Positions 1 through 64,000 of a DNA stretch of 64,000 nucleotides are shown piece after piece; position 1 is the first letter of the stretch; each line of letters starts with the position of its first letter. The translations under genes and the position numbers were made by a program. The stretch comes from Candidatus Calditenuaceae archaeon HR02 (GTDB lineage Archaea; Thermoproteota; Nitrososphaeria_A; Caldarchaeales; Calditenuaceae). Location: contig BEHE01000008.1 in assembly GCA_002898395.1 (NCBI GenBank), positions 20,640 through 84,639 on the forward strand. Direction: 5' to 3'. The notes below the pieces were generated by a model. It was not told where the DNA came from. It saw only the letters and a program-made list of their open reading frames with translations, and made no database searches.

Positions 1-135
1 TACATATGGACTATTACTGCTGCAAAAACTTGCGCCATAGGGATGAATTGTGAGTAGGAGAGCTCGCAGAGTGTGCTTAAACGTCCCCATTTGATACGAT
101 TGCCGGCGTGGGCCCGGGGTTCTCAAGTAGATTAA

Positions 136-414
136 TTACCTGAAACGGTAGTTCATTTCCAGTTGCCGGTATAGTTCTTCGCTGCAGATAAAAGTGAACT
201 GGGGAAGCCCTTCCACCTTAATTTTCCCGTCAATCACGATGGTTGGGACACATCTTATACCGTATTCACGGATCTTCTCCCGGATTGAAGCATATTGTGT
301 TGTCAGCTCGTATATATCGAGTCTGCATCCAGCACATTTACCCACCTCTAACATATTCCGCACCCTCTCACATAAAGGACAATCACTAACAAAGAGTTCA
401 ATGTGGTGAGGCAT
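136..414 (-). CDS. Glutaredoxin/thioredoxin-like protein
   Basis: CPLC motif after the first strand and VPTIVIDG cis-Pro segment; likely start is the ATG at 414 (MPHHIELF) rather than 438. Confidence 0.8.
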   Translation of the reverse strand: MPHHIELFVSDCPLCERVRNMLEVGKCAGCRLDIYELTTQYASIREKIREYGIRCVPTIVIDGKIKVEGLPQFTFICSEELYRQLEMNYRFR

Positions 415-490
415 ACACAACCCATATAATGGAGCCATATAACTTTTAAGAATTTACATAGAAAAAGGTAATCCTCGAGCCCTGGATCGC

Positions 491-1519
491 TTATCGTAAT
501 GGAGGTGGCTGTGTTATGTGGATGACTGGCTTGGGCTTGTAGGGCTCCTCCAGGTATCTGGTCTCTTCGTCTGTGAGCTTGATTTCAAGCGATTCAACAG
601 CTTCTTCAAGGTGCTCTATTTTGCTTGTCCCTATTATGATAGATGTTACGTCTTTGCGGAGAAGCCAGGCTAGTGCTATCTGGCTTGGCTTGACGCCTTT
701 ACTCTCAGCTATTTCAATGACTCTCCCAACTATTTCCGCATTCTCTGGCGGCTCGATGTATGCCCTGTAGGCGTAGAAGCCTGTCTCGGGTTTCAGGCGG
801 TCAGGCGCATCCGGACCTACTATAAGCCTTCCATCCCTATAGAATCTGCCTGAGAGGACGCCCACCGCAGTTGGGCTATACACCATGTATCCAATGTTGT
901 GTGCCTTGCAGAAGGGAATCATTTCTCGTTCTTCCTCCCTGTAGAGGAGGTTGTAGGGTGTTTGGGTGCTTGTGAATTTCTCATAACCCTTATGCTCAGC
1001 GATGAAGAAGGCTTTAGCGAACTGCCACGTCCACATACTTGACCCACCGATGTATCTTACGAAACCCTGTCTCACAAGGTCTGTGAAGGCTGCGAGGGTC
1101 TCCTCAATCGGCGTCTCCGGGTCCCACCTATGTGTTTGGTAGAGGTCCACATAGTCGGTCTTAAGTCTGCGGAGGGAGTCCTTTACCTGCTTCATAATGT
1201 GTTTCCTCGACAATCCCCTGTCATTTGGCTTGTCGCTCATTGGGAAGAAGACCTTCGTCGCAACTACTGCGTCATCTCTCCTGCCCTGGAGGAATTCGCC
1301 GAGGATCTCTTCAGACAGGCCAGCGGAGTAGACGTTTGCAGTGTCGTAGAAGTTTATCCCTAAGTCCCACGACCTGTTCAGCACTTTGAGTGCCTCCTCT
1401 TTACCTACAATCCATCCACCACCCCCCATCGGCTGACGCCTAGGATCGCCGAACGACATACAGCCCATACATATTCTAGAGACCTTAAGCCCAGACCAGC
1501 CCAGACGAACGTACTCCAC
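491..1519 (-). CDS. Aldo/keto reductase (aryl-alcohol dehydrogenase-like)
   Basis: LGWSGLKVSRICMGCMSFG, YDTANVYSAG, SLRRLKTDYVDLYQTHRWD, QIALAWLL motifs. Confidence 0.93.
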   Translation of the reverse strand: MEYVRLGWSGLKVSRICMGCMSFGDPRRQPMGGGGWIVGKEEALKVLNRSWDLGINFYDTANVYSAGLSEEILGEFLQGRRDDAVVATKVFFPMSDKPNDRGLSRKHIMKQVKDSLRRLKTDYVDLYQTHRWDPETPIEETLAAFTDLVRQGFVRYIGGSSMWTWQFAKAFFIAEHKGYEKFTSTQTPYNLLYREEEREMIPFCKAHNIGYMVYSPTAVGVLSGRFYRDGRLIVGPDAPDRLKPETGFYAYRAYIEPPENAEIVGRVIEIAESKGVKPSQIALAWLLRKDVTSIIIGTSKIEHLEEAVESLEIKLTDEETRYLEEPYKPKPVIHITQPPPLR

Positions 1520-1688
1520 GCCTATGAGTCCGGCTTATGCCGCTAATAAAGATTTACGCACCTAGGCACAATTCTACAAACACATGCATTACTATAATGA
1601 GTGTGGGCTAGACAATGGGTGGTCACGCTGTTTATGCAATATGGGTGGAGGAGGATTTATCACTGGCCCTTAAGGCCCTGTTCTAGGC

Positions 1689-2726
1689 TTGGATAGGATT
1701 GGGTTTGCCGTAGTGGGGGCGGGAGTTATCGGGCAGGTCCATGCGAAAAACGTCTCGATGCTTGAGAGTTGCAAGCTTGTCGCTGTGGCAGACCAGGTTA
1801 GAAAGAGGGCTGAGCTGGTTGGGCAGAAGTTTGGCGCTAAAGCTTACACATCGATAGACGAGGTGGTTAAAGACCCTGAGGTCGAGGCTGTGGTGATTGC
1901 TACGCCTTCCTACCTTCACGCACCCCAGACACTCTACGCGCTCCAATATGGTAAACACGTTTTGGTGGAGAAGCCAATGGCCACGACGCTGAGGGGGGCG
2001 CGCCTGATCTCTGAGAGCGCCAAGAATGCTGGGCTTAGGTTAGGTGTGGTTTTTCAGGAAAGGTATCTGGAGACGGTTAGGCAGCTTAAGGAGTTGGTCT
2101 CAGACGGTGGTCTGGGGAAAGTTTACCTAATTGAGGCTGAACTTAAGTGGTGGAGAGGTGAGAGCGATTATTACAGGAGTGACGAGATTGCAAGGAGTTG
2201 GAGGGGGTATTGGGAGACGGAGGGTGGCGGGGTCTTGATGAACCAGGCAATACACACGCTAGACTTGGTCCTCTGGCTAGGTGGAGAGGTGGAGGAGGTT
2301 TCGGGATACATCTCCAACGCGTCACATCCTTCGGTAGAGGTGGAGGATGTAGCCACGGCGGCAATAAGATTCAGAAGCGGGGCCCTCGGAACAATCTCAG
2401 CCACAGTGAACATACGGCCGACAAACAGGCAGTATAGAAAGATACGAGTGCTAGGCACGAACGGGTTTGCAGAGATACACGACCTCTCGCTTAGAATCTC
2501 GACGGAGGAGGGCGAAGTACAAGTCGATGGCAGCGGAGTAGTATTTGGAGACCTCCACAGGGCACTCTTAGCGGACTTCGCCGACTGTATCAGGGGTGAG
2601 AGAGAGTTTCCAGTGAATGGTGATGAGGGTATTAAAAGCCTTGAGTTGGTCAAGGCAATTTATCTGAGCTCCGAGAGGGGTGTGAAGGTATCTCTGCCGC
2701 TCAGGTGGGGTGATGGACTTCTTTGA
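1689..2726 (+). CDS. Gfo/Idh/MocA-family oxidoreductase
   Basis: GAGVIG Rossmann motif, HVLVEKPM, GGGVLMNQAIHTLD. Confidence 0.93.
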   Translation: MDRIGFAVVGAGVIGQVHAKNVSMLESCKLVAVADQVRKRAELVGQKFGAKAYTSIDEVVKDPEVEAVVIATPSYLHAPQTLYALQYGKHVLVEKPMATTLRGARLISESAKNAGLRLGVVFQERYLETVRQLKELVSDGGLGKVYLIEAELKWWRGESDYYRSDEIARSWRGYWETEGGGVLMNQAIHTLDLVLWLGGEVEEVSGYISNASHPSVEVEDVATAAIRFRSGALGTISATVNIRPTNRQYRKIRVLGTNGFAEIHDLSLRISTEEGEVQVDGSGVVFGDLHRALLADFADCIRGEREFPVNGDEGIKSLELVKAIYLSSERGVKVSLPLRWGDGLL

Positions 2727-3496
2727 GGCTGTGTTTTACTAGCTTGGCTTATCCTGAGCTGGCTTTGGCCGAGGTTTTGGAGCGGGCGGTCATAATGGGT
2801 TTCGACGGCGTCGAACTAAGGGTGGCTGAGGACGGGATTCACTTGAGTCCTGTCTCACCTATCCCGCGCCAACAGATAGAGTTCCTAGAGTCCTACAACC
2901 TGCCAGTCCCGGTCCTCTCAAGCTATCTCAGACTCTCCGAGATGCAGGGCGGCGACAGGACTCCGGCCGCCTCGCTCGCGAATAATTTGGTCAAACTGGC
3001 CGCAGAGATTGGTGCATCAGGCCTAAGGGTTTATGGAGGCGAGTTTCCGAAGAGTCCTGAGCGCGTTATAAATGGCTACAAGCGGCTGGTCAGGATAGCG
3101 GAAGACTATGACGTAAAAATAATGATTGAGACCCATGACCACCTTGCAGAGACTTCTAACATCGCGAAGCTGTTGGGCCTCTCGGATGAGCCAATATTTC
3201 TCTACGATCCAGCCAACATAATCTTGGCCGGCGGTTCACATGGTGAGGCATTCAAACTGTTGAAGGGGCGGATATGGCATGTGCACTTGAAGGACTTTGT
3301 TGCGAGTGAGGGTAGGAGATTTTTTACGCCTCCCGGCGAGGGTGTTGTCCCCCTCCCAGAAATCGTCTCTGATCTCAAGCAGTCGGGGTATGTGGGCTAT
3401 CTCTCCGTGGAGTGGGAGAGGTTCTGGCACAGAGACTTGGTGAGCGGAGACATTATACTTCCCCTCTATCGCGATTATCTGAGGCGGCTTATATGA
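2723..3496 (+). CDS. Sugar phosphate isomerase/epimerase (AP endonuclease 2 TIM barrel)
   Basis: GFDGVEL, IETHD, YDPAN, HVHLKD, GEGVVP, LSVEWE; 4-nt overlap with the upstream gene. Confidence 0.88.
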   Translation: MRLCFTSLAYPELALAEVLERAVIMGFDGVELRVAEDGIHLSPVSPIPRQQIEFLESYNLPVPVLSSYLRLSEMQGGDRTPAASLANNLVKLAAEIGASGLRVYGGEFPKSPERVINGYKRLVRIAEDYDVKIMIETHDHLAETSNIAKLLGLSDEPIFLYDPANIILAGGSHGEAFKLLKGRIWHVHLKDFVASEGRRFFTPPGEGVVPLPEIVSDLKQSGYVGYLSVEWERFWHRDLVSGDIILPLYRDYLRRLI

Positions 3497-4302
3497 AGCT
3501 CGGAATAATCTCTGACGAGATATCGCAGGACCCGAATCACGCATTCAGGGTAGCGAAGCGCCTCGGGGCGACACAGGTCGAGATACGCGACGTCTGGGGT
3601 AAAAATGTCTGCGTATTAGGCGACAACGAAGTCCTCGAGCTTAAGAAGATTGCCCAAACGCATGGGCTCGAGATATCCAATATAGATTCCTATGCCTTCA
3701 AAATCTACATTGATGACAAAGATGGCCATGCTCAGAGCCTAAGGATCCTGAGGAGGGCGATAGAGCTCACAAAGCTGCTCGATCTTAGTTTCACGAGGAT
3801 ATTCACCTTTTGGTGGCAGGGAGGGCTGACCAAGCATCTTGACCGTATTGCTGACCTTCTCAGCCCGGCTCTAGACATCGCCTCCGACGAAGGCGTCGTA
3901 CTGGCGGTTGAGAACGAGTATAGCTGCATGGTCGGGACAGGGTGTGAGACTAGGGTTCTCCTTGATGCGGTTAAGAGCCAGTGGCTGAAAGTTCTATGGG
4001 ACCCCGGCAATGCATTTTTCGCCCGAGAAAACCCATACCCAGACGGCTACACCCAAGTGAAAGAAAATATAATCCATGTACACTTAAAGGACGCCTGTGT
4101 AGAGAATGGCTCCTTCAAGTTCAAGCCAATAGGCTCAGGCATGATAGACTATAAAGGACAGCTACGGGAATTAGCCTCAAGCTTCAGAGGCGTGGTTTCC
4201 CTCGAGACACACTATATTCCACCGGGCAGGACAAGGGAGGATGGCACAATTGAGTCTTTCAATGGTCTTCTAAGCATCCTTTCCAGACTAAAATATGTCT
4301 GA
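3493..4302 (+). CDS. Sugar phosphate isomerase/epimerase (AP endonuclease 2 TIM barrel)
   Basis: Start MKLGIISDEI at 3493 (ATGA overlap); VENE, WDPGN, HVHLKD, SLETH. Confidence 0.88.
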   Translation: MKLGIISDEISQDPNHAFRVAKRLGATQVEIRDVWGKNVCVLGDNEVLELKKIAQTHGLEISNIDSYAFKIYIDDKDGHAQSLRILRRAIELTKLLDLSFTRIFTFWWQGGLTKHLDRIADLLSPALDIASDEGVVLAVENEYSCMVGTGCETRVLLDAVKSQWLKVLWDPGNAFFARENPYPDGYTQVKENIIHVHLKDACVENGSFKFKPIGSGMIDYKGQLRELASSFRGVVSLETHYIPPGRTREDGTIESFNGLLSILSRLKYV

Positions 4303-4305
4303 TTA

Positions 4306-5532
4306 CTATTTTCTTAGGAGGAGCTGTCTAAGCCCATCTAGGTATGCCTCCCTGTCCTCAGATCCTCTGCCCCTAAGTGGCCTCCGAGCCGCATAGCACG
4401 CTGCGCCTATGGCGTAGATCGGTTCAACACCATTCGCCAAAAAGGCTGCCGAGAGGGATGTGGCAACGCCTAGGATATATCTGGAGCTGACTGGTGGCTC
4501 TATCCAGTTGGACTTCAGGTAAACACCGTCCGAGATAGAGTCCCAGCCGCCCACTAGATAGACGGGTTTTCCAATGGTTTTCGCGAGATCCGCCGCATCC
4601 CCTCCAACCTGCTCTTGGATTGGCTTTACTAGGGCGCTGAGGCTTCCAAAACTCTCTGCAACTCCATAACCCACCAAGAGACCGTCCACCGTCACAGTTA
4701 ACCCCCCGCCCAGCATCTCCACCCTTGGCTCCACTCCGAGTATTCTCAAGACCTCAGCCGCCCCCCGAGCCTCCTCAGCTCCACCCCTTATACTCGCCGA
4801 CACGGGCCGCCTCAGCCTTGACAGGGAGTAGGCTAGGTCGCCAGGGCCAGCGATGGCCTCGGCGTCTGGTGGCGCACCTATGGGCTCGATATAGGTTTTG
4901 CCGGCCAGTTCCCGTTGAAGCGTCATGAACGGTTTAGCTCCGTGAAGTGTGATCGTGACACTAGGTCTGACAGTGGTGGTGTATTTTCCCGTGTCGGGGT
5001 CCATACCGGATGGGACGTCTATCGAGAAAACCTTCGCAGGGGGTGAATTGATGAAGTTGATGGCTGTTTTGTATGGCTCTCTGATCTCCCCTCGGATGCC
5101 GGTTCCGAATATACCGTCTATTATGATGTCGGCCTCCCTGAAGAGTTGCTGGAGCCTATATAGGGCCTCAAGCGTGTCTGAAACATAATAGTCGACGCTC
5201 CTCCTCATTCTACTAATTGCCTCCCAGTTAGCTGCAGCTTCAGGTGTCCTGATCTGGTCCGGCCTAGCCAGTAAGATAACAGATAGTCTAGCTACCTTGC
5301 CAGCCAGGTGTCGCGCTGCAACCAAAGCATCCCCACCATTATTCCCGGGACCGGCAACGACGAGTACTTTAGCCGATGTGAGGTCCGGCACCTCCATAGC
5401 CAACACCCTAGCCACCGCAGCCCCCGCATTCTCCATGAGGAGTCTCCTATCGACGCCGAGGTATGCAGAGTTCTCGTCTACGATTCCAATCTCGTAGCTC
5501 CTGTATTGGCGTCTCTCTCCCATAAACTTCAC
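4306..5532 (-). CDS. nnrE: NAD(P)H-hydrate epimerase (YjeF-N) with a degenerate C-terminal domain
   Basis: LMENAG, GPGNNGGD, DGIFGTG, SIDVPSG motifs. Confidence 0.88.
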   Translation of the reverse strand: MKFMGERRQYRSYEIGIVDENSAYLGVDRRLLMENAGAAVARVLAMEVPDLTSAKVLVVAGPGNNGGDALVAARHLAGKVARLSVILLARPDQIRTPEAAANWEAISRMRRSVDYYVSDTLEALYRLQQLFREADIIIDGIFGTGIRGEIREPYKTAINFINSPPAKVFSIDVPSGMDPDTGKYTTTVRPSVTITLHGAKPFMTLQRELAGKTYIEPIGAPPDAEAIAGPGDLAYSLSRLRRPVSASIRGGAEEARGAAEVLRILGVEPRVEMLGGGLTVTVDGLLVGYGVAESFGSLSALVKPIQEQVGGDAADLAKTIGKPVYLVGGWDSISDGVYLKSNWIEPPVSSRYILGVATSLSAAFLANGVEPIYAIGAACYAARRPLRGRGSEDREAYLDGLRQLLLRK

Positions 5533-5577
5533 ATGGGTTCGGCAGGGTCTAAAACTTATTCGCGGGCAGGGGCCCTA

Positions 5578-6267
5578 TTAATTTTGACCCGTAGGGTTGG
5601 CTCTTGCTTTGTTCCGTCTTAGGGAGAGTATTTCTACAAGATTCGCTAGGACCGCCCTAATCCCGCCCTTCTCGAGGTGGTTCGCCAGTAGCTCCCAGTC
5701 GACCCTTAAGATTATGACGGTTATGGCCACCAGCACGGATATTGAGATGATGGTTGCGCCGAAACCTCCGTTTAGGAGTATATCTAACGCCTCCATGTAT
5801 GTCCGTCCAAGATATGCGACAAAGATCGCTAGGAGCACCTTGCCCGCAGTGCTGTAGGCCATGAACTTTGTGAAGGAGTATCTCGTCATGCCAATAGGGA
5901 TGTAATAAACGTCGTCGGGGAGCGGTGTAAGGGCGAAGATGAAGACCCCGATGGCACCATACCTCCCAATCAGCCTGTTGAGCGCATCTATACTCCGCTT
6001 CCTCTCTTGCCCGAGAAACCTGTATCCCACTCTTCCGAGGAGATAGGATGTAATCTTCCCAAGCGCTCCACCAAGCCCCGAGACTAGCCCGAGCATAAGA
6101 GGGTCGAGTATTCCTGAGAGAATGACTACTACGAAGAGGTAGGGGAGGGGGAGAAACGGAATCGCACTCCCAACCAATGAAAGTAGGAAGACACCTGGAT
6201 ACCCGCTTTTAACCGCGAAGATTTCAAGCTGCCTGAAGAGGTCGTTCAGCGCTGAGAAGTCAGACAC
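5578..6267 (-). CDS. DedA/VTT (SNARE-associated) membrane protein
   Basis: GGALGKITSYLLGR and FALTPLPDD motifs, several hydrophobic helices. Confidence 0.85.
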   Translation of the reverse strand: MSDFSALNDLFRQLEIFAVKSGYPGVFLLSLVGSAIPFLPLPYLFVVVILSGILDPLMLGLVSGLGGALGKITSYLLGRVGYRFLGQERKRSIDALNRLIGRYGAIGVFIFALTPLPDDVYYIPIGMTRYSFTKFMAYSTAGKVLLAIFVAYLGRTYMEALDILLNGGFGATIISISVLVAITVIILRVDWELLANHLEKGGIRAVLANLVEILSLRRNKARANPTGQN

Positions 6268-7618
6268 TCGTCTTTAACACCTCTCTGATGGCCTCTTCCA
6301 CCATCTGGGTGAGCCTATTGAGACCATCAGGCGTTGTTGACTCGGCCGTATACTTTACCTGGGGCATCGTGTTGGAGGGTCTGACGAGCACCCAGCCATC
6401 CTGGAAGAAGGCCTTGACGCCGTCGATGTCTATGATCCTCAGGGCCTTGGGGCGTAGCATCTTCGCCACCTTTTCGACGACCTCTTGCTTCAGCTCGTCT
6501 GGAACCTCAACCACTTTGATGCTGGATGCATAGTATCTTGGAAGACTATCTACAAGCTCTGATAGGGGTTGGTCAAGCCTCGAGACGAGCTCAGCCATCT
6601 TAGCTACGGCGTAGAGGCCGTCGTCAAATCCGTGGAGTTCTGAGAAATATATATGATTGCTCTTTTCACCGCCTATAATAGCTCCAACCTCCCTGACCTT
6701 GCTGAGCATGAAGGCTCGGCCAGTCCTGCTCAGAACCGGCTCGAACCCAAGCTTCCTACTTACCTCTTCTACAACGGAGCTGCAGCTCACGTCATAGACT
6801 ATCTTACCCTTCCTATCTAGCCCGTGGAGGAAGACAGCTAGTGTGAGGTCGCCCTCAAGAAACCTGCCCCTCTCGTCTAGAAATACTGAGCGGTCGGCGT
6901 CGCCGTCTAGTCCAGCCCCCAGATCCGCATCTCCACGCCTCATGGAATCCGCGAGTTGTTTGAGGGTCTCGGGTGTCGGCTCCGGCGGATGCGCTGGAAA
7001 ACGGCCATCAAGCGCCTCGTTAAGGGACGTCAAGTCGCATCCTATGTCTCTCAGGAGCTTTGGCCCGATGATTCCTCCCGCGCCGTTCGAGAAGTCCACA
7101 AACAACTTAACCCTCCTGCGGAGCCTCACAAGACCTCTAACCCTCTCGACATAATGTGTTGTGATGTCGACCAGCTCTGCCTTGGCTTTCCGGGGCCGAT
7201 CTACCCTAACCTCTTCGAAGAATATCTTCTTGAGCGTGCTCATACCCCGCACCTCTGATACAGTCTCGCCATCACCCAGCACGAGCTTGAAGCCATTCCA
7301 ATCGGGTGGATTATGACTTGCCGTGACCTGCACCCCACCACTGTAGCCCAGCTCAACAACGCCAAAGTATAGGACAGGTGTGGGAACAATGCCTGCGTCC
7401 TCTACCTCAACACCTCCATCGAGAAGGCCTGCAATCAGTGCCTGGGAGAGGCTTGGGCCGCTGAGCCTGACATCCCTCCCGACTAGGACCCTGCCCTCAC
7501 CACCCAACATCTTCGCAAAGGATAGGCCCACGCGATAAGCTATTGCCTCGTCAAGCTCTGCCGGATACCTCCCACGAATGTCGTATGCCCTGAAGATCGC
7601 CTGGCTCACTTCTCTCAA
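6260..7618 (-). CDS. Phosphomannomutase/phosphoglucomutase
   Basis: FRAYDIRG, TASHNP, DGDADR, GEKSNH, VRPSNT. Confidence 0.95.
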   Translation of the reverse strand: MREVSQAIFRAYDIRGRYPAELDEAIAYRVGLSFAKMLGGEGRVLVGRDVRLSGPSLSQALIAGLLDGGVEVEDAGIVPTPVLYFGVVELGYSGGVQVTASHNPPDWNGFKLVLGDGETVSEVRGMSTLKKIFFEEVRVDRPRKAKAELVDITTHYVERVRGLVRLRRRVKLFVDFSNGAGGIIGPKLLRDIGCDLTSLNEALDGRFPAHPPEPTPETLKQLADSMRRGDADLGAGLDGDADRSVFLDERGRFLEGDLTLAVFLHGLDRKGKIVYDVSCSSVVEEVSRKLGFEPVLSRTGRAFMLSKVREVGAIIGGEKSNHIYFSELHGFDDGLYAVAKMAELVSRLDQPLSELVDSLPRYYASSIKVVEVPDELKQEVVEKVAKMLRPKALRIIDIDGVKAFFQDGWVLVRPSNTMPQVKYTAESTTPDGLNRLTQMVEEAIREVLKTSV

Positions 7619-7640
7619 TCTATTTTACCTGCGGCCTCCT

Positions 7641-8309
7641 TCAGATATATGTAAACCTTACCCCAACCCTATCTGAGTTGTATTGCCTATTCAGTCTTAT
7701 CAGGAGCACCGTCAGCCTCTCGGTGATCCTCGAGTATTTCAGACCACCAGCGTACAGTGGCCGAACACCCTTAATCAGTGATAGGACTTCCATGACCTCC
7801 CTAGATGCCTCCTTCTCGCCACAGACCACAACGTCGCAGTCAACAGGGCTGTCCAGATCCTCCAGCGCATTGGCCGGAATGTAGGTCAACGCCGACACAA
7901 CCTTCACACCATCGCCCAAGATTGCTTGGAGAGCCTCAGCCGCTGAACCGCTGGAGGGCTCCAGATACTCGGGCCCACCGCCGAGGTCTGATTCCAAGGG
8001 AACAACGCAGGAAACAGCTATGGAACCCGTCTTCATTACATGTTTGACGTTTTTAGCGAGCTGGAATAGGCCGGGGAACGGGACGGCGAAGAAAACTAGG
8101 TCAGCCTTTGCAGCCGACGCCTCGTTTAGATCGCCCACCGCGAATACTCCGCCAATAATTCTGTTCACCTCCTCCGCGACCCTCGCCGCTCTCTCAGCAT
8201 CCCGTGAGCCTATTATCACTCTTCGCCCAGCCTTTGTGAGCCTTAAAGCTAGGGCTCTCCCAAGCCCCGCTGTGCCACCAAGAATAGCTATAAATCTCTC
8301 GCCAATCAT
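7641..8309 (-). CDS. npdG: NADPH-dependent F420 reductase family protein
   Basis: ILGGTAGLGRALALRL, IIGSRDAERA, DCDVVVCG, C-terminal LLIRLNRQY..GVRF. Confidence 0.82.
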   Translation of the reverse strand: MIGERFIAILGGTAGLGRALALRLTKAGRRVIIGSRDAERAARVAEEVNRIIGGVFAVGDLNEASAAKADLVFFAVPFPGLFQLAKNVKHVMKTGSIAVSCVVPLESDLGGGPEYLEPSSGSAAEALQAILGDGVKVVSALTYIPANALEDLDSPVDCDVVVCGEKEASREVMEVLSLIKGVRPLYAGGLKYSRITERLTVLLIRLNRQYNSDRVGVRFTYI

Positions 8310-8965
8310 TGCTGAGAACCAATCCCGAGGGAGGAGAGGATCTGCTGCACCTCCTCTTCTGGGAGTTGGACGACTTCAACCGACCCCCTCATCCACGGGT
8401 GTGGAATACAGAAGTATTGATACGTGCCTGGTTCTCTGAAGGAGTAGCTCCAGTTTTGCCCTGGCGCGAAAAGCCCCGAGTCGAATAGCCTGTTGACATG
8501 TGTGACCGTGTGGGAGACATCTATGTTCTCTTTATTGATCCAGACTACAGTGTGGTTTACGTTTAACACGACCGCGATGTGCTTTGGCACGAAATTATCA
8601 GGCTGAGTAGGGTCCCAGGAGCCGGGGATAATATTCACTATGACCTTGATAGGGGACTCCCTGAACTCCTCCTTAACCTTCCAAAGCTTGAAAGGCCCGG
8701 AATATGTGACCGCGGAGACCGTGAGGCCTGCCGTGGAAACGAAGACTACTAGGCCGATGCTCACAATGTGTATTGGTTTAACGTTTGGAAAACCGCCCCG
8801 TGCAAGCCCGCCCGCAAAGATTATGACCCCCATGAAAAGTAGTAGGGCTGATAGGGCCTGCAGCCCCAGCTCGAAGGTGTGGGAAATCCCTGAATACGTC
8901 AGGAATATGCCTGCTACTCCTAGAAGAATCATTACCACGCCTATCCACGTGGAGGTCGAGTCCAT
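8306..8965 (-). CDS. Membrane-anchored cupredoxin (plastocyanin/azurin-like blue copper protein)
   Basis: Three N-terminal TM helices; type-1 Cu ligands in HTVTH and YFCIPHPWM. Confidence 0.88.
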   Translation of the reverse strand: MDSTSTWIGVVMILLGVAGIFLTYSGISHTFELGLQALSALLLFMGVIIFAGGLARGGFPNVKPIHIVSIGLVVFVSTAGLTVSAVTYSGPFKLWKVKEEFRESPIKVIVNIIPGSWDPTQPDNFVPKHIAVVLNVNHTVVWINKENIDVSHTVTHVNRLFDSGLFAPGQNWSYSFREPGTYQYFCIPHPWMRGSVEVVQLPEEEVQQILSSLGIGSQQ

Positions 8966-9009
8966 CTAAAATCCAACTCCAAAGCCCCTTATTTAACCTG
9001 AGTCGCCGC

Positions 9010-11181
<2,172 letters not shown>

Positions 11182-11282
11182 CTAACAATTAGGAAGCCAC
11201 CAACGATAAATTCTTTACCTTACTATCCACTCAGAATCAATAAAACTTAATATTTAGATTTATCAATGAAAACAGTGCCGAA

Positions 11283-11729
11283 ATGAGGGGTGGGAGCCGG
11301 GCTGGACACCCTGTATCTAATTCAAAGGGCCTTGGCAGGCACCTGATCGTAGAGTTATTTGGATGTGATCCCGGCATTTTGAGCGATCCTAATCTGCTAG
11401 ATGAGATACTGACCGAGGCGGCACTCTATAGCGGCGCCACAATAGTGGGGAGGTATCGTGAGAAATTCGGCGGGGGCGGGGGGGTTTCAGCAATTGTTGT
11501 TATCAAGGAGAGTCATATATCGATACATACGTGGCCGGAGCTTGGCTATGCGGCGCTCGACATCTATACATGTGGGGAGAGCGTAGACCCGTGGAAAGCC
11601 TATGAATTTATTGTAGGGAAGCTTGAACCGGCAAACGTGGGAGCCTTTGAGATAATACGCGGACTAAATGTTGAGAGGTATATGAGAATGAGTCTTCAAG
11701 CCCAAGAAGAGAAGATTAGAGGTGGATAA
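11283..11729 (+). CDS. speD: Pyruvoyl S-adenosylmethionine decarboxylase proenzyme
   Basis: GRHLIVELFGC, cleavage motif ESHISIHTWPE, DIYTCG; overlaps speE. Confidence 0.85.
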   Translation: MRGGSRAGHPVSNSKGLGRHLIVELFGCDPGILSDPNLLDEILTEAALYSGATIVGRYREKFGGGGGVSAIVVIKESHISIHTWPELGYAALDIYTCGESVDPWKAYEFIVGKLEPANVGAFEIIRGLNVERYMRMSLQAQEEKIRGG

Positions 11730-12633
11730 GCTGGCCTACTGGTATACAGAGTGGATCTCTGAAGGAGTAGTCGAGTCGTTTAGGATTATTAGGCCAATTT
11801 ACCAGGGTAGGACGAACTATCAGAGGCTCGAGATACTAGAAACAGAGCCCTACGGCACATGCCTACTCCTAGACGGCAAGATGCAGTCTGCCCTCTTAGA
11901 TGAGCACATCTACCACGAAACGCTCGTCCACCCGGCTATGTGCCTGAGCGAAGAGCCTAGGCGCGTAGTCATCATAGGAGGTGGGGAGGGAGCAACCCTG
12001 CGGGAGGTTCTCAGATGGCAGACTGTTGAGGAGGTGTTCTTAATAGATTTAGATAGAGAGGTTGTCGAGCTTTGCCAGAAGTATTTACCCCAGCTCTCCT
12101 CTGGAGCTTTTAATGACTCGCGGCTGAGGTTGTTTTTTGAGGATGGGAGGAGATGGGTGGCTGAGAAGCTGGAGGGGAGCGTGGATGTTTTTATAGTTGA
12201 TGTTACTGACCCCCTAGAGCGCGGCCCATCCTACCTCCTCTACACCTCAGAGTTTTACTCGCTCCTGTACTCAAAACTCTCAGAGAACGGGGTGGTAGCC
12301 ACACACGCCACGTCCCCAACCCACACGCCTCTCGCATATCAGTCCATTAAGAAGACGATGCAGCACGTCTTTTCTCGCGTCTCAGAGTTGGCTACCTTTA
12401 TCATATCATTCTCATCCGTTTGGGGTTTCCTCTATGGCTCTAAGAGGAGAGTCCTAGAGTCGATTAGGGGGGTAGATGTCGATAGAATTCTTAGAGGAGC
12501 TGGAGTGAGGGGTCTAAAGTTTTATAGAGGTGCCACACACGAGGCCCTGCTAGAATTGACGAGACACTATGTGGGGCTTAGGAGCGTGGAGCCGCGTTTA
12601 ATCAAGGACTCTGAACCATTATTCATTGTTTGA
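11722..12633 (+). CDS. speE: Polyamine aminopropyltransferase (spermidine synthase)
   Basis: LLLDGKMQS, DEHIYHETLVHP, IIGGGEGATLRE, DVTDP. Confidence 0.93.
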   Translation: MDKLAYWYTEWISEGVVESFRIIRPIYQGRTNYQRLEILETEPYGTCLLLDGKMQSALLDEHIYHETLVHPAMCLSEEPRRVVIIGGGEGATLREVLRWQTVEEVFLIDLDREVVELCQKYLPQLSSGAFNDSRLRLFFEDGRRWVAEKLEGSVDVFIVDVTDPLERGPSYLLYTSEFYSLLYSKLSENGVVATHATSPTHTPLAYQSIKKTMQHVFSRVSELATFIISFSSVWGFLYGSKRRVLESIRGVDVDRILRGAGVRGLKFYRGATHEALLELTRHYVGLRSVEPRLIKDSEPLFIV

Positions 12634-13054
12634 TGCCGAGGACCCGGGTAATTACTTTCCAGGCGGTAGGTGTAATGTCATAGTTTCTTAGGTCATTTGT
12701 CTGGACCCATCTCGCATCCTCTGCATCTGATCCCGGCTTCAAATCTCCTCTAAGATACTTGCCGGCAAAGCAGACGACTACATAGTGGTATAGTAGCTGG
12801 CCTCCCTCTCTATAAAAGACGTCTACGACGTCTAAGACCTGACCCACTTCTATTAGGACGCCTGTCTCCTCTAACACTTCCCTCACAACAGCATTTCTAA
12901 TTGGCTCCTCCCACCGGACTGCGCCACCCGGAAGGGACCATTTCCCCCGGGCCGGCATCCTTCCACGCTTCACTAACAGCACTGCCCCCTCTCTCTCTAC
13001 GAGCGCGCTAGCGGCAGCGACGGCTCGCCTCTCCTCAAACACCCCCTCTACCAC
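12623..13054 (-). CDS. NUDIX hydrolase
   Basis: Nudix box WSLPGG..REVLEETG, GSDAEDARW. Confidence 0.92.
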   Translation of the reverse strand: MVEGVFEERRAVAAASALVEREGAVLLVKRGRMPARGKWSLPGGAVRWEEPIRNAVVREVLEETGVLIEVGQVLDVVDVFYREGGQLLYHYVVVCFAGKYLRGDLKPGSDAEDARWVQTNDLRNYDITPTAWKVITRVLGIKQ

Positions 13055-13145
13055 CCCCTTAGCTAGCTCTAGGACGGTAGGTAAGGTTTTAGGAAAGGGA
13101 TAAAAATGGAGCTATGTACAGTTTGGGCCTTGCACCACGGCTTTA

Positions 13146-13763
13146 TCAGACCGTCTTCGTCTCGGAGCCCGCCTCGCTTACCTTGAGGGTCTCCGGGATC
13201 TCTGGGAAGGCTGTCTTCATTCTCTGTGCCGCAATCTCCGCCGCTTCTTGGAGTATCTTTTGAGCTTCGCCATCGCTTACTGAGACGCTTGTTATGGAGC
13301 CTGTGACGGAGCCGGCCTCAATTATTAACCCCTCGAGCATTTCGTCCACATATCGTAGATTCTCCGCAACCTCGGGCACAACCCCTGCCAGATCTGACTG
13401 GACATGCTTTATAATGGCGGTGGCTGGGCCAAGGACATGCATTACATCACCAAACTCCTTTACGGTCTCAAGCCTCAGGATGACCTTTTCAAGCGAGAGC
13501 TGACTCCGGACAACAACTCGAGACATCTTCCGAAGCTGAGCTATCTCGTTAGCATAGATTGTGGCGCGACCCGTGTCTCCCTCCTGCTGCGCCCTAACGC
13601 ACTGCTCGAATAACTCCTTGCCCCTTGACACAAGCCTCTGAGCCGTCCTGTTCAGCTTTTCAGACTGAATCTTCAGGGCAGTGACTATCTCTAGGTATCT
13701 GCTATCTGAGGCGACTATCCCTCGACCGTGTCCGGCATCTCTCTTGAAGGGGTTTTTCAACAT
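13146..13763 (-). CDS. ESCRT-III (Snf7/CdvB-like) protein
   Basis: Coiled-coil with ATIYANEIAQLRK, QLSLEKVILRLETVKEFGD, EAQKILQEA..FPEIP, typical of CdvB paralogues. Confidence 0.88.
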   Translation of the reverse strand: MLKNPFKRDAGHGRGIVASDSRYLEIVTALKIQSEKLNRTAQRLVSRGKELFEQCVRAQQEGDTGRATIYANEIAQLRKMSRVVVRSQLSLEKVILRLETVKEFGDVMHVLGPATAIIKHVQSDLAGVVPEVAENLRYVDEMLEGLIIEAGSVTGSITSVSVSDGEAQKILQEAAEIAAQRMKTAFPEIPETLKVSEAGSETKTV

Positions 13764-13910
13764 GTATCAACTGGCAAACTACTTCTGTATTGTATTTAGG
13801 TTTCGTCGGGGCCCTGACTCGAAGACTATGGGCGCAATACTCTGGAATTCCTCCACTAGTCCCCAAGTAATCTTAATTAGAGCAGACCCGCTAGATTCGT
13901 TGTCAGGACT

Positions 13911-14522
13911 TTGACCGCCACAGCGATAGTTTTGACCGATTTCTCTGGGATAGGCGGGGTCCAGAGAGGGCTGTACAAGATCCTTGATAAGCCTATGATC
14001 GAGTATGTATTAGATGCCCTACCGGACGAGGTGGATGAATTGGTGATCTCGGTAAGGGATGAGGCGGAAAAAGAGGCTTACTCTGAGACGGCCGAGAAGT
14101 ATATGGCGCGGATACATGTTAGCGGGGCGGGACTCGGGGGTGCGCTGAAATCCTACATGCCCCTCTCAGAGTCTGACAGGTTTCTCATACTGCCCTGCGA
14201 CGCACCTCTTATCAGCCAAGAATTCGCAACATTTATCCTAGAGTCTTGCAGGAAATTCTCAGCTACAATACTGAGAGACGCCGCGGGGAGGGCTGACTAC
14301 CTCTTCTCAGCCTATAGGAAGACGCCGTTTCTAGAGGCATGCGGCGCCACTGGGAGCGAGGAGATCGATGAGATAACCCGGCACATGAAGAACGTCCTAT
14401 ACATATACATAGGAGCCCTAAAGATCTTCGACCAGAAAATGAATATCCTCTTCAGAGTTGCGAACAGCTCCGACGCCAAGAGAGCCGAGAGGATAATCAG
14501 GGGTAAAATGAAAAGATTGTAG
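13911..14522 (+). CDS. MobA-like NTP transferase, divergent
   Basis: KPMIEYVLDAL and LILPCDAPLI motifs; N-terminal LAGG loop absent. Confidence 0.7.
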   Translation: MTATAIVLTDFSGIGGVQRGLYKILDKPMIEYVLDALPDEVDELVISVRDEAEKEAYSETAEKYMARIHVSGAGLGGALKSYMPLSESDRFLILPCDAPLISQEFATFILESCRKFSATILRDAAGRADYLFSAYRKTPFLEACGATGSEEIDEITRHMKNVLYIYIGALKIFDQKMNILFRVANSSDAKRAERIIRGKMKRL

Positions 14523-14586
14523 TTTACCACTCGATTTAGTTTGGGGGGAGAGCGTTTTAAATAAGGGCTCTCCAGCTGGATTAGGC

Positions 14587-16065
14587 GTGGACAGAGCCTA
14601 CGACGTTATAGTTGTAGGTGGAGGAGTTGCGGGTGCTCACACGGCCATGGCCGTGGCGCGTTTCTCTAACGGCCAGCTGAGAATACTCTTGATCGATAGA
14701 AACGATTCAAAAGAGTTTGGGAAGAAAACTCGGACAGGCTGGTCATGTGGGGATGCTGTCAGTAAAAAAAGCCTAGACTACGCATGTAGTAATCTTGGAA
14801 TCTCTTATGGCTTTCCGGAGGTCGAGCATAAGGTAGAAGGCGTCCTAGTTTACTCGCCTGACCACGAGTCAAAAGTCTTGTTCGATGGTGAGGGCTACAT
14901 TCTGAATAGGCGAGTCTGGGCCGCCCGCCAGCTCGAGTATCTCGAGAAGTTCGGCGTAGAGGTGAGGCACGGTCTAGACGCCCAAACATTGATAGCCGAC
15001 AACGGATATGTCAGGGGGGTTAAATGTAAAGACTTAGGCAGTGGGGAGGAGTTGAATTTCTATGCGAAAGTGGTGGTGGATGCGTCCGGTTCTGCCTCAA
15101 AGCTCCGCTCAAACCTCCCCATCCCCAGCTTCATCGAGAGGGAGATAGACAAGGAAAACGACATCATAGGTACTGGAAGGTACATTGTGGAGTTTGAGCA
15201 TGGCGAGGAGGACGAGACATGGTTCAACACCCGCTACTGCATTATACACCTAGACCAAGTCCTAGCGCCCGGCGGCTACTCATGGGTCTTCCCTAAAGGG
15301 GAGAATAAAGCCAACATAGGCCTCGGCGTGCTGAGACGCCTACTCAACAGGAGAAACGCCTCCCTTGGCGTCAATGAGGGCCTCCCAGACCTGATAGAGA
15401 AGTACCTGAGTTTGAACCGAGCCGTGAAGAATCCGAGACCCTCCTCCTCACCCCTAGACGCGAACAACACCTTCAACATTTGGCAGGTCCCTGTGAGACG
15501 TCAGAATGACTGTCTCGTAGCCAATGGCTTTGCGATAGTGGGTGACGCCGCGTGGATGCCTAGGCCGATTGACGCCGGCGGGATTGGGCCTGCTCTTGAG
15601 GCGAGTATTATTTTGGGGCGGTGCGTCACCGAGGCCATCGAGTCTGGGGATGTCAGCCAGAAGGGGCTCTGGAGATATAACGTTGAATACGTGAGGAGGC
15701 GCGGCTACCAAATGGCTAGTTTTGAGGTGCTTAGACGCTATCTCCAAGGGCTCACAAACGAGAGGATTAGCTTCGGCATGAAGCACTTCCTCTCACAGGA
15801 GGACGTGGAGAGCATTAAGAAGCGTGAGCATCCACGGTTCCCGCTCCTCACCAGTCTGACCCGGTACCTATTCGACGGAGAGTTGAGGAGGAGGATAAGG
15901 GAGGACCCAGCCCTCGCGAAGGGGCTGAGGCTGACGGCGGAGAAGAGTAGGCGCCTGATAGCCCTTTACGAGAAGTATCCGGAGGATCCCAGCGGTTTCG
16001 AGGAGTGGCACCGCCGTTTCCTAGCCGAGCTCCGTGACGCCTATTCTAGGTTATCTCCTCAATAG
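14587..16065 (+). CDS. Geranylgeranyl reductase-family flavoprotein
   Basis: VVGGGVAG, CGDAVS, GYSWVFPKG..ANIGLG, VGDAA..PIDAGGI. Confidence 0.87.
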   Translation: MDRAYDVIVVGGGVAGAHTAMAVARFSNGQLRILLIDRNDSKEFGKKTRTGWSCGDAVSKKSLDYACSNLGISYGFPEVEHKVEGVLVYSPDHESKVLFDGEGYILNRRVWAARQLEYLEKFGVEVRHGLDAQTLIADNGYVRGVKCKDLGSGEELNFYAKVVVDASGSASKLRSNLPIPSFIEREIDKENDIIGTGRYIVEFEHGEEDETWFNTRYCIIHLDQVLAPGGYSWVFPKGENKANIGLGVLRRLLNRRNASLGVNEGLPDLIEKYLSLNRAVKNPRPSSSPLDANNTFNIWQVPVRRQNDCLVANGFAIVGDAAWMPRPIDAGGIGPALEASIILGRCVTEAIESGDVSQKGLWRYNVEYVRRRGYQMASFEVLRRYLQGLTNERISFGMKHFLSQEDVESIKKREHPRFPLLTSLTRYLFDGELRRRIREDPALAKGLRLTAEKSRRLIALYEKYPEDPSGFEEWHRRFLAELRDAYSRLSPQ

Positions 16066-17148
16066 TGTTAGAATTGAGTTTAAGGTGTTGAGAAACCTGT
16101 TGTTCTGACCCCTTAGACCGACTGTGACTCTGAGACAGTTCTTTGTGAGCTGGCTCTGGGAAAGGTTTCTTACGACTATTCCTCGTTTCAGCAGCTCGGC
16201 ATAGATTTGATTAGCGTCTAATTCTCTGAAACGGATGAGGAGGAAGTTTGCGTGTGAGGGGTGGACTTCTAATCCGTCTATACGCGAGAGTACGTTGTAT
16301 ATCCTTTCGCGCTCACTGACTATGTTTTTGACCGAGTGGTACATGTAGCTACGGTGTGTCAGGGCGTGGTGAGCTATCTCTATGTTTAGTGTGCCGAGGC
16401 TGTTAGGTGGTCTGGCCTTGTTGACCAACTTCACAGTCTCCTCACAGGCGAGGATGTATCCTATTCTTGCTCCAGCCAAGCCGAACGCCTTCGAGAGTGT
16501 CCTGATGACTATGAGGTTGCTAAACTTCCGGAGAAGTGGCTGCACAGAGACTTTACAGTATTCATAGTAGGCCTCGTCTACTACTATGCAGGCCTCTGTC
16601 TCGGCGCAGAGGCGTTCGACGTCCCGTATCGTTGTTATGTTTCCGGTTGGATTATTGGGGCTGCAAAGAAAAACCATCCCTGTATTACTGTCTAGACGTG
16701 AGAGGATTCCGTCTAGGTTGTCTTGGAAATTTTCTAGGCGTGGGACCCCTACGAACCTGGCACCCTGGAGCTCAGAGGCTATTCTGAAGTAGCTATAGGT
16801 TGGTACTGAGGCCAGGGCCGTGGTATCCTTCTCAAGAAAGACTCTCGCCACTATGTCTATCGCCTCGTCAGCACCATTTGTTGGAATTATTGCATCAGGG
16901 TCGTGGAAGGTGTATTCCGCGATAGCCTGCCTCAAGGAAGAGTAGCTAGTGTCCGGGTAGAGGTTGATCTTGGTTTTAGGGAGTTTTTTCGAGGCTGCCT
17001 TCAGCGACGCAACAGGGGGTGTGGGGGAGGTGTTGAGGTCTAGTCGAAGAATCTTGCCAGGCTTAATGCCGAGGCTAGAGGCTATCTGCTCCGTGGACGG
17101 CTCCCAGCCGTAGGGCTCGAAAACATCGAGTAAAGCCCTGTACCTCAA
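16051..17148 (-). CDS. hisC: Histidinol-phosphate aminotransferase
   Basis: NGADEAI, CSPNNPTG, VDEAYYEY, RTLSKAFGLAGARIGY, LRVTVG. Confidence 0.9.
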   Translation of the reverse strand: MRYRALLDVFEPYGWEPSTEQIASSLGIKPGKILRLDLNTSPTPPVASLKAASKKLPKTKINLYPDTSYSSLRQAIAEYTFHDPDAIIPTNGADEAIDIVARVFLEKDTTALASVPTYSYFRIASELQGARFVGVPRLENFQDNLDGILSRLDSNTGMVFLCSPNNPTGNITTIRDVERLCAETEACIVVDEAYYEYCKVSVQPLLRKFSNLIVIRTLSKAFGLAGARIGYILACEETVKLVNKARPPNSLGTLNIEIAHHALTHRSYMYHSVKNIVSERERIYNVLSRIDGLEVHPSHANFLLIRFRELDANQIYAELLKRGIVVRNLSQSQLTKNCLRVTVGLRGQNNRFLNTLNSILTLLRR

Positions 17149-17207
17149 GACCTCCTAAGAAGATACGGTTATAGACTCGATGTCTTAAGGATTGCCTTAG
17201 GAGGAAG

Positions 17208-18503
17208 TTGGAGGGGATACTGCGGATAGGTATTGATGATACGGACTCGAAACGCACCATGTGCACCACCTATGTCGCGGCACAGGCCCTTAAGGAGCTG
17301 GAGAAGAGTGGCTATAAGCCAGCAGACCTTCCCTGGCTCGTAAGGCTCAATCCTAACTGCCCCTACAAAACCCGTGGGAACGCTGCCATCTGTATCTCAA
17401 TCCGTGCCAATTCAAGCGACATATCCCAGATCGAGGAAATAGTAGTCTCAGCTGTTGAACGGTGGGCGGACCTCGAGTCTGAAGGCACAGACCCCGGAAT
17501 CGTGTATGCGTGGGACGAGCAGGCCGGGCACTTGAGAGAGCTGTATTGGAGGGCTGTTCGAGAGATTATTGAGCCCGCGGAGGTTGAGCAGAGATGCTAC
17601 GAACTGGGTGTCCGCTACGTGCAGATGAAGGAGGGTAGGGGAATTGTTGGGGCAGCCGCTGCCGTGGGTGCAGAACCAGACTCCTTGAAGACCTTTGAGG
17701 CTATCGCCTATCGCGTTCCTGAGATGTGGGGTAGAGAAAGGCTCGTCGACGAGCAGAGCGTGATCGAGATGGATAGAGCCCTCACACAATACACCTTTGA
17801 TAACTACGACTATGAGAAGGGGGAGGTCAGGATCACTCCACACACACCATGCCCAGTGTTAGCCGGTGTCCGCGCGATAACCCCACAGCACGCGGAGAAG
17901 GGGTTAGGCATGGTGAGGTTTTACGAGCCGGTCGACTTCTATATGGTCTTCAAGACAAATCAGGCAAGCGATTTACACTACGTACCCGCCAGAATCCGCG
18001 ACATGAAGCCGAACACATCATACGTCGTGAGGGGAGTAGTCTCTTCGCGCCCTAACATTATAGCTGGTGGACATGTCTTCATCAAGGTTAGCGACGGGAC
18101 CGGAGAGGTCACCCTTGCAGCCTATGAGCCGACGGGTAGTTTCAGAAGGGTTGTCCAAGGCTTGGTGGTGGGTGATGAGGTCCTAGCATATGGTGCTCTC
18201 AAGGCAAAGCCCTACGGCCTTACAATGAATCTAGAGAAGCTCGCAATAATCAGGTTGGTGAAAGCAGTATCAAAGGCCGCCCCCAAATGTAACGTTTGTG
18301 GCCGTCGGATGAAGAGCATGGGGCGGGGTAAGGGCTACAGATGTGAGAAATGTAGGATTAAGATGCCAGAGCTAAAGCCTGTTTATGTAGATGTGGGGAG
18401 AAAGATATCAGAGGGAATCTATGAAGTCAGTGTCTCAGCGCGGAGACACCTCACAGCCCCTCTGAAGCTGGAGTCACTCAGGCGACATGACAAGCATAGT
18501 TAG
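17208..18503 (+). CDS. tiaS: tRNA(Ile2) agmatinylcytidine synthase
   Basis: IGIDDTDS, LVRLNPNCPYKTRGN, TNQASD, OB fold, CxxC..CxxC, RRHLTAP. Confidence 0.95.
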   Translation: MEGILRIGIDDTDSKRTMCTTYVAAQALKELEKSGYKPADLPWLVRLNPNCPYKTRGNAAICISIRANSSDISQIEEIVVSAVERWADLESEGTDPGIVYAWDEQAGHLRELYWRAVREIIEPAEVEQRCYELGVRYVQMKEGRGIVGAAAAVGAEPDSLKTFEAIAYRVPEMWGRERLVDEQSVIEMDRALTQYTFDNYDYEKGEVRITPHTPCPVLAGVRAITPQHAEKGLGMVRFYEPVDFYMVFKTNQASDLHYVPARIRDMKPNTSYVVRGVVSSRPNIIAGGHVFIKVSDGTGEVTLAAYEPTGSFRRVVQGLVVGDEVLAYGALKAKPYGLTMNLEKLAIIRLVKAVSKAAPKCNVCGRRMKSMGRGKGYRCEKCRIKMPELKPVYVDVGRKISEGIYEVSVSARRHLTAPLKLESLRRHDKHS

Positions 18504-18710
18504 CGTTGATCTGACCTTCTCGAGCCTCCTAATGTTCCAGGAAACAGTCTCCTTTAGCTTATCCATCGACTCTGCCTCAACCTTGGCCACAATGTCATAG
18601 ACGCCATAGACTAGGTATGCCTCTTTAACAGGTGGCATCTGCCTCAGCTGTTTCAAGACCTCCTCCTCGGCACCTATCTCGGTATTGATTAACACGTAGG
18701 CCGTCGGCAA
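18474..18710 (-). CDS. Stand-alone Lrp/AsnC ligand-binding domain
   Basis: AYVLINTEIG, VYGVYDIVAKVEA, IRRLEKVRSTLTM. Confidence 0.9.
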   Translation of the reverse strand: MPTAYVLINTEIGAEEEVLKQLRQMPPVKEAYLVYGVYDIVAKVEAESMDKLKETVSWNIRRLEKVRSTLTMLVMSPE

Positions 18711-18788
18711 TCCGAGACGTAAACTTAGCTATCCCTCATATATATCTTTTAACACATATAATCTCGACAAAAGGTATAGGCGTCGAGG

Positions 18789-19067
18789 ATGGTTCGAGTC
18801 TTGGTGGGGCATCCCTCTCGCCTCAGGATAATAGTCGAGACACCTTATAGCGATACAATTTTAAGGGCGATAAAGCCGGAGCTATCCTCCCTACCCTCTA
18901 GGAGGGTTAGAGCCTCTATCCAGCTCAGAGAAGGGGCCTTAGATTTGAACCTCGATGCCGACGACCTCGTAGCCTTGAGGGCTGGGCTTAACACTTTCCT
19001 CCGCTGGATCATATCACTTGATAAGTGTCTCTGTCTCATCGATGCCAGAGAGCAGGAGGCGCCTTAG
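18789..19067 (+). CDS. pcc1: KEOPS complex subunit Pcc1
   Basis: AIKPE and ADDLVALRAGLNTFLRWI signature. Confidence 0.85.
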   Translation: MVRVLVGHPSRLRIIVETPYSDTILRAIKPELSSLPSRRVRASIQLREGALDLNLDADDLVALRAGLNTFLRWIISLDKCLCLIDAREQEAP

Positions 19068-19123
19068 GGAATTGTTGGAGGGGAGAGGATCTCCAGACAG
19101 GTGTGTTAAGTGTTTAATAAGAG

Positions 19124-20149
19124 TTGGGACCCAGCCTAGACTTGGGGATGCCTCAGAGGGAGAGGGCTAGGGAGGGGGAGAGGAAGTATAGCGACATATC
19201 GGAGCTCCCAGGCGTAGGTCCTGCAACGGTCGAGAGGCTGAGGGAGATAGGATGCTCCACAATAGAGGCCTTAGCGACAGCTACAGTAGCCGAGCTCGAG
19301 GCGGCAGGTATAGGTGAGAAGAGGGCTTTAGAACTGATAGACTTGGCCAGAAAGTCGATAGAGATATCTTGGGTGACCGCTAAAGAGCTCGCATCGCTAA
19401 AGAGCAACGTCAGACACCTCACAACAGGCAGTAAGGCGCTGGATAGTTTGCTGGGTGGTGGGATAGAGACTCAGGCCATCACAGAGTTCTTCGGCGAGTT
19501 TGGCTCGGGTAAAAGCCAGATCTGCCACCAGTTAGCTGTTAATGTCCAGCTCCCCTATGAGAGGGGCGGCCTCGAGGGGGCTGCACTCTACATCGATACT
19601 GAAAACACGTTCAGGATAGAACGGATAGAACAGATGGCTAAACACCTGGGGCTAGACTTTGACAGTGTCGCCGAGAAGATCATATACGCCGAAGCATACA
19701 ACTCCGACCACCAGATACTACTGCTCGAGAAGGCAGATAGGATAATCAAGGAGCATAACGTGAAGCTCGTAATTATTGACTCACTGACAGCACACTTCAG
19801 AAGCGAGTATATCGGAAGGGAGATGCTGGCAGAGCGGCAGCAAAAGCTGAACAAACACATGCACAGGCTCCTCAGACTTTCTCGCGCATTTAATCTCGCC
19901 GCAGTCGTAACTAACCAAGTCATGGCAAGGCCTGACGAGTTCTTCTCATTTAACGCAGTCTCACCAGTTGGGGGACACATAGTCGGCCACACAAGTCACA
20001 TGAGAATCTTCATAAGAAAGACGGCCGGCAAGAATGTGAGGATTGTGCGTCTAGTCTCCAGCCCGCACCTGCCTGAGGGCGAGGTACTTATAAAAATCAC
20101 GGAGAACGGGGTAGAAGACGCTGATGAGGCGGAGGTTAAGTCGAGGTAG
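19124..20149 (+). CDS. radA: DNA repair and recombination protein RadA
   Basis: HhH N-terminus, [31 protein letters not shown]; no intein. Confidence 0.97.
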
Positions 20150-20156
20150 ATAGGGG

Positions 20157-20543
20157 ATGGGTAGCACACTACAGATGGGGAAGGGGATACTAAACTTCAT
20201 GAACTCTCTCTTGGCCGGAAAGTTCGCCGAGGCCGAGAGGAGTTTGGAGAGGATGGAAAAGAAATCTAAGACCCCAGAGGAAAGACGCGTTATACATGCA
20301 CTACGGGGGCTGCTCAACGCGTATCAGCTTGATGATAGAGACTCACTAATCTACCGCATCTTCATGGATGCTGATCCCCAAGAGAATGCCAGAGAGGTCC
20401 TAAAGGCCTTGGAGTTGCACCTTAAACAGCTGGACAAGGGGTCTGACGGCTATTTTGAGGCTTGGTCTTTCATTTTGAAGAATATTAAGAGTCTCCCTAT
20501 ACCGCATAGGCTCAGAGCGGAGAATCAGGAAGAGGCTAGCTAA
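20157..20543 (+). CDS. Hypothetical alpha-helical protein
   Basis: Intact ORF 7 nt after radA with protein-like composition. Confidence 0.65.
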   Translation: MGSTLQMGKGILNFMNSLLAGKFAEAERSLERMEKKSKTPEERRVIHALRGLLNAYQLDDRDSLIYRIFMDADPQENAREVLKALELHLKQLDKGSDGYFEAWSFILKNIKSLPIPHRLRAENQEEAS

Positions 20544-20857
20544 ACTGAGAGATTGTAGAAAAGCACCCACACCATAAGCCAAATAAACGCATAAGCCGCC
20601 ATGCCCGATGTCACAGCAGCCCGCCTAGATAAGAAGGTGGAGCCGCTATATAGCGCCATAACAAGCGGGATCGATAGGCCGTAAACTCCTATTCCGAGTA
20701 GGACGGAGTAAATCCAGTAGATAGGCAAGGTCCCTGAGACGAATCCTACGGCGAGGGCAAGGACTATGCGTATAAGGTATATGACCTCATCTGGCTCCAA
20801 GGGCTCAGACCATATGATGATGCTACTAGCTTTTAGCTTTGTCTCGCTACTAAACAA
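20540..20857 (-). CDS. EMC6/Rab5ip-like 3-TM membrane protein (likely start TTG at 20800)
   Basis: IYLIR..ALAVGFVSG and C-terminal GMAAYAFIWLMVWVLFYNL pattern resembling EMC6. Confidence 0.6.
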   Translation of the reverse strand: MFSSETKLKASSIIIWSEPLEPDEVIYLIRIVLALAVGFVSGTLPIYWIYSVLLGIGVYGLSIPLVMALYSGSTFLSRRAAVTSGMAAYAFIWLMVWVLFYNLSV

Positions 20858-20861
20858 GTGC

Positions 20862-22019
20862 TTAGGTGCTTTTCAGCATAAATCGCCTCATGAGGAGGAG
20901 GGAGCCTATACCCGCTGCAAAGGCAGAGACACTGATAATCCAATCTGTCTCGACCCACTCTCTCAAGACACCTGCCCCAAAGCTACCCGCACTAGAGCCT
21001 AGATCTATTGACAAGGTCAAGATGGCTATCCCCATTGTTAGGGAGGAGCCTTCCGCCAGTGATTGGACTGCAAGGAGGCTTGAGGGTATGAAGAGGCCGA
21101 GGGAGAGGCCGTAGAGGGCCATACCTAAGTATAGTGCCGGCAGGGCCGGGGTTAAGAAAAATATTCCCGTCGTCATGATGAGGGTGGAGCTGGCCATCAT
21201 TCCACGGGTTGGAGACTTTAAAAGAGAGGAGAGTGGTCTACCGAGAACATTGAAAATCGAGGCCCAGGCGAATAGCAATGGAACCTCTGGCTCTGACATC
21301 ATTGATTTCTCCACCAAGTAGATTGGAAGCATTGCGGTGATTGCCCCGACTACATAACTAAGCAAGAACCTGGAGGAGACTAGAAGCATCATATCCCTAC
21401 TCAAGAGCCTAGAAAGTTCGCCCATACCTATAGAGCGTCTATTGTGAGGGTTCTCGCCACCAGAAGGGGCGAAGAATGCGATCCCTGATAGAGCGGCTCC
21501 AACCATGAACGTATAGCTGTAGGCTAGGCTAGGTTCGAATTTGGCGCGGAGAATTGCCAGTAGCATGGAGGATAGGAGTGGGCCCAGGGTCATCCCCAAG
21601 GGTGGAGCCGTCATGACCCACCCGAGCCTCTGATTGTTGCCCGACAGCCTGACAGCCTCTGACAGGGCCGGAGGGTGAAAACTCGCGAAACCTATCCCGC
21701 GTAGCCCGCTAGCGATATACATGAATGGGATTGATGGGGAGAGTGCGTAGAGTAGTAGGGAAGTTGAGTTGGTGACCACCCCGGCCCTGATTAGCGATTT
21801 TGAACCTAGCATATGCTGGAGGGAAGCTAAGGGTAGTCTGGTGAGGAATGTTGTTAGCGCGGCGACTCCATATATTACTCCAATCTCGCTTGGCGAGGCG
21901 CCGATCCTGTAGGCATATAGCCCTATGAGGGGCCCGGTCATGGAGGTAGATACTGTATAGCAGAGAAAGGATGTCCAGAGCCTCACTGTTTGACCAGCTA
22001 AGACTTGACTATGAGTCAC
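20862..22019 (-). CDS. MFS transporter
   Basis: About 12 TM helices; LRGIG and GMTLGPLL motifs. Confidence 0.88.
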   Translation of the reverse strand: MTHSQVLAGQTVRLWTSFLCYTVSTSMTGPLIGLYAYRIGASPSEIGVIYGVAALTTFLTRLPLASLQHMLGSKSLIRAGVVTNSTSLLLYALSPSIPFMYIASGLRGIGFASFHPPALSEAVRLSGNNQRLGWVMTAPPLGMTLGPLLSSMLLAILRAKFEPSLAYSYTFMVGAALSGIAFFAPSGGENPHNRRSIGMGELSRLLSRDMMLLVSSRFLLSYVVGAITAMLPIYLVEKSMMSEPEVPLLFAWASIFNVLGRPLSSLLKSPTRGMMASSTLIMTTGIFFLTPALPALYLGMALYGLSLGLFIPSSLLAVQSLAEGSSLTMGIAILTLSIDLGSSAGSFGAGVLREWVETDWIISVSAFAAGIGSLLLMRRFMLKST

Positions 22020-22135
22020 TTCAGAAACAACGGCTCCCCGCGTAGCATTTAACTTTGATTGCGACGAATTACACTCAATGTTGCTTGTGACGAGATAAAT
22101 AGTAGGTCAGCATTTATCAAAGTGGTGCCCAAGCA

Positions 22136-23038
22136 TTGAGGACCTTGGCACTCGCAGAGACAATCCATACATATTTCAGCCTCACAAAGCCTAATGTATG
22201 GTGGCTCTTGGTCTTCGTAGGCCTAGCAGGGTATCTCGCGGGTTTGAGAAACTCCCTAAATCCAGTGACACTACTGTCTTCTGCCCTGGGCTTAGTGTGT
22301 GGATCGGCGGGCGCTGAGAGCGTGGCAAACTATCTTGAGAAGGATGTAGATGCGGTTATGGAGAGGACTAGAAGGCGCCCACTGCCAAGAGGTCTGATTC
22401 AGCCCCCTGAAAAAGCGTTGATACTCGGCCTCACGCTTATAGTAGTCTCTCTTGTGATCTCCGCCCTCCTACTCAACCTCACAGCCCTCCTAGCCATGCT
22501 CCTAGGGATACTCGACTACGTCTTGGTCTATGTAGTCCTAACTAAGAGAAGGACAGCTTGGAACATTGTTCTCGGAAGCCCCGCGGGCGCAGCACCAGTT
22601 CTAGTCGGATACGCCAGCGCAAGCGGCTTTATAGACATCTCCGCATTGATCCTCGGTCTACTAGTGGTCTTCTGGATTCCAAGTCATGTCTGGAGCCTCG
22701 CCCTAAAGTATAAGGAGGACTACATCAGGGCTGGAATACCAATGCTCCCCACAGTTGTCCCTGAGAAGGTTGCTGTTAGATGTATAGCAGGGACCGTCAT
22801 ACTGCTGATTACCTCCTCCCTCCTATTGCCGATACTTGATAGGAGATTCCTAAAGGGCCCCTACTTAGCCACAGCAGCAATAGTTGGAGCCGCACTCTTA
22901 TCACTCTCACTTAAGGTTCTCCAAAGCCCAAGCCAAAAAAACTCTTGGATGCTATTCAAGTTCACCAGCCCCTATCTTGCAATTCTATTCTTAGCCGTTA
23001 TGGCAGAGTCGGTATTAGGCCTTCTTAACGCTCAGTGA
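22136..23038 (+). CDS. cyoE: Protoheme IX farnesyltransferase (heme O synthase)
   Basis: LTKP, EKDVDAVMERTRRRPLP, KRRT..NIVLG, WIPSH, DYIRAGIPMLP. Confidence 0.93.
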   Translation: MRTLALAETIHTYFSLTKPNVWWLLVFVGLAGYLAGLRNSLNPVTLLSSALGLVCGSAGAESVANYLEKDVDAVMERTRRRPLPRGLIQPPEKALILGLTLIVVSLVISALLLNLTALLAMLLGILDYVLVYVVLTKRRTAWNIVLGSPAGAAPVLVGYASASGFIDISALILGLLVVFWIPSHVWSLALKYKEDYIRAGIPMLPTVVPEKVAVRCIAGTVILLITSSLLLPILDRRFLKGPYLATAAIVGAALLSLSLKVLQSPSQKNSWMLFKFTSPYLAILFLAVMAESVLGLLNAQ

Positions 23039-23581
23039 GACACCATCCTCAATACGGATTATCGAGGAGGTTAGTTGTGGATGCGTCATAATAGTCTGAC
23101 GAAATCGCCGGAGCTCAGGCCATAGCACGTTATCCGCGACTAGTATGCCGTTTGGTCTGAGCCTTGAAATACAGTCTTCCAACAGGTCGAGGTAGCGCGA
23201 CTTCTCGATGTCCATGAAAATCATATCATAGAGAGAGTTGTCGATCTGAAGGTGTCTACCCGCCTCGTCCACAATAACTGTAACCAATTCTTCAACTCCA
23301 GCTCTCCTAAAGTTGGCCTGGGCTTCATCCGCATTCTCCTTGTCCTCATCGACTGTCACGATCCTCGCCCCCGGCTTAAGCGCCCGCGCTATCTGTAGCC
23401 CCGAGTATCCGATACCTGTCCCGAGCTCTAGAACCCGGAGCGGCTGGGCTAGGAGAGTAAAAACGTAGAGAAGCTCTCCCTTCACAGGACCTATTATTGG
23501 GAAGTATCCTCCACTGCTAACGCGGCGCTCAATCTCCCTTAGGACAGAGTTTATTCTCTTAACGTTCAAGCCCTGTCCCAC
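23015..23581 (-). CDS. Class I SAM-dependent O-methyltransferase
   Basis: VLELGTGIGYS, DMIFMDIEK, GILVADNV. Confidence 0.9.
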   Translation of the reverse strand: MGQGLNVKRINSVLREIERRVSSGGYFPIIGPVKGELLYVFTLLAQPLRVLELGTGIGYSGLQIARALKPGARIVTVDEDKENADEAQANFRRAGVEELVTVIVDEAGRHLQIDNSLYDMIFMDIEKSRYLDLLEDCISRLRPNGILVADNVLWPELRRFRQTIMTHPQLTSSIIRIEDGVSLSVKKA

Positions 23582-24250
23582 CTAGTAGGGGAATAGGTCG
23601 ATAAAAAGAAATCTGTTTTCCCGCAGGACTGTCTCTCCCCTCTTAACCGGTATCGGCTCCGAGAAGATGGGTCCGCCGTATACAAATGTGTGGAACTCAC
23701 CCCTCTCGCCGCAGGGGTCTACACCGCTTGGCAGCCTGTCCAAAAGCTCCCAGCTATATTCGAGGCCGATTATACCTGCAGGAGCTTGCTGCGTATCAAC
23801 ACAACATATTATTGCCTTGAACCCAAGCTTCAGGAATTCTCTGGCTAAGTCCCAAGTATCCCTGCCCCAGAGCGGGAATATGCCGCGGAAATTTATGCTG
23901 GCAAGGTTCTCTTCTCTGAACCTACGTACATCCTCCAAAAAGATGTCGCCGAAGACAATCTCCCTCACGCCCTCTGCTTCAAGGGCTCTGAGCGCCTTCC
24001 TCATCCTTTCAGAATAGGTCTCATTGCTGCAGTCTGGGGGTAGGGGGATTTTTAAGAGCCTAGCCCCCAGCCTCTCGGCCTGCTTCTCTATAAGCTCGAG
24101 CCTGACACCATGCATACTGACCCTATTGTTTGACTCGTTATACGTGGTAAGCAGGGTGTCGGCTTGCAGATTTTCCTTTTTTGCCAGCGTGTGAAATGCC
24201 ATTACAGAGTCTTTTCCACCGCTCCAACTGAGGGCCACCCTTCTCTTCAT
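23582..24250 (-). CDS. PP-loop ATP pyrophosphatase (diphthine-ammonia ligase/MJ0570-like)
   Basis: SWSGGKDS, FGDIFLED, DPCGERGEFHTFV; start MKRRVAL at 24250. Confidence 0.88.
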   Translation of the reverse strand: MKRRVALSWSGGKDSVMAFHTLAKKENLQADTLLTTYNESNNRVSMHGVRLELIEKQAERLGARLLKIPLPPDCSNETYSERMRKALRALEAEGVREIVFGDIFLEDVRRFREENLASINFRGIFPLWGRDTWDLAREFLKLGFKAIICCVDTQQAPAGIIGLEYSWELLDRLPSGVDPCGERGEFHTFVYGGPIFSEPIPVKRGETVLRENRFLFIDLFPY

Positions 24251-24299
24251 GGTAGCCGCAAACGTAATGCTGATATTAATCCGTATCGAACAATAATAT

Positions 24300-24842
24300 G
24301 TGCGTGACTGGGAAGCGTTAAATGAGCAAGTCGAGAAGTACATGACGACTGACTTTATCGTGGTTGGGGAAGAGGCTACCGTAAGAGAGGTCGCCTTGGA
24401 GATGAGGGTGCATGGACATACAAGCGTCTTGGTAGCTCGTGCGGGCTACCCTGTGGGCATAGTGACTGAGCGGGACATTCTCTACAGGGTTGTGGCTGAG
24501 GGTCGGGACCCAAACAATACAAAGATAAACGAGATCATGTCTTCACCACTCATAACTGTTAGCCCGAAGGCTAAGCTGAGCGAGGCTATTGCCGTGATGG
24601 CCTCTAGACAGATTAGGAGGCTTGTGGTTGTAGAGGGGAAAAAGGTATTGGGGGTACTGACCCTGATGGCCCTTGTGGGTGGACTGACAACTAGGACATC
24701 CATTCTACCGGAGGTCGAGAGGGATGTTGTCTCATGCCCCTACTGTGGAGCCAGATTCAGGACAACTCACGAGCTATCTAAACACATAGACAACGTCCAC
24801 ATTGGCGCCGAGATACTCTCGAGGAGACCCATGGAGTGGTAG
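24300..24842 (+). CDS. CBS-pair protein with C-terminal C2H2 zinc finger
   Basis: GIVTERDIL and IMSSPLITV CBS motifs; CPYC-x12-HIDNVH. Confidence 0.88.
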   Translation: MRDWEALNEQVEKYMTTDFIVVGEEATVREVALEMRVHGHTSVLVARAGYPVGIVTERDILYRVVAEGRDPNNTKINEIMSSPLITVSPKAKLSEAIAVMASRQIRRLVVVEGKKVLGVLTLMALVGGLTTRTSILPEVERDVVSCPYCGARFRTTHELSKHIDNVHIGAEILSRRPMEW

Positions 24843-24845
24843 CAT

Positions 24846-26237
24846 CTAAACTGCGAGCTCTTTCCCTTTACTCCTGTAGTGCTTAGCCATCTCCCCGTTA
24901 AATTCAAGACTCATAATGGCATTCAGAACCCTCTCGGCCTGCTCTAGACTTTTTGTCCGAGGATCGCTGAGCAGCTCCTCGATCAAAACGTCCCTATCAC
25001 CGGTTAGGAAGGCTTCCAGCCCAAGCTCCATCCTGAATATCCTCATCTTAATAACCATCTCCATCACCCTCTTAGGTAATGGGGTCACCTGCACCGGCCT
25101 AACACCCTTTGCAGAGACAGCAGCTGGAACCTCAACCACCACGTTGTGGGGAATTCCGGGAATGACACCATTGTTAGGCACATTCACCTGGTAAATTGCC
25201 TCCTTGTCGTTGTGTATCGAGTTTATAACTGGGACGACGGACTCATCGCTAAGCACCGGCGGGACTTCCTCTGTGATCGATTTGGAAGGGTCTGAGGCAA
25301 TCTCCTCAAGCCTCTCCAGTCTTCTCCTGAGGTATGATAGGTAGGCCTCCCACCCCAACTCGGAGTCAAAACCCCCCAGATGCCCATACCATTTCTTCTT
25401 GGTCTCGAGGTTGTAGTGATATTTCCAGCCACCGCTACGGGTGGTGTCGCCTATCGGGAATAGACCATATCTCCGGTACATGTCAACTGCTGCTGGAGAC
25501 ATCTGTGTCTCCCAGAACTCAGGCTTCCAGCTGCGCCAATACTCCTCCGAATACTCCTCTATCCACTCATCAATCAGTGGGTATGCGTTTTCTCCATCAT
25601 GCCTAAAGTCTGTCAGCCAGATGCAATGGTTGAGGCCCGGCGCTTCGAATGTGACGCGCCTATAGTCAAGCCCCAGCGCTGATGCCAGCTCCCTATACCC
25701 CAAGTGGCCGTGGCACAGCCCCACTATCTTTATCTTGGATATCCTTGTGCCGAGGGTGCACAGCTCCAGTAATGGGTTGGCGATGTTGATTAGCCAAGCG
25801 TCGGGGCAGAGCCGCTCCATGTCTAGAAGGATGTCTGTGAAGAGTTTGAACTGGTTGTAGCCGCCGAAGACGTGGTAGTCCGAGACCATGTTATGGTCTA
25901 CGGCGTCGATTCCCCTGTAGTATCCGTGCTCCTCGGCGACTTTTCTCTGGACCTCGTAGTTGTGGTGTCCTCCCGCAAGGGCGGCATTAATAACGAAATC
26001 AGCATCCTTAAGGGCCGCCCTCCTATCATCACTGTGCACGAACTTATAGTCTGCGCCTGTTTCCCTAGCATACCTTTTAGCGAGCTCGTAGATTACGCTC
26101 AGCCTCTCCCTATCAATATCCATCAAAACTATAGTCGAGCCCCACAGATCCTTAGTGACGCATAGATCACCTATCAGCCTGATAGACCAGACAGCGCTCC
26201 CAGCACCTATAACTGCTAACTTGATAGGTGCCATCAA
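24846..26237 (-). CDS. Family 4 glycoside hydrolase (NAD-dependent alpha-glucosidase/galactosidase)
   Basis: IGAGSAVW, ANP, VGLCHG, GLNHCIWL, PIGDT. Confidence 0.92.
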   Translation of the reverse strand: MMAPIKLAVIGAGSAVWSIRLIGDLCVTKDLWGSTIVLMDIDRERLSVIYELAKRYARETGADYKFVHSDDRRAALKDADFVINAALAGGHHNYEVQRKVAEEHGYYRGIDAVDHNMVSDYHVFGGYNQFKLFTDILLDMERLCPDAWLINIANPLLELCTLGTRISKIKIVGLCHGHLGYRELASALGLDYRRVTFEAPGLNHCIWLTDFRHDGENAYPLIDEWIEEYSEEYWRSWKPEFWETQMSPAAVDMYRRYGLFPIGDTTRSGGWKYHYNLETKKKWYGHLGGFDSELGWEAYLSYLRRRLERLEEIASDPSKSITEEVPPVLSDESVVPVINSIHNDKEAIYQVNVPNNGVIPGIPHNVVVEVPAAVSAKGVRPVQVTPLPKRVMEMVIKMRIFRMELGLEAFLTGDRDVLIEELLSDPRTKSLEQAERVLNAIMSLEFNGEMAKHYRSKGKELAV

Positions 26238-26331
26238 TTTTTTTCGGGTCCTCTTGTTAATAAGGATACGGTATATCCTTGCTTCAGGGACATCAGTAAC
26301 ACTTTTACGAGACTATTCCTATTGATTTTCG

Positions 26332-27912
26332 ATGTCCAGCGGGGCCAAGATAACATATGTAACACTGATGGGCGATCCGAGCATACACCCAGCCTTCGAG
26401 GAGGCTCTCAGAAGGGTTATGGAGAAGGAGCTTGGCAAGAGCCATCCAATGTATATTGGCGATGAAGAGGTCTGGTCAGAGGTAGGTGAGTTAGAAGACA
26501 GGTCTCCAATAGACACCTCAATACTTATTGGCAAGTTCCAGAAGGCCGAGCGGAAGCACGTCGCAAAGGCTATTGAAGTTGCGGACAAGGCTTTTTCAGA
26601 ATGGTCGAGGAGAGGCTGGCGTGAACGTGTAGCTATCATTCGGAGGGCTGCTGAGATCATCGATGAGAGAAAGTTCGAGATAGCGGCTGTCATATGCCTC
26701 GAGGTCGGTAAGAACAGGTTCGAAGCATTGGCAGAGTGCTGGGAGGCGATAGACGCTCTACGCTACTATGCGGACATAATGGAGAAGAACCAGGGCTATG
26801 AGAGGGGGATGGGGCCAGGGGCTCCTGGCGAGGAGTGTAGAATGGTTGCTAAGCCATACGGCGCTTGGGTTGTGATCTCGCCCTTCAACTTCCCATTCAT
26901 GCTTGCCAACGGCATGATCCTAGGCGCACTCATAACAGGAAACACTGTGGTGTTCAAGCCCACCAGTGAAGCACCTTTCGCGGGTCTGCTCCTCTATTGG
27001 GTCTTCAGGGATGCTGGGGTGCCGCCCGGCGTCATCAACTATGTTACGGGGCCGGGCGACGTGTTTGAGGAAGAAGTCACCACAAATACCAGGGTTGCAG
27101 GCATAGCCTTCACTGGCTCGAGGGACGTGGGCATGAGGCTTTATAGGAGGTTCCTCACGAGCCAGCCATATCCAAAGCCTATCGTGCTGGAGATGGGGAG
27201 CAAAAACCCCACAATTGTTACCGAAAGGGCGGACATAGAAAAGGCGGTTACAGGGGTTATCAGGGCAGCATTCGGATATGGGGGCCAGAAGTGCTCCGCG
27301 ACTTCAAGGCTCTACGTCCAAGAGTCTATAATGGATAAGTTCATCGACAGACTCGTCGCGGAGACGAGCAAGCTGAGGGTGGGAGACCCCCGCGAGAGAG
27401 AGACATTCATGGGACCTGTCATCAACAGGCGGGCCCTCGAGAACTTCAAGAAATATGTCGAAGAGGCAAGGAGGGCTGGAAGGATACTGTTTGGGGGAGA
27501 GGTGCTGGCCGGTGGGATATATGACCGCGGCTACTATGTCCAGCCCACCATAATCGGTGACATTCCTGCAGATCACCACCTATGGAGAGACGAACTTTTC
27601 CTACCGATACTACTTGTCTCATCCTTCAAGACACTCAATGAGGCACTAAGGATGGCGAACGACACAGACTATGGATTAACCGCCGGAATATTCTCCGAGG
27701 ACCCCGAGGAGGTCAGATATTTCTTTGACGAGATCCAGTTCGGTGTCTGTTATGCTAATAGGCGTGGCGGCGCAACGACTGGGGCATGGCCTGGAGCCCA
27801 GACGTTTGTGGGATGGAAGGCTAGCGGCGCGACAGGTAGAGGGGTTGGGGGGCCGCACTATCTGCTTAACTTTCTAAGGGAGCAGGCTCAGACGGTTGTG
27901 AGGGAAAAATAA
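26332..27912 (+). CDS. Aldehyde dehydrogenase (P5C dehydrogenase-like)
   Basis: ISPFNFP, FTGS, LEMGSKN, GQKCSATSR, YGLTAG, TTGAWPG. Confidence 0.9.
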   Translation: MSSGAKITYVTLMGDPSIHPAFEEALRRVMEKELGKSHPMYIGDEEVWSEVGELEDRSPIDTSILIGKFQKAERKHVAKAIEVADKAFSEWSRRGWRERVAIIRRAAEIIDERKFEIAAVICLEVGKNRFEALAECWEAIDALRYYADIMEKNQGYERGMGPGAPGEECRMVAKPYGAWVVISPFNFPFMLANGMILGALITGNTVVFKPTSEAPFAGLLLYWVFRDAGVPPGVINYVTGPGDVFEEEVTTNTRVAGIAFTGSRDVGMRLYRRFLTSQPYPKPIVLEMGSKNPTIVTERADIEKAVTGVIRAAFGYGGQKCSATSRLYVQESIMDKFIDRLVAETSKLRVGDPRERETFMGPVINRRALENFKKYVEEARRAGRILFGGEVLAGGIYDRGYYVQPTIIGDIPADHHLWRDELFLPILLVSSFKTLNEALRMANDTDYGLTAGIFSEDPEEVRYFFDEIQFGVCYANRRGGATTGAWPGAQTFVGWKASGATGRGVGGPHYLLNFLREQAQTVVREK

Positions 27913-27925
27913 CTAGTGCTGGCGC

Positions 27926-28366
27926 CTACTTACCCGAGCTGAGAAGCCTCATGTGCTCCCGCATCATGCATCTATTCCACACAACTTTTATCCCATTAGA
28001 GGCTAGAAGTCTAGAGGCTGCCTCGTTATAGATTCCCTCCTGCATCCAGAAGACCTTCGGTCTAATTTTGAGGGCTTGCTCCGCCACACTCAACACCTCC
28101 TCCGACGGCCTGAAAACATCCACTACATCAACAACAGCATCAAGCTCCAACAGACTCCTATACGACTTAAGCCCCAAAATCTCAGAAGCCGACGGATTAA
28201 CTGGAAAGACAATGTACCCCCTCGAGATCAAGTATCTCGGAACATAGTTAGCTGGCTTCTGAGGATCACGCGACATCCCCACAACGGCAATTCTCTTCGA
28301 CTTCACAAAAATATCTCTGATCTCATCATCGGATAAGCCGTCGGGAGGTATAACTCTCTCTGTCAT
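27926..28366 (-). CDS. CoA-binding protein (YccU-like)
   Basis: IAVVGMS, VFPVNP, DVFRP, WMQEGI, NRCMM. Confidence 0.9.
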   Translation of the reverse strand: MTERVIPPDGLSDDEIRDIFVKSKRIAVVGMSRDPQKPANYVPRYLISRGYIVFPVNPSASEILGLKSYRSLLELDAVVDVVDVFRPSEEVLSVAEQALKIRPKVFWMQEGIYNEAASRLLASNGIKVVWNRCMMREHMRLLSSGK

Positions 28367-28406
28367 ATATCACATAATGGTGGGTGCGGCTTTTAACCTT
28401 TACCGA

Positions 28407-29261
28407 TCAACGTATGAAGCCGAGGGTGAGCCCTCTGATTAGATATTTCTGAATCATGATGGCCGTCATTATTACCGGCAGAGAAATTATTACCGCGGCT
28501 GCAGAGAGCGGCCCCCATAGTATTCCATACTGGTTTGAGAAGTATCCGGCAAAAGCTGTGAGGGGCATGGCACTCTCGCTTGGGGCCAGGAGGAGCGGTA
28601 TCAGGAACTCGGACCAGCTGAAGAGGAAAGCGAATATCGCCGAGGTGGCAAGCCCTATGGAGGCCTGGGGTAGCGCGATCCTCGTGAAAACCTGGAATGG
28701 TGTGCAGCCATCAAGCATCGCTGCCTCTTCAGTCTCCCGTGGAACACTCTTGAAAGCCCCGATCATGAACCAAGTAACTATAGGCAAGGTTATCACCGGG
28801 TAAACGAAGACTAGGCCGCCTACGGTGTCATAAAGTCCGATAGATTTTGTCAAGACTACTAGAGGATAAAGTATGACGACTGGAGGAATCATCCTGAGAC
28901 TTAGGATCCAGTTGGCAAAGAACGTGCCACCTGCACGATATCTGAGAATACCGTACGCGGTAAACGCACCCAATAGGCTTGTCAATATTGCCACAGTTAC
29001 CGAGACCATGACGCTGTTGAAGAGATACCTCAATATCGGCGGGAAGTGTCCCCTGACGCCATAGACACCGCCGGTTACCAAGATCTCCAGGTAGTTTCTT
29101 CCTGTGGGGTTTTCAGGCAAGAGTGTGGGGAGACCCCACTCACCAATCGGCTTGAAAGACGTCCCTATCATCCATATGAAGGGGAGCAAGTAGATGACCC
29201 CAACGGCCCATGCAACAAGCGTTATGATGAATCCCAAAATCCTCTTATCCAAACCCAACAC
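28407..29261 (-). CDS. Carbohydrate ABC transporter permease (MalG-like)
   Basis: EAA loop EEAAMLDG, SWSEFL, QKYLIRGLTLG. Confidence 0.93.
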   Translation of the reverse strand: MLGLDKRILGFIITLVAWAVGVIYLLPFIWMIGTSFKPIGEWGLPTLLPENPTGRNYLEILVTGGVYGVRGHFPPILRYLFNSVMVSVTVAILTSLLGAFTAYGILRYRAGGTFFANWILSLRMIPPVVILYPLVVLTKSIGLYDTVGGLVFVYPVITLPIVTWFMIGAFKSVPRETEEAAMLDGCTPFQVFTRIALPQASIGLATSAIFAFLFSWSEFLIPLLLAPSESAMPLTAFAGYFSNQYGILWGPLSAAAVIISLPVIMTAIMIQKYLIRGLTLGFIR

Positions 29262-29264
29262 ACC

Positions 29265-30164
29265 TCACTCCCACACCACTCGTTTCACGTTCAGGACACG
29301 AGTCAATACCAACAAGACTAGGAAGGTGGCAATGAGTAGTAGAATTACGGCTAGAAGTGAGGCATATCCGATATCCGCCTTAGCGGCAGTCAAGGTAAAG
29401 CCAATCTTATATATGTAGAATGGAAGAGTGGTTGTCAGGTTTCCAGGCCCACCGAAAGTCAGCATGTATATTATGTCAAAGATCTTTAAAGAATCGATAA
29501 GCCTGAATAACAATACGATGATTATTATAGTCTTGCTAAGTGGAAAAACGATATGCCGGATCATTTGTAGTCGTGTAGCACCATCCAGGGCCGCGGCCTC
29601 TTGGATATCTGGTGGTATACTTTCTATACCTGCTGCAACGGCTAAAGCAACAAAGGGGGTCCACTGCCATATATCCAGAACCGCAAGGACGAAGAATGTG
29701 TTAAAGGGATGACCGAATGGCGCACTAAGCCATGGCTGAGGCTCTAGGCCGATTGAGCCAAGGAAGGTGTTCAGAGGCCCATATGTGAAGAAGATCATCT
29801 TCCAGTTTAGACCTACTATAACAGCAGGTATACTCAGCGGTATCAACGTGATAGATCGGAGGACCAGCCTTCCCCTCAGATGCGGAGAGGTGAACAGCAA
29901 CGCTAAAAGCGAGCCGAGAGCAAGTTGGACAGGGACGGTAATTCCCGTCAAAAGCAGCATGGCTAGAATGGCGTATGATGCGTCCTGGTCCTGCACTAGA
30001 GTGTATATGTTTTGGAACCCAACAAACTTTGGAGCGACGTCAAAGAGAGGGTTGAGGGAGTGGAAGACCATGTAATAGAGATACACCGTCGGATATATGA
30101 CCAAGGCTACCAAGTAAACCGCCGCAGGGGCTATGAACAGCAGCCCTGAACTCCGGCTCCCCAA
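29265..30164 (-). CDS. Carbohydrate ABC transporter permease (MalF-like)
   Basis: WQWTPF, EAAALDGA, LTFGGPG. Confidence 0.93.
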   Translation of the reverse strand: MGSRSSGLLFIAPAAVYLVALVIYPTVYLYYMVFHSLNPLFDVAPKFVGFQNIYTLVQDQDASYAILAMLLLTGITVPVQLALGSLLALLFTSPHLRGRLVLRSITLIPLSIPAVIVGLNWKMIFFTYGPLNTFLGSIGLEPQPWLSAPFGHPFNTFFVLAVLDIWQWTPFVALAVAAGIESIPPDIQEAAALDGATRLQMIRHIVFPLSKTIIIIVLLFRLIDSLKIFDIIYMLTFGGPGNLTTTLPFYIYKIGFTLTAAKADIGYASLLAVILLLIATFLVLLVLTRVLNVKRVVWE

Positions 30165-30271
30165 TGCCGCACACTAGAAATTGGCGCGGAATATAAAAAT
30201 CAATTCCACCCAGTATAAATGCTTCAAGAAAAAGCTTATATCTACACTTCAACCCTGTATGTCTGAAAGAC

Positions 30272-31753
30272 TTGAACAACCTGAAAGATATAATTAGTAG
30301 ACGTGAAGCCATTTCCACCGCGGCTAAGATTGGTATAGGCGTGGCAATTGCCGCTGTGGCCGCAGGCGCCGGCCTGTATGCCTGGAGCGCTCTTCAGCCA
30401 ACTCAAAAGAAGATCAGGGTCGTCGCTATCGCACACTCGGCTCCCGGGATGAAGGCGGTTGCAGAGGAGGACTTCAAGATCAAGTATCCTAACATTGAGG
30501 TTGAGCTACTCCTCTTCGACTGGGAGACTGGCAGGGATAGACAGCTCCACGACTTCGCAACAAGGGCGGGCGAGTACGACGTCTACATGTGGGACTGCAT
30601 CTATACAGGGGCCTTCGGCCCACACTGCTACCCAATCGATGATCTCAGGTCACAATACCCAGATGCAGAAATATTCAAAGAGTATGGAGACTTCCTCGAG
30701 ACTATTGATAGGCGATACATGCACTGGGATGGAAAGAGGATCGGATATGTTATCACGGCCAACGTAATGGCGATGTTTTACAGGAGAGACCTGTGGGAAG
30801 ACCCAGCTATCAAGGACATGTACAGTAAGTGGATCGACCGTAACCTATCAGACCTTCAGTCAATGGCTCCAGACTTAGGGCTAGACCCCAAGAAGATCCC
30901 CACTAGTCTAGTCGTCCCCAAGACGCTTGAGGATGTATTTGCGATAGGACGTTTCTTCACCAAGAGATACAACCCCAACTCGCCGGTCGAGGCTGGAAAC
31001 ACTATAATGGCTATGAGGACACACACTATTCACTGGGAGTACTGCTGGCTCTTTGCCCAGTGGAGGAGATCGCCCGAGGGGATTTCCAAGCTGGGTCAGC
31101 CTGTCGAACCCTGGGGCGACCTCTTCACACAGGATGGAAGAATAGCATTCGATCCAGATATAACAGACATGGGAATCAAGGTCACGAGACTATTCAAAGA
31201 GCTCTGCAACTATGTTCCGAACGCCACGCAGACTGAGTGGTCTGAATGCATGGAGCTTTTAGGCAGGGGTAGAGCCGCTATGTGGGCTGGCTCATGGGCT
31301 TCCACTTTCATAGACTTCATCGAAAAGGCTAAGGAGAACTATCCTGAGACGGCCGGCAAGATCTGGGTTTCTCCAGCCCCAGGAGTCCCGATTGACGGTA
31401 CATGGCAGATAGGTGTTAGCAGGTACTCTAAGAATCCGCGCGAAGCATGGCTCTTCACGCAGTTCCTAGTATTGCCTGACTCCGCTGTGAAGCAGTGGAA
31501 TGTAGCCTCCTCCTTCCCAGGAAGGAAGAGCGTGATAGAGACTTTAGCCCCGAGGTATCCTGGAATATTCAAGGAGGTCTTCCTCGACTCGCTGTTAAAG
31601 GCAGGATTCAGAAACTATGTACCCGAGAACCCCATGTTGGAAGACTCTATTGCCAAGTGGATTACCGAGTATGTAGCAGGAAATGTTGACGAGGTGACCG
31701 CAACTACAGAGCTAACGAAGGAATGGAAGAGCATACTGAAACTGAGCTACTAA
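30272..31753 (+). CDS. Sugar ABC transporter substrate-binding protein
   Basis: SRR-containing signal/anchor, YDVYMWD, MFYRRDL, VSRYSKNPREAWLF; divergent from the permeases. Confidence 0.88.
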   Translation: MNNLKDIISRREAISTAAKIGIGVAIAAVAAGAGLYAWSALQPTQKKIRVVAIAHSAPGMKAVAEEDFKIKYPNIEVELLLFDWETGRDRQLHDFATRAGEYDVYMWDCIYTGAFGPHCYPIDDLRSQYPDAEIFKEYGDFLETIDRRYMHWDGKRIGYVITANVMAMFYRRDLWEDPAIKDMYSKWIDRNLSDLQSMAPDLGLDPKKIPTSLVVPKTLEDVFAIGRFFTKRYNPNSPVEAGNTIMAMRTHTIHWEYCWLFAQWRRSPEGISKLGQPVEPWGDLFTQDGRIAFDPDITDMGIKVTRLFKELCNYVPNATQTEWSECMELLGRGRAAMWAGSWASTFIDFIEKAKENYPETAGKIWVSPAPGVPIDGTWQIGVSRYSKNPREAWLFTQFLVLPDSAVKQWNVASSFPGRKSVIETLAPRYPGIFKEVFLDSLLKAGFRNYVPENPMLEDSIAKWITEYVAGNVDEVTATTELTKEWKSILKLSY

Positions 31754-31772
31754 ACCCTTACACAGCAATTTT

Positions 31773-32738
31773 TTATCCCTTCTTTGTAAACGCTTTCAGG
31801 CACAGGAAATTATAGATTATATTCGCCGCTAAATATGCCGTTATCTCTCCGTGATCATATGGTGGGGCGACCTCCACCAGGTCAAAGCCCACGAAACCCA
31901 GGCCTGCCAGTCCATGTAAGAGCTTTAGAGCTTCCCGTGAAGTTAGGCCACCCACCTCTGGCGTACCAGTACCGGGCGCGCATGAAGGGTCGCAGGCATC
32001 TATGTCGAATGAGAGATATACTGGCCCTCCGCCAGCAATCCTCTTGATCTCGCTGCAGACGGCCTCTATTCCCATCTCCTCGACCGACATCATGGCAATA
32101 ACCCGGAACCCGAGAGACTCTACCGAGCTTATCTCATCCTCAGAGTAGAGACTGCCCCTTACACCCACGTGGACCGACTTGTACGGGTCAATGAGGCCCT
32201 CTTCATAAGCCCTTCTAAAAACCGTTCCATGCGTATATTTCTGAGAGAAGTGCTGCTCAACCATGTCGAGGTGGGCATCGACGTGTATAAGGGACAGCCT
32301 ACCATACACCTTTGACGCTTCCCTGAGTAGCGGGAGAGTAATAGAGTGATCACCGCCACAGACCAGTGGAGTAATACCCCTCGCATGAATAGGCCCCAGC
32401 TCGCGGGAAATGCTTTGATATGTCGCCTCTATGTTGCCGGGAACTGTGTCTATGTCACCGTAATCTGCCACGTTTAAGGCATCAAAAGGCCTTACCCTGA
32501 GATATGGATTATAGAGACGTAGAAGTAGCGAGGCCTGCCTAACAGATGCAGGCCCAAACCTCGCACCCGACCTAAAGATAACGCCACCGTCAAAAGGAAT
32601 TCCAATAAAAAGCGCATCAACTCCCTCCAAGTCCCGCGTATGAGGTAGCCTCGCAAAAGTGTAGGGGCCAGTGAAGCGCGGAGACTTTAGAGAGTCTGCC
32701 GGATAAAATCTCCTAGCTATACCCGTGTCCTTGGACAT
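31773..32738 (-). CDS. speB: Agmatinase (ureohydrolase)
   Basis: GARFGP, GGDHS, DAHLD, SFDIDACDP..PGTGTP, DLVEVAP; start MSKDTG at 32738. Confidence 0.92.
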   Translation of the reverse strand: MSKDTGIARRFYPADSLKSPRFTGPYTFARLPHTRDLEGVDALFIGIPFDGGVIFRSGARFGPASVRQASLLLRLYNPYLRVRPFDALNVADYGDIDTVPGNIEATYQSISRELGPIHARGITPLVCGGDHSITLPLLREASKVYGRLSLIHVDAHLDMVEQHFSQKYTHGTVFRRAYEEGLIDPYKSVHVGVRGSLYSEDEISSVESLGFRVIAMMSVEEMGIEAVCSEIKRIAGGGPVYLSFDIDACDPSCAPGTGTPEVGGLTSREALKLLHGLAGLGFVGFDLVEVAPPYDHGEITAYLAANIIYNFLCLKAFTKKG

Positions 32739-32857
32739 GTATCGAGACCGTCTCGGCAAATATAAATAAATTAGTATCCGGCAACAGCCTGTAGGTTTGT
32801 AAACCGCGATCAGAATGGTATGGATTTTTATAAGGGTGCAAATCAAAACAGCTTTAG

Positions 32858-33892
32858 ATGGAAAAGCATGAAATGGAGCTGCCGAGCTATATTGTTATTG
32901 GCAGCAATCTAGTGGATGTAATAATAGAGAGGTTGAGAAGACACGGCTTCAAATACTGCATCATGATAACGAGCAAGACACCCTATAGGTTTTACGGCTC
33001 GAAGATTATTGAAAGAGCTGAGAAAGCAGTGGTTTTTAGTGTGTGGGATATTAATGAGGCGCCCGATGAACTAGACAGGTTTGTCGGAGAGGCTAGGGCT
33101 GCAGATGTTGTTCTTGGGGTAGGCGGTGGAAGGGTTGTTGATATATCGAAGGTTATTGCAGAACTTTCCGGGAAACCGTTCTTCAGCATTCCAACAATAG
33201 CATCCCATGATGGAATAGCGAGTCCCATGACTTCTTATCGCAGAGATGGCCGAGCTTATTCACGCAAATCGGTAATGCCTAGCGAGATTTTTGCAGACAT
33301 GGATGTAATCAGCATAGCACCTCGCAGATATTTATTGAGCGGTTGCGGAGACCTAGTCGCTAAAAAAAGCGCGGTGAGAGATTGGTGGCTGGCCCACAAA
33401 TTGACAGGAGAGTATTATGGTAGATACGCCGCACACCTTGCTTACCTGAGCGCCTCGGTCGTGATAAAGTCTCGGAAACTGATAGCAAATAATTCGTTGG
33501 AAGGTATTAGGACTGTTGTCGAAGCGCTAATAAGCGCTGGCGTGGCCATGGGCGTGGCTGGAAGTAGCAGGCCTTGCAGTGGAAGCGAACACTTAATAGC
33601 CCACGCGCTGGAGACCCTGTCTGAAAAACCGGCCCTCCACGGGGAGAGGTGTGGCGTAGCAACAATCTTCACCCTATACCTACATCGAGGAAACTGGAGA
33701 AAAATCAAGAATAGTCTAGCCGCCATGGGAGCTCCCCACAGGATTGAACACATAAACACTGACACTGACCTATTCGTCGAAGCCGTGAAAAAAGCGCCCG
33801 AAATCAGGCCCGACCGCCTCACAATACTCCATAAAATGAATCTAACTAGGAGCGAGATAGTAAACATTCTAGAAACCACAAGTCTCGCCTAA
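32858..33892 (+). CDS. egsA: sn-glycerol-1-phosphate dehydrogenase
   Basis: GVGGGRVVD, ASHDGIASP, SSRPCSGSEHL, LHGERCG. Confidence 0.93.
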   Translation: MEKHEMELPSYIVIGSNLVDVIIERLRRHGFKYCIMITSKTPYRFYGSKIIERAEKAVVFSVWDINEAPDELDRFVGEARAADVVLGVGGGRVVDISKVIAELSGKPFFSIPTIASHDGIASPMTSYRRDGRAYSRKSVMPSEIFADMDVISIAPRRYLLSGCGDLVAKKSAVRDWWLAHKLTGEYYGRYAAHLAYLSASVVIKSRKLIANNSLEGIRTVVEALISAGVAMGVAGSSRPCSGSEHLIAHALETLSEKPALHGERCGVATIFTLYLHRGNWRKIKNSLAAMGAPHRIEHINTDTDLFVEAVKKAPEIRPDRLTILHKMNLTRSEIVNILETTSLA

Positions 33893-34156
33893 TTTAAACC
33901 GGAATGGAAAGAACTACATGCTTCTGGTTTACGACCAATATGTATTCATTCGTGACGTGGAGGTCGAGTCGAGTGCAAAAATCGCCTCTTATAGATGCAC
34001 TGATTTCCAAAAATGCATGCTAGCTCAGGCACAGGGCTTCTAAGAACCTTGGAATGGTGGAGGAGTTGTTAGAGGCCCTCAGCCATGCAGGGGGTTAGAA
34101 GGAGCTTGTATCCGAATAGTCGGCACGGCGATGGCTTTATCAGTTGGTAAAATAAT

Positions 34157-34963
34157 GTGGTGGAAGAGTTGCATCTTACAGTTGTGTATAGAGGAGATAA
34201 GATGGGTGCTGAAAGCAAGGCGTTGGAACTCAAGAGAATCATTGCTGAACATGGATGTGAGTATGATTTGTATGAGGTGGGTGAGGAGGGAGTAAAGGGT
34301 CCTCTGAGCTGCGACTACTTGATAGTCCTTGGAGGTGACGGCACAATACTCGCCTCCATCCACTCATTAGAGGAGCCTGAAACCCCGGTGCTGGCGATAT
34401 CGTATGGGAGAGGGGGGTATCTCGCAGATGCAACACCTGATGAAGCAAATCATGCCGTGAAATCGCTACTCATCGGAAACTATAGGCTTGAGAGGCTCAT
34501 GAGACTTGACATATCAATCGACGGGGAATTCATTTCCAACGCCGTTAACGAGGCTTATGTCTCAAACTCCTCACCGGGTAAAGTGGTTGAGTTCGACTTG
34601 GAAGTCGAGAGGCTAAGGCTTCAAAACATAGTTGCCGACGGCATGGTCTTCTCAACACCTGTCGGATCTACAGGCTACAACTCCTCACTCGGCGGCCCAC
34701 TCGTCGACGAGGAGTTGGAACTAATCATCACGACACCAGTAGCCCCGATCACGAACATCAAGCCACTTGTCTTTTCGCCCCTCAGGAAGATTGTGATGAA
34801 GTGTCGGCGAGGACCATTCAGCGTCCTAATAGATGGACTCGTGAGGCGGGAGTTTGAGGGAGGAGAGGTCGAGGTCACGAAGTCTAGGCATAGCACAGTC
34901 CTAGTGAGGACCTCGGGGGTAACGCTCTGTGAACGGAGATTCAAGAGGCGTCTCGGTATATAA
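34157..34963 (+). CDS. nadK: NAD(+) kinase
   Basis: GGDGT, VNE, ADG..STPVGSTGYNSSLGGP. Confidence 0.92.
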   Translation: MVEELHLTVVYRGDKMGAESKALELKRIIAEHGCEYDLYEVGEEGVKGPLSCDYLIVLGGDGTILASIHSLEEPETPVLAISYGRGGYLADATPDEANHAVKSLLIGNYRLERLMRLDISIDGEFISNAVNEAYVSNSSPGKVVEFDLEVERLRLQNIVADGMVFSTPVGSTGYNSSLGGPLVDEELELIITTPVAPITNIKPLVFSPLRKIVMKCRRGPFSVLIDGLVRREFEGGEVEVTKSRHSTVLVRTSGVTLCERRFKRRLGI

Positions 34964-35360
34964 TAGGGCGTTTGTTTTAGACACCGCCGCCCTGCTTTTG
35001 GGATTCACAGCAGAAGAAGACACATATACGACGGAAGAAAATATTAAGGAGGTTAAGCACGACGAGTTAAAAGTCGCCAGGCTACAAGCCATGCTAGACT
35101 CAGGTGCTATAAAAACCATAAAACCAACCCTCGCGTCACTCAACACCGTCCAGCAAAAATCAAGAACACTTAAAATCAATCTCTCACGAGCAGACACTAC
35201 TTTGCTAGCAGCGGCACTAGACCTCAGAGTAAAATACGAAAGTTTAACCGTCGTGACCGATGACTACGCCGTACAGCGACTAGCAGCAGAACTCGGGCTA
35301 AACTATATTCCACTAAAACTGCCCGGAATCAGGAAAAATAGACACCGACCAATAAAATGA
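34929..35360 (+). CDS. NOB1-like PIN endonuclease
   Basis: VLDTAALL, EVK, LSRAD, TDDYAVQ; no zinc ribbon. Confidence 0.8.
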   Translation: MNGDSRGVSVYNRAFVLDTAALLLGFTAEEDTYTTEENIKEVKHDELKVARLQAMLDSGAIKTIKPTLASLNTVQQKSRTLKINLSRADTTLLAAALDLRVKYESLTVVTDDYAVQRLAAELGLNYIPLKLPGIRKNRHRPIK

Positions 35361-35720
35361 CTGGGCACTTATAGGCTATGTCTTGAGCATTATAGAAACC
35401 CTTACATGCAATTTCATGGCCTATCCTCAAATAAGTCATTATCAATACCGGTTATCCCCTTTCTAGACACTTTTCTAGTCAAAACGAAACGCTCACGCCG
35501 TTGGGATATGTAGACTTATAGGACCGGCTGGCAATGGTGGATCAGGACAGGCTCTTCAAGTTGCTGGGGGGAGGCCTTGAGCTATTCGTTCAACGGATAA
35601 GGAGGCACAATTAACTCACCGATCGCTTGAGGAGCTACGCATTGGAGCTCGGTGAGGTAGCCCGACGCGTCTCAGTTCACCGACCATGGGTTTATAAGTA
35701 GTGGCCGAGTCGTTAGAAAC

Positions 35721-37076
35721 ATGAGCAGTAGAGTAATTGTCATAGGAGGGGGCGCGGCCGGAGCTTCAGCGGCCGCGAGGGCCAGGAGGATGGACCCAGA
35801 GGCCGAGGTGACCCTGATCGAAAGGACTGGGATGATAACCCACGCTCCTTGCGGCATCCCTTTCGCGATATCGGGACTCGTCCAGAGCTACAGGATGCTC
35901 AGGACCTACTCTCCTGAGAGGTTCGCCTCCGAGAGGAGGATAAGGGTCCTGACGAACGCGACGGTGACCTCGATCGACGTCGACGGCAAACGAGTCGAGG
36001 TCTCGCTCGGAGACGGCAGGACGGAGAAGCTCTCATGGGACTCGCTGGTGATAGCGACGGGCGCTAAGCCGCTGATACCTCGTGGACTCGAGGGGGTGGA
36101 GGAGGCGAGGCCAGTTCTACTGAGGCACCCGGAGGACGTGGTGGAGGCGCAGCGGAGGCTCTCCGGCGCTTCTAAGGTCGCGGTCCTCGGAGGGGGGTAC
36201 ATCGGCGTCGAGGCTGCGGAGGCCCTTATCGACCTCGGGAAGAAGGTGACGCTGTACGAGATGATGGACAGGCTTCTGCCAACGGCGATCGACGGTGACG
36301 TCTCGAGGGTCCTCGAGGAGTCGGTGCGGCGTGCGGGCGTTGACCTGAGGCTCGGCCAGCCGGTTAGGGCCCTGAGGAGGAGGTCAGATGGGATAGCCGT
36401 GATCACCGACGCCGGCGAGGAGGTTTTCGACGAGGTGGTGATGGGGCTGGGCGTGAGGGCAAACGCGGACCTCGCGGTCTCGGCCGGCGTGAAGCTCGGA
36501 GCGACCGGGGCTGTGGAGACCGACGAGTTCATGCGGACGAACCTCGAGGGCGTCTTCGCGGCCGGTGATCTGGTAGAGAAGCACCACCTCCTGCTCGGTA
36601 AAAGGGTCTGGATACCTCTGGCACCTGCGGCGAACAAGGAGGGGCAGGTGGCCGGTGCGAACGCCGTGGTCCCGGGATCGCTCAAGATGAGGGGCATCGT
36701 GGGAACGGCCGTGACGAAGTTCAGGAACACGTACGTTGCCAGGACTGGCCTGTCGGAGACGGAGGCCAGGGCCAACGGGTTCAACGTAGAGTCGACCCTG
36801 ATCAAGGCCAGGACCAAGGCCGGGTACTATCCCGGAGGGGTTGAGGTGACGGTGAAGATGGTGGCCCAGTCCGGAAGCGGAAGGTTGCTCGGGGTGCAGG
36901 TGGTGGGGGACGATCCGGTCGTCGCGGGGTACGCCGACGTCGCTGCGACTGCGATAACCGCGGGCTTCACGATCGAGGACCTCTTCTTCACCGACATAGG
37001 TTACATGCCGGCCACCGCGCCCGTCTGGCACCCGCTGATCGTGGCTGCCAGGACCCTCTCGGGAGGAAGGTTCTGA
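35721..37076 (+). CDS. CoA-disulfide/persulfide reductase (NADH oxidase family)
   Basis: GGGAAG, HAPCGIP active-site Cys, GGGYIG, AAGD, C-terminal FFTDIGY.PATAPVW; visibly GC-rich. Confidence 0.88.
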   Translation: MSSRVIVIGGGAAGASAAARARRMDPEAEVTLIERTGMITHAPCGIPFAISGLVQSYRMLRTYSPERFASERRIRVLTNATVTSIDVDGKRVEVSLGDGRTEKLSWDSLVIATGAKPLIPRGLEGVEEARPVLLRHPEDVVEAQRRLSGASKVAVLGGGYIGVEAAEALIDLGKKVTLYEMMDRLLPTAIDGDVSRVLEESVRRAGVDLRLGQPVRALRRRSDGIAVITDAGEEVFDEVVMGLGVRANADLAVSAGVKLGATGAVETDEFMRTNLEGVFAAGDLVEKHHLLLGKRVWIPLAPAANKEGQVAGANAVVPGSLKMRGIVGTAVTKFRNTYVARTGLSETEARANGFNVESTLIKARTKAGYYPGGVEVTVKMVAQSGSGRLLGVQVVGDDPVVAGYADVAATAITAGFTIEDLFFTDIGYMPATAPVWHPLIVAARTLSGGRF

Positions 37077-37385
37077 GGTAAGGAATAGAGGAGGCGGGGT
37101 GGGCGATAGGTTTATGAGCGGTTGAGGGCCTCACCAAATCCGCTGACTTAAGGACCAAGAGGGGGATGGACCTCTGCCCCCCCCCCGATGGGAGAGGTAG
37201 TCGCATGGACCTCGCATACAAACCTCGCGCCAATAGCTCTCGCATACCTTAGGGCTACGGGCCCTGTCCGGATGGTTAGCTTTTGAGCTACCCAGCGTTC
37301 TCTACACGTGCCTATAATATGCTCAGATGAGCAGTGTTCCTCCTGCAAGGAGGGTTGAGAATAGTCACGGGGCGATGATGTAAGC

Positions 37386-38813
37386 TTATTCCACACAGCA
37401 GCTCATCTTCTGCAATGGTCTGAGGAAGGCCTGTGCACTTAACTTCAGGGCCTCTGCGTATGTGGGGAACACGTGTATGGTGTTGACGATGTCCATGAAT
37501 GTCTTGCCATATTTGATGTATAGGGCTGCCTCGGTTATGTATTCGGCTGCGTTGTGTGAGACGATGTGCGCCCCCAACACCCTGCCATCGTCGGGCGCTA
37601 TCACCAGCTTGGCCAGGCCAAGTGCACCCATCATTCTAGCCTTTGCGACGTTCTCCAAGGAAACTATCCTGCACGAGCATGCACCGAACCTCTTCACCAC
37701 CTCCCTCTCAGTCAAACCCACTGAAGCCGCCTGCGGCTCAGTGAATACCACAAATGGAACGGCATCATAATCCATAGAAGCCGAACCCTCTTCGACGATG
37801 TTGGAAGCAGCCACCACACCCTCACGAGCAGACAGTGTCTCAAGCATTAGAGGCTTGGCTACACAGTCACCCGCGGAGTATATGTTGGGTGCACTTGTTC
37901 GCATCATCTCGTCCACCTTTATGAAGCCTCGCCCGTCGACGGCTACGCCACATTTTTCCAGCCCGATTCCATCCGTGTTTGGTTTTCTGCCTGTCGCTAC
38001 CAGTATGGCGTCAGACTCTATGGTCTGCCTGCCCTCGTTGGTCACAACCACGGCGTGACTGTGACCTCCATGCTTCGAGAACTCTACAATCCTAGCCTTC
38101 ATGATAATCCTCATCCCCTCGTCAGCCAATATATTGGCCAGTGTGGAGGATATCTCAGGCTCCATGTTGGGCAGAATCCTGTCAAGCACCTCGACCAGCG
38201 TCACTTGACAGCCCAGTCTCTGCATAGCCTGACCTATCTCAAGCCCCACGGCACCCCCGCCCACCAGGAGCATGCTCTCGGGGAGGCTCTCTATCCCCCA
38301 TATCGTGTCGGTGGTGTAGTATCCCACCTCCTCCAACCCAGGTATGCTGGGCACGGATGGACGTGAGCCAGTTGCTATGAGGGCCTTTTGGAACCGTACC
38401 TCGCGTACTCCCTCACTTGTCTCCACCGCGATGGTATGGGTTGAGGTGAATGAGGCCCTGCCCTCCACATGCTCCACGTTCGGATAATGCTTCAGGACAT
38501 CAACATATTTCTCGCTACGCATAGAATCTACAAAACTGCGGAGAGAGCCCATTAACCTGCCGAAGTCGAGGTCCGCGCCTTTGGGCGTGACTCCGTCGAA
38601 CAAGGCCATGTGGCTGCTGTGATAGTGTTTGGCAGCCTCTATCAGGTATTTAGAGGGCACGCAGCCTACGTTGACACATGTTCCACCAAGCCTCCCAGCG
38701 GAAACCATCAAGATACTCATCCTACCCCCTGTTAGCTCGCTAGCCTTTATCGCAGCACTGAAAGCGGCAGCTCCTCCGCCGATTATAATCAAGTCGTATT
38801 TGGTATTTCTCAT
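37386..38813 (-). CDS. merA: Mercuric reductase (archaeal type, no NmerA domain)
   Basis: GGTCVNVGCVPSK, IHVFPT and C-terminal MSCC pair. Confidence 0.92.
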   Translation of the reverse strand: MRNTKYDLIIIGGGAAAFSAAIKASELTGGRMSILMVSAGRLGGTCVNVGCVPSKYLIEAAKHYHSSHMALFDGVTPKGADLDFGRLMGSLRSFVDSMRSEKYVDVLKHYPNVEHVEGRASFTSTHTIAVETSEGVREVRFQKALIATGSRPSVPSIPGLEEVGYYTTDTIWGIESLPESMLLVGGGAVGLEIGQAMQRLGCQVTLVEVLDRILPNMEPEISSTLANILADEGMRIIMKARIVEFSKHGGHSHAVVVTNEGRQTIESDAILVATGRKPNTDGIGLEKCGVAVDGRGFIKVDEMMRTSAPNIYSAGDCVAKPLMLETLSAREGVVAASNIVEEGSASMDYDAVPFVVFTEPQAASVGLTEREVVKRFGACSCRIVSLENVAKARMMGALGLAKLVIAPDDGRVLGAHIVSHNAAEYITEAALYIKYGKTFMDIVNTIHVFPTYAEALKLSAQAFLRPLQKMSCCVE

Positions 38814-38853
38814 TTCATTTCCCTCGGTTAAACTGAATTCCTGGGTAGATAGT

Positions 38854-38973
38854 TCATAGACCAGGCATCACCTTCTTTTTTCTTTCCCGCTTAATTCCTT
38901 CCGGCATCTCTTCTACTTTCTTTTCCGCGGTCCTTGCTTCTTCACCCATTCCGCCGCAGCAACACTCACACAT
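38854..38973 (-). CDS. 39-aa Cys-rich micro-protein MCECCCGGMGEEARTAEKKVEEMPEGIKRERKKKVMPGL
   Basis: Translated by hand: ATG 38973 to TGA 38854, TATA box about 24 nt upstream, 40 nt before merA; below the ORF-track cutoff. Confidence 0.72.
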   Translation of the reverse strand: MCECCCGGMGEEARTAEKKVEEMPEGIKRERKKKVMPGL

Positions 38974-38996
38974 CGATAATAACCCCTATAGAATGG

Positions 38997-39047
38997 TATA
39001 TAAGTTATACGGTTTGTAATCATATAGTAACTATAATAGAGAAAAGT
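38997..39047 (-). promoter_or_regulatory. TATA box plus shared upstream motif, copy 1 (micro-ORF/merA)
   Basis: + strand TATATAAG at 38997; TAGTAACTAT-AATAGAGA-AAAGT at 39025-39047. Confidence 0.7.
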
Positions 39048-39090
39048 TTATCAAGGAAGCGGTCGATAAAACTTCGGGAGACCCTGTTTA

Positions 39091-40689
39091 TCAGCCAAAC
39101 ATTAACTTATCCATGGTTGACATGATAATTCCTCTCTTTTCGTCAGGAAGCCTCGCCACACATTCTATCATACTCTTTCTAACTATAGCTCGAAGGTTGC
39201 TTGGCAGTGTTTCCAGACCATCCATCATGTATTTCACATGTTCCAGCCTCTGCCGGCCTGGACAAGTCGCCAAAAAGTCGAGCCTCTTATACATGACTAC
39301 TAGTCTCTTTTCTTCCGATAGTGCAGCAAGCATGCCGGGCATTATCCTAAGTAAAGCTCTGAACTCGTTTCTTAGTGCTAGAGGTCTCACTACCAGCATC
39401 AGGATGGCTCCTAAAACAAAGAGAAAAATTCCTATGGAAAAATCTAGAGGATTGTTGGCATAGTTCAGGCTGTTTGTGAATACATGGATTTTTGTTCTAA
39501 AGGCAAATGCAAAGCTATAGATCAGAAGTACCACCCCCACCCAAAGAAGCAATTGCTTAAGGAATAGCTGTCGTCTTGTTTCTAAGCCTTCCAATAATCG
39601 TGACTTATACATCATCCTCACTGGAACCAAGATGATGAAAGATATGACAACCGGAATTATGGCTGGCCAGTCTTCAGAACTTGGCACTAGAACGGTGAAT
39701 GGTACTACCGCCCGAAAGGCATTAAGAAATCCATAGAGAAGGATCAATAGACCGAAGAACAGTAAGGATTCTTTGGCAAAATTTATTTTGTTTTTGAGTA
39801 CTCCGCTGTTTCCAAGCAACCTCTCTCTTCTCAAAATCATTTTGAATATTCCTCTTATGGGAATGAGAAACATTATTCCCCAGAAGGCCAGAATAAACCC
39901 CCACCAATTCCATCGTGGCAGAGTAGGATCGATGTGAAGCATCAGGATAAGCCCCATTCCGGTGAGCAAAACACCCTTGACAAGATTTACCCCACCAGGC
40001 AAAATCAGGTCAGGTCTGAAGGCAAACATTTCCCCCAATTCCAAGCCACTAACATACTGACCATGTGTCTTGCTGGATCCAAGCCATGCGGCAGAAGCCC
40101 AGAATCCAATTAGTAATCCGATAAGGACGAACGCAGGCAAGCTTAATTTTGTAGTTGCCGTTAAAAAGAATTGCTCCATGGAGAGCTTGCCAGATTCCTC
40201 CAACTGGTGTAGTTCATGCAATAAAGGTATAGCAACTGTTAATCCAAAGGTAGCAATGGCGATGAACAATGGCATGAAAATTACCCCAGCAATAAACAAA
40301 ACCGGTTTGTACTTGAAGTAATGCTGAAGCTCGGTAATCGGATAGAGCATTATGCTCATAACCGCAGCAACTAGGCCGATTCCAATGATGGCTTCTGGCA
40401 AAAATAGTGGAACCTTTCTTTGTGTAAGGGAAACCGACATGATAAGATATAGAATCCCCAAAAAAGGCAATGAGAGAAAGTGCAGGATCGGGATAGATTT
40501 TCTAACTTTTCCAACGTAAGCTGTGAATGTAAATGTTACGGGAAGAGAATACGCAACCAAAAGGCCCTCTAAAAATTTTTCATTACTAAATAGGTTTCCC
40601 ATCAGCCAGTACCATGACAAGAATGTAAAAAGGAATAGCAAAAAGAGTGGAACAACGCCCACTATGAAAGGAATACTTCTCATACTCAT
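39091..40689 (-). CDS. Unknown polytopic membrane protein with four C-terminal 19-aa helical repeats
   Basis: About 11-12 hydrophobic segments; C-terminal LxxLPxxxR repeats. Confidence 0.85.
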   Translation of the reverse strand: MSMRSIPFIVGVVPLFLLFLFTFLSWYWLMGNLFSNEKFLEGLLVAYSLPVTFTFTAYVGKVRKSIPILHFLSLPFLGILYLIMSVSLTQRKVPLFLPEAIIGIGLVAAVMSIMLYPITELQHYFKYKPVLFIAGVIFMPLFIAIATFGLTVAIPLLHELHQLEESGKLSMEQFFLTATTKLSLPAFVLIGLLIGFWASAAWLGSSKTHGQYVSGLELGEMFAFRPDLILPGGVNLVKGVLLTGMGLILMLHIDPTLPRWNWWGFILAFWGIMFLIPIRGIFKMILRRERLLGNSGVLKNKINFAKESLLFFGLLILLYGFLNAFRAVVPFTVLVPSSEDWPAIIPVVISFIILVPVRMMYKSRLLEGLETRRQLFLKQLLLWVGVVLLIYSFAFAFRTKIHVFTNSLNYANNPLDFSIGIFLFVLGAILMLVVRPLALRNEFRALLRIMPGMLAALSEEKRLVVMYKRLDFLATCPGRQRLEHVKYMMDGLETLPSNLRAIVRKSMIECVARLPDEKRGIIMSTMDKLMFG

Positions 40690-40696
40690 ATGAGCT

Positions 40697-41089
40697 TTAC
40701 ATCTTTATCCCTAGCTCCCTCATCATCTTAAGCATCATTTCGCGACTTTCTGCGGGCAGTCCCATTAGAATAGCTTTTACTACCCGCATCTCTTTTAACT
40801 GTTTTTCAGAAGACAATTCCTGAAGCGCTGCAATATGTGTTTTCATCAACTTTACCTGGTCTGACTCTGGAAATCCCATTAGGACCTGAAGACGCGTTCT
40901 TGCCAGCTTCTCATATTTTTCTTCGGGCAAATCAAGTGCAACGTCAAGCATCATCTTCATCGCATCTTTTCTCTTGTCATCAGGCATCTCTGCAAAGCTT
41001 TTCAGCCGCGTTTCCATCATAGCTTTCCTTGTATCCTCGGAAACAGTAGCAAGGCTCTCAACCATTTCTTTCACAGGATTGCTTGCCAT
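40697..41089 (-). CDS. Unknown soluble Met-rich protein made of six 19-aa helical repeats
   Basis: Intact ORF 7 nt upstream of the 532-aa gene; exact 19-residue periodicity. Confidence 0.85.
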   Translation of the reverse strand: MASNPVKEMVESLATVSEDTRKAMMETRLKSFAEMPDDKRKDAMKMMLDVALDLPEEKYEKLARTRLQVLMGFPESDQVKLMKTHIAALQELSSEKQLKEMRVVKAILMGLPAESREMMLKMMRELGIKM

Positions 41090-41120
41090 ATTCCATCAAT
41101 GATAACTATCCATTATGTAG

Positions 41121-41171
41121 TATTTAAGCCACCTAGTTTATACCGTTATAGTGGCTATGCTATTCCATAGT
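41121..41171 (-). promoter_or_regulatory. TATA box plus shared upstream motif, copy 2
   Basis: + strand TATTTAAG at 41121; TAGTGGCTAT-GCTATTCC-ATAGT at 41149-41171. Confidence 0.72.
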
Positions 41172-41202
41172 AAGCATTGTATCAAGCCGGTTCACTCTCG
41201 CT

Positions 41203-41397
41203 TCATCTTCTTCTTTTCGAACTTGAGAACATCACAGCAGCTCTGACCTCTTCTTTTTGCGAATCTTTTTTCAAAAGACGGAATATCTTGATATCTACAG
41301 CAAGTCCTGCTCCAGCCCCTGCAATACCAAGAATGTATGGTACTCCAAAATAGCCGCCGATTATAAATCCAGCGAACAGGCCGATACAGCAGAACAA
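41203..41397 (-). CDS. Small membrane protein with N-terminal CC
   Basis: Two Gly-rich TM segments, basic tail, TATA-like box about 26-33 nt upstream. Confidence 0.6.
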   Translation of the reverse strand: MFCCIGLFAGFIIGGYFGVPYILGIAGAGAGLAVDIKIFRLLKKDSQKEEVRAAVMFSSSKRRR

Positions 41398-41532
41398 CTC
41401 ATGATAAAAAACGGAAGGAAATATTTAAGCACTAAAGTATAAAAATGCATAGCCAATATCGTTGAGAAAAGTTAGAAAACTCATTCGACGAATGAAAAAT
41501 TAGGGGAACTGATTAGGGTAGGGTGTTCCCCT

Positions 41533-41922
41533 CTATTTTTTATCCTTTTCTATCAATGTACAGGAGCAATGGGCGACGACCGTCCCTTTCTGTTTCAGCG
41601 CCCACTGAAGGATTGGAATTATAGCTGCCCTGAGCCCCTCCCCCTCTTTAGTGAGCGTATATTCAACTCTTGGAGGGATTTCGTTGAATGTCTCTCTTTT
41701 TACCAGGTTGTGTTTCGCCAGGTCTTTTAGTGTGTCTGCAAGTATCTTTGGACTGATTCCCTGTAGCTCCTTCATCAATTCGTTGTAGCGTATCCTCCCG
41801 TGGTTGCCTATTTCATTCACTACCAGGAGAGTCCATTTTTTGCCGATTAGGTCGATCACACCTTCTAGTGGGCAAAGGCATATAACACGGCTATCAGCTT
41901 TGCTACTTTTCTTGGTCGCCAC
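41533..41922 (-). CDS. HxlR/DUF24 winged-helix transcriptional regulator
   Basis: CP..IGKKWTLLVV, GISPKILADTLKDL, EIPPRVEYTLT. Confidence 0.92.
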   Translation of the reverse strand: MATKKSSKADSRVICLCPLEGVIDLIGKKWTLLVVNEIGNHGRIRYNELMKELQGISPKILADTLKDLAKHNLVKRETFNEIPPRVEYTLTKEGEGLRAAIIPILQWALKQKGTVVAHCSCTLIEKDKK

Positions 41923-42651
41923 AATGTTCGTACAAACCAGATAGCATAAATACTTTATTGTGAGATTTGGTAACCGTCGTTTCTTTACTTATCTCACAAA
42001 TTATTCTCAGCGTAGCTCAATTCTGGACAGGACACGGGTCTAAGAGTAATTAGATATGAAGATCGTACTGTTACGAGAGACCAAAAGGGTGGATAATTGG
42101 GCGTGAGTGATGTAGCTGTAGCTAAGATATCCGGAAAATTGTGCAAGATGCTGGCAGGTCAGGGACATTTTTGATGTATGGGACAGCAGGAACCCGTGAA
42201 GGAGTTCTACGCGTTTGGCAAAATGCTCAGGCAAATACTGAGGAGCACCATAAGGTCAGACAAGAATTATCGTAAAGTGGAAGACAGGCTAAGTTAAGGT
42301 TTGGAAATGAGTATCAAAGTTCTGATATCGTTACACTACCACTAAGGGGACTGTCTCCAGCAGGCGGCTGAAGATAGAGAAGAGAGGCTTTTTATGTTCC
42401 TTGAAAAAGAAAGGGTGCGATAGGGCAACAAAGTAGGTGAAAAATCTTCCAACTGTGTGTCGTTGGGGGCAAGGGGTCTGCGGTGCGACAGATGCAGACT
42501 ACGCGGACCGATTCTCTATGACCATGCGCTGGAGTATCTAGCAATCCTTTTAAAAAGATAAACAATTAATTTTCATAAAATATTTCAAGCCCCTCTTCAA
42601 GTCTGGGATATTCTACAGTTTATTCTTTCGCCATATTCATCATGATAAACC

Positions 42652-43767
42652 TCACCAGTAAAGAAGCCAAGGAAAGAATCGTTCAACTATTAGGTAGCCA
42701 GGACTCGCAGAGGAGGCTGCCGCTGGCATGAAATACAAGGCACATATTGCCAATGGAACTATCATTGCAATATGTGCCATGAACGGAAAAATGAAAAACC
42801 GAGGATAGTTGAATCGTATAGCGGGCATCATAGTTGGCATTACAGCCATCATAACAGCAAAGACAAAAATGCCCCATAGTATCGCCAGAGTCCACGAACC
42901 TCGCCCAAAGAGCATCGTATACGCAATTCCATATGTTGCGCCGTTGATGAAATGCCACAGATATCCCAGAAACAATATCCGAGCAGCAGAAATTTTCTCT
43001 TCCTTTAAAGTCATAGAGAAAGCAGCGGGGAAAAGCCTGAAAAAATCTTGGACGCTAATTTTAGGCATTTTCTTATGACCGCCGGGTGTGGCCATCCTCA
43101 GCTTTGCAGGTATGACTCCACGGTTTTCACGTATGTTTTCAGATGATGCAGAAAATACGAGTTCGTCCATGGTTCTCATTAATACAGATCTCTTTTCCGC
43201 AGGTAGAGTGGATAGAGCTTCGATTTGAGACTTTACAAAGACTTCTCTCTTATCATCAGGTAGCATTTCTATTCCTCTCATCATTGCTAGCATCATCATC
43301 TTTCTCGCATCGTCTGGCAGGTTGCTTAACCATTGAACTCTTTCGGCGATCATGCGATTTCTCTGCTGTTCTGGCATGTTGGCTATTTCTTTCACCAAAT
43401 TCGCGATCACATTGCCCATGAATTTTGCCGCGACCCCAGACCACATCATACCAAATATCTTAGGCATATCTGCAGGAAACTCACCAAGTCTGACTCCGGT
43501 TAGTCTCACTATGTCGAGAGCTATTGTACCCAAAAGACCACCAACGGCGCCCCATAAGATTAACTGTAGAATAGAACTGTTGACTGCAATTGACGATGTC
43601 AGCGTGATAACGAATACTGCCAAGGACACTATACCTATCGTTTTAAAGAATTTGGGTGCAGGAAACGCCAGGATTCTGTCGGCCATGAGCCCTGCAGTAG
43701 GCGCACCCAGTGTAAGCATTATCGGAATCCATAAAGACCAATCTACATTACTGAGTTCAATAGGCAT
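42652..43767 (-). CDS. Unknown membrane protein with four inserted 19-aa helical repeats
   Basis: N- and C-terminal TM blocks (GGLLGTIALD; GYLWHFINGATYGIAY; MAHI) split by LPxxxR repeats. Confidence 0.85.
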   Translation of the reverse strand: MPIELSNVDWSLWIPIMLTLGAPTAGLMADRILAFPAPKFFKTIGIVSLAVFVITLTSSIAVNSSILQLILWGAVGGLLGTIALDIVRLTGVRLGEFPADMPKIFGMMWSGVAAKFMGNVIANLVKEIANMPEQQRNRMIAERVQWLSNLPDDARKMMMLAMMRGIEMLPDDKREVFVKSQIEALSTLPAEKRSVLMRTMDELVFSASSENIRENRGVIPAKLRMATPGGHKKMPKISVQDFFRLFPAAFSMTLKEEKISAARILFLGYLWHFINGATYGIAYTMLFGRGSWTLAILWGIFVFAVMMAVMPTMMPAIRFNYPRFFIFPFMAHIAMIVPLAICALYFMPAAASSASPGYLIVERFFPWLLYW

Positions 43768-43789
43768 GAGTAAAAGTGTGGAAAGCCAT

Positions 43790-43840
43790 GCTATAAGTTG
43801 TCAAGTTTTTCAAAGCATTGTAGCTATTACATACAATAGT
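43790..43840 (-). promoter_or_regulatory. TATA box plus shared upstream motif, copy 3
   Basis: + strand GCTATAAG at 43790; TTGTAGCTAT-TACATACA-ATAGT at 43818-43840. Confidence 0.68.
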
Positions 43841-44105
43841 TAGGAAGGACAATCGTTGCCTGCTAAGAATCTACAGTCTATTATAACGGGTTCCTTTTTC
43901 AGGTCCTGACCACCACTAATGCTACAACAGTGGTCATTGATATTGTGTCGGTTATCGATCTAATTGTAAATTTAGATGAGCTTTGGTATCGATACAGATT
44001 CGGAATTAGTCGGCATAACGCTTATGCCACAAACTATGATCCGAATATAGTCATCAAATAGAAAAAGTTAGGATCACAGAACCATACAACCAAACGCACT
44101 TGCAA

Positions 44106-44624
44106 CTAGTCGTCTCTTCTCTTCTCCGTATGGGCTGTTGTTGTCTTACGGCTTTCAAGTACGCTGACAGCATTAAGCGTCTTGAAGCCGCCTAGCTTGT
44201 ATATAGAGAAGAACACGATACTAATCGATATCACTGTGAATATCGGCGAATAATATGTGAGGAAAAGGATAAGTCCGAGCGGAAGTAGAATACCTATGAA
44301 CGAGAAACAGGCAGGGCAAATGCCAAACATTAATCCAATAACAGACCCTACAAACCCCATCCTTGTACTTTTTTCAGACTTGCAGTCCAGACACATGTTT
44401 CTTGTAAAAGAATAGAGTGAGATAAACATGCCAAACAGGATGGAAAAGGCTATGTATAGTACCGAGTTAAGTGGCTTTTGCTGCAGGTCAAGCAACCATA
44501 TTCTGAAAGCTAGTGGCGTGTTTATCAGCTGAATTATCGGAAGTAGAGAGAAAATGCATGCTGCTGCCACTGCAATAACAGGCTTATTCTTTACAGCATA
44601 AAAGAGCAGTATGTGTGCTGCCAT
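44106..44624 (-). CDS. Unknown 4-TM protein with CLDC and intramembrane CPAC motifs
   Basis: Hydrophobic pattern and two CxxC motifs; last gene of a 3-gene run. Confidence 0.78.
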   Translation of the reverse strand: MAAHILLFYAVKNKPVIAVAAACIFSLLPIIQLINTPLAFRIWLLDLQQKPLNSVLYIAFSILFGMFISLYSFTRNMCLDCKSEKSTRMGFVGSVIGLMFGICPACFSFIGILLPLGLILFLTYYSPIFTVISISIVFFSIYKLGGFKTLNAVSVLESRKTTTAHTEKRRDD

Positions 44625-44633
44625 TTCCCATCA

Positions 44634-45254
44634 TCACTTTTGTGTTAAAAGAGGTGCAAGCACCTGCTTTATCTTCGAATATTCAAGTGGATATACATCC
44701 ACCCACCGGATTATGCCATCCTTATCTAGTACGTATTTTGTATCAAGATACCGCACCTTATATTGCGCTACCATATCTACGCCTGCTGCCACATACCAGT
44801 CCTCCCTGCCATACTTATTCTTCCAGTCTAAAAACTGGCTCTCAGTCTCCCTTGGGTCTACAAATACAATTAATACGTTGAAAGCATTGCCTCCAGTCTC
44901 GTCATCATATCTGGCCAGATTCTGAGCGCCTATCTGGCAGGGTGTGCACCAGGTGGTTGTAAAGAAGATCACAAGCGGCTTTCCATGGAATGTTGCTTTT
45001 GAGATAGGCCCCTTCAGAGGGTCTATGAGTCTGAAGTCGGGTGCCAACTGTCCCACTTCTAACCCTTCTACGACGACTGTTCCGGGGGCGACCGTAAGAT
45101 TCCGACCACCAACGCTCGATGACGCTTGTGAATTAGACAGGGTCATAAAAACCGCGCCTACTATTACAGCAATTCCTATTACACCTATAATAGTGGCAAA
45201 AAACTTAGCTGTGGATTTCTTTGGTTGTGACCCTCTTTTCTTACCCTTTCCCAC
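44634..45254 (-). CDS. Membrane-anchored TlpA/ResA-like thiol-disulfide redoxin
   Basis: N-terminal TM, GQLAPDF, TTWCTPC, YVLDKDGIIR. Confidence 0.88.
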   Translation of the reverse strand: MGKGKKRGSQPKKSTAKFFATIIGVIGIAVIVGAVFMTLSNSQASSSVGGRNLTVAPGTVVVEGLEVGQLAPDFRLIDPLKGPISKATFHGKPLVIFFTTTWCTPCQIGAQNLARYDDETGGNAFNVLIVFVDPRETESQFLDWKNKYGREDWYVAAGVDMVAQYKVRYLDTKYVLDKDGIIRWVDVYPLEYSKIKQVLAPLLTQK

Positions 45255-45819
45255 AACAACTCCCCTCCTTCATTTTACTGATTTTGTCTGAAATCGAGAA
45301 AGTGCCTAGAGCCAGAACTGCCACAGTTAAGGGAGCCATGTAGCGGCTGTAGAGGGATAGGGAAGAGAAAGCAATTGCCCCGATGACAGAAACCATCAAC
45401 CCGCCTCCACAGCATGCAAAGCTTGTAAAGAATGCGGGTAGCAAGCCCAAAAACCCCTCCAACCCTGTCGGCTTTCTAACTCTGCATACAGCGGCTAGTC
45501 TTCTAGAATAAAATGTTAGAGCAACATTAAGCCCAACAAAGAACGACGACACTATCACGAAGGCGAGAGCATCATAAAAGATGAAGAAAAATACGTCTGG
45601 CGCAGGAATAACCAAGATTCCTATTGAGTATAACCTTATCATGGGGTAGTTGTCTGTGAAGGAGGTTAAACCAGGTCCGTATCTTATTACTCCAACAGCA
45701 ACCATGTAGAATGAAGCGTAGGCTAGTCCAGACGCCAACAGTATTCCTAAATAACTTTTTGATTTTATGACATGAAAAATAGGTGCTAACATTCTCCTCT
45801 CTAAAAGGATGCTCTGCAT
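45241..45819 (-). CDS. Unknown 4-TM protein with FACCGGG and C-terminal GSCCG
   Basis: Hydrophobic pattern; likely start ATG 45819 given the TATA at 45847; overlaps the redoxin start. Confidence 0.78.
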   Translation of the reverse strand: MQSILLERRMLAPIFHVIKSKSYLGILLASGLAYASFYMVAVGVIRYGPGLTSFTDNYPMIRLYSIGILVIPAPDVFFFIFYDALAFVIVSSFFVGLNVALTFYSRRLAAVCRVRKPTGLEGFLGLLPAFFTSFACCGGGLMVSVIGAIAFSSLSLYSRYMAPLTVAVLALGTFSISDKISKMKEGSCCGKG

Positions 45820-45845
45820 GTATCCGCATGTTACTGTCAAACCGA

Positions 45846-45896
45846 GTATTTAAAGAATATTTTTATACCATAGTAGTTACTATCCTAATTGATAGT
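45846..45896 (-). promoter_or_regulatory. TATA box plus shared upstream motif, copy 4
   Basis: + strand TATTTAAA at 45847; TAGTTACTAT-CCTAATTG-ATAGT at 45874-45896. Confidence 0.72.
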
Positions 45897-46339
45897 ATTA
45901 CAGCTTAGGCGACAAAGACTAACGTAAAAACCTCAGTAGATGTTTGATGTTGCAACATTATCCTTTCTTGAAGTAGCTTGGCATCTTTAACAATGTCTTT
46001 GAAGATAGCCAAGTACAAAACATCTGCATGCATAATGCTATTACCCCAGCCAGCACATCCAAATCAAGCGTAACCTGAAAGAATACCACACCACACAACC
46101 ACGCGTTAATCTGCTTGCTCAACTGTTTACCCAATCCGCTATACTCGCGCCACGTCTCATACCCAACTATCTTCTCACAATCCTCTCAGACACATAACGT
46201 TTCACACAAGTTGCCAACCCGCTTTAACAATCACAACTTCTTCTCCATAAAATTTCGACGACGTCCTCGAAGAGTTATCTCCACGTTTCTCCACCTCGTT
46301 TACTGCGGGGCCTCAAGCAGCTCCTTCTGAGGTAGATTT

Positions 46340-46610
46340 TAATATGTGCTATCTTTACGAATGCGATAAACACCTCAGCAAGTCATCCGAAGAGCTTCTC
46401 GTGAACATGCTCTAAACCTAGCCTCTCCAGCGCCCGGCTATACCATGGGCATTTATCACCTAACTATCGCTTATCTTGATGAATCATGAATGCTAGAGCA
46501 TATGGTATAGACGACCAGAATCTCCCCGGGACACATGTCCACGGCCGACCATTAGTAGCATCCATAACCATTTTTCTTTCACTAGCTTTCACTAGTCAGT
46601 CAACGGTCCC
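46340..46610 (-). mobile_element. IS6-family transposase remnant
   Basis: Minus-strand GDKCPWYSRALERLGLEHVHE fragment; IS6-like end GGGACCGTTGAC at about 46610. Confidence 0.6.
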
Positions 46611-46775
46611 CAGCTCCAACGGAGGTAACCGAAGAGAGAAGACATAAACTCGACTAAACAATTAAAGAGGTGCACGGCGTTGGATTAACGAATCAGGCCA
46701 TAGGCCCAACCTAGAAAAGATTAACAGTATCAAGACACGCATAAAGATTGACAAATCAGGAAAAAGATGGGGGAG

Positions 46776-47119
46776 TTAAGAGAAGTATTCGTAAGCGTAG
46801 AACCCCCGCAGTATGACCAGCATTATTATAACCGAGACCGCAAGTAACGCCACCAGCCTCGTGAGTGCCCGTTCCTGTAGACCTTTTTACGGTAGATCTG
46901 TAGTGTAGCCAGCGAGAGCACTATGAAGAGGACCAGGAGGATTACGCCGTGTCCCACCCAGTGGTGTCCGAAGGTAGCTTTTAGTACACCCTTTAAAGGT
47001 GTCAGCTCCTTGACTACGGTGAGTGGGCCATTTAGGAGTGTGATGATTATCGATGATGTGAGTAGTGAGAAGGCCCATGCCTTTCTATGCTCGAGCCGTG
47101 TCTCAGCATCTACCCTCAC
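46776..47119 (-). pseudogene. Frameshifted small membrane protein with HHWVGHG motif
   Basis: ORF 46826-47119; another frame supplies a last TM helix (LVALLAVSVIIMLVILRGFYAYEYFS*). Confidence 0.6.
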
Positions 47120-47410
47120 CCCTTGGCTAGGGCGACTCTGTAACCGATCGAGACTAGAAGGTTAAACATGCGGAGCTTCAGGGATTGCTAGAGAAGCTTA
47201 AGGAAGAGGTGGATAAAGGCCCCAGTCTACCTAAGAGGGTCGGTGTTGATATAATTCCGAGATGCGGGTTAGGTTGGAGCGGGTGGCCTTAACTCGTCGG
47301 ACTCCTCATTCCGCAGCGACTTTGGAGAGATGGTAGATTAACCGGTGGAGCTCCTCAGAAATTGGAAGTGTTTATATAGCTTATGTTTAATTTAGTTGTA
47401 CTGAGGTTTA

Positions 47411-47605
47411 ATGACTGTTAGTCGGGTTAAGCGTATGGGCGGGTCATTGATGGTTACTATTCCTAAGGAGCTGGCGGATGCTTTGGGAATAAAGGAGGGA
47501 GAGATCGTTAGTATCGAGGTAAAGAAGCTGCGGCGTGATTTCTTTGGCGCATTAAGGAATTTGTCGCCCATGGCTACTGAAGAGGAGCTGCATTCCCATG
47601 AGTAG
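47411..47605 (+). CDS. AbrB/MazE-type antitoxin
   Basis: VKRMGGSLMVTIPKE..LGIKEGE. Confidence 0.88.
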   Translation: MTVSRVKRMGGSLMVTIPKELADALGIKEGEIVSIEVKKLRRDFFGALRNLSPMATEEELHSHE

Positions 47606-47714
47606 GGTCTATGTGGTCGATGCATATGCATGGATTGATTATCTACGTGGGAGTAAAAAGGGAGAGTATGTTCTGGAGTCGTTGATGGCTTATTGTTTTC
47701 GCATCTGTGTGTAG
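47598..47714 (+). pseudogene. Truncated VapC/PIN toxin
   Basis: MSRVYVVDAYAWIDYLRGSKKG overlapping the antitoxin stop; ends after 38 codons. Confidence 0.72.
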
Positions 47715-48090
47715 GTTCCGAGTCTCCGTCCAGGCTTTGGTGGAGGGTTCGCAATCGGATGATGGGAGGACGGCAGAGTTGCTGGAGCTGGTGAAGGAGA
47801 TTTTGTAGCAGTTGGAGGTCTCTAGGGATGCTAGGGTGGATGAGGTGGTGGAAAGGGTTCTAGAGAGCATGCCTAGGAGGCTGGATGAGGTGACTGTCAG
47901 GGCAGAGGAGAGCTATACCTAACGGATTCTTAGGCTGGCCGGCGGCGTGGAGTTTTGGTGAGGAAGAGCGGGGCTATCGCCGTCAGGTCCTACATCCCAC
48001 TCAATGACATATCCATAGTCAAGAAAATCTGGTAGTCAATCTAGAATGCCTCACCACGCCTCTACATCGTTCTGGTTTAGCCGTCCACCT

Positions 48091-48705
48091 CTACCTCTCT
48101 ACCACTTTGCCTTTCTCGAACTTTGATGTAGCCTCCCAAATCCTTTGATGGGGTTTCCTCAATCTATGTGTTTCAACCTCATAAACGTATCCTGTTATCG
48201 CTACGTCTCGTGGTATCAGAGGGCTGTTTCTGAGTGCTTCCACGTTCTTTATGACGATATCGTCAATATATTCAACTCCTAGGTCTGTGAAGAATTTGAA
48301 CCAGTTGGCAAACTCTTTTTCACCTTTTAGCCCGAGGGCTGGGAGTAGTGGGTCTATCGCCAGCTCGGCCGGCTTTATCCCACGCCTCAGGAAGTAGTCA
48401 GCCACCTCTGCACCTTTGAAGCGAAGCATGCCGCAATCGGTATGGTTAACCACAATTATTTCTCTTGTGCCAAAGAAGTTGGTGGTGAGGGCTGCCGACC
48501 TTATTACGTCGTCGGTTACAACGCCTCCGGCGTTTCTGAATATGTGGGCGTCGTCGGGTTCTAGTCCCAGGGCGGACTCTATGCGGATTCTTTCATCCAT
48601 GCAGGTCAACACGAATAGTGACCTGTTGTTGGGTATTCCTCTAACTCTTCTCAACGCGTAGTCTTCGAGTTGTTTTATCTGTGCTTCCAGTCTCTCTGCG
48701 TGCAT
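48091..48705 (-). CDS. Carbon disulfide (CS2) hydrolase, beta-carbonic anhydrase fold
   Basis: CMDER and HTDCG Zn ligands, TTNFFG, LEDYALRRVRGIPNNR, VYEVETHRLRKP; 204 aa from ATG 48705. Confidence 0.85.
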   Translation of the reverse strand: MHAERLEAQIKQLEDYALRRVRGIPNNRSLFVLTCMDERIRIESALGLEPDDAHIFRNAGGVVTDDVIRSAALTTNFFGTREIIVVNHTDCGMLRFKGAEVADYFLRRGIKPAELAIDPLLPALGLKGEKEFANWFKFFTDLGVEYIDDIVIKNVEALRNSPLIPRDVAITGYVYEVETHRLRKPHQRIWEATSKFEKGKVVER

Positions 48706-49242
48706 ACTGTTGACTGGTGTGGAGGGGTATTTATGTATTAGCCTATTACAATAATATGATAATATTATTATATTTAAAGGCATATTTCAGGAATAGACGC
48801 ATCCCACCCGTAACAGCCCTAATATCACCCAACCAAAACCCAAGCCATCTCCTTAAACCAGCCGCTGAGAGGTTGGAAGTAGCTCCCCCCTCTACCGTAG
48901 GCCCTTATATATCTCTGGGCCCCTCCTAAGCATCTCCAGCCACCCGACGCAGTAGGTCCTGCAGACATGGCAGACATCGTCGAACAGCGTTACCTAGTCC
49001 CGGAAGGGTGCAAAGGTCTCTGCTGACCTATACCCAACCTATTACTATATGACGAGATTAACGGTTTTAACGGGTATGGTATAGTAGCCGATGTACAGAA
49101 TCATACCTTAATCACAGATTACTGACCAAAATGCAATATAAAAGTAAAAAGAGCCAAGAATAGATATAGAAGGGGACCCCTAATCTTTACTAGACTAGAG
49201 TAGAAAATATTTATGCCCGAAACCTGTTAAACAGCCATTGAA

Positions 49243-49866
49243 GTGGAGCTGATGAGCGGAGCCGCAAATGATGTGGTGAGAATAGTCCTGGAAGCGTGGA
49301 GGCGGACTTTCTCTCTGAGAACACTCGGCGGCGGGGTGATAAGGTGTCTACTCGTCTTCTGCGAGAACAACCTTGTGGAGTTGGAGACAGATGAGGTACG
49401 GAGCGTTGCGCCAATCAGTGGGCCTGAATCAGATCGGTTCTACAGTAGAAGCGGCCGCGCTGAGGAAGATGTGTTTTGGAGCGTAGTAGGAGAGATATTT
49501 GCAGAGATTCGAGGCGCCGATGAGAAGGATAGAACGTGGTATGCGGAATTAGCGAGGCTTAGTGGCCTCAAATACACTCACGCAGTCCAGATCATCCAAC
49601 AGTTGATGGAAAAGTACTGGAGGATCTCCCATGTAAGGGTGGGATATGAGACGGGTTACGGCGAGCTCGATGGGTTGAAGGTGAAATCAAGAGGGAACAG
49701 GGTAGATTTGCAGTTCAAGGTGGGTGGAGAGAAGAAGAGATACGAGATAGTCTTTCTATCTAACGAGCACGTCGAGAATGCCTATAAAACCTTAAAGGAA
49801 GTTCTTAGGTTGGGACAAGGCAACAGTGATATATCTCCCCGGGACAGCGGGGTGGACAAGCTATGA
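49243..49866 (+). CDS. Hypothetical protein
   Basis: 207-codon ORF with protein-like composition; no motif recognised. Confidence 0.55.
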   Translation: MELMSGAANDVVRIVLEAWRRTFSLRTLGGGVIRCLLVFCENNLVELETDEVRSVAPISGPESDRFYSRSGRAEEDVFWSVVGEIFAEIRGADEKDRTWYAELARLSGLKYTHAVQIIQQLMEKYWRISHVRVGYETGYGELDGLKVKSRGNRVDLQFKVGGEKKRYEIVFLSNEHVENAYKTLKEVLRLGQGNSDISPRDSGVDKL

Positions 49867-50214
49867 GGATGGTTTGGGGCTCTTGACGTCATAGTGAGGA
49901 AAGAAAACATAGCAATTATCATATCCAGTTTCTTCTACCTAACCAAAATCTTCTCGAATCAAAGGAATTTAAATAAAATAATTATTTCTCGGAGGGATTC
50001 AACACTTTCCCCCGTTGCTACAGCATAAACAATATAGTAAAGCAAACTGTCGCCAAGATAGAGGAGTCTAGCAATGGTGTCAAGAACATATAAATCCCTT
50101 CCATCTAAAATCGAGCACTTCAAAACTCATACTACCCCTGTACCTCATCTTCGCAAGCCACGTATGTGGGTTAACGGTCTATAGAGGGGTGCTTTGGTGA
50201 AAACAATTACGATG

Positions 50215-50637
50215 CTACACTTCAGAGAGATGCTTTATGTTTGTTAATGGGACTTTTGCTACAACCTCTTTATCGGCTGTATAGAGGGTTGCATTCTGTA
50301 ACATGGCTAGGGAGACATAAACTGCATCATATAGCGTTATGCCGAACTTATATGCCAGTTCCACCGCTCTTTCACGCAGTTCCCCTTTAAACTCGTAGGT
50401 AGTTATGCTCATGTCTTCTAGGGCTTTGAGAGCTGTCTTGACATCCTCAATCCCAAATCTTGGATTATACCTTAAGGCGTTAGCCACCTCGTAGTGTAGA
50501 AGGACTGGCGCTATCAAGTCTATCTCACCGTTAGCATACCTATTCCTTATTGTTAATGCCTCCTTCCTTAGTGGCTCGACGTTGAACCATTTCACTGCTA
50601 CACTTGCGTCAAGTACGAGTATCTTCTCCTCCTCCAT
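50215..50637 (-). CDS. vapC: VapC/PIN toxin
   Basis: VLDASVAVKW, YEVANAL, TLYDAVY, YTAD. Confidence 0.92.
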   Translation of the reverse strand: MEEEKILVLDASVAVKWFNVEPLRKEALTIRNRYANGEIDLIAPVLLHYEVANALRYNPRFGIEDVKTALKALEDMSITTYEFKGELRERAVELAYKFGITLYDAVYVSLAMLQNATLYTADKEVVAKVPLTNIKHLSEV

Positions 50638-50873
50638 CTGATCACCTCATCCTCAGCTATCCAGCCAGACCCCTCCGATAACTTCGCCAGCCTATCCATC
50701 TCCTCGATAGCACGCTTAATGGTTGTGGTGTCTTTAGTGGACCTCATTCTTCGCTCCTCCTGCTCCACAACAGTTTCAACATACCTCCTAAGGAGCTCGC
50801 TCCAGTTTATGTGGCGGAGCCTATCTATCCTAGCTTTAAGCCTCTTATCGACCCGGAAGCTGATGATGCTCAC
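50598..50873 (-). CDS. VapB-type (RHH) antitoxin
   Basis: GTG start 50873 (MSIISFRVDK), INWSELLR, EVIRWRR; overlaps vapC. Confidence 0.82.
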   Translation of the reverse strand: MSIISFRVDKRLKARIDRLRHINWSELLRRYVETVVEQEERRMRSTKDTTTIKRAIEEMDRLAKLSEGSGWIAEDEVIRWRRRRYSYLTQV

Positions 50874-51058
50874 ATGTCTTGTAATACATCGCTGTTTAAT
50901 AAGTATTACAGTTCCCCACTCCGCAGCCCAACATATATAGCAGTTTTCCACCCCCTTATTAGAGAGAAGGATCTCAGCCTTAGGAGCTAGGTGGGGCGTG
51001 GTGAGCGGGGAAGCCTTCAGGGAGGGCATGAGATGCCTTATCGGGAAAGAGTTAGGAG

Positions 51059-51420
51059 ATGAATAGGCATAAGAGCGGGAAGGTGCTGATTGACGAGTGG
51101 GTCCCAACGGGAGAGGTAGGGGTAGAAAGCGTACAGGAGAGAATCGTTGGCCAAAATCCAGTTATAAATCGACTACATGTTTGGTTTGCGCGTCGTCCAC
51201 CCGTGGCTTCTAGGGCTGCTGTTCTTGCCTCCATACTCCATCCCGAGACCACTAGAGAGGAGTTTCTTAGGCTGTTGGGCATTCCTCACGACAGGAACGT
51301 GGTCGCGGCTGCCGAGAAACTAGCTAGGGCCAAGGCCAACAAGGTTAGGCTTAAGGAGAATCCGTTTACTTGGGAGAGGGCCTTCAAATATACTCCGCCC
51401 AAGCCTCAGCCAGATGAGCT
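51059..51420 (+). pseudogene. N-terminal fragment of a DUF1156 DNA methyltransferase
   Basis: LIDEWVP..VESVQER and LHVWFARRPPVASRAAVLASIL signature; only about 120 codons remain. Confidence 0.8.
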
Positions 51421-51652
51421 AATGGAGAGTGTTAGGGAGTGGGGCCATAGGATATTGAGACTCTTCAATCCATCTAGGAAGTTTAGCTACAGACGAGACA
51501 GTGGCTAAGAATAACAGTAACATGTAGAGAAGTTCTATAACAATATGAACTCCAAGACTGTCAAAAGCATTAAGGAGATAGCGACTACGATGGCCCTAAT
51601 ACACAACATACTTCTCGAGAACAGAGAGGGAGCTGCAACACTTGATAGTGCA
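51420..51652 (+). mobile_element. Internally deleted IS6-family remnant
   Basis: ESVREWGHRILRLFNPSRK then FYNNMNSKTVKSIKEIATT, matching the C-terminus of the 53.7-kb copy. Confidence 0.65.
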
Positions 51653-52298
51653 AAGGATAGAGTGTATGAAAGTAGCTTACCTTGCATAGCATAGAAGATA
51701 TTTTTAGCTGTACGTGGATGTGTGGGTAGTCTGGGTAAAGTTGTCGGTATAGATTCATCTGAGCATCTGAATTTCATTGGTTTCGTTTCTGGAACATTAG
51801 ATCCTATCTGCGCATATACTGGTATTAGTGATCTCAGATACGAGTTGAGCCGATCGACTAGAGTTCCCGCAAGCGCGCTAGAGGGCTCGCTTAAAAGGAA
51901 TTTAGCGAAGTTGATATTGAAGATAGTCTTAGTAGAGAGTCTTGGAAAGGTCTACGCCGATGTTGAGATATCTCAACCACCAGGAAAACTTGGTAATTAG
52001 ATCATCCCATGGGTTACCAATAAAATTGGCCGATATAATTGCTTGGACGAACTTAAGAAGACCACACGACATAACACGAGGCGGCAAGTTTTCGGGGGCA
52101 GTTAAGTTAACTTGAAAGAGGAACCGGCAAAAATGGTAAGGTCAGAGTTTAGAATTTAACGTCGGGCTCACATCAGCCCCCGCCCCTATGCCTGTTCATT
52201 CATCCCCGAACTTTTTCAGGCATAGCATGAGGGGTTCGGACCCTCATCCAGTTATCACTCCCCTTTCCTTACCTTTAAGCCTTTCCTATAAATGGGTG

Positions 52299-52345
52299 GG
52301 GACTGTCAACTAGGTGTTACGCCTCCTCGGGTGTAAGGAAGGTGT
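52299..52345 (-). mobile_element. Isolated IS6-type terminal sequence
   Basis: GGGACTGTCAACTAGGTGTTACGCCTCCTC matches 23 of 30 nt of the IS6 end at 53696. Confidence 0.62.
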
Positions 52346-52476
52346 TAGGTACTCAGGAGCGCGAATCGTCTGCAAGAGGTACCTGTAATACGCTCGTTGC
52401 TCCTAGCACCATTTAACCAACATGTCTACAAGGTGGTTAAGTGCGTTGTTATCCCTTACGATGCCCAGATGAGCGA

Positions 52477-53409
52477 TTATATTATCGATGCAATGTTGAG
52501 TTCTTGCATAACCCTGTTTATCGGATTCGCCAATGAAAATATATCACTTCCTGCAAAGAGGACCCCTATCGCCCTATTGTTCTCATCTACTACAAGGCTA
52601 CCAGAGTCTCCTCCTTTACTAAATCCACCTGGCTGAATAACAATTTGGTCATCAAATGTCAGATGTCCTAGGCTTAGGTAATTAACTTTAACATAAGCTC
52701 GTAGTATAACAATTACACCACGTGTCAAGCCAGTTGTCCTTCCACTCTTCTTTACATGTAAGCTCAATGTTGGCATTCCCACACCCCTCACCTTGCCAAT
52801 GTAAAATATATCGGGACTAACATCTTGTATGTTTATCGGCCTAGCTAGGGCGGCATCAACATAGTTAATGCCATTAGGATTCAAAAAAGTCCACGTCCAT
52901 AATGTAGCAATTGTATCGTTAGGATTTCCCCCGTCATAAGGACCAGGTTGGTATATAGGATCACCTATTCTGGCATTGTTAGAGTTTGCAAGCACATGAT
53001 TATTGCTGAGAATGTATACATGACCTTCATTATCTCGAACCAGACATCCTAAGGTGCCAGCAGTGACCATATAGTGACCTATACTCACACCCCCCTGAGC
53101 TGGCCTAACCCTTTGTCTTGATACGTAAGGAATTGGTCTTGCACTTTGGAGCTCGCCAGCTACAATAGCTGTTACTGGTACGCCGAACTGATCCGCAATG
53201 GCTTGAGCTATTGGTTGAGCGTATTCGTTTCCCCGCCGAAGGAGGATAGCTAATGCTTGCCTACCGTTTGTGTAGGTTATCCCAATACCGTTCACATCAT
53301 TTTCAAGCGTTCTTGATGAGACTCTCGCTGCAGCAAATAACTTGTTTATATTAGCTCGCGAACCAAAGAAGCAGTCTATGCAATAACGTCGAGCCTGCTC
53401 AACGCTCAT
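52477..53409 (-). CDS. Trypsin-like (S1, NAL1-like) serine protease, no signal peptide
   Basis: TAGTLGC, LSNNHVL (His), DAALA (Asp), KSGRTTGLT, GDSGS (Ser). Confidence 0.88.
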   Translation of the reverse strand: MSVEQARRYCIDCFFGSRANINKLFAAARVSSRTLENDVNGIGITYTNGRQALAILLRRGNEYAQPIAQAIADQFGVPVTAIVAGELQSARPIPYVSRQRVRPAQGGVSIGHYMVTAGTLGCLVRDNEGHVYILSNNHVLANSNNARIGDPIYQPGPYDGGNPNDTIATLWTWTFLNPNGINYVDAALARPINIQDVSPDIFYIGKVRGVGMPTLSLHVKKSGRTTGLTRGVIVILRAYVKVNYLSLGHLTFDDQIVIQPGGFSKGGDSGSLVVDENNRAIGVLFAGSDIFSLANPINRVMQELNIASII

Positions 53410-53644
53410 GTATAACTCCTTTAAGCGGCTGAAACTCTCCTGAAACCAATATTCGATATGGAATAGGGATGTCTCTCATAAGACGCTCTATTTTAGCACA
53501 AGTATCTTTATCGTCCTCCCTAAGCATGACGATCACATACAGAGAGCCCTGATGCCCTCCTATACCAACTCCAGATACACCTTCTATCTCCATGAGGCGA
53601 GACTTCACTTCTCTTAAACGCTCCTCAAATTCATCTTGACTCAT
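53399..53644 (-). CDS. Small protein resembling the protease N-terminal pro-domain
   Basis: GVSGVGIG..VIVML..IPYRILVSGEFQPL; overlaps the protease start. Confidence 0.75.
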   Translation of the reverse strand: MSQDEFEERLREVKSRLMEIEGVSGVGIGGHQGSLYVIVMLREDDKDTCAKIERLMRDIPIPYRILVSGEFQPLKGVIHER

Positions 53645-53695
53645 TACACCTTATGTTTGATCGCACAGCTAATTAATCCTTTCGCATATTTGAGG

Positions 53696-54115
53696 GGCAC
53701 CGTCAGCCAGGTATTACGACTCTTCCTTCCCATGGATTAGGTCTTAGGTTGTGTATTTGTCGTTGCTATCTCCTCAATACTCCTCACCATCTCTGTGTTT
53801 ATGTTGTTGTAGAGCCTCTTTGTTCTGTCTTTCAATTCCCTGAAGAACCTCTCTATCCCGTTCCTCTCCCCGAACGTCTCATGAACATACTTAAGCCTCC
53901 CACGGATACCAAGGACCCCTATTATCGATGGCTTATCATTATTCTTAACAACCGTCTCGTCTACAGCCACCACCTCCCTAAACATAATCCTAGATAGGTT
54001 AAGGAGCCTTGATATCCCAACGACCTCCCTAGATGAGAGACACAGGCTTAGACCCGCAACGTACAAGACGACGACATAAACCCTCTCGAAAAGAATCGTT
54101 ATAGAACCTGAACTA
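53696..54115 (-). mobile_element. IS6-family transposase remnant with right end
   Basis: VAVDETVVK, YVHETFGERNGIERFFRELKDRTKRLYNNIN; end GGCACCGTCAGCCAGG at 53696. Confidence 0.8.
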
Positions 54116-54256
54116 GATACACGTTTGAAGACGTATGTGGCAGCTGAGGGGGAAAAATGGTATTGCCCTAACGGAGGGAAAACCATATAAAAGATGACTG
54201 TGCCCAGATTTCTGAACAAATTCTTTATTATTCGTTGTCTTCTTTTTTTTATCTAT

Positions 54257-54662
54257 GTGACCTTGGTTATTAAGAAGATTGACCCGGAGAAGGTTAGGTT
54301 ATTTAAGGCCGAGGCTGTTAGGAGGGGGTTTCTTCTTAACCAGGCTTTGGAGGAGGCGATAACGCTCTGGCTTAACGCCAGCCACTCCGTAGTGGGGACC
54401 GAATTTTGAGGCGAATAACAGGCTGTATGAGGCGATAAAAGAGGAGTTGAGAAAGAATCATCTGGGAAAGTTCATGGTCATAGCCGAGGATAGGTTGGTT
54501 GGAGTTTTTGAGGAGAAGAAAGAGGCTTTAGAGGCCTTGCGTAGTCTTGGTAGTAGCGCGAGTCACGCGATACTAACCCAGGTAGGGGTAGATGAGGAGC
54601 GGGGGGCCGAGCTTGAATGGTGGGGCGGGTCTATAGGGTCTCAGAGTGCACAGAATACATAG
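54257..54662 (+). pseudogene. Frameshifted RHH-antitoxin/DUF5678-like fusion
   Basis: LVIKKIDPEKVRLFKAEAVRRG..ALEEAI, then after a shift at about 54405 EANNRLYEAIKEELRKNHLGKFMVIA. Confidence 0.62.
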
Positions 54663-54850
54663 CCTCTAGAAGACATCCAGCACCCGCCTAAACAATAACT
54701 CTTCACAGCATAACCGGCGACAAAGTAGCGGAAAATACTAGGGTTCCAGTAGACGCAGGTTATGAAGGGCCAGTCATGCTGACCTCGGAGCTTTACAGTC
54801 CCTTCACAAAAGCGGGATTACCACGCCCTCCGTATCCAGCTACAGAAGCC
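54650..54850 (+). pseudogene. Degenerate clan AA aspartic protease
   Basis: VDAGYEGPVML resembles a decayed DTGxxG motif, directly after the DUF5678-like gene. Confidence 0.4.
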
Positions 54851-54973
54851 GTATACCCTATGCCCCTGTATCCGGCCAAGTAATAACTCTCAGCAATATA
54901 TACCAGATGTCTCCAGAATCTCCTGACATACTCTCAACTACCTGCTAGACCCCAGCCCACAGACCATGAAGAA

Positions 54974-56330
54974 CTAAATCCTGTATCTAATTAAGTCCTT
55001 AAGGTCAAAAACAAGGTAACCTTTCTCGGTTAGTTCTGCCTTTCGCTCGAGACTTCTTGCGAGGATGCCGAAGTACTGCTTCCTCCTGCCCCTGTTCCAT
55101 GCGAAACTGGATGATTTTTGTTTTAGTCTTTCAATTATCTCGAGCGCCTCGTTGTAGCTTAACTCCTTCCATTTTGCCTCCAAGAACAATACTTTCCCGG
55201 ATCCCCTGTTCACAGTCACAACATCTATCTCTACGTCCCTGGCCACCAGTTGCCAACGGTATCGACTCTAAACGGTGACAGGATAGGGATGTAATGGAGT
55301 GCCAATCTTTCAAATGCCTTGCCTAGTATCTCTTTTATTTCATTCTCGTTATAGCTCGCGATTCCCAGTTCAATCTGAGATACTTTCCTGTAGCATAAGT
55401 TAAACCATGAGATGAGGGCATTCTCCCTTATGAAGTATCTTCCCCTTTTCTCCCTTGTCATCAAAAGTACCTTTCTTTCGACGAGGCCAAGGAGTGACAG
55501 TTGCTCAAGATACGGGAATATCTTTCTCGTCTCCATTCCAACGTAGTTCGCTATGCCGTTTGTGGTGGAGTTGCCGGACGCGATTGCGGCAAGTATTAAG
55601 AAATAATTTCTCGGTCCCCTTAGCTCCTCCGCCAGCAAGAAGTAAGGTTCTCTGTAAAAATAGCCATTCTGGTCTAAAAACTCACGTTCTACCAGCTCCC
55701 TTATAGATCTGTACCTTGCCGAAACCTGCAGGTATGAGGGCACCCCTCCAACCATCATATACGCCATGATCCCATATTACCTATCCTTGAAGAAGTCAAG
55801 GGCGTGCCAGGGCCTCAGCTCTTCAAGAAGTATATCCCTCGTCCTCCTGCCGTAAAGGGGGGGGGAGCCGCTTGACAGTACCTCTTCTCGCATGAGCACT
55901 AGCAAAGAGCCGGAGATGATGAGCATCACCCCTCTCTTTGACATGTTTCTGTCCCAAGCTCGTTGGAGGTCGCTCAGAATCCGGGGGTCGGTCTTTACCG
56001 CATAAGAAAACTCATATAGCACGACGATCTTTCCTTTCCCGAGCAACCTCGACACATAATCGAACAGATAGAGCCAAGAATCGGTTTCGAGCTTCTCTAT
56101 GTAGGGATCGGCAAAATGTGCCGAAGCCTGCCTCTTGAATCCCCTCATTTGTACTTGCTTTGATGCATCGGGAAAAACAAGTAAAATGAGTCCTTTCCCG
56201 AGATGAACTCCTCGATTAGCCTACCCTTACCTATCCTCCTCCTTCCGTAAAGTACGGCAAAGGAGGGAGCTCTCTTGTACTCTTCTTGAAGAAGTTTCAG
56301 CTCAGCCTACCTGTTTATGAATTTACTAAT
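54974..56330 (-). pseudogene. Archaeal ATPase (AAA + DUF234) pseudogene, multiple frameshifts
   Basis: Fragments YGRRRIGK, IISGS..PLYGRRT, GGVPSYL, GNWW, EIDVV..EAKW in different frames. Confidence 0.88.
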
Positions 56331-57018
56331 CACGATTAGTATTTACCCGTTTCGAATGAACGACCGACTCCACTTCTGCCCTTTCGCGGATGTATCCGAT
56401 GCCCAAGCCGAAAGTAACGAAAGCAAACAAGCTCAATGGGTAGGAAGTGGGCATCAGGGACGAGATAGTCCACCCTCTTGTTACCTCCCTCTGTCCAGAT
56501 CTGCGCTGCCTCAAAAGGGTCATCCATTCATAGGCGCTCAGCTCTCTAATTATCGGTTTGATCTCAGCCCCAAATTGGACCACTCAATTTTGAGCATCGT
56601 ATAGTCTCCGGCGAAGGTAGACAACTGTCGCCGCACAAACTCTCGTCGACCCTCTTCCAGTAGGAGGTCATCAAGAAAGAGAGGTACCGGTAGGCCATAG
56701 GCCTTACTTCTCATAAGGGACCTACCTGCAGGTCAGAGAGGTATTTGGACAGGAGCACGTTCAGAAACGCCGGACCCGAAAGGGAGTGGTGAGTTAAGCC
56801 ATAAGGCAGGATTACTATTCACATGATATCACAATGATGTGTCAACTTCTTTAATCATTATTCGCGGTTACAGTTCTCGTTCAGGATAAACTCAGCCGCC
56901 AAAAGCGAGTCAGTTATCTGTCGACTCGGCATGGTCAACGTGTGTAATTATCTAGGCGGAGGAACAGTTTGCTATACTGCCCGAGGAATTAAGCTGCAAG
57001 GCGTTACAGAACTCAGTT

Positions 57019-57411
57019 TTATTTCTGGTATGTTATTATTTCTATGTCTGTTACTTTTTCTATTTCTAAGAAGTCTTTATCTCGTGTCGCTATCTTTTCT
57101 ATTCCGTTGGCTACCGCTATTCCAACTATCAGTATATCTAATGCGTTTACCTCTTTGCCACTTGCTAATAATCTTGCGGCTATCTCACTTGATTCCTCAG
57201 CCGCCCGTAAGTCATATTCAAATATTGGAATGGATGAAAAGAACCCCCTAAAGAATATCTCCTCACGCTTTGCTTTAGCACTTTTTAACCCGGTTGATAT
57301 CTCATGATATGTAATTACTGTCGTGCTCACTTCCTGATCCTTTACAATATCTCTCGTAGCCTCTACTCCTCTAAAGTAATCTATCAGAAATGACGTGTCT
57401 AATAGTATCAT
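57019..57411 (-). CDS. vapC: VapC/PIN toxin
   Basis: ILLDTSFLID, YHE, LDILI, TRDKDF. Confidence 0.92.
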   Translation of the reverse strand: MILLDTSFLIDYFRGVEATRDIVKDQEVSTTVITYHEISTGLKSAKAKREEIFFRGFFSSIPIFEYDLRAAEESSEIAARLLASGKEVNALDILIVGIAVANGIEKIATRDKDFLEIEKVTDIEIITYQK

Positions 57412-57620
57412 GTCCTAAACCTAGCCATCTCTCTTAAACGCTTAGTTGACAACTCAAGCTCCATTAATAGGGGACTGTCCTTCAAACATCCGAAATACTC
57501 GGCCATATCCACTCTAGACCGCTTCAAAAGCCTCTCTATCACGTCACTAAAACTCTCGCCATCCCGCTTACGCTTGACGAGCTCCATATACACCTCATCA
57601 CGGATCATAATAGTCTTCAT
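57408..57620 (-). CDS. vapB: VapB antitoxin (DUF217-like)
   Basis: MKTIMIRDEVY..KRDGESFSDVIERLL; ATGA overlap with vapC. Confidence 0.9.
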   Translation of the reverse strand: MKTIMIRDEVYMELVKRKRDGESFSDVIERLLKRSRVDMAEYFGCLKDSPLLMELELSTKRLREMARFRT

Positions 57621-57675
57621 GCACACATACATGATAACATGAGTATTTAAAAATTTTTCTTAAAAAGAGCTATAG

Positions 57676-57899
57676 TGATGCGATGTGGGGTTAGGCTTAA
57701 CTCTAGGGGCCGCTCATAGCATGTCATGAGCGGGTTAGTGTGCGGTTTGGACGTTCATAAGAGATTCTGCGACGATACGTTGGTTGACTGGTTTGGTAAT
57801 GTGGTGGAGTCTAGGAGGATGCCTAGGGATGGGGTCTACTCTTTCCTTTCTAGCAGAAATGTATCTCTAGTAGTTGTGGAGTCTTCTAGCTATGTATAG
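57676..57899 (+). mobile_element. IS110-family left end and truncated transposase (57 aa)
   Basis: ATG 57726 MSGLVCGLDVHKRF..VVVES*; GLDVHK and VES are DEDD-domain motifs. Confidence 0.75.
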
Positions 57900-58466
57900 G
57901 GGGCTAGGGTTATGGGTCTTTTCATCCGGAGAGCCACGCTGCTGTTTGGCTTTGGAAGAAGATGCTTGGGGGCTTTAGGGGTGTCTTCTCCTCTAGATGA
58001 TGTCGCTATTCCTCATAGACGATACCTAGGTGGGGATAGGTGGTTCTAGCGCGTGGTTCTTCATAGCCTATGAGTCATTCGAAAAGTAGATACTAGACAT
58101 GTGGCTCTCTAGGATCAAGAACCAGCTAGTAGTCGAGGCGTTCCTTAGGGAGTTGGTTAGGAGCTTTGGGAGGACCAGTATATGTCGATGGTGATAGCCA
58201 CTACCTGGCCGCATGCAGTGGCCTAGGACTAGAGCATAGGGTATACAGCTCCGGGAGATGGATATAGAGAGCGTTATCTTCACAAAGATAAAGTTCATGA
58301 CTAGAGTTTTCGATAACTATTTCCCATACAGGAGGAAGCACTGCATCCAAGAACACGTATGGAGCCGGATGAAACTAAGAACACTATTCGAAAAAGAATT
58401 GACAAAAACATGCTAAAAAGATTAGTAGGGATGATCAAGATTGAGTAATACCAACTTAACAGACCC
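57890..58466 (+). mobile_element. IS6-family transposase pseudogene
   Basis: SHAAVWLWKK, EAFLRELVRSFG, VFDNYFP fragments; end AACTTAACAGACCC at about 58466. Confidence 0.68.
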
Positions 58467-58520
58467 AACCTTGGATTTAGAATTGCTTATATTAGGGTTT
58501 TGGTATAGGTATGTGGGATT

Positions 58521-58727
58521 ATGCCCCGTGTAATGCTGGACGAACGTCAGATTGAACTGCTCAGACGTGCTAGGGACTTGATAGACGAGCTATTAGAGAC
58601 TCTAGAAGTGGCAAGCGATGCCGAACTCATGCAAGGCATTAAAGAGGCTGAGGAAGACATAGGGGCTAGCAGAATAAGAGGCTACGACGAGATGATTAAG
58701 AAGCTGAAGGAAGTTAGAGAAATATAG
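58521..58727 (+). CDS. Antitoxin (RelB/Phd-like)
   Basis: ETLEVASDAELMQGIKEAEEDI. Confidence 0.75.
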   Translation: MPRVMLDERQIELLRRARDLIDELLETLEVASDAELMQGIKEAEEDIGASRIRGYDEMIKKLKEVREI

Positions 58728-58840
58728 GCTAATAGCCACATCCAGGCTTGAGAGAAGTTTTCGCAGATTGGATAAGTAGACGAAGCTAAGGATAGATGAG
58801 CAGCTAAGAATCCTAGAAACAGAACCTTATGCTGGGCTAG
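58717..58840 (+). pseudogene. RelE/ParE toxin remnant
   Basis: ERSFRRLDK*TKLRIDEQLRILETEPYAG, with an internal stop and truncated by IS6-like debris. Confidence 0.65.
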
Positions 58841-59032
58841 AGAAAAGCCTGAACAATCCAAAGGTAATAGTCGATAGATGACCCTTTGGTATGGATGGGC
58901 ATCAGAGAGGCTTGTACTAGAATACGAGCATCAGAGACTCGGTATGAGGAATAAAGGTTCTTCGATAACAGGTTTATAACTATGTGTGAAACTTTTAATA
59001 CATGTTAGTAATGTATACACATGGTGAGTAGT

Positions 59033-59677
59033 ATGAATGTAACCATCAGGGATGTGGATGAGGCGGTCTTTAGACGGTTTAAAGCTAGGGCGTTGAGAAG
59101 GGTATGAAGCTTGGGGAGGCGTTGACGCAGGCCATGGAGATGTGGCTTAAGCAGAAAAGTCTAAAACCTAAGGCGAAGCTTCTGGACATAAGACCCTTTA
59201 ATTGGGGGGAGAAATCCAAGAGACTCAGCTCTGAAATCGACCAGCTCATCTACGGAGAATCATAATTCTCCTTGATTCAAGCTTCATAGTTGCATATCTT
59301 AATGAGGCCGATAAAAATCATTCAAAAGCCCTCCGAATAGCAGATGACTTAGAGACAAGGGCAAATATGGAACACCGGTCATCACTGACTACATATTTGA
59401 CGAAGTTATCACAGTAATGCTATTGAAGATAAAGAACATAGCAAAGACATCTGAAGTGGGCGAGGCTCTCCTTAACTCAACACTACTTCTAAGAATCGAT
59501 GAACACATATTCGATTTAGCATGGAGTATATTTAAAAAGCAGGATAAGCCCAGATTCAGCTTCACCGATTGCATAACCATAGCCGTATGCAGAGTAAAGG
59601 GAATAACGAAGATAGCAACCTTCGATAAGGAGTTCCAAAACCTAAAAGAATACACAATAATAGGGCCATCAGTATAA
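59033..59677 (+). pseudogene. VapBC pair, both genes frameshifted
   Basis: MNVTIRDVDEAVFRRFKARA / KLGEALTQA..EIDQLIYG*, then ILLDSSFIVAYLNEADKNH / IFDEVIT..SFTDC..ATFDKEF. Confidence 0.8.
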
Positions 59678-60119
59678 TACACAGTTACGCCCATAGTTGT
59701 GGTAGGTATGTGTTTCTGTATTGGTTTTTGCTATTCCGTCCCTCTATCTGAGGGACCTCTTTAATAGTCTTGGCCTTTGATGGGTGTCGTTGTTTACCAG
59801 TGTCCTAGATGCGGGGCTCCTCACAGCGTCGGGGCGCGATGTACTATTACGGTATGAGAAAAGGAGGAGGATAATAGAGAGCTAATCCCGACACCTATGT
59901 GGGGCTTATTCTTCTATTTAAGGCATACACTATCAAAATCTCTGAAACAAGGGATAAATGAGTGCTGTTGAGGCCAAGTGATGGCTTTGGCTCTATCCTG
60001 GGTGTGAACCGCCAACCTTCTGAGCCGGCTGCGTCTATCGATATAATGTAACGACCTACGGGTAGACTTCGAGAATGACTGGCAGGCCTCTTTTCACCAA
60101 GAACATGGAACAGACTCTT

Positions 60120-60533
60120 TCACGCGATGAGTACTTTCATCCCTAGTAGCTTTGATAATGTTTCAGATATTGATGCTATCTCTCTGTCTAGGGTGGCGAG
60201 CTTTTCTGCTTTTATCAGATGGCACGTAGCCACATGGAGCAGGTCTAGGGTTTTCAGCCGGAGTGTAGGCGCTAGCCTAAATGATTGCTTGAGGGTTTCG
60301 TTGAAATCTATCTCTACCAGCTCGGCTCCTATGAGCTCCACCGAATACATTGCCAGTTGTAGAGGTTTTTCGAGCCCTGCGCGAGAATAGACTGACGCCA
60401 GCTCGGTCAGGACTAAGGAGCTCACGACGAGCTTCTCTCCCCTGATGTCCTGCACGAGTTTCTCAGCCACGTTATGTTGAGGGTCCTTCTCATCCACATA
60501 AGATATTATGAGGCTTGTGTCGACATATATCAA
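60120..60533 (-). CDS. vapC: VapC/PIN toxin
   Basis: IYVDTS, DPQH, TLDLLHVA, ATLD. Confidence 0.92.
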   Translation of the reverse strand: MIYVDTSLIISYVDEKDPQHNVAEKLVQDIRGEKLVVSSLVLTELASVYSRAGLEKPLQLAMYSVELIGAELVEIDFNETLKQSFRLAPTLRLKTLDLLHVATCHLIKAEKLATLDREIASISETLSKLLGMKVLIA

Positions 60534-60784
60534 CGCTTGGCCCGCCCTTCTCTAAGAATCTCTCCTAGCCCACCATGCCTTATCCTATAGCCCGACCTCC
60601 TCAGCCTCTCAACACCATTGTGTAGGTCTTCCCAGAACTTCACTTCGTCAACGGCCTTCTCCATCCCCCTCTCAATCATCAGGTTTATTGCATGAGACCT
60701 GCTTCTAGCAATGCCGTACCGTACCATCTTTTCCGCCAGCTCAAGAACCTCTGTTTTTACTTTGATAGTAATTGGGTGGGACAC
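60530..60784 (-). CDS. VapB-type antitoxin
   Basis: GTG start 60784 (MSHPITIKV), MVRYGIARSRSHAINLMI; overlaps vapC. Confidence 0.8.
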   Translation of the reverse strand: MSHPITIKVKTEVLELAEKMVRYGIARSRSHAINLMIERGMEKAVDEVKFWEDLHNGVERLRRSGYRIRHGGLGEILREGRAKR

Positions 60785-61087
60785 TATGGTATACCCACGA
60801 ATACTATGGTATAGGTAATTAATAAACATTCACTGCTCAACAGCTCACGTGTTGTGAATAATTCGATGTTTTTAGCCCATACGAAGAAACTTTCGACCAC
60901 TGACAATCCTTTTGCAAGCCTTGCCACTCCTCTCTCCCAAGGTTCACAGGTATGTCATGATATTTTTGGCCTTCTGCCCTAGCTATTCGTATACAACCTC
61001 CTCCAGAAGGCGGCGTAAACCTAGAGAAAAGGAAGACCAGCGGGAGAAAAGAATATGAACACTAGAGCCTATTAGCCCCAGGCTGTC

Positions 61088-62543
61088 TTACTGCCGTGGC
61101 AACTCCAAATTGACTATGTAGGTATGGGTTCTATCTTTTATGGTTGCTGAGGTGATTAGTATGAACTTGTTTCCCACGATTATCAAATTTACATAATCGG
61201 AAAGGCTGTAGGACCATGGGTCTTCCCCGGTGAAGAGCTCGGCCGCCAAGACATCTTTCAAGGATAAGATGCTATGGATTGCTCCGCCGAGGTCTATTCT
61301 CGCCAGTGTTATCTATGTTCCCTGGCTTGTTGGGCCTATTAGCTGCTTCCCTGTGGGGATTAGTGCGTACAGGTATCCGTTGTACTCTCCTACCACGTTG
61401 ATGTAGAATGGGAAATGGTTAGGAACGTAGTTGGAAGAGGCTACTAGTCTTCCTTCGGAGCTGTAGAAAGCTATCCTAACCCTCGTCTCGTATGCTTCAT
61501 AGGTTGTGTTTGCTCTTACTTGATATGGGAAGCCCACCAGCACGCCTTCTCCGAAGGGGTGAACAAGGATTCCGCCGGAGGAGAAGTCCAGCCTATACTC
61601 GCCGAGATCACTGCACCACCTGACATCCATTGCTATTCCCAGCCGGCAGAGAAAGAGCCACCGCTCAAAAACCACGACGACAAAGTATCCATCTCCAGTA
61701 GCTACAGCCCATCCATGGAAACCCAGAACAGGCGCCGGCCCCACCTCTCCAGAGATGGTGGTCCTCTCGATATTCACTTCTCCTTTGGGACTCAGGGTCA
61801 CTATAACTATGGTGGGTGTAGCGTACCATCCTCCAGACCTCTCGACGAATCCATGCGCCTCGACAAGCAGAAACCTCAGGTTATCCTTGGCTGTGAAGAG
61901 GATGTACTGGTAGGGGTCTTCCAAGACGAGGGGCTCTTTCGGGGACCTCCACAGCTCCCTCCCAGCATGGTCCATGGCCACCAGCCATATGTCGCCGGCT
62001 GTGGCATCGTTGGCGTAGAGGATGCCCGAGCCAGCGCCCTCGAAGTATAGATAGGTGCCACGCTTGTCAACAGTTGATACCTCTCCACTCACCAAATCGA
62101 TTATCTTTGCCAGCTGCCTGTTCTCCATCAGGAAGTAAGCCTTTCCCCCATCGAATATCGGCTGACCAACCGCCAGATGCAGATACACCTGGCCATGCCA
62201 GTCATCCCTAAGCGTCGCAACCCTACTCACAGTCCCGCTCCCAACATCAAGCTTCACCAAATCCACCCTACCACTATCCGGTCTCTCGATAACTCCATGG
62301 GCTAGGTATAGAACATTCCCATCAGACCAGAGAGGAATAGCCACTCCCTCTAGCTTCGAAATAAGATTCAACCCCGCGGCGCCTTGAGACGGCATAGTCT
62401 GGGCCACAGTATTAGTAACCGTCTCCCTAGTCTCCGCCGCAGTTGTCCAGGGTTACTGGGTCTGATGAACTAGGAATGTAGCTAGGGAGCCAAGAACAAG
62501 AGCCGCGACGATGAGGAGAAAAATACCGGCCCTCAAGTACATG
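61088..62543 (-). pseudogene. Disrupted secreted beta-propeller-like protein
   Basis: Signal-like MYLRAGIFLLIVAALVLG from 62543 stops at about 62454; beta-rich ORF 61313-62407; C-terminus continues in another frame to 61088. Confidence 0.6.
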
Positions 62544-62997
62544 ATCTGCTAAACTTTCATAAATTTAAAAATTGACCCAATCACACTGGCGGATATATCT
62601 TCCGGGATAGGTGGGGTGGCGTGTATCACTGCTCCGAAGCGCGGGTCATAGGGTGTAACGTAACGCCTCATGGATGACGCCTACAAGCTTTTTTGGTCAT
62701 CAAGGTCGCCGCCAAGTTTATCTCCATTGCTCTTCTTGGCGGGGGATGGGCTGTGTTATGAGCCCGCAACCTTGGAGAAATTTAACATGCTATTACGTAG
62801 GAAAAGGGGAAGCCTGGGCGTCGAATAACGACTCATGTTAGGTGGTTTAGTTTTCTTTACTATGTCTCGCACCCGTGGATGGCCGAGGGGAGATAAACCA
62901 CAAGGCAGGCCACAAAGAAAACAATAAAAACAACTTAACAGACCACTCACAGTCCGCAGACTCCTATTTATATGGGAAATGGCTAGTATCAACTGGG

Positions 62998-63360
62998 TTG
63001 GGTTACGTTCGCGTAAAGTGCATGGTTAGAAACCCAGAGGATAATGTTTGCGAGGAGATTGAAATGCTAGCTGATACAGGTTCGTGGTACGTGGCTCTTC
63101 CAAGAATCGTTGCCAATAAGCTAAGACTCCGTATAATAGGCAAGGAGAGAGTCACGCTAGCAGATAGTAAGGAGATCGAAGTAGAGCTGGCACCAATATA
63201 CATAGAGGTTCTGGGGAGGGGGACCCACACTCTGGCAGCAATAATAGATGCTCCGGAACCATTACTGGGAACGTCTGTTATGGAGGTACTAGGATTAGTA
63301 GTAGATCCGAAGAGCGGCGAAATGAAAAAGAGAGGCCCAAGAGCGTCTTATATGCTCTAA
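62998..63360 (+). CDS. Clan AA (retropepsin-like) aspartic protease
   Basis: TTG start (MGYVRV), LADTGS, TLAD, PLLG..LGLVVDP. Confidence 0.87.
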   Translation: MGYVRVKCMVRNPEDNVCEEIEMLADTGSWYVALPRIVANKLRLRIIGKERVTLADSKEIEVELAPIYIEVLGRGTHTLAAIIDAPEPLLGTSVMEVLGLVVDPKSGEMKKRGPRASYML

Positions 63361-63369
63361 GCGGGGCGC

Positions 63370-63485
63370 TGATGCGATGTTGAGGTGGCTTTATTCTAAG
63401 GGCTGTTCAGGGCATGTTATGAGCGGCTTGGTATGTGGTTTGGATGTTCATAAGAGCTGTTGCGAAGCTGCGGTGGCTGAGGTGT
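63370..63485 (+). mobile_element. Second IS110-family left end, 22 codons of transposase
   Basis: TGATGCGATGT..GCATGTTATGAGCGG, MSGLVCGLDVHK; homologous to 57676-57790. Confidence 0.75.
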
Positions 63486-63895
63486 CTTTCAACTCTCTTT
63501 GCGAGATTCAGCGAAGCGGGGCCGCAGGCTGTAGGACATGCGCCAAGGCCTTTCAACTCTCTTTGCGAGATTCGTAATGACTGCTAGGACTGGGGCATTT
63601 GCATATGCAAAGTACTTTCAACTCTCTTTGCGAGATTCGCTCAAACACTTTTCACACACGTATCGGCCCCCTCTCAGGCTTTCAACTCTCTTTGCGAGAT
63701 TCCATACTATACTCGACCCGAAATGACGGGAACAAAAAATTCGGGAACTTTCAACTCTCTTTGCGAGATTCAATAATGGACGAGCGGATTATAAAGGTCA
63801 AGCAGCTGTTACTTTCAACTCTCTTTGCGAGATTCTTGGATATGGATGGTCTCGCAAGCTGGGGTCTTTAGCTTTCAACTCTCTTTGCGAGATTC
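63486..63895 (-). CRISPR. CRISPR array, 7 identical 24-bp repeats and 6 spacers
   Basis: CTTTCAACTCTCTTTGCGAGATTC at 63486, 63550, 63615, 63679, 63748, 63812, 63872; spacers 40, 41, 40, 45, 40, 36 bp; the reverse complement ends GTTGAAAG, giving the orientation. Confidence 0.97.
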
Positions 63896-64000
63896 TGCAG
63901 GCGGCAGGCGAGGCGACAGTGGAGGGGCCGCACCCGAAGAGGGCGTTGAGGGACGTTCTGGAGCTCGCGGCCCAGGTCCTGGAGGAGAGGGCGCAGGCGG

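Follow-up and report, generated by a model that had tools for sequence, protein, structure and literature searches.

Which task might be shared by three neighbouring genes whose products, one devoid of hydrophobic segments and two embedded in the membrane, carry the same 19-residue repeat? The three ORFs were singled out in a first-pass annotation of the window, the whole stretch of 64,000 nucleotides analysed here. All are present on the minus strand, and encode protein A (39091..40689, 532 aa), protein B (40697..41089, 130 aa) and protein C (42652..43767, 371 aa). The 19-mers follow one another in exact register, with no indels, in all three: six units in B (residues 13-126, nt 40712-41053, minus strand), four in A (residues 454-529, 39103..39330, minus strand), four in the central loop of C, between TM3 and TM4 (residues 128-203, 43159..43386, minus strand). 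As first described, the first units have R(L/V) at positions 16-17, and the last ones end in M..MDxL or MMREL.

Homology of the repeats

The repeat regions of A, B and C are homologous, and their similarity is far beyond chance. C and A align by BLASTP over 79 aa at 37% identity (E 9e-15), B aligns to C at E 3e-9 and to A at E 2e-6, and the mutual alignment of the repeats is thus significant for each pair. In addition, an HMM in which A- and C-family modules are the sole input scores B at 55 bits. When all 14 repeats of A, B and C themselves serve for training, the resulting HMM matches these proteins alone in the 1.73 Mb genome (19,515 six-frame ORFs), the next-best ORF having an E value of 1.5. 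Modules group by architecture rather than by genome (4 label changes; mean after shuffling, 36.5), and none of 200 shuffles reached a value as low as 4. The Met residues retained in both A and C modules are the one at position 16 in repeat 2 and those at positions 13 and 16 in repeat 4. The claimed richness in Met holds (13.1% in B, 7.8% in C, 4.7% in A), and Cys makes up 0.1-0.2% of residues in the three families, against a background of 1.2%.

The early statement that no named family was recognisable also stands, since Pfam yields only DUF3106, below threshold. An MgtE_N/FliG-like identity of the repeat was considered and discarded, MgtE_N giving no match and FliG an E value of 0.95. DUF3106 (PF11304) is probably a distant relative of the repeat, being the sole library family with any signal. 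The repeat regions of B and C score 17.8 and 21.4 bits, respectively, below the gathering cut-off of 24.3 bits, and matches occur in 8/18 B-family members (best E 2.2e-7), 6/22 C-family members and 1/24 A-family members. DUF3106 is silent on the membrane cores of A and C, and is itself without known function; among the matches listed by a full-text literature search it was found solely in two unrelated Helitron papers.

Architecture and predicted contacts

The membrane parts of A and C are unrelated (hhalign probability <1%). Protein A, which is polytopic, begins with TM helices, continues with three TM-hairpin units in tandem and ends in the solenoid of four repeats (AlphaFold2 model, pLDDT 89.7, pTM 0.89); hhalign detects the hairpins as internal repeats at 97.5% (E 5e-12) and 77%. 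A has no family match in Pfam, and its 109 homologues are, every one, 'hypothetical' or unnamed. The module is read as cytoplasmic because it comes after an Arg-rich stretch behind the last TM helix. In 24 aligned sequences its units carry R at position 9 in 23, 22, 19 and 24; R469 and M488 are found in 24/24, H484 and M523 in 21/24, M526 in 20/24.

Protein C is a six-helix membrane protein (AlphaFold2 model, pLDDT 90.6, pTM 0.87). The repeat block is an insert, since 5 of the 22 aligned family members (~260 aa, P0042-P0046) are without it. Residues D85, R88, D100, M101, H272, M306, M307, M310, M313, M314, H332 and M335 are conserved in 19-22 of 22 sequences. At that level of conservation, 7 Met, 2 His and 2 Asp fall in the membrane core, where they would form a Met/His/Asp cluster; the core features the motifs MMxxMxxMM and HxxM. 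In Pfam, the DUF3106 matches of the family are accompanied only by a faint DUF6789 match in 2/22 members.

Protein B ends 7 nt upstream of the A start codon. By inspection it is probably soluble, having neither a long hydrophobic stretch nor a signal-peptide-like start. Its profile found 425 representatives among 1.84 billion. Residues M9, R21, M24, R28, F32, R40, M44, M47, L54 and R66 are invariant in the family, the four Met in 18/18 sequences, and M6, M101, M123 and H85 are found in 17/18. Even-numbered repeats bear MxxM or MxxH, and Met accounts for 11.7% of family residues (background 2.5%), Cys for 0.2%. Variants feature an N-terminal two-TM hairpin (loci L004 and L021) or a C-terminal tail anchor (L007). 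Positive-inside reasoning underlies the placement of the modules: the Arg/Lys-rich flanks following TM helices, and the anchored B variants, are consistent with a cytoplasmic location of the A and C modules and of B variants.

AlphaFold2 assigns one helix to each 19-mer, with pLDDT about 90 in the A and C models, and the idea of a small solenoid common to one soluble and two membrane proteins is upheld. A, B and C each carry an alpha-solenoid of 19-residue helices, six in B and four in A and C, read as facing the cytoplasm; in the A and C models it is HEAT/CID-like, and set on two membrane folds without a clear solved relative. HEAT/ARM solenoids (CID of p15RS/Rtt103, MIF4G) are the top structural matches of both modules. 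Residues 454-529 of A resemble the MIF4G domain 6ozu_B (VIA Z 7.6, rmsd 2.5 A, 74 aligned) and 4nac_A (VIA Z 6.9), residues 117-203 of C the p15RS CID 4nac_A (VIA Z 6.4, rmsd 2.7 A, 80 aligned) and 6ozu_B (Z 5.7), yet these Z values are under the level where helical-repeat matches exceed a common arrangement, and identity is 5-7%. The units differ as well, being 19-residue single helices (38 residues a pair) in A and C, and the matched domains belong to the eukaryotic RNA machinery. The core of A recalls mitochondrial carriers, as each of its three tandem units combines two TM helices and a cytosolic amphipathic helix. Residues 213-455 match UCP1 (8hbv_A) at VIA Z 7.2, but with an rmsd of 6.2 A (194 residues) and no Mito_carr match in Pfam; the likeness is one of layout only.

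The repeats had been interpreted as a carrier, B, plus two docking partners. Of this proposal, a contact between A and B received weak support from complex prediction on purpose-built alignments; the carrier role, and the suggested handling of metal, sulfur or cofactors, are putative. The A-B score is 0.52 (0.08 for the highest-scoring of 3 controls), no less than 95% of contacts are common to the runs, and the partner has a pLDDT of 82 or more. The mark is passed by 58/80 solved complexes and 2/110 mismatched pairs, but passing scores at 0.60 or under include 7/80 solved complexes and both mismatches, and predictions in this band are more often wrong than right unless the pairing is likely beforehand.

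Distribution and association with mer genes

Together, A, B and C make up a gene set that is conserved and hitherto undescribed; a literature search returned nothing on the trio. The set is patchily spread over Archaea and Bacteria, and moves with mercury-resistance (mer) genes. Through A, 26 loci were found in at least eight phyla, the hosts being Methanobacteriota, Thaumarchaeota, Heimdallarchaeota, Bipolaricaulia, Chloroflexota, Deinococcota, Actinomycetota and Nitrospirota. A B-like gene is present in 21 of these loci, C in 14, all three genes in 12, and co-occurrence in other genomes is therefore widespread. In turn, A and/or B occur in 6 of the 11 loci found through C.

In the window, merA (37386..38813, minus strand; TIGR02053, 541.8 bits, cut-off 454.45) follows A downstream, on the same strand, and encodes a core enzyme of mercuric reductase without N-terminal HMA domain, with a vicinal Cys pair at the end. 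The merA/redoxin context, suggested at the outset for this locus, proved much stronger than first seen. Taking as true MerA only proteins over the TIGR02053 cut-off, MerA is encoded in 9/26 A loci, which corresponds to 9/16 loci of at least 10 kb. At the genome level MerA was found in 14/20 searched hosts, and in five more via the locus, hence in 19/25, against 12/120 other genomes of the class of G041 and 9/40 relatives of the host genome. The 6/25 hosts in which merA was not found are MAGs, where absence is unproven. In the class sample of G041, A is present in 2/121 genomes, both with merA; in G138, A lies ~5.6 kb from merA on the same contig. As an example of a long array, L008 carries on a single strand A, B, C, an MFS protein, a CMAS-type methyltransferase, a redoxin, MerA, a DsbD_TM protein and MerB. 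Two loci are C-only. The gene order is ArsR-C-MerA-redoxin-DsbD-like in L032; in L035 an ECF sigma factor is followed by C together with a ClpP-like domain, by ArsR, and by a MerA-like reductase identified through BLAST alone (40% identity). In the relative G006, C is immediately 5' of merA.

Other neighbours recur. Genes for merB, ArsR/MerR/HxlR regulators, TlpA-like redoxins and DsbD-like proteins are found repeatedly near the trio. An HxlR-family winged-helix regulator (41533..41922, minus strand; PF01638, 81.6 bits) resides upstream of B-A on the same strand, and the Nitrospira locus L021 again has an HxlR gene directly 5' of A. In the window, a 64-aa single-TM ORF starting with a vicinal Cys pair (41203..41397, minus strand) separates the HxlR gene from B, and may or may not be a real gene. 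Small CC-motif membrane ORFs adjoin merA in L019 and L008, and lie between A and C in four Acidimicrobiia loci. Upstream, three genes occupy the same strand (44106..45840, minus strand). The one at 44106-44624 encodes a membrane protein of 172 aa that features two CxxC motifs, the one at 44634-45254 a TlpA/AhpC-TSA-type redoxin anchored in the membrane, and the one at 45241-45840 a membrane protein of 199 aa that features CC motifs. In the relative G008, merA is flanked by homologues of the redoxin and of the 199-aa protein; in G006, the latter has a homologue ~1.2 kb from merA.

Possible functions of the trio

The trio is tentatively regarded as a Cys-free module for hand-off or transport of a soft metal (Hg), a reading whose chances we set clearly short of even. 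A, B and C would form an accessory membrane module of mer islands, acting at the inner face of the membrane on a soft metal of thiophilic character, for which Hg species are the likeliest candidates. C would give a Met/His/Asp-lined path through the membrane, and A, made of three TM hairpins, would be a second membrane partner. The Cys-free, presumably Arg/Met/His-faced solenoids of both could serve as docking or hand-off sites for the free solenoid B. The latter would buffer the ligand, or shuttle it from the membrane proteins to Cys-based acceptors such as MerA and the small CC-motif membrane proteins, and back. Transfer would be directional if weak ligands (thioether/imidazole) are set ahead of strong thiol ligands; Ctr1 hands Cu(I) to Cys-bearing chaperones in such weak-to-strong manner. 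The trio shares with MerP, MerT, MerC, MerF, MerE, MerH and NmerA a setting beside merA, merB and a regulator, and the proposed task of bringing Hg(II) to MerA, either across the membrane or along it, but A, B and C lack conserved Cys pairs and any Pfam or NCBIfam match. To our knowledge, every characterised Hg(II) transporter or carrier (MerT, MerP, MerC, MerF, MerE, MerH) relies on Cys pairs. Thioethers are poor competitors of cellular thiols for Hg(II), and Met-only motifs are selective for Cu(I)/Ag(I); both facts count against Hg as the ligand, as does, for any metal, the sharing of a helical face by invariant Arg and Met, atypical of a metal site. Moreover, A, B and C may be dispensable for uptake, since Cys-based candidates are already at hand in the same loci (small CC-motif membrane ORFs, TlpA/DsbD-like pairs, HMA and MerT-like genes in L019).

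A face mixing Arg and Met would rather suit phospholipids or unfolded chains. It is possible, if rather unlikely, that B and the A and C modules are Cys-free, Met-rich holdase or scaffold surfaces, guarding or repairing lipids or proteins of the membrane at its inner face under thiol-reactive metal stress, with hydrophobic or anionic clients instead of metal; the SRP54 M domain and Spy/CpxP are analogues. Cys depletion would render such proteins insensitive to Hg. In Acidimicrobiia, the trio has a patatin-like phospholipase and a methyltransferase of CMAS type as neighbours, in some cases with no merA nearby (L012, L018, L028, L036), and these lipid enzymes, together with ClpP-like genes by C (L019, L035), point to control of membrane or protein damage and against metal hand-off. 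Overall, the methyltransferase is found in 4/26 loci and the phospholipase in 6/26, both also in L036; a trypsin-like peptidase is encoded in L010, and OsmC and ECF sigma factors are among trio neighbours. The remote DUF3106 match of B members fits as well. Yet lipid-enzyme neighbours are mostly from Acidimicrobiia, hence not independent, LTXXQ/Spy families give no sequence match to the trio at E <= 0.1, and neither the putative Met/His/Asp cluster in the membrane core of C, nor a lone C between regulator and merA (L032, L035, G006), is explained.

That cluster may be approached otherwise. H272 and H332, conserved on different TM helices with Met neighbours, could hold a cofactor, e.g. haem on two His or His/Met, C supplying the TlpA-like redoxin on the extracytoplasmic side with electrons from across the membrane via a path free of Hg-sensitive cysteines, with A and B as accessories. 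TlpA-like redoxins in 8/26 loci, the window and L032, and the nearly Cys-free composition of the three families, agree with this idea, which is nonetheless improbable: many of these loci already have DsbD/CcdA-like proteins, the usual electron route, Pfam and structure comparison of C gave no haem-binding family or fold, and B, like the same module on A, would be left unexplained. Slim chances are also given to a Cu(I)/Ag(I) homeostasis system merely sharing metal-resistance islands with mer genes. Met/His ligands are known in Ctr1, CusF/CusB, CopC and SilE/PcoE; B is small, Met-rich and helical, MxxM and MxxH sit on stacked helices, MMxxMxxMM and HxxM in TM segments of C, and a plastocyanin-like gene adjoins the trio in L006. 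However, the trio has no sequence or fold match to Met-motif proteins (Ctr1, CusF/CusB, CopC, CcoA, SilE/PcoE). These act mostly outside the cytoplasm, whereas trio modules face the reducing cytoplasm, where Cys normally serves Cu(I) sites. The trio genes lie in a mercury context rather than one of copper or silver, enrichment being specifically with merA. Scanned neighbour ORFs (66, 48 and 70 proteins, mostly omitting ORFs <140 aa outside recurring clusters) gave no E1-E2 ATPase, CopZ-type or CsoR match, and had HMA domains solely on MerA and one MerP-like gene, although a HAD-domain fragment with which the L020 contig starts could be the tail of a P-type ATPase. Adjoining regulators (HxlR in the window and L021, ArsR in 5/26 loci by Pfam, ECF sigma in 3/26), and weak Sigma70_r4_2-like matches in C (E 0.034; 2/22 members), would fit solenoids acting as interaction domains that link membrane sensing to these regulators. 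Such a sensor complex is very improbable, as the regulator type varies by locus while A, B and C are unchanged, the sigma-like matches are far under cut-off, and three paralogous module proteins with large conserved membrane cores exceed the needs of a sensor. The trio may perhaps be an unrecognised part of microbial mercury handling.

Three protein families sharing a repeat domain

Proteins A (532 aa, membrane; 39091-40689), B (130 aa, apparently soluble; 40697-41089) and C (371 aa, membrane; 42652-43767) are encoded on the minus strand of the window, exactly where the first-pass annotation had placed them. The Met-rich 19-mers there attributed to all three are in perfect register at period 19 with zero indels, six units residing in B (residues 13-126), four in A (454-529) and four in C (128-203); the blocks found in A and C are hereafter called modules. 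That the repeats might fail to align with each other is contradicted by BLASTP, which matches C to A with an E-value of 9e-15 (37% identity over 79 residues), B to C with 3e-9, and B to A with 2e-6. The repeat regions of the three proteins are homologous. A profile derived solely from A- and C-family modules scores 55 bits on B over repeats 1-4 and 33 bits over repeats 3-6, which makes B a module extended by two repeats. In the host assembly (1.73 Mb in 36 contigs), the profile made from all 14 repeats matches only A, B and C among 19,515 six-frame ORFs. The remainders of A and C are unrelated (hhalign <1%).

Databases hold 109 relatives of A and 46 of C, every one unnamed or "hypothetical". 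The sequences originate from Geothermarchaeales, Thaumarchaeota, Actinomycetota, Gemmatimonadetes, Anaerolineales and one cultured member of Bacillota, Terrihalobacillus insolitus, from which the A-family protein WP_272466822.1 is recorded. The module is present in all 24 aligned A members, three of which carry six repeats, and is retained in shorter relatives (~400-440 aa) missing the first ~100 residues. It is found in 17 of the 22 aligned C members; since the remaining five, all short, lack it, the module is an insertion in C, whose membrane core is older. A word-based search with B gave no homologue at 71-228 aa, and relatives of B emerged only via locus scans and profile search. A profile of 18 B-like genes taken from related loci matches 425 representatives at E <= 1e-3 and 131 at E <= 1e-10 among 1.84 billion, mostly 120-170 aa long.

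The only Pfam signal for the repeat proteins is DUF3106 (PF11304), itself of unknown function. B and C score 17.8 and 21.4 bits, under the gathering cut-off of 24.3, and A does not match, so that the window proteins are non-members; relatives that do match number 8 of 18 in the B family (E <= 0.01, best 2.2e-7), 6 of 22 in the C family and 1 of 24 in the A family, and the stronger matches among B relatives make a remote relationship likely. DUF6789 (PF20587) is faintly matched by two of the 22 C-family members (best E 3.7e-4), not by the window C. The possibility that the repeats belong to an MgtE_N/FliG-like family, raised in the first-pass annotation, was discarded: A, B and C show no match to PF03448 or FliG at E <= 0.1, the FliG chain 3hjl meets the C-family profile at E 0.95, and MgtE_N rows of the ESM Atlas have TM values of 0.18-0.33. 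No Pfam or NCBIfam family was found to cover the membrane cores of A and C. A, B and C constitute three new families, and the repeat block is a real shared domain. In the literature searched, no paper on these proteins was found, and the full-text matches to DUF3106 were unrelated; bioRxiv supplements and journals outside the search may contain one.

A mobile gene set and its mercury-gene neighbourhood

The A profile, run against one genome for each GTDB species, picked up 26 loci, in Methanobacteriota, Thaumarchaeota, Heimdallarchaeota, Bipolaricaulia, Chloroflexota, Deinococcota, Actinomycetota and Nitrospirota (two of them, L027 and L029, are taken as contigs of one MAG). The three genes do co-occur in other genomes: 12 of the 26 loci hold all of them, a B-like gene is present in 21, nearly always adjoining A, and C in 14. 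Loci devoid of B or C are mostly short contigs or contig ends; one of 13.9 kb (L009) is a genuine A-only locus. Starting from C in metagenome contigs, A and/or B were found in 6 of 11 loci, the others being three of <2.5 kb and two C-only. A tree of 77 modules sorts them by architecture rather than by genome: the architecture label changes 4 times, where shuffling gives a mean of 36.5 changes and none of 200 shuffles went that low; one row labelled B (L038_B_2) is a cut A fragment below the 150-bit threshold. The tree implies that the three module types diverged before the set spread and have been kept distinct since, and rules out concerted evolution of modules within a genome.

In 40 relatives of the host, spanning its genus, family and order, searches turned up no A. 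B gave no convincing hit, a match within a 933-aa frame (E 0.0096, genome G022) being taken as spurious, and C occurs in a single relative (G006), where it is truncated by a contig end and is situated directly upstream of merA. The GC content of the cluster is 42-47%, against ~50% elsewhere in the window. Downstream, positions 47000-62500 host three PIN-domain genes (50215-50637, 57019-57411 and 60120-60533), a DUF1156 fragment and ~17 ORFs without Pfam match, and look like a variable or mobile region bounding the island. The host is archaeal, as CDC48, RadA, Pcc1, TiaS, Snf7 and diphthamide synthase are present. Patchy distribution, low GC and PIN-rich, unmatched surroundings in an archaeal host together argue for horizontal acquisition, and A, B and C form an old, horizontally mobile three-gene set. 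A tblastn search of a plasmid collection with A gave no match. No RNA run containing the stretch is listed; the sole run is DNA from a hot springs metagenome, containing 0.38 of the sampled words.

All genes of the window cluster lie on the minus strand, in the order 199-aa CC-motif membrane protein (45241-45840), TlpA-type redoxin (44634-45254), 172-aa CxxC membrane protein (44106-44624), C, HxlR regulator (41533-41922), 64-aa CC-motif ORF (41203-41397), B, A and merA (37386-38813). The latter scores 541.8 bits with TIGR02053 (cut-off 454.45) and encodes a Cys pair at the end. A merA over the same cut-off occurs in 9 of the 26 loci, that is in 9 of the 16 loci of >= 10 kb, and whole-genome searches of 20 further hosts recovered it in 14, for a total of 19 of 25 hosts against 12 of 120 other genomes in a class sample around one Acidimicrobiia host, counts in which kin are not independent, though carriers span many phyla. 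In that class sample A resides in 2 of 121 genomes, both with merA, the two genes being 5.6 kb apart in G138. C directly adjoins merA in G006, and a reductase gene in two loci, L032 (C-only, ordered ArsR, C, MerA, redoxin, DsbD-like) and L035 (C-only, with ECF sigma factor, a ClpP-like domain with C, ArsR, and a MerA-like reductase); the two reductases owe their names to BLAST matches with a locus MerA (50% and 40% identity, respectively), not to a TIGR02053 score. In their linkage A, B and C behave as accessory genes of mer operons, recurring with merA genes over the curated cut-off, and the link of the set to mer genes is strong.

Other mercury-related genes are found nearby: MerB in L008 and L015, and by BLAST in L023, MerR_1 in L009, an HMA protein and a weak MerT-like match in L019. 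ArsR regulators occur in five loci (Pfam), two of them fused to rhodanese, ECF sigma factors in three, and TlpA-type redoxins in eight; DsbD_TM-like proteins are recurrent neighbours. An HxlR gene lies directly upstream of A in a Nitrospira locus (L021, 3087-3500). The window HxlR carries an N-terminal and a C-terminal CxC, and could be a Hg- or thiol-responsive regulator of the B-A unit, replacing MerR/ArsR.

CMAS-type methyltransferases (4 loci) and patatin-like phospholipases (6 loci) are found in Acidimicrobiia and a few others. The former are cyclopropane-fatty-acid-synthase-like. Both genes directly precede B-A in Acidimicrobiia (L016, L018, L012, L036), and L008 has its methyltransferase placed between C and the block of redoxin, MerA and MerB genes. 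A ClpP-like gene separates A and C in L019 (6375-7034), and in L035 (1662-3137) C shares a reading frame with a ClpP-like/SDH-type serine protease domain, either as a fusion or because the ORF caller joined two genes. Converging on the window merA, a second pyridine-nucleotide disulfide oxidoreductase (35721-37076, plus strand) is CoA-disulfide-reductase-like (TIGR03385 373 bits, under the 578.8 cut-off). Positions 36001-38000 have a GC fraction of 0.605, compared to 0.42-0.47 in the adjacent cluster and ~0.50 elsewhere.

Small membrane ORFs with vicinal Cys, none with a Pfam match, recur inside the clusters and look like unrecognised MerE/MerF/MerT-type Hg(II) ligand proteins. The 64-aa ORF of the window starts with CC in a TM helix. 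A 65-aa ORF with CCxxP lies just upstream of merA in L019 (9458-9655), and an 86-aa ORF with CCVLP at the contig end in L008 (14481-14738). Proteins of 115-163 aa forming one cluster (c7) are encoded beside A in four Acidimicrobiia loci, upstream in L016 (8830-9177), downstream in L018 (6689-7135), L012 (10187-10678) and L024 (9734-10207); three of the four end with a His-rich HHHxCCPxPG-like tail. The two membrane proteins flanking the window redoxin belong to no Pfam or NCBIfam family. The 172-aa protein has two CxxC; the 199-aa protein has a CC pair within a TM helix and another CC in its C-terminal tail. The host relative G008 encodes a homologue of the latter beside merA, together with a redoxin, and in G006 one lies ~1.2 kb from merA. 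The two may represent a resident archaeal pair for Hg uptake or thiol relay.

Predicted architecture and conserved residues

AlphaFold2 models built from family alignments have pLDDT 90.6 and pTM 0.87 for C, and 89.7 and 0.89 for A. In both modules each 19-mer is modelled as one helix, with 2-4-residue turns between helices. C is predicted to start with three TM helices, a short conserved FPxDMPxxFG, a lead-in helix and the four repeat helices, followed by a low-confidence linker and three further TM helices. By our own reasoning from the positive-inside rule, the module of C would be cytoplasmic because its flanks are Arg/Lys-rich; that of A is placed behind an Arg-rich stretch following the last TM helix. 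The conserved core of A is modelled as three tandem units, each made of two TM helices and a cytosolic amphipathic helix; hhalign relates units 2 and 3 (97.5%, E 5e-12) and units 1 and 2 (77%). An hhalign match between two N-terminal cuts of A (A_N1, A_N2) is an artefact, as the cuts overlap by 19 residues, and an inverted repeat formed by the halves of C is unsupported (0.6%).

B has no hydrophobic segment. Some relatives feature an N-terminal two-helix hairpin tether (L004, L021) or a C-terminal anchor (L007), and B is tandemly duplicated in L007 and L019. These tethers fit a cytoplasmic, membrane-proximal location. A WWxFW tail following a basic stretch in three B-family proteins (L006:7864-8340, L010:2722-3195, L019:8307-9182), missing in the window B, may be a membrane-attachment or sorting signal.

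Foldseek hits in the PDB all stayed above E 0.001, the best reaching 0.18 for C and 0.047 for A. In exhaustive VIA searches the nearest structures are MIF4G (Z 7.6) and the p15RS CID (Z 6.9) for A 454-529, and CID (Z 6.4) and MIF4G (Z 5.7) for C 117-203. The modules are thus nearest to HEAT/ARM-type solenoids, at Z 5.7-7.6, under the VIA bar for helical repeats; the wide VIA searches gave middling Z only, and exclude no family. The hairpin core of A loosely resembles the mitochondrial carrier UCP1 (Z 7.2, rmsd 6.2 A), and membership in that family was rejected because, despite the threefold TM-hairpin repeats, a Mito_carr Pfam match is absent. In the ESM Atlas, C and A residues 100-455 gave no usable feature hit and structural rows with TM by query <= 0.31, those >0.5 by target being stretches of 58-67 residues. 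Sequence profiles against the PDB gave noise only, with zero matches for A, and for B a C-type lectin neck repeat at best (E 2e-4), counted as noise.

Complex prediction with whole A and B, each with its family alignment, scored 0.52 against 0.08 for the best of three controls, with runs agreeing in >= 95% of contacts and partner pLDDT >= 82. This is graded as "weak support": the mark is reached by 58 of 80 solved complexes and 2 of 110 mismatched pairs, a score <= 0.60 by only 7 of those 80 and by both passing mismatches, and a pass counts only for pairings already likely. The A-B pairing is likely because the genes are adjacent in most of the 21 B-bearing loci and share the module.

In the 18 B-family sequences M9, M24, M44, M47, R21, R28, R40, R66, F32 and L54 are invariant, M6, M101, M123 and H85 are kept in 17, and M82 in 14; even-numbered repeats accordingly carry MxxM or MxxH (M44/M47, M82/H85, M120/M123), and odd-numbered ones R9...M12/13...R16 on a common helical face. 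The modules of A and C share this plan, with Arg at position 9 of each repeat and 16 of repeat 1, Met at position 16 of repeat 2 (24 of 24 in A), and MxxMD in repeat 4; His is at position 12 of repeat 2 in 21 of 24 A modules. In the membrane core of C, D85, R88, D100, M101, H272, M306, M307, M310, M313, M314, H332 and M335 are kept in 19-22 of 22 members. Met makes up 11.7% of residues in the B family and 2.5% in neighbouring ORFs, Cys 0.1-0.2% in the three families and 1.2% in neighbouring ORFs; no conserved Cys column was found in the A, B or C alignment. The set has a Cys-free, Met/His/Arg-conserved design, located at the inner membrane face by positive-inside reasoning.

Candidate functions and significance

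Mercury resistance is a textbook detoxification system. Many mer islands outside Proteobacteria have no recognised route of Hg(II) to MerA, and Boyd and Barkay in 2012 reportedly described few ancillary functions in early-branching lineages. Early lineages "tend to feature only MerA", according to Christakis et al. 2021 (PMC8261052). We tentatively propose, with rather less than even confidence, that the set deals with a thiophilic metal, Hg species being the likeliest candidates. In this scheme C would provide the membrane path, the solenoids docking or hand-off surfaces, and B would be a mobile partner feeding Cys-based acceptors. A doubtful, more specific version sees in the three proteins a Met/His-based relay for Hg as a soft metal, devoid of Cys ligands: a new class of mer transport and hand-off with two new membrane folds, spread by HGT. 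The family HMMs of MerT, MerP, MerC, MerF and MerE (Pfam, NCBIfam) do not match A, B or C; those proteins feature conserved Hg(II)-ligating Cys pairs, of which the three families have none. The missing Cys ligands count against Hg handling: all known Hg carriers use Cys, and thioethers are weak Hg(II) ligands. The Cys-motif membrane ORFs of the same loci could themselves perform Hg uptake, and the lipid- and protease-type neighbours, as well as the Arg on the Met face of the repeats, also speak against a Hg role.

A Cys-free chaperone or scaffold, protecting against membrane damage under Hg stress, is a somewhat unlikely alternative to Hg handling. A cofactor-bearing redox conduit to the external redoxin is an improbable reading. 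Handling of Cu or Ag seems equally improbable: no copper ATPase, CopZ or CsoR was matched in the part of the neighbour ORFs that was scanned. That the proteins form a sensor complex is quite improbable.

The finding is rated as a new kind of system, an unannotated three-gene set tied to merA across at least 8 phyla, with cores lacking a Pfam family or a clear solved structural relative. If the relay is true, machinery unrelated to MerT, MerP or MerC has spread horizontally across Archaea and at least five bacterial phyla, and supplies the "missing" membrane parts of the many archaeal, actinobacterial and Chloroflexota mer islands that have merA without a recognised transporter. Should Hg be handled without Cys ligands, the accepted chemistry of Hg trafficking would change, and studies of Hg cycling in hot springs, groundwater and sediments would gain new markers. 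Should the set instead be a Cys-free stress-protection module, it would show how membrane functions persist under thiol poisoning. Under either reading, the three protein families and the domain they share are new.
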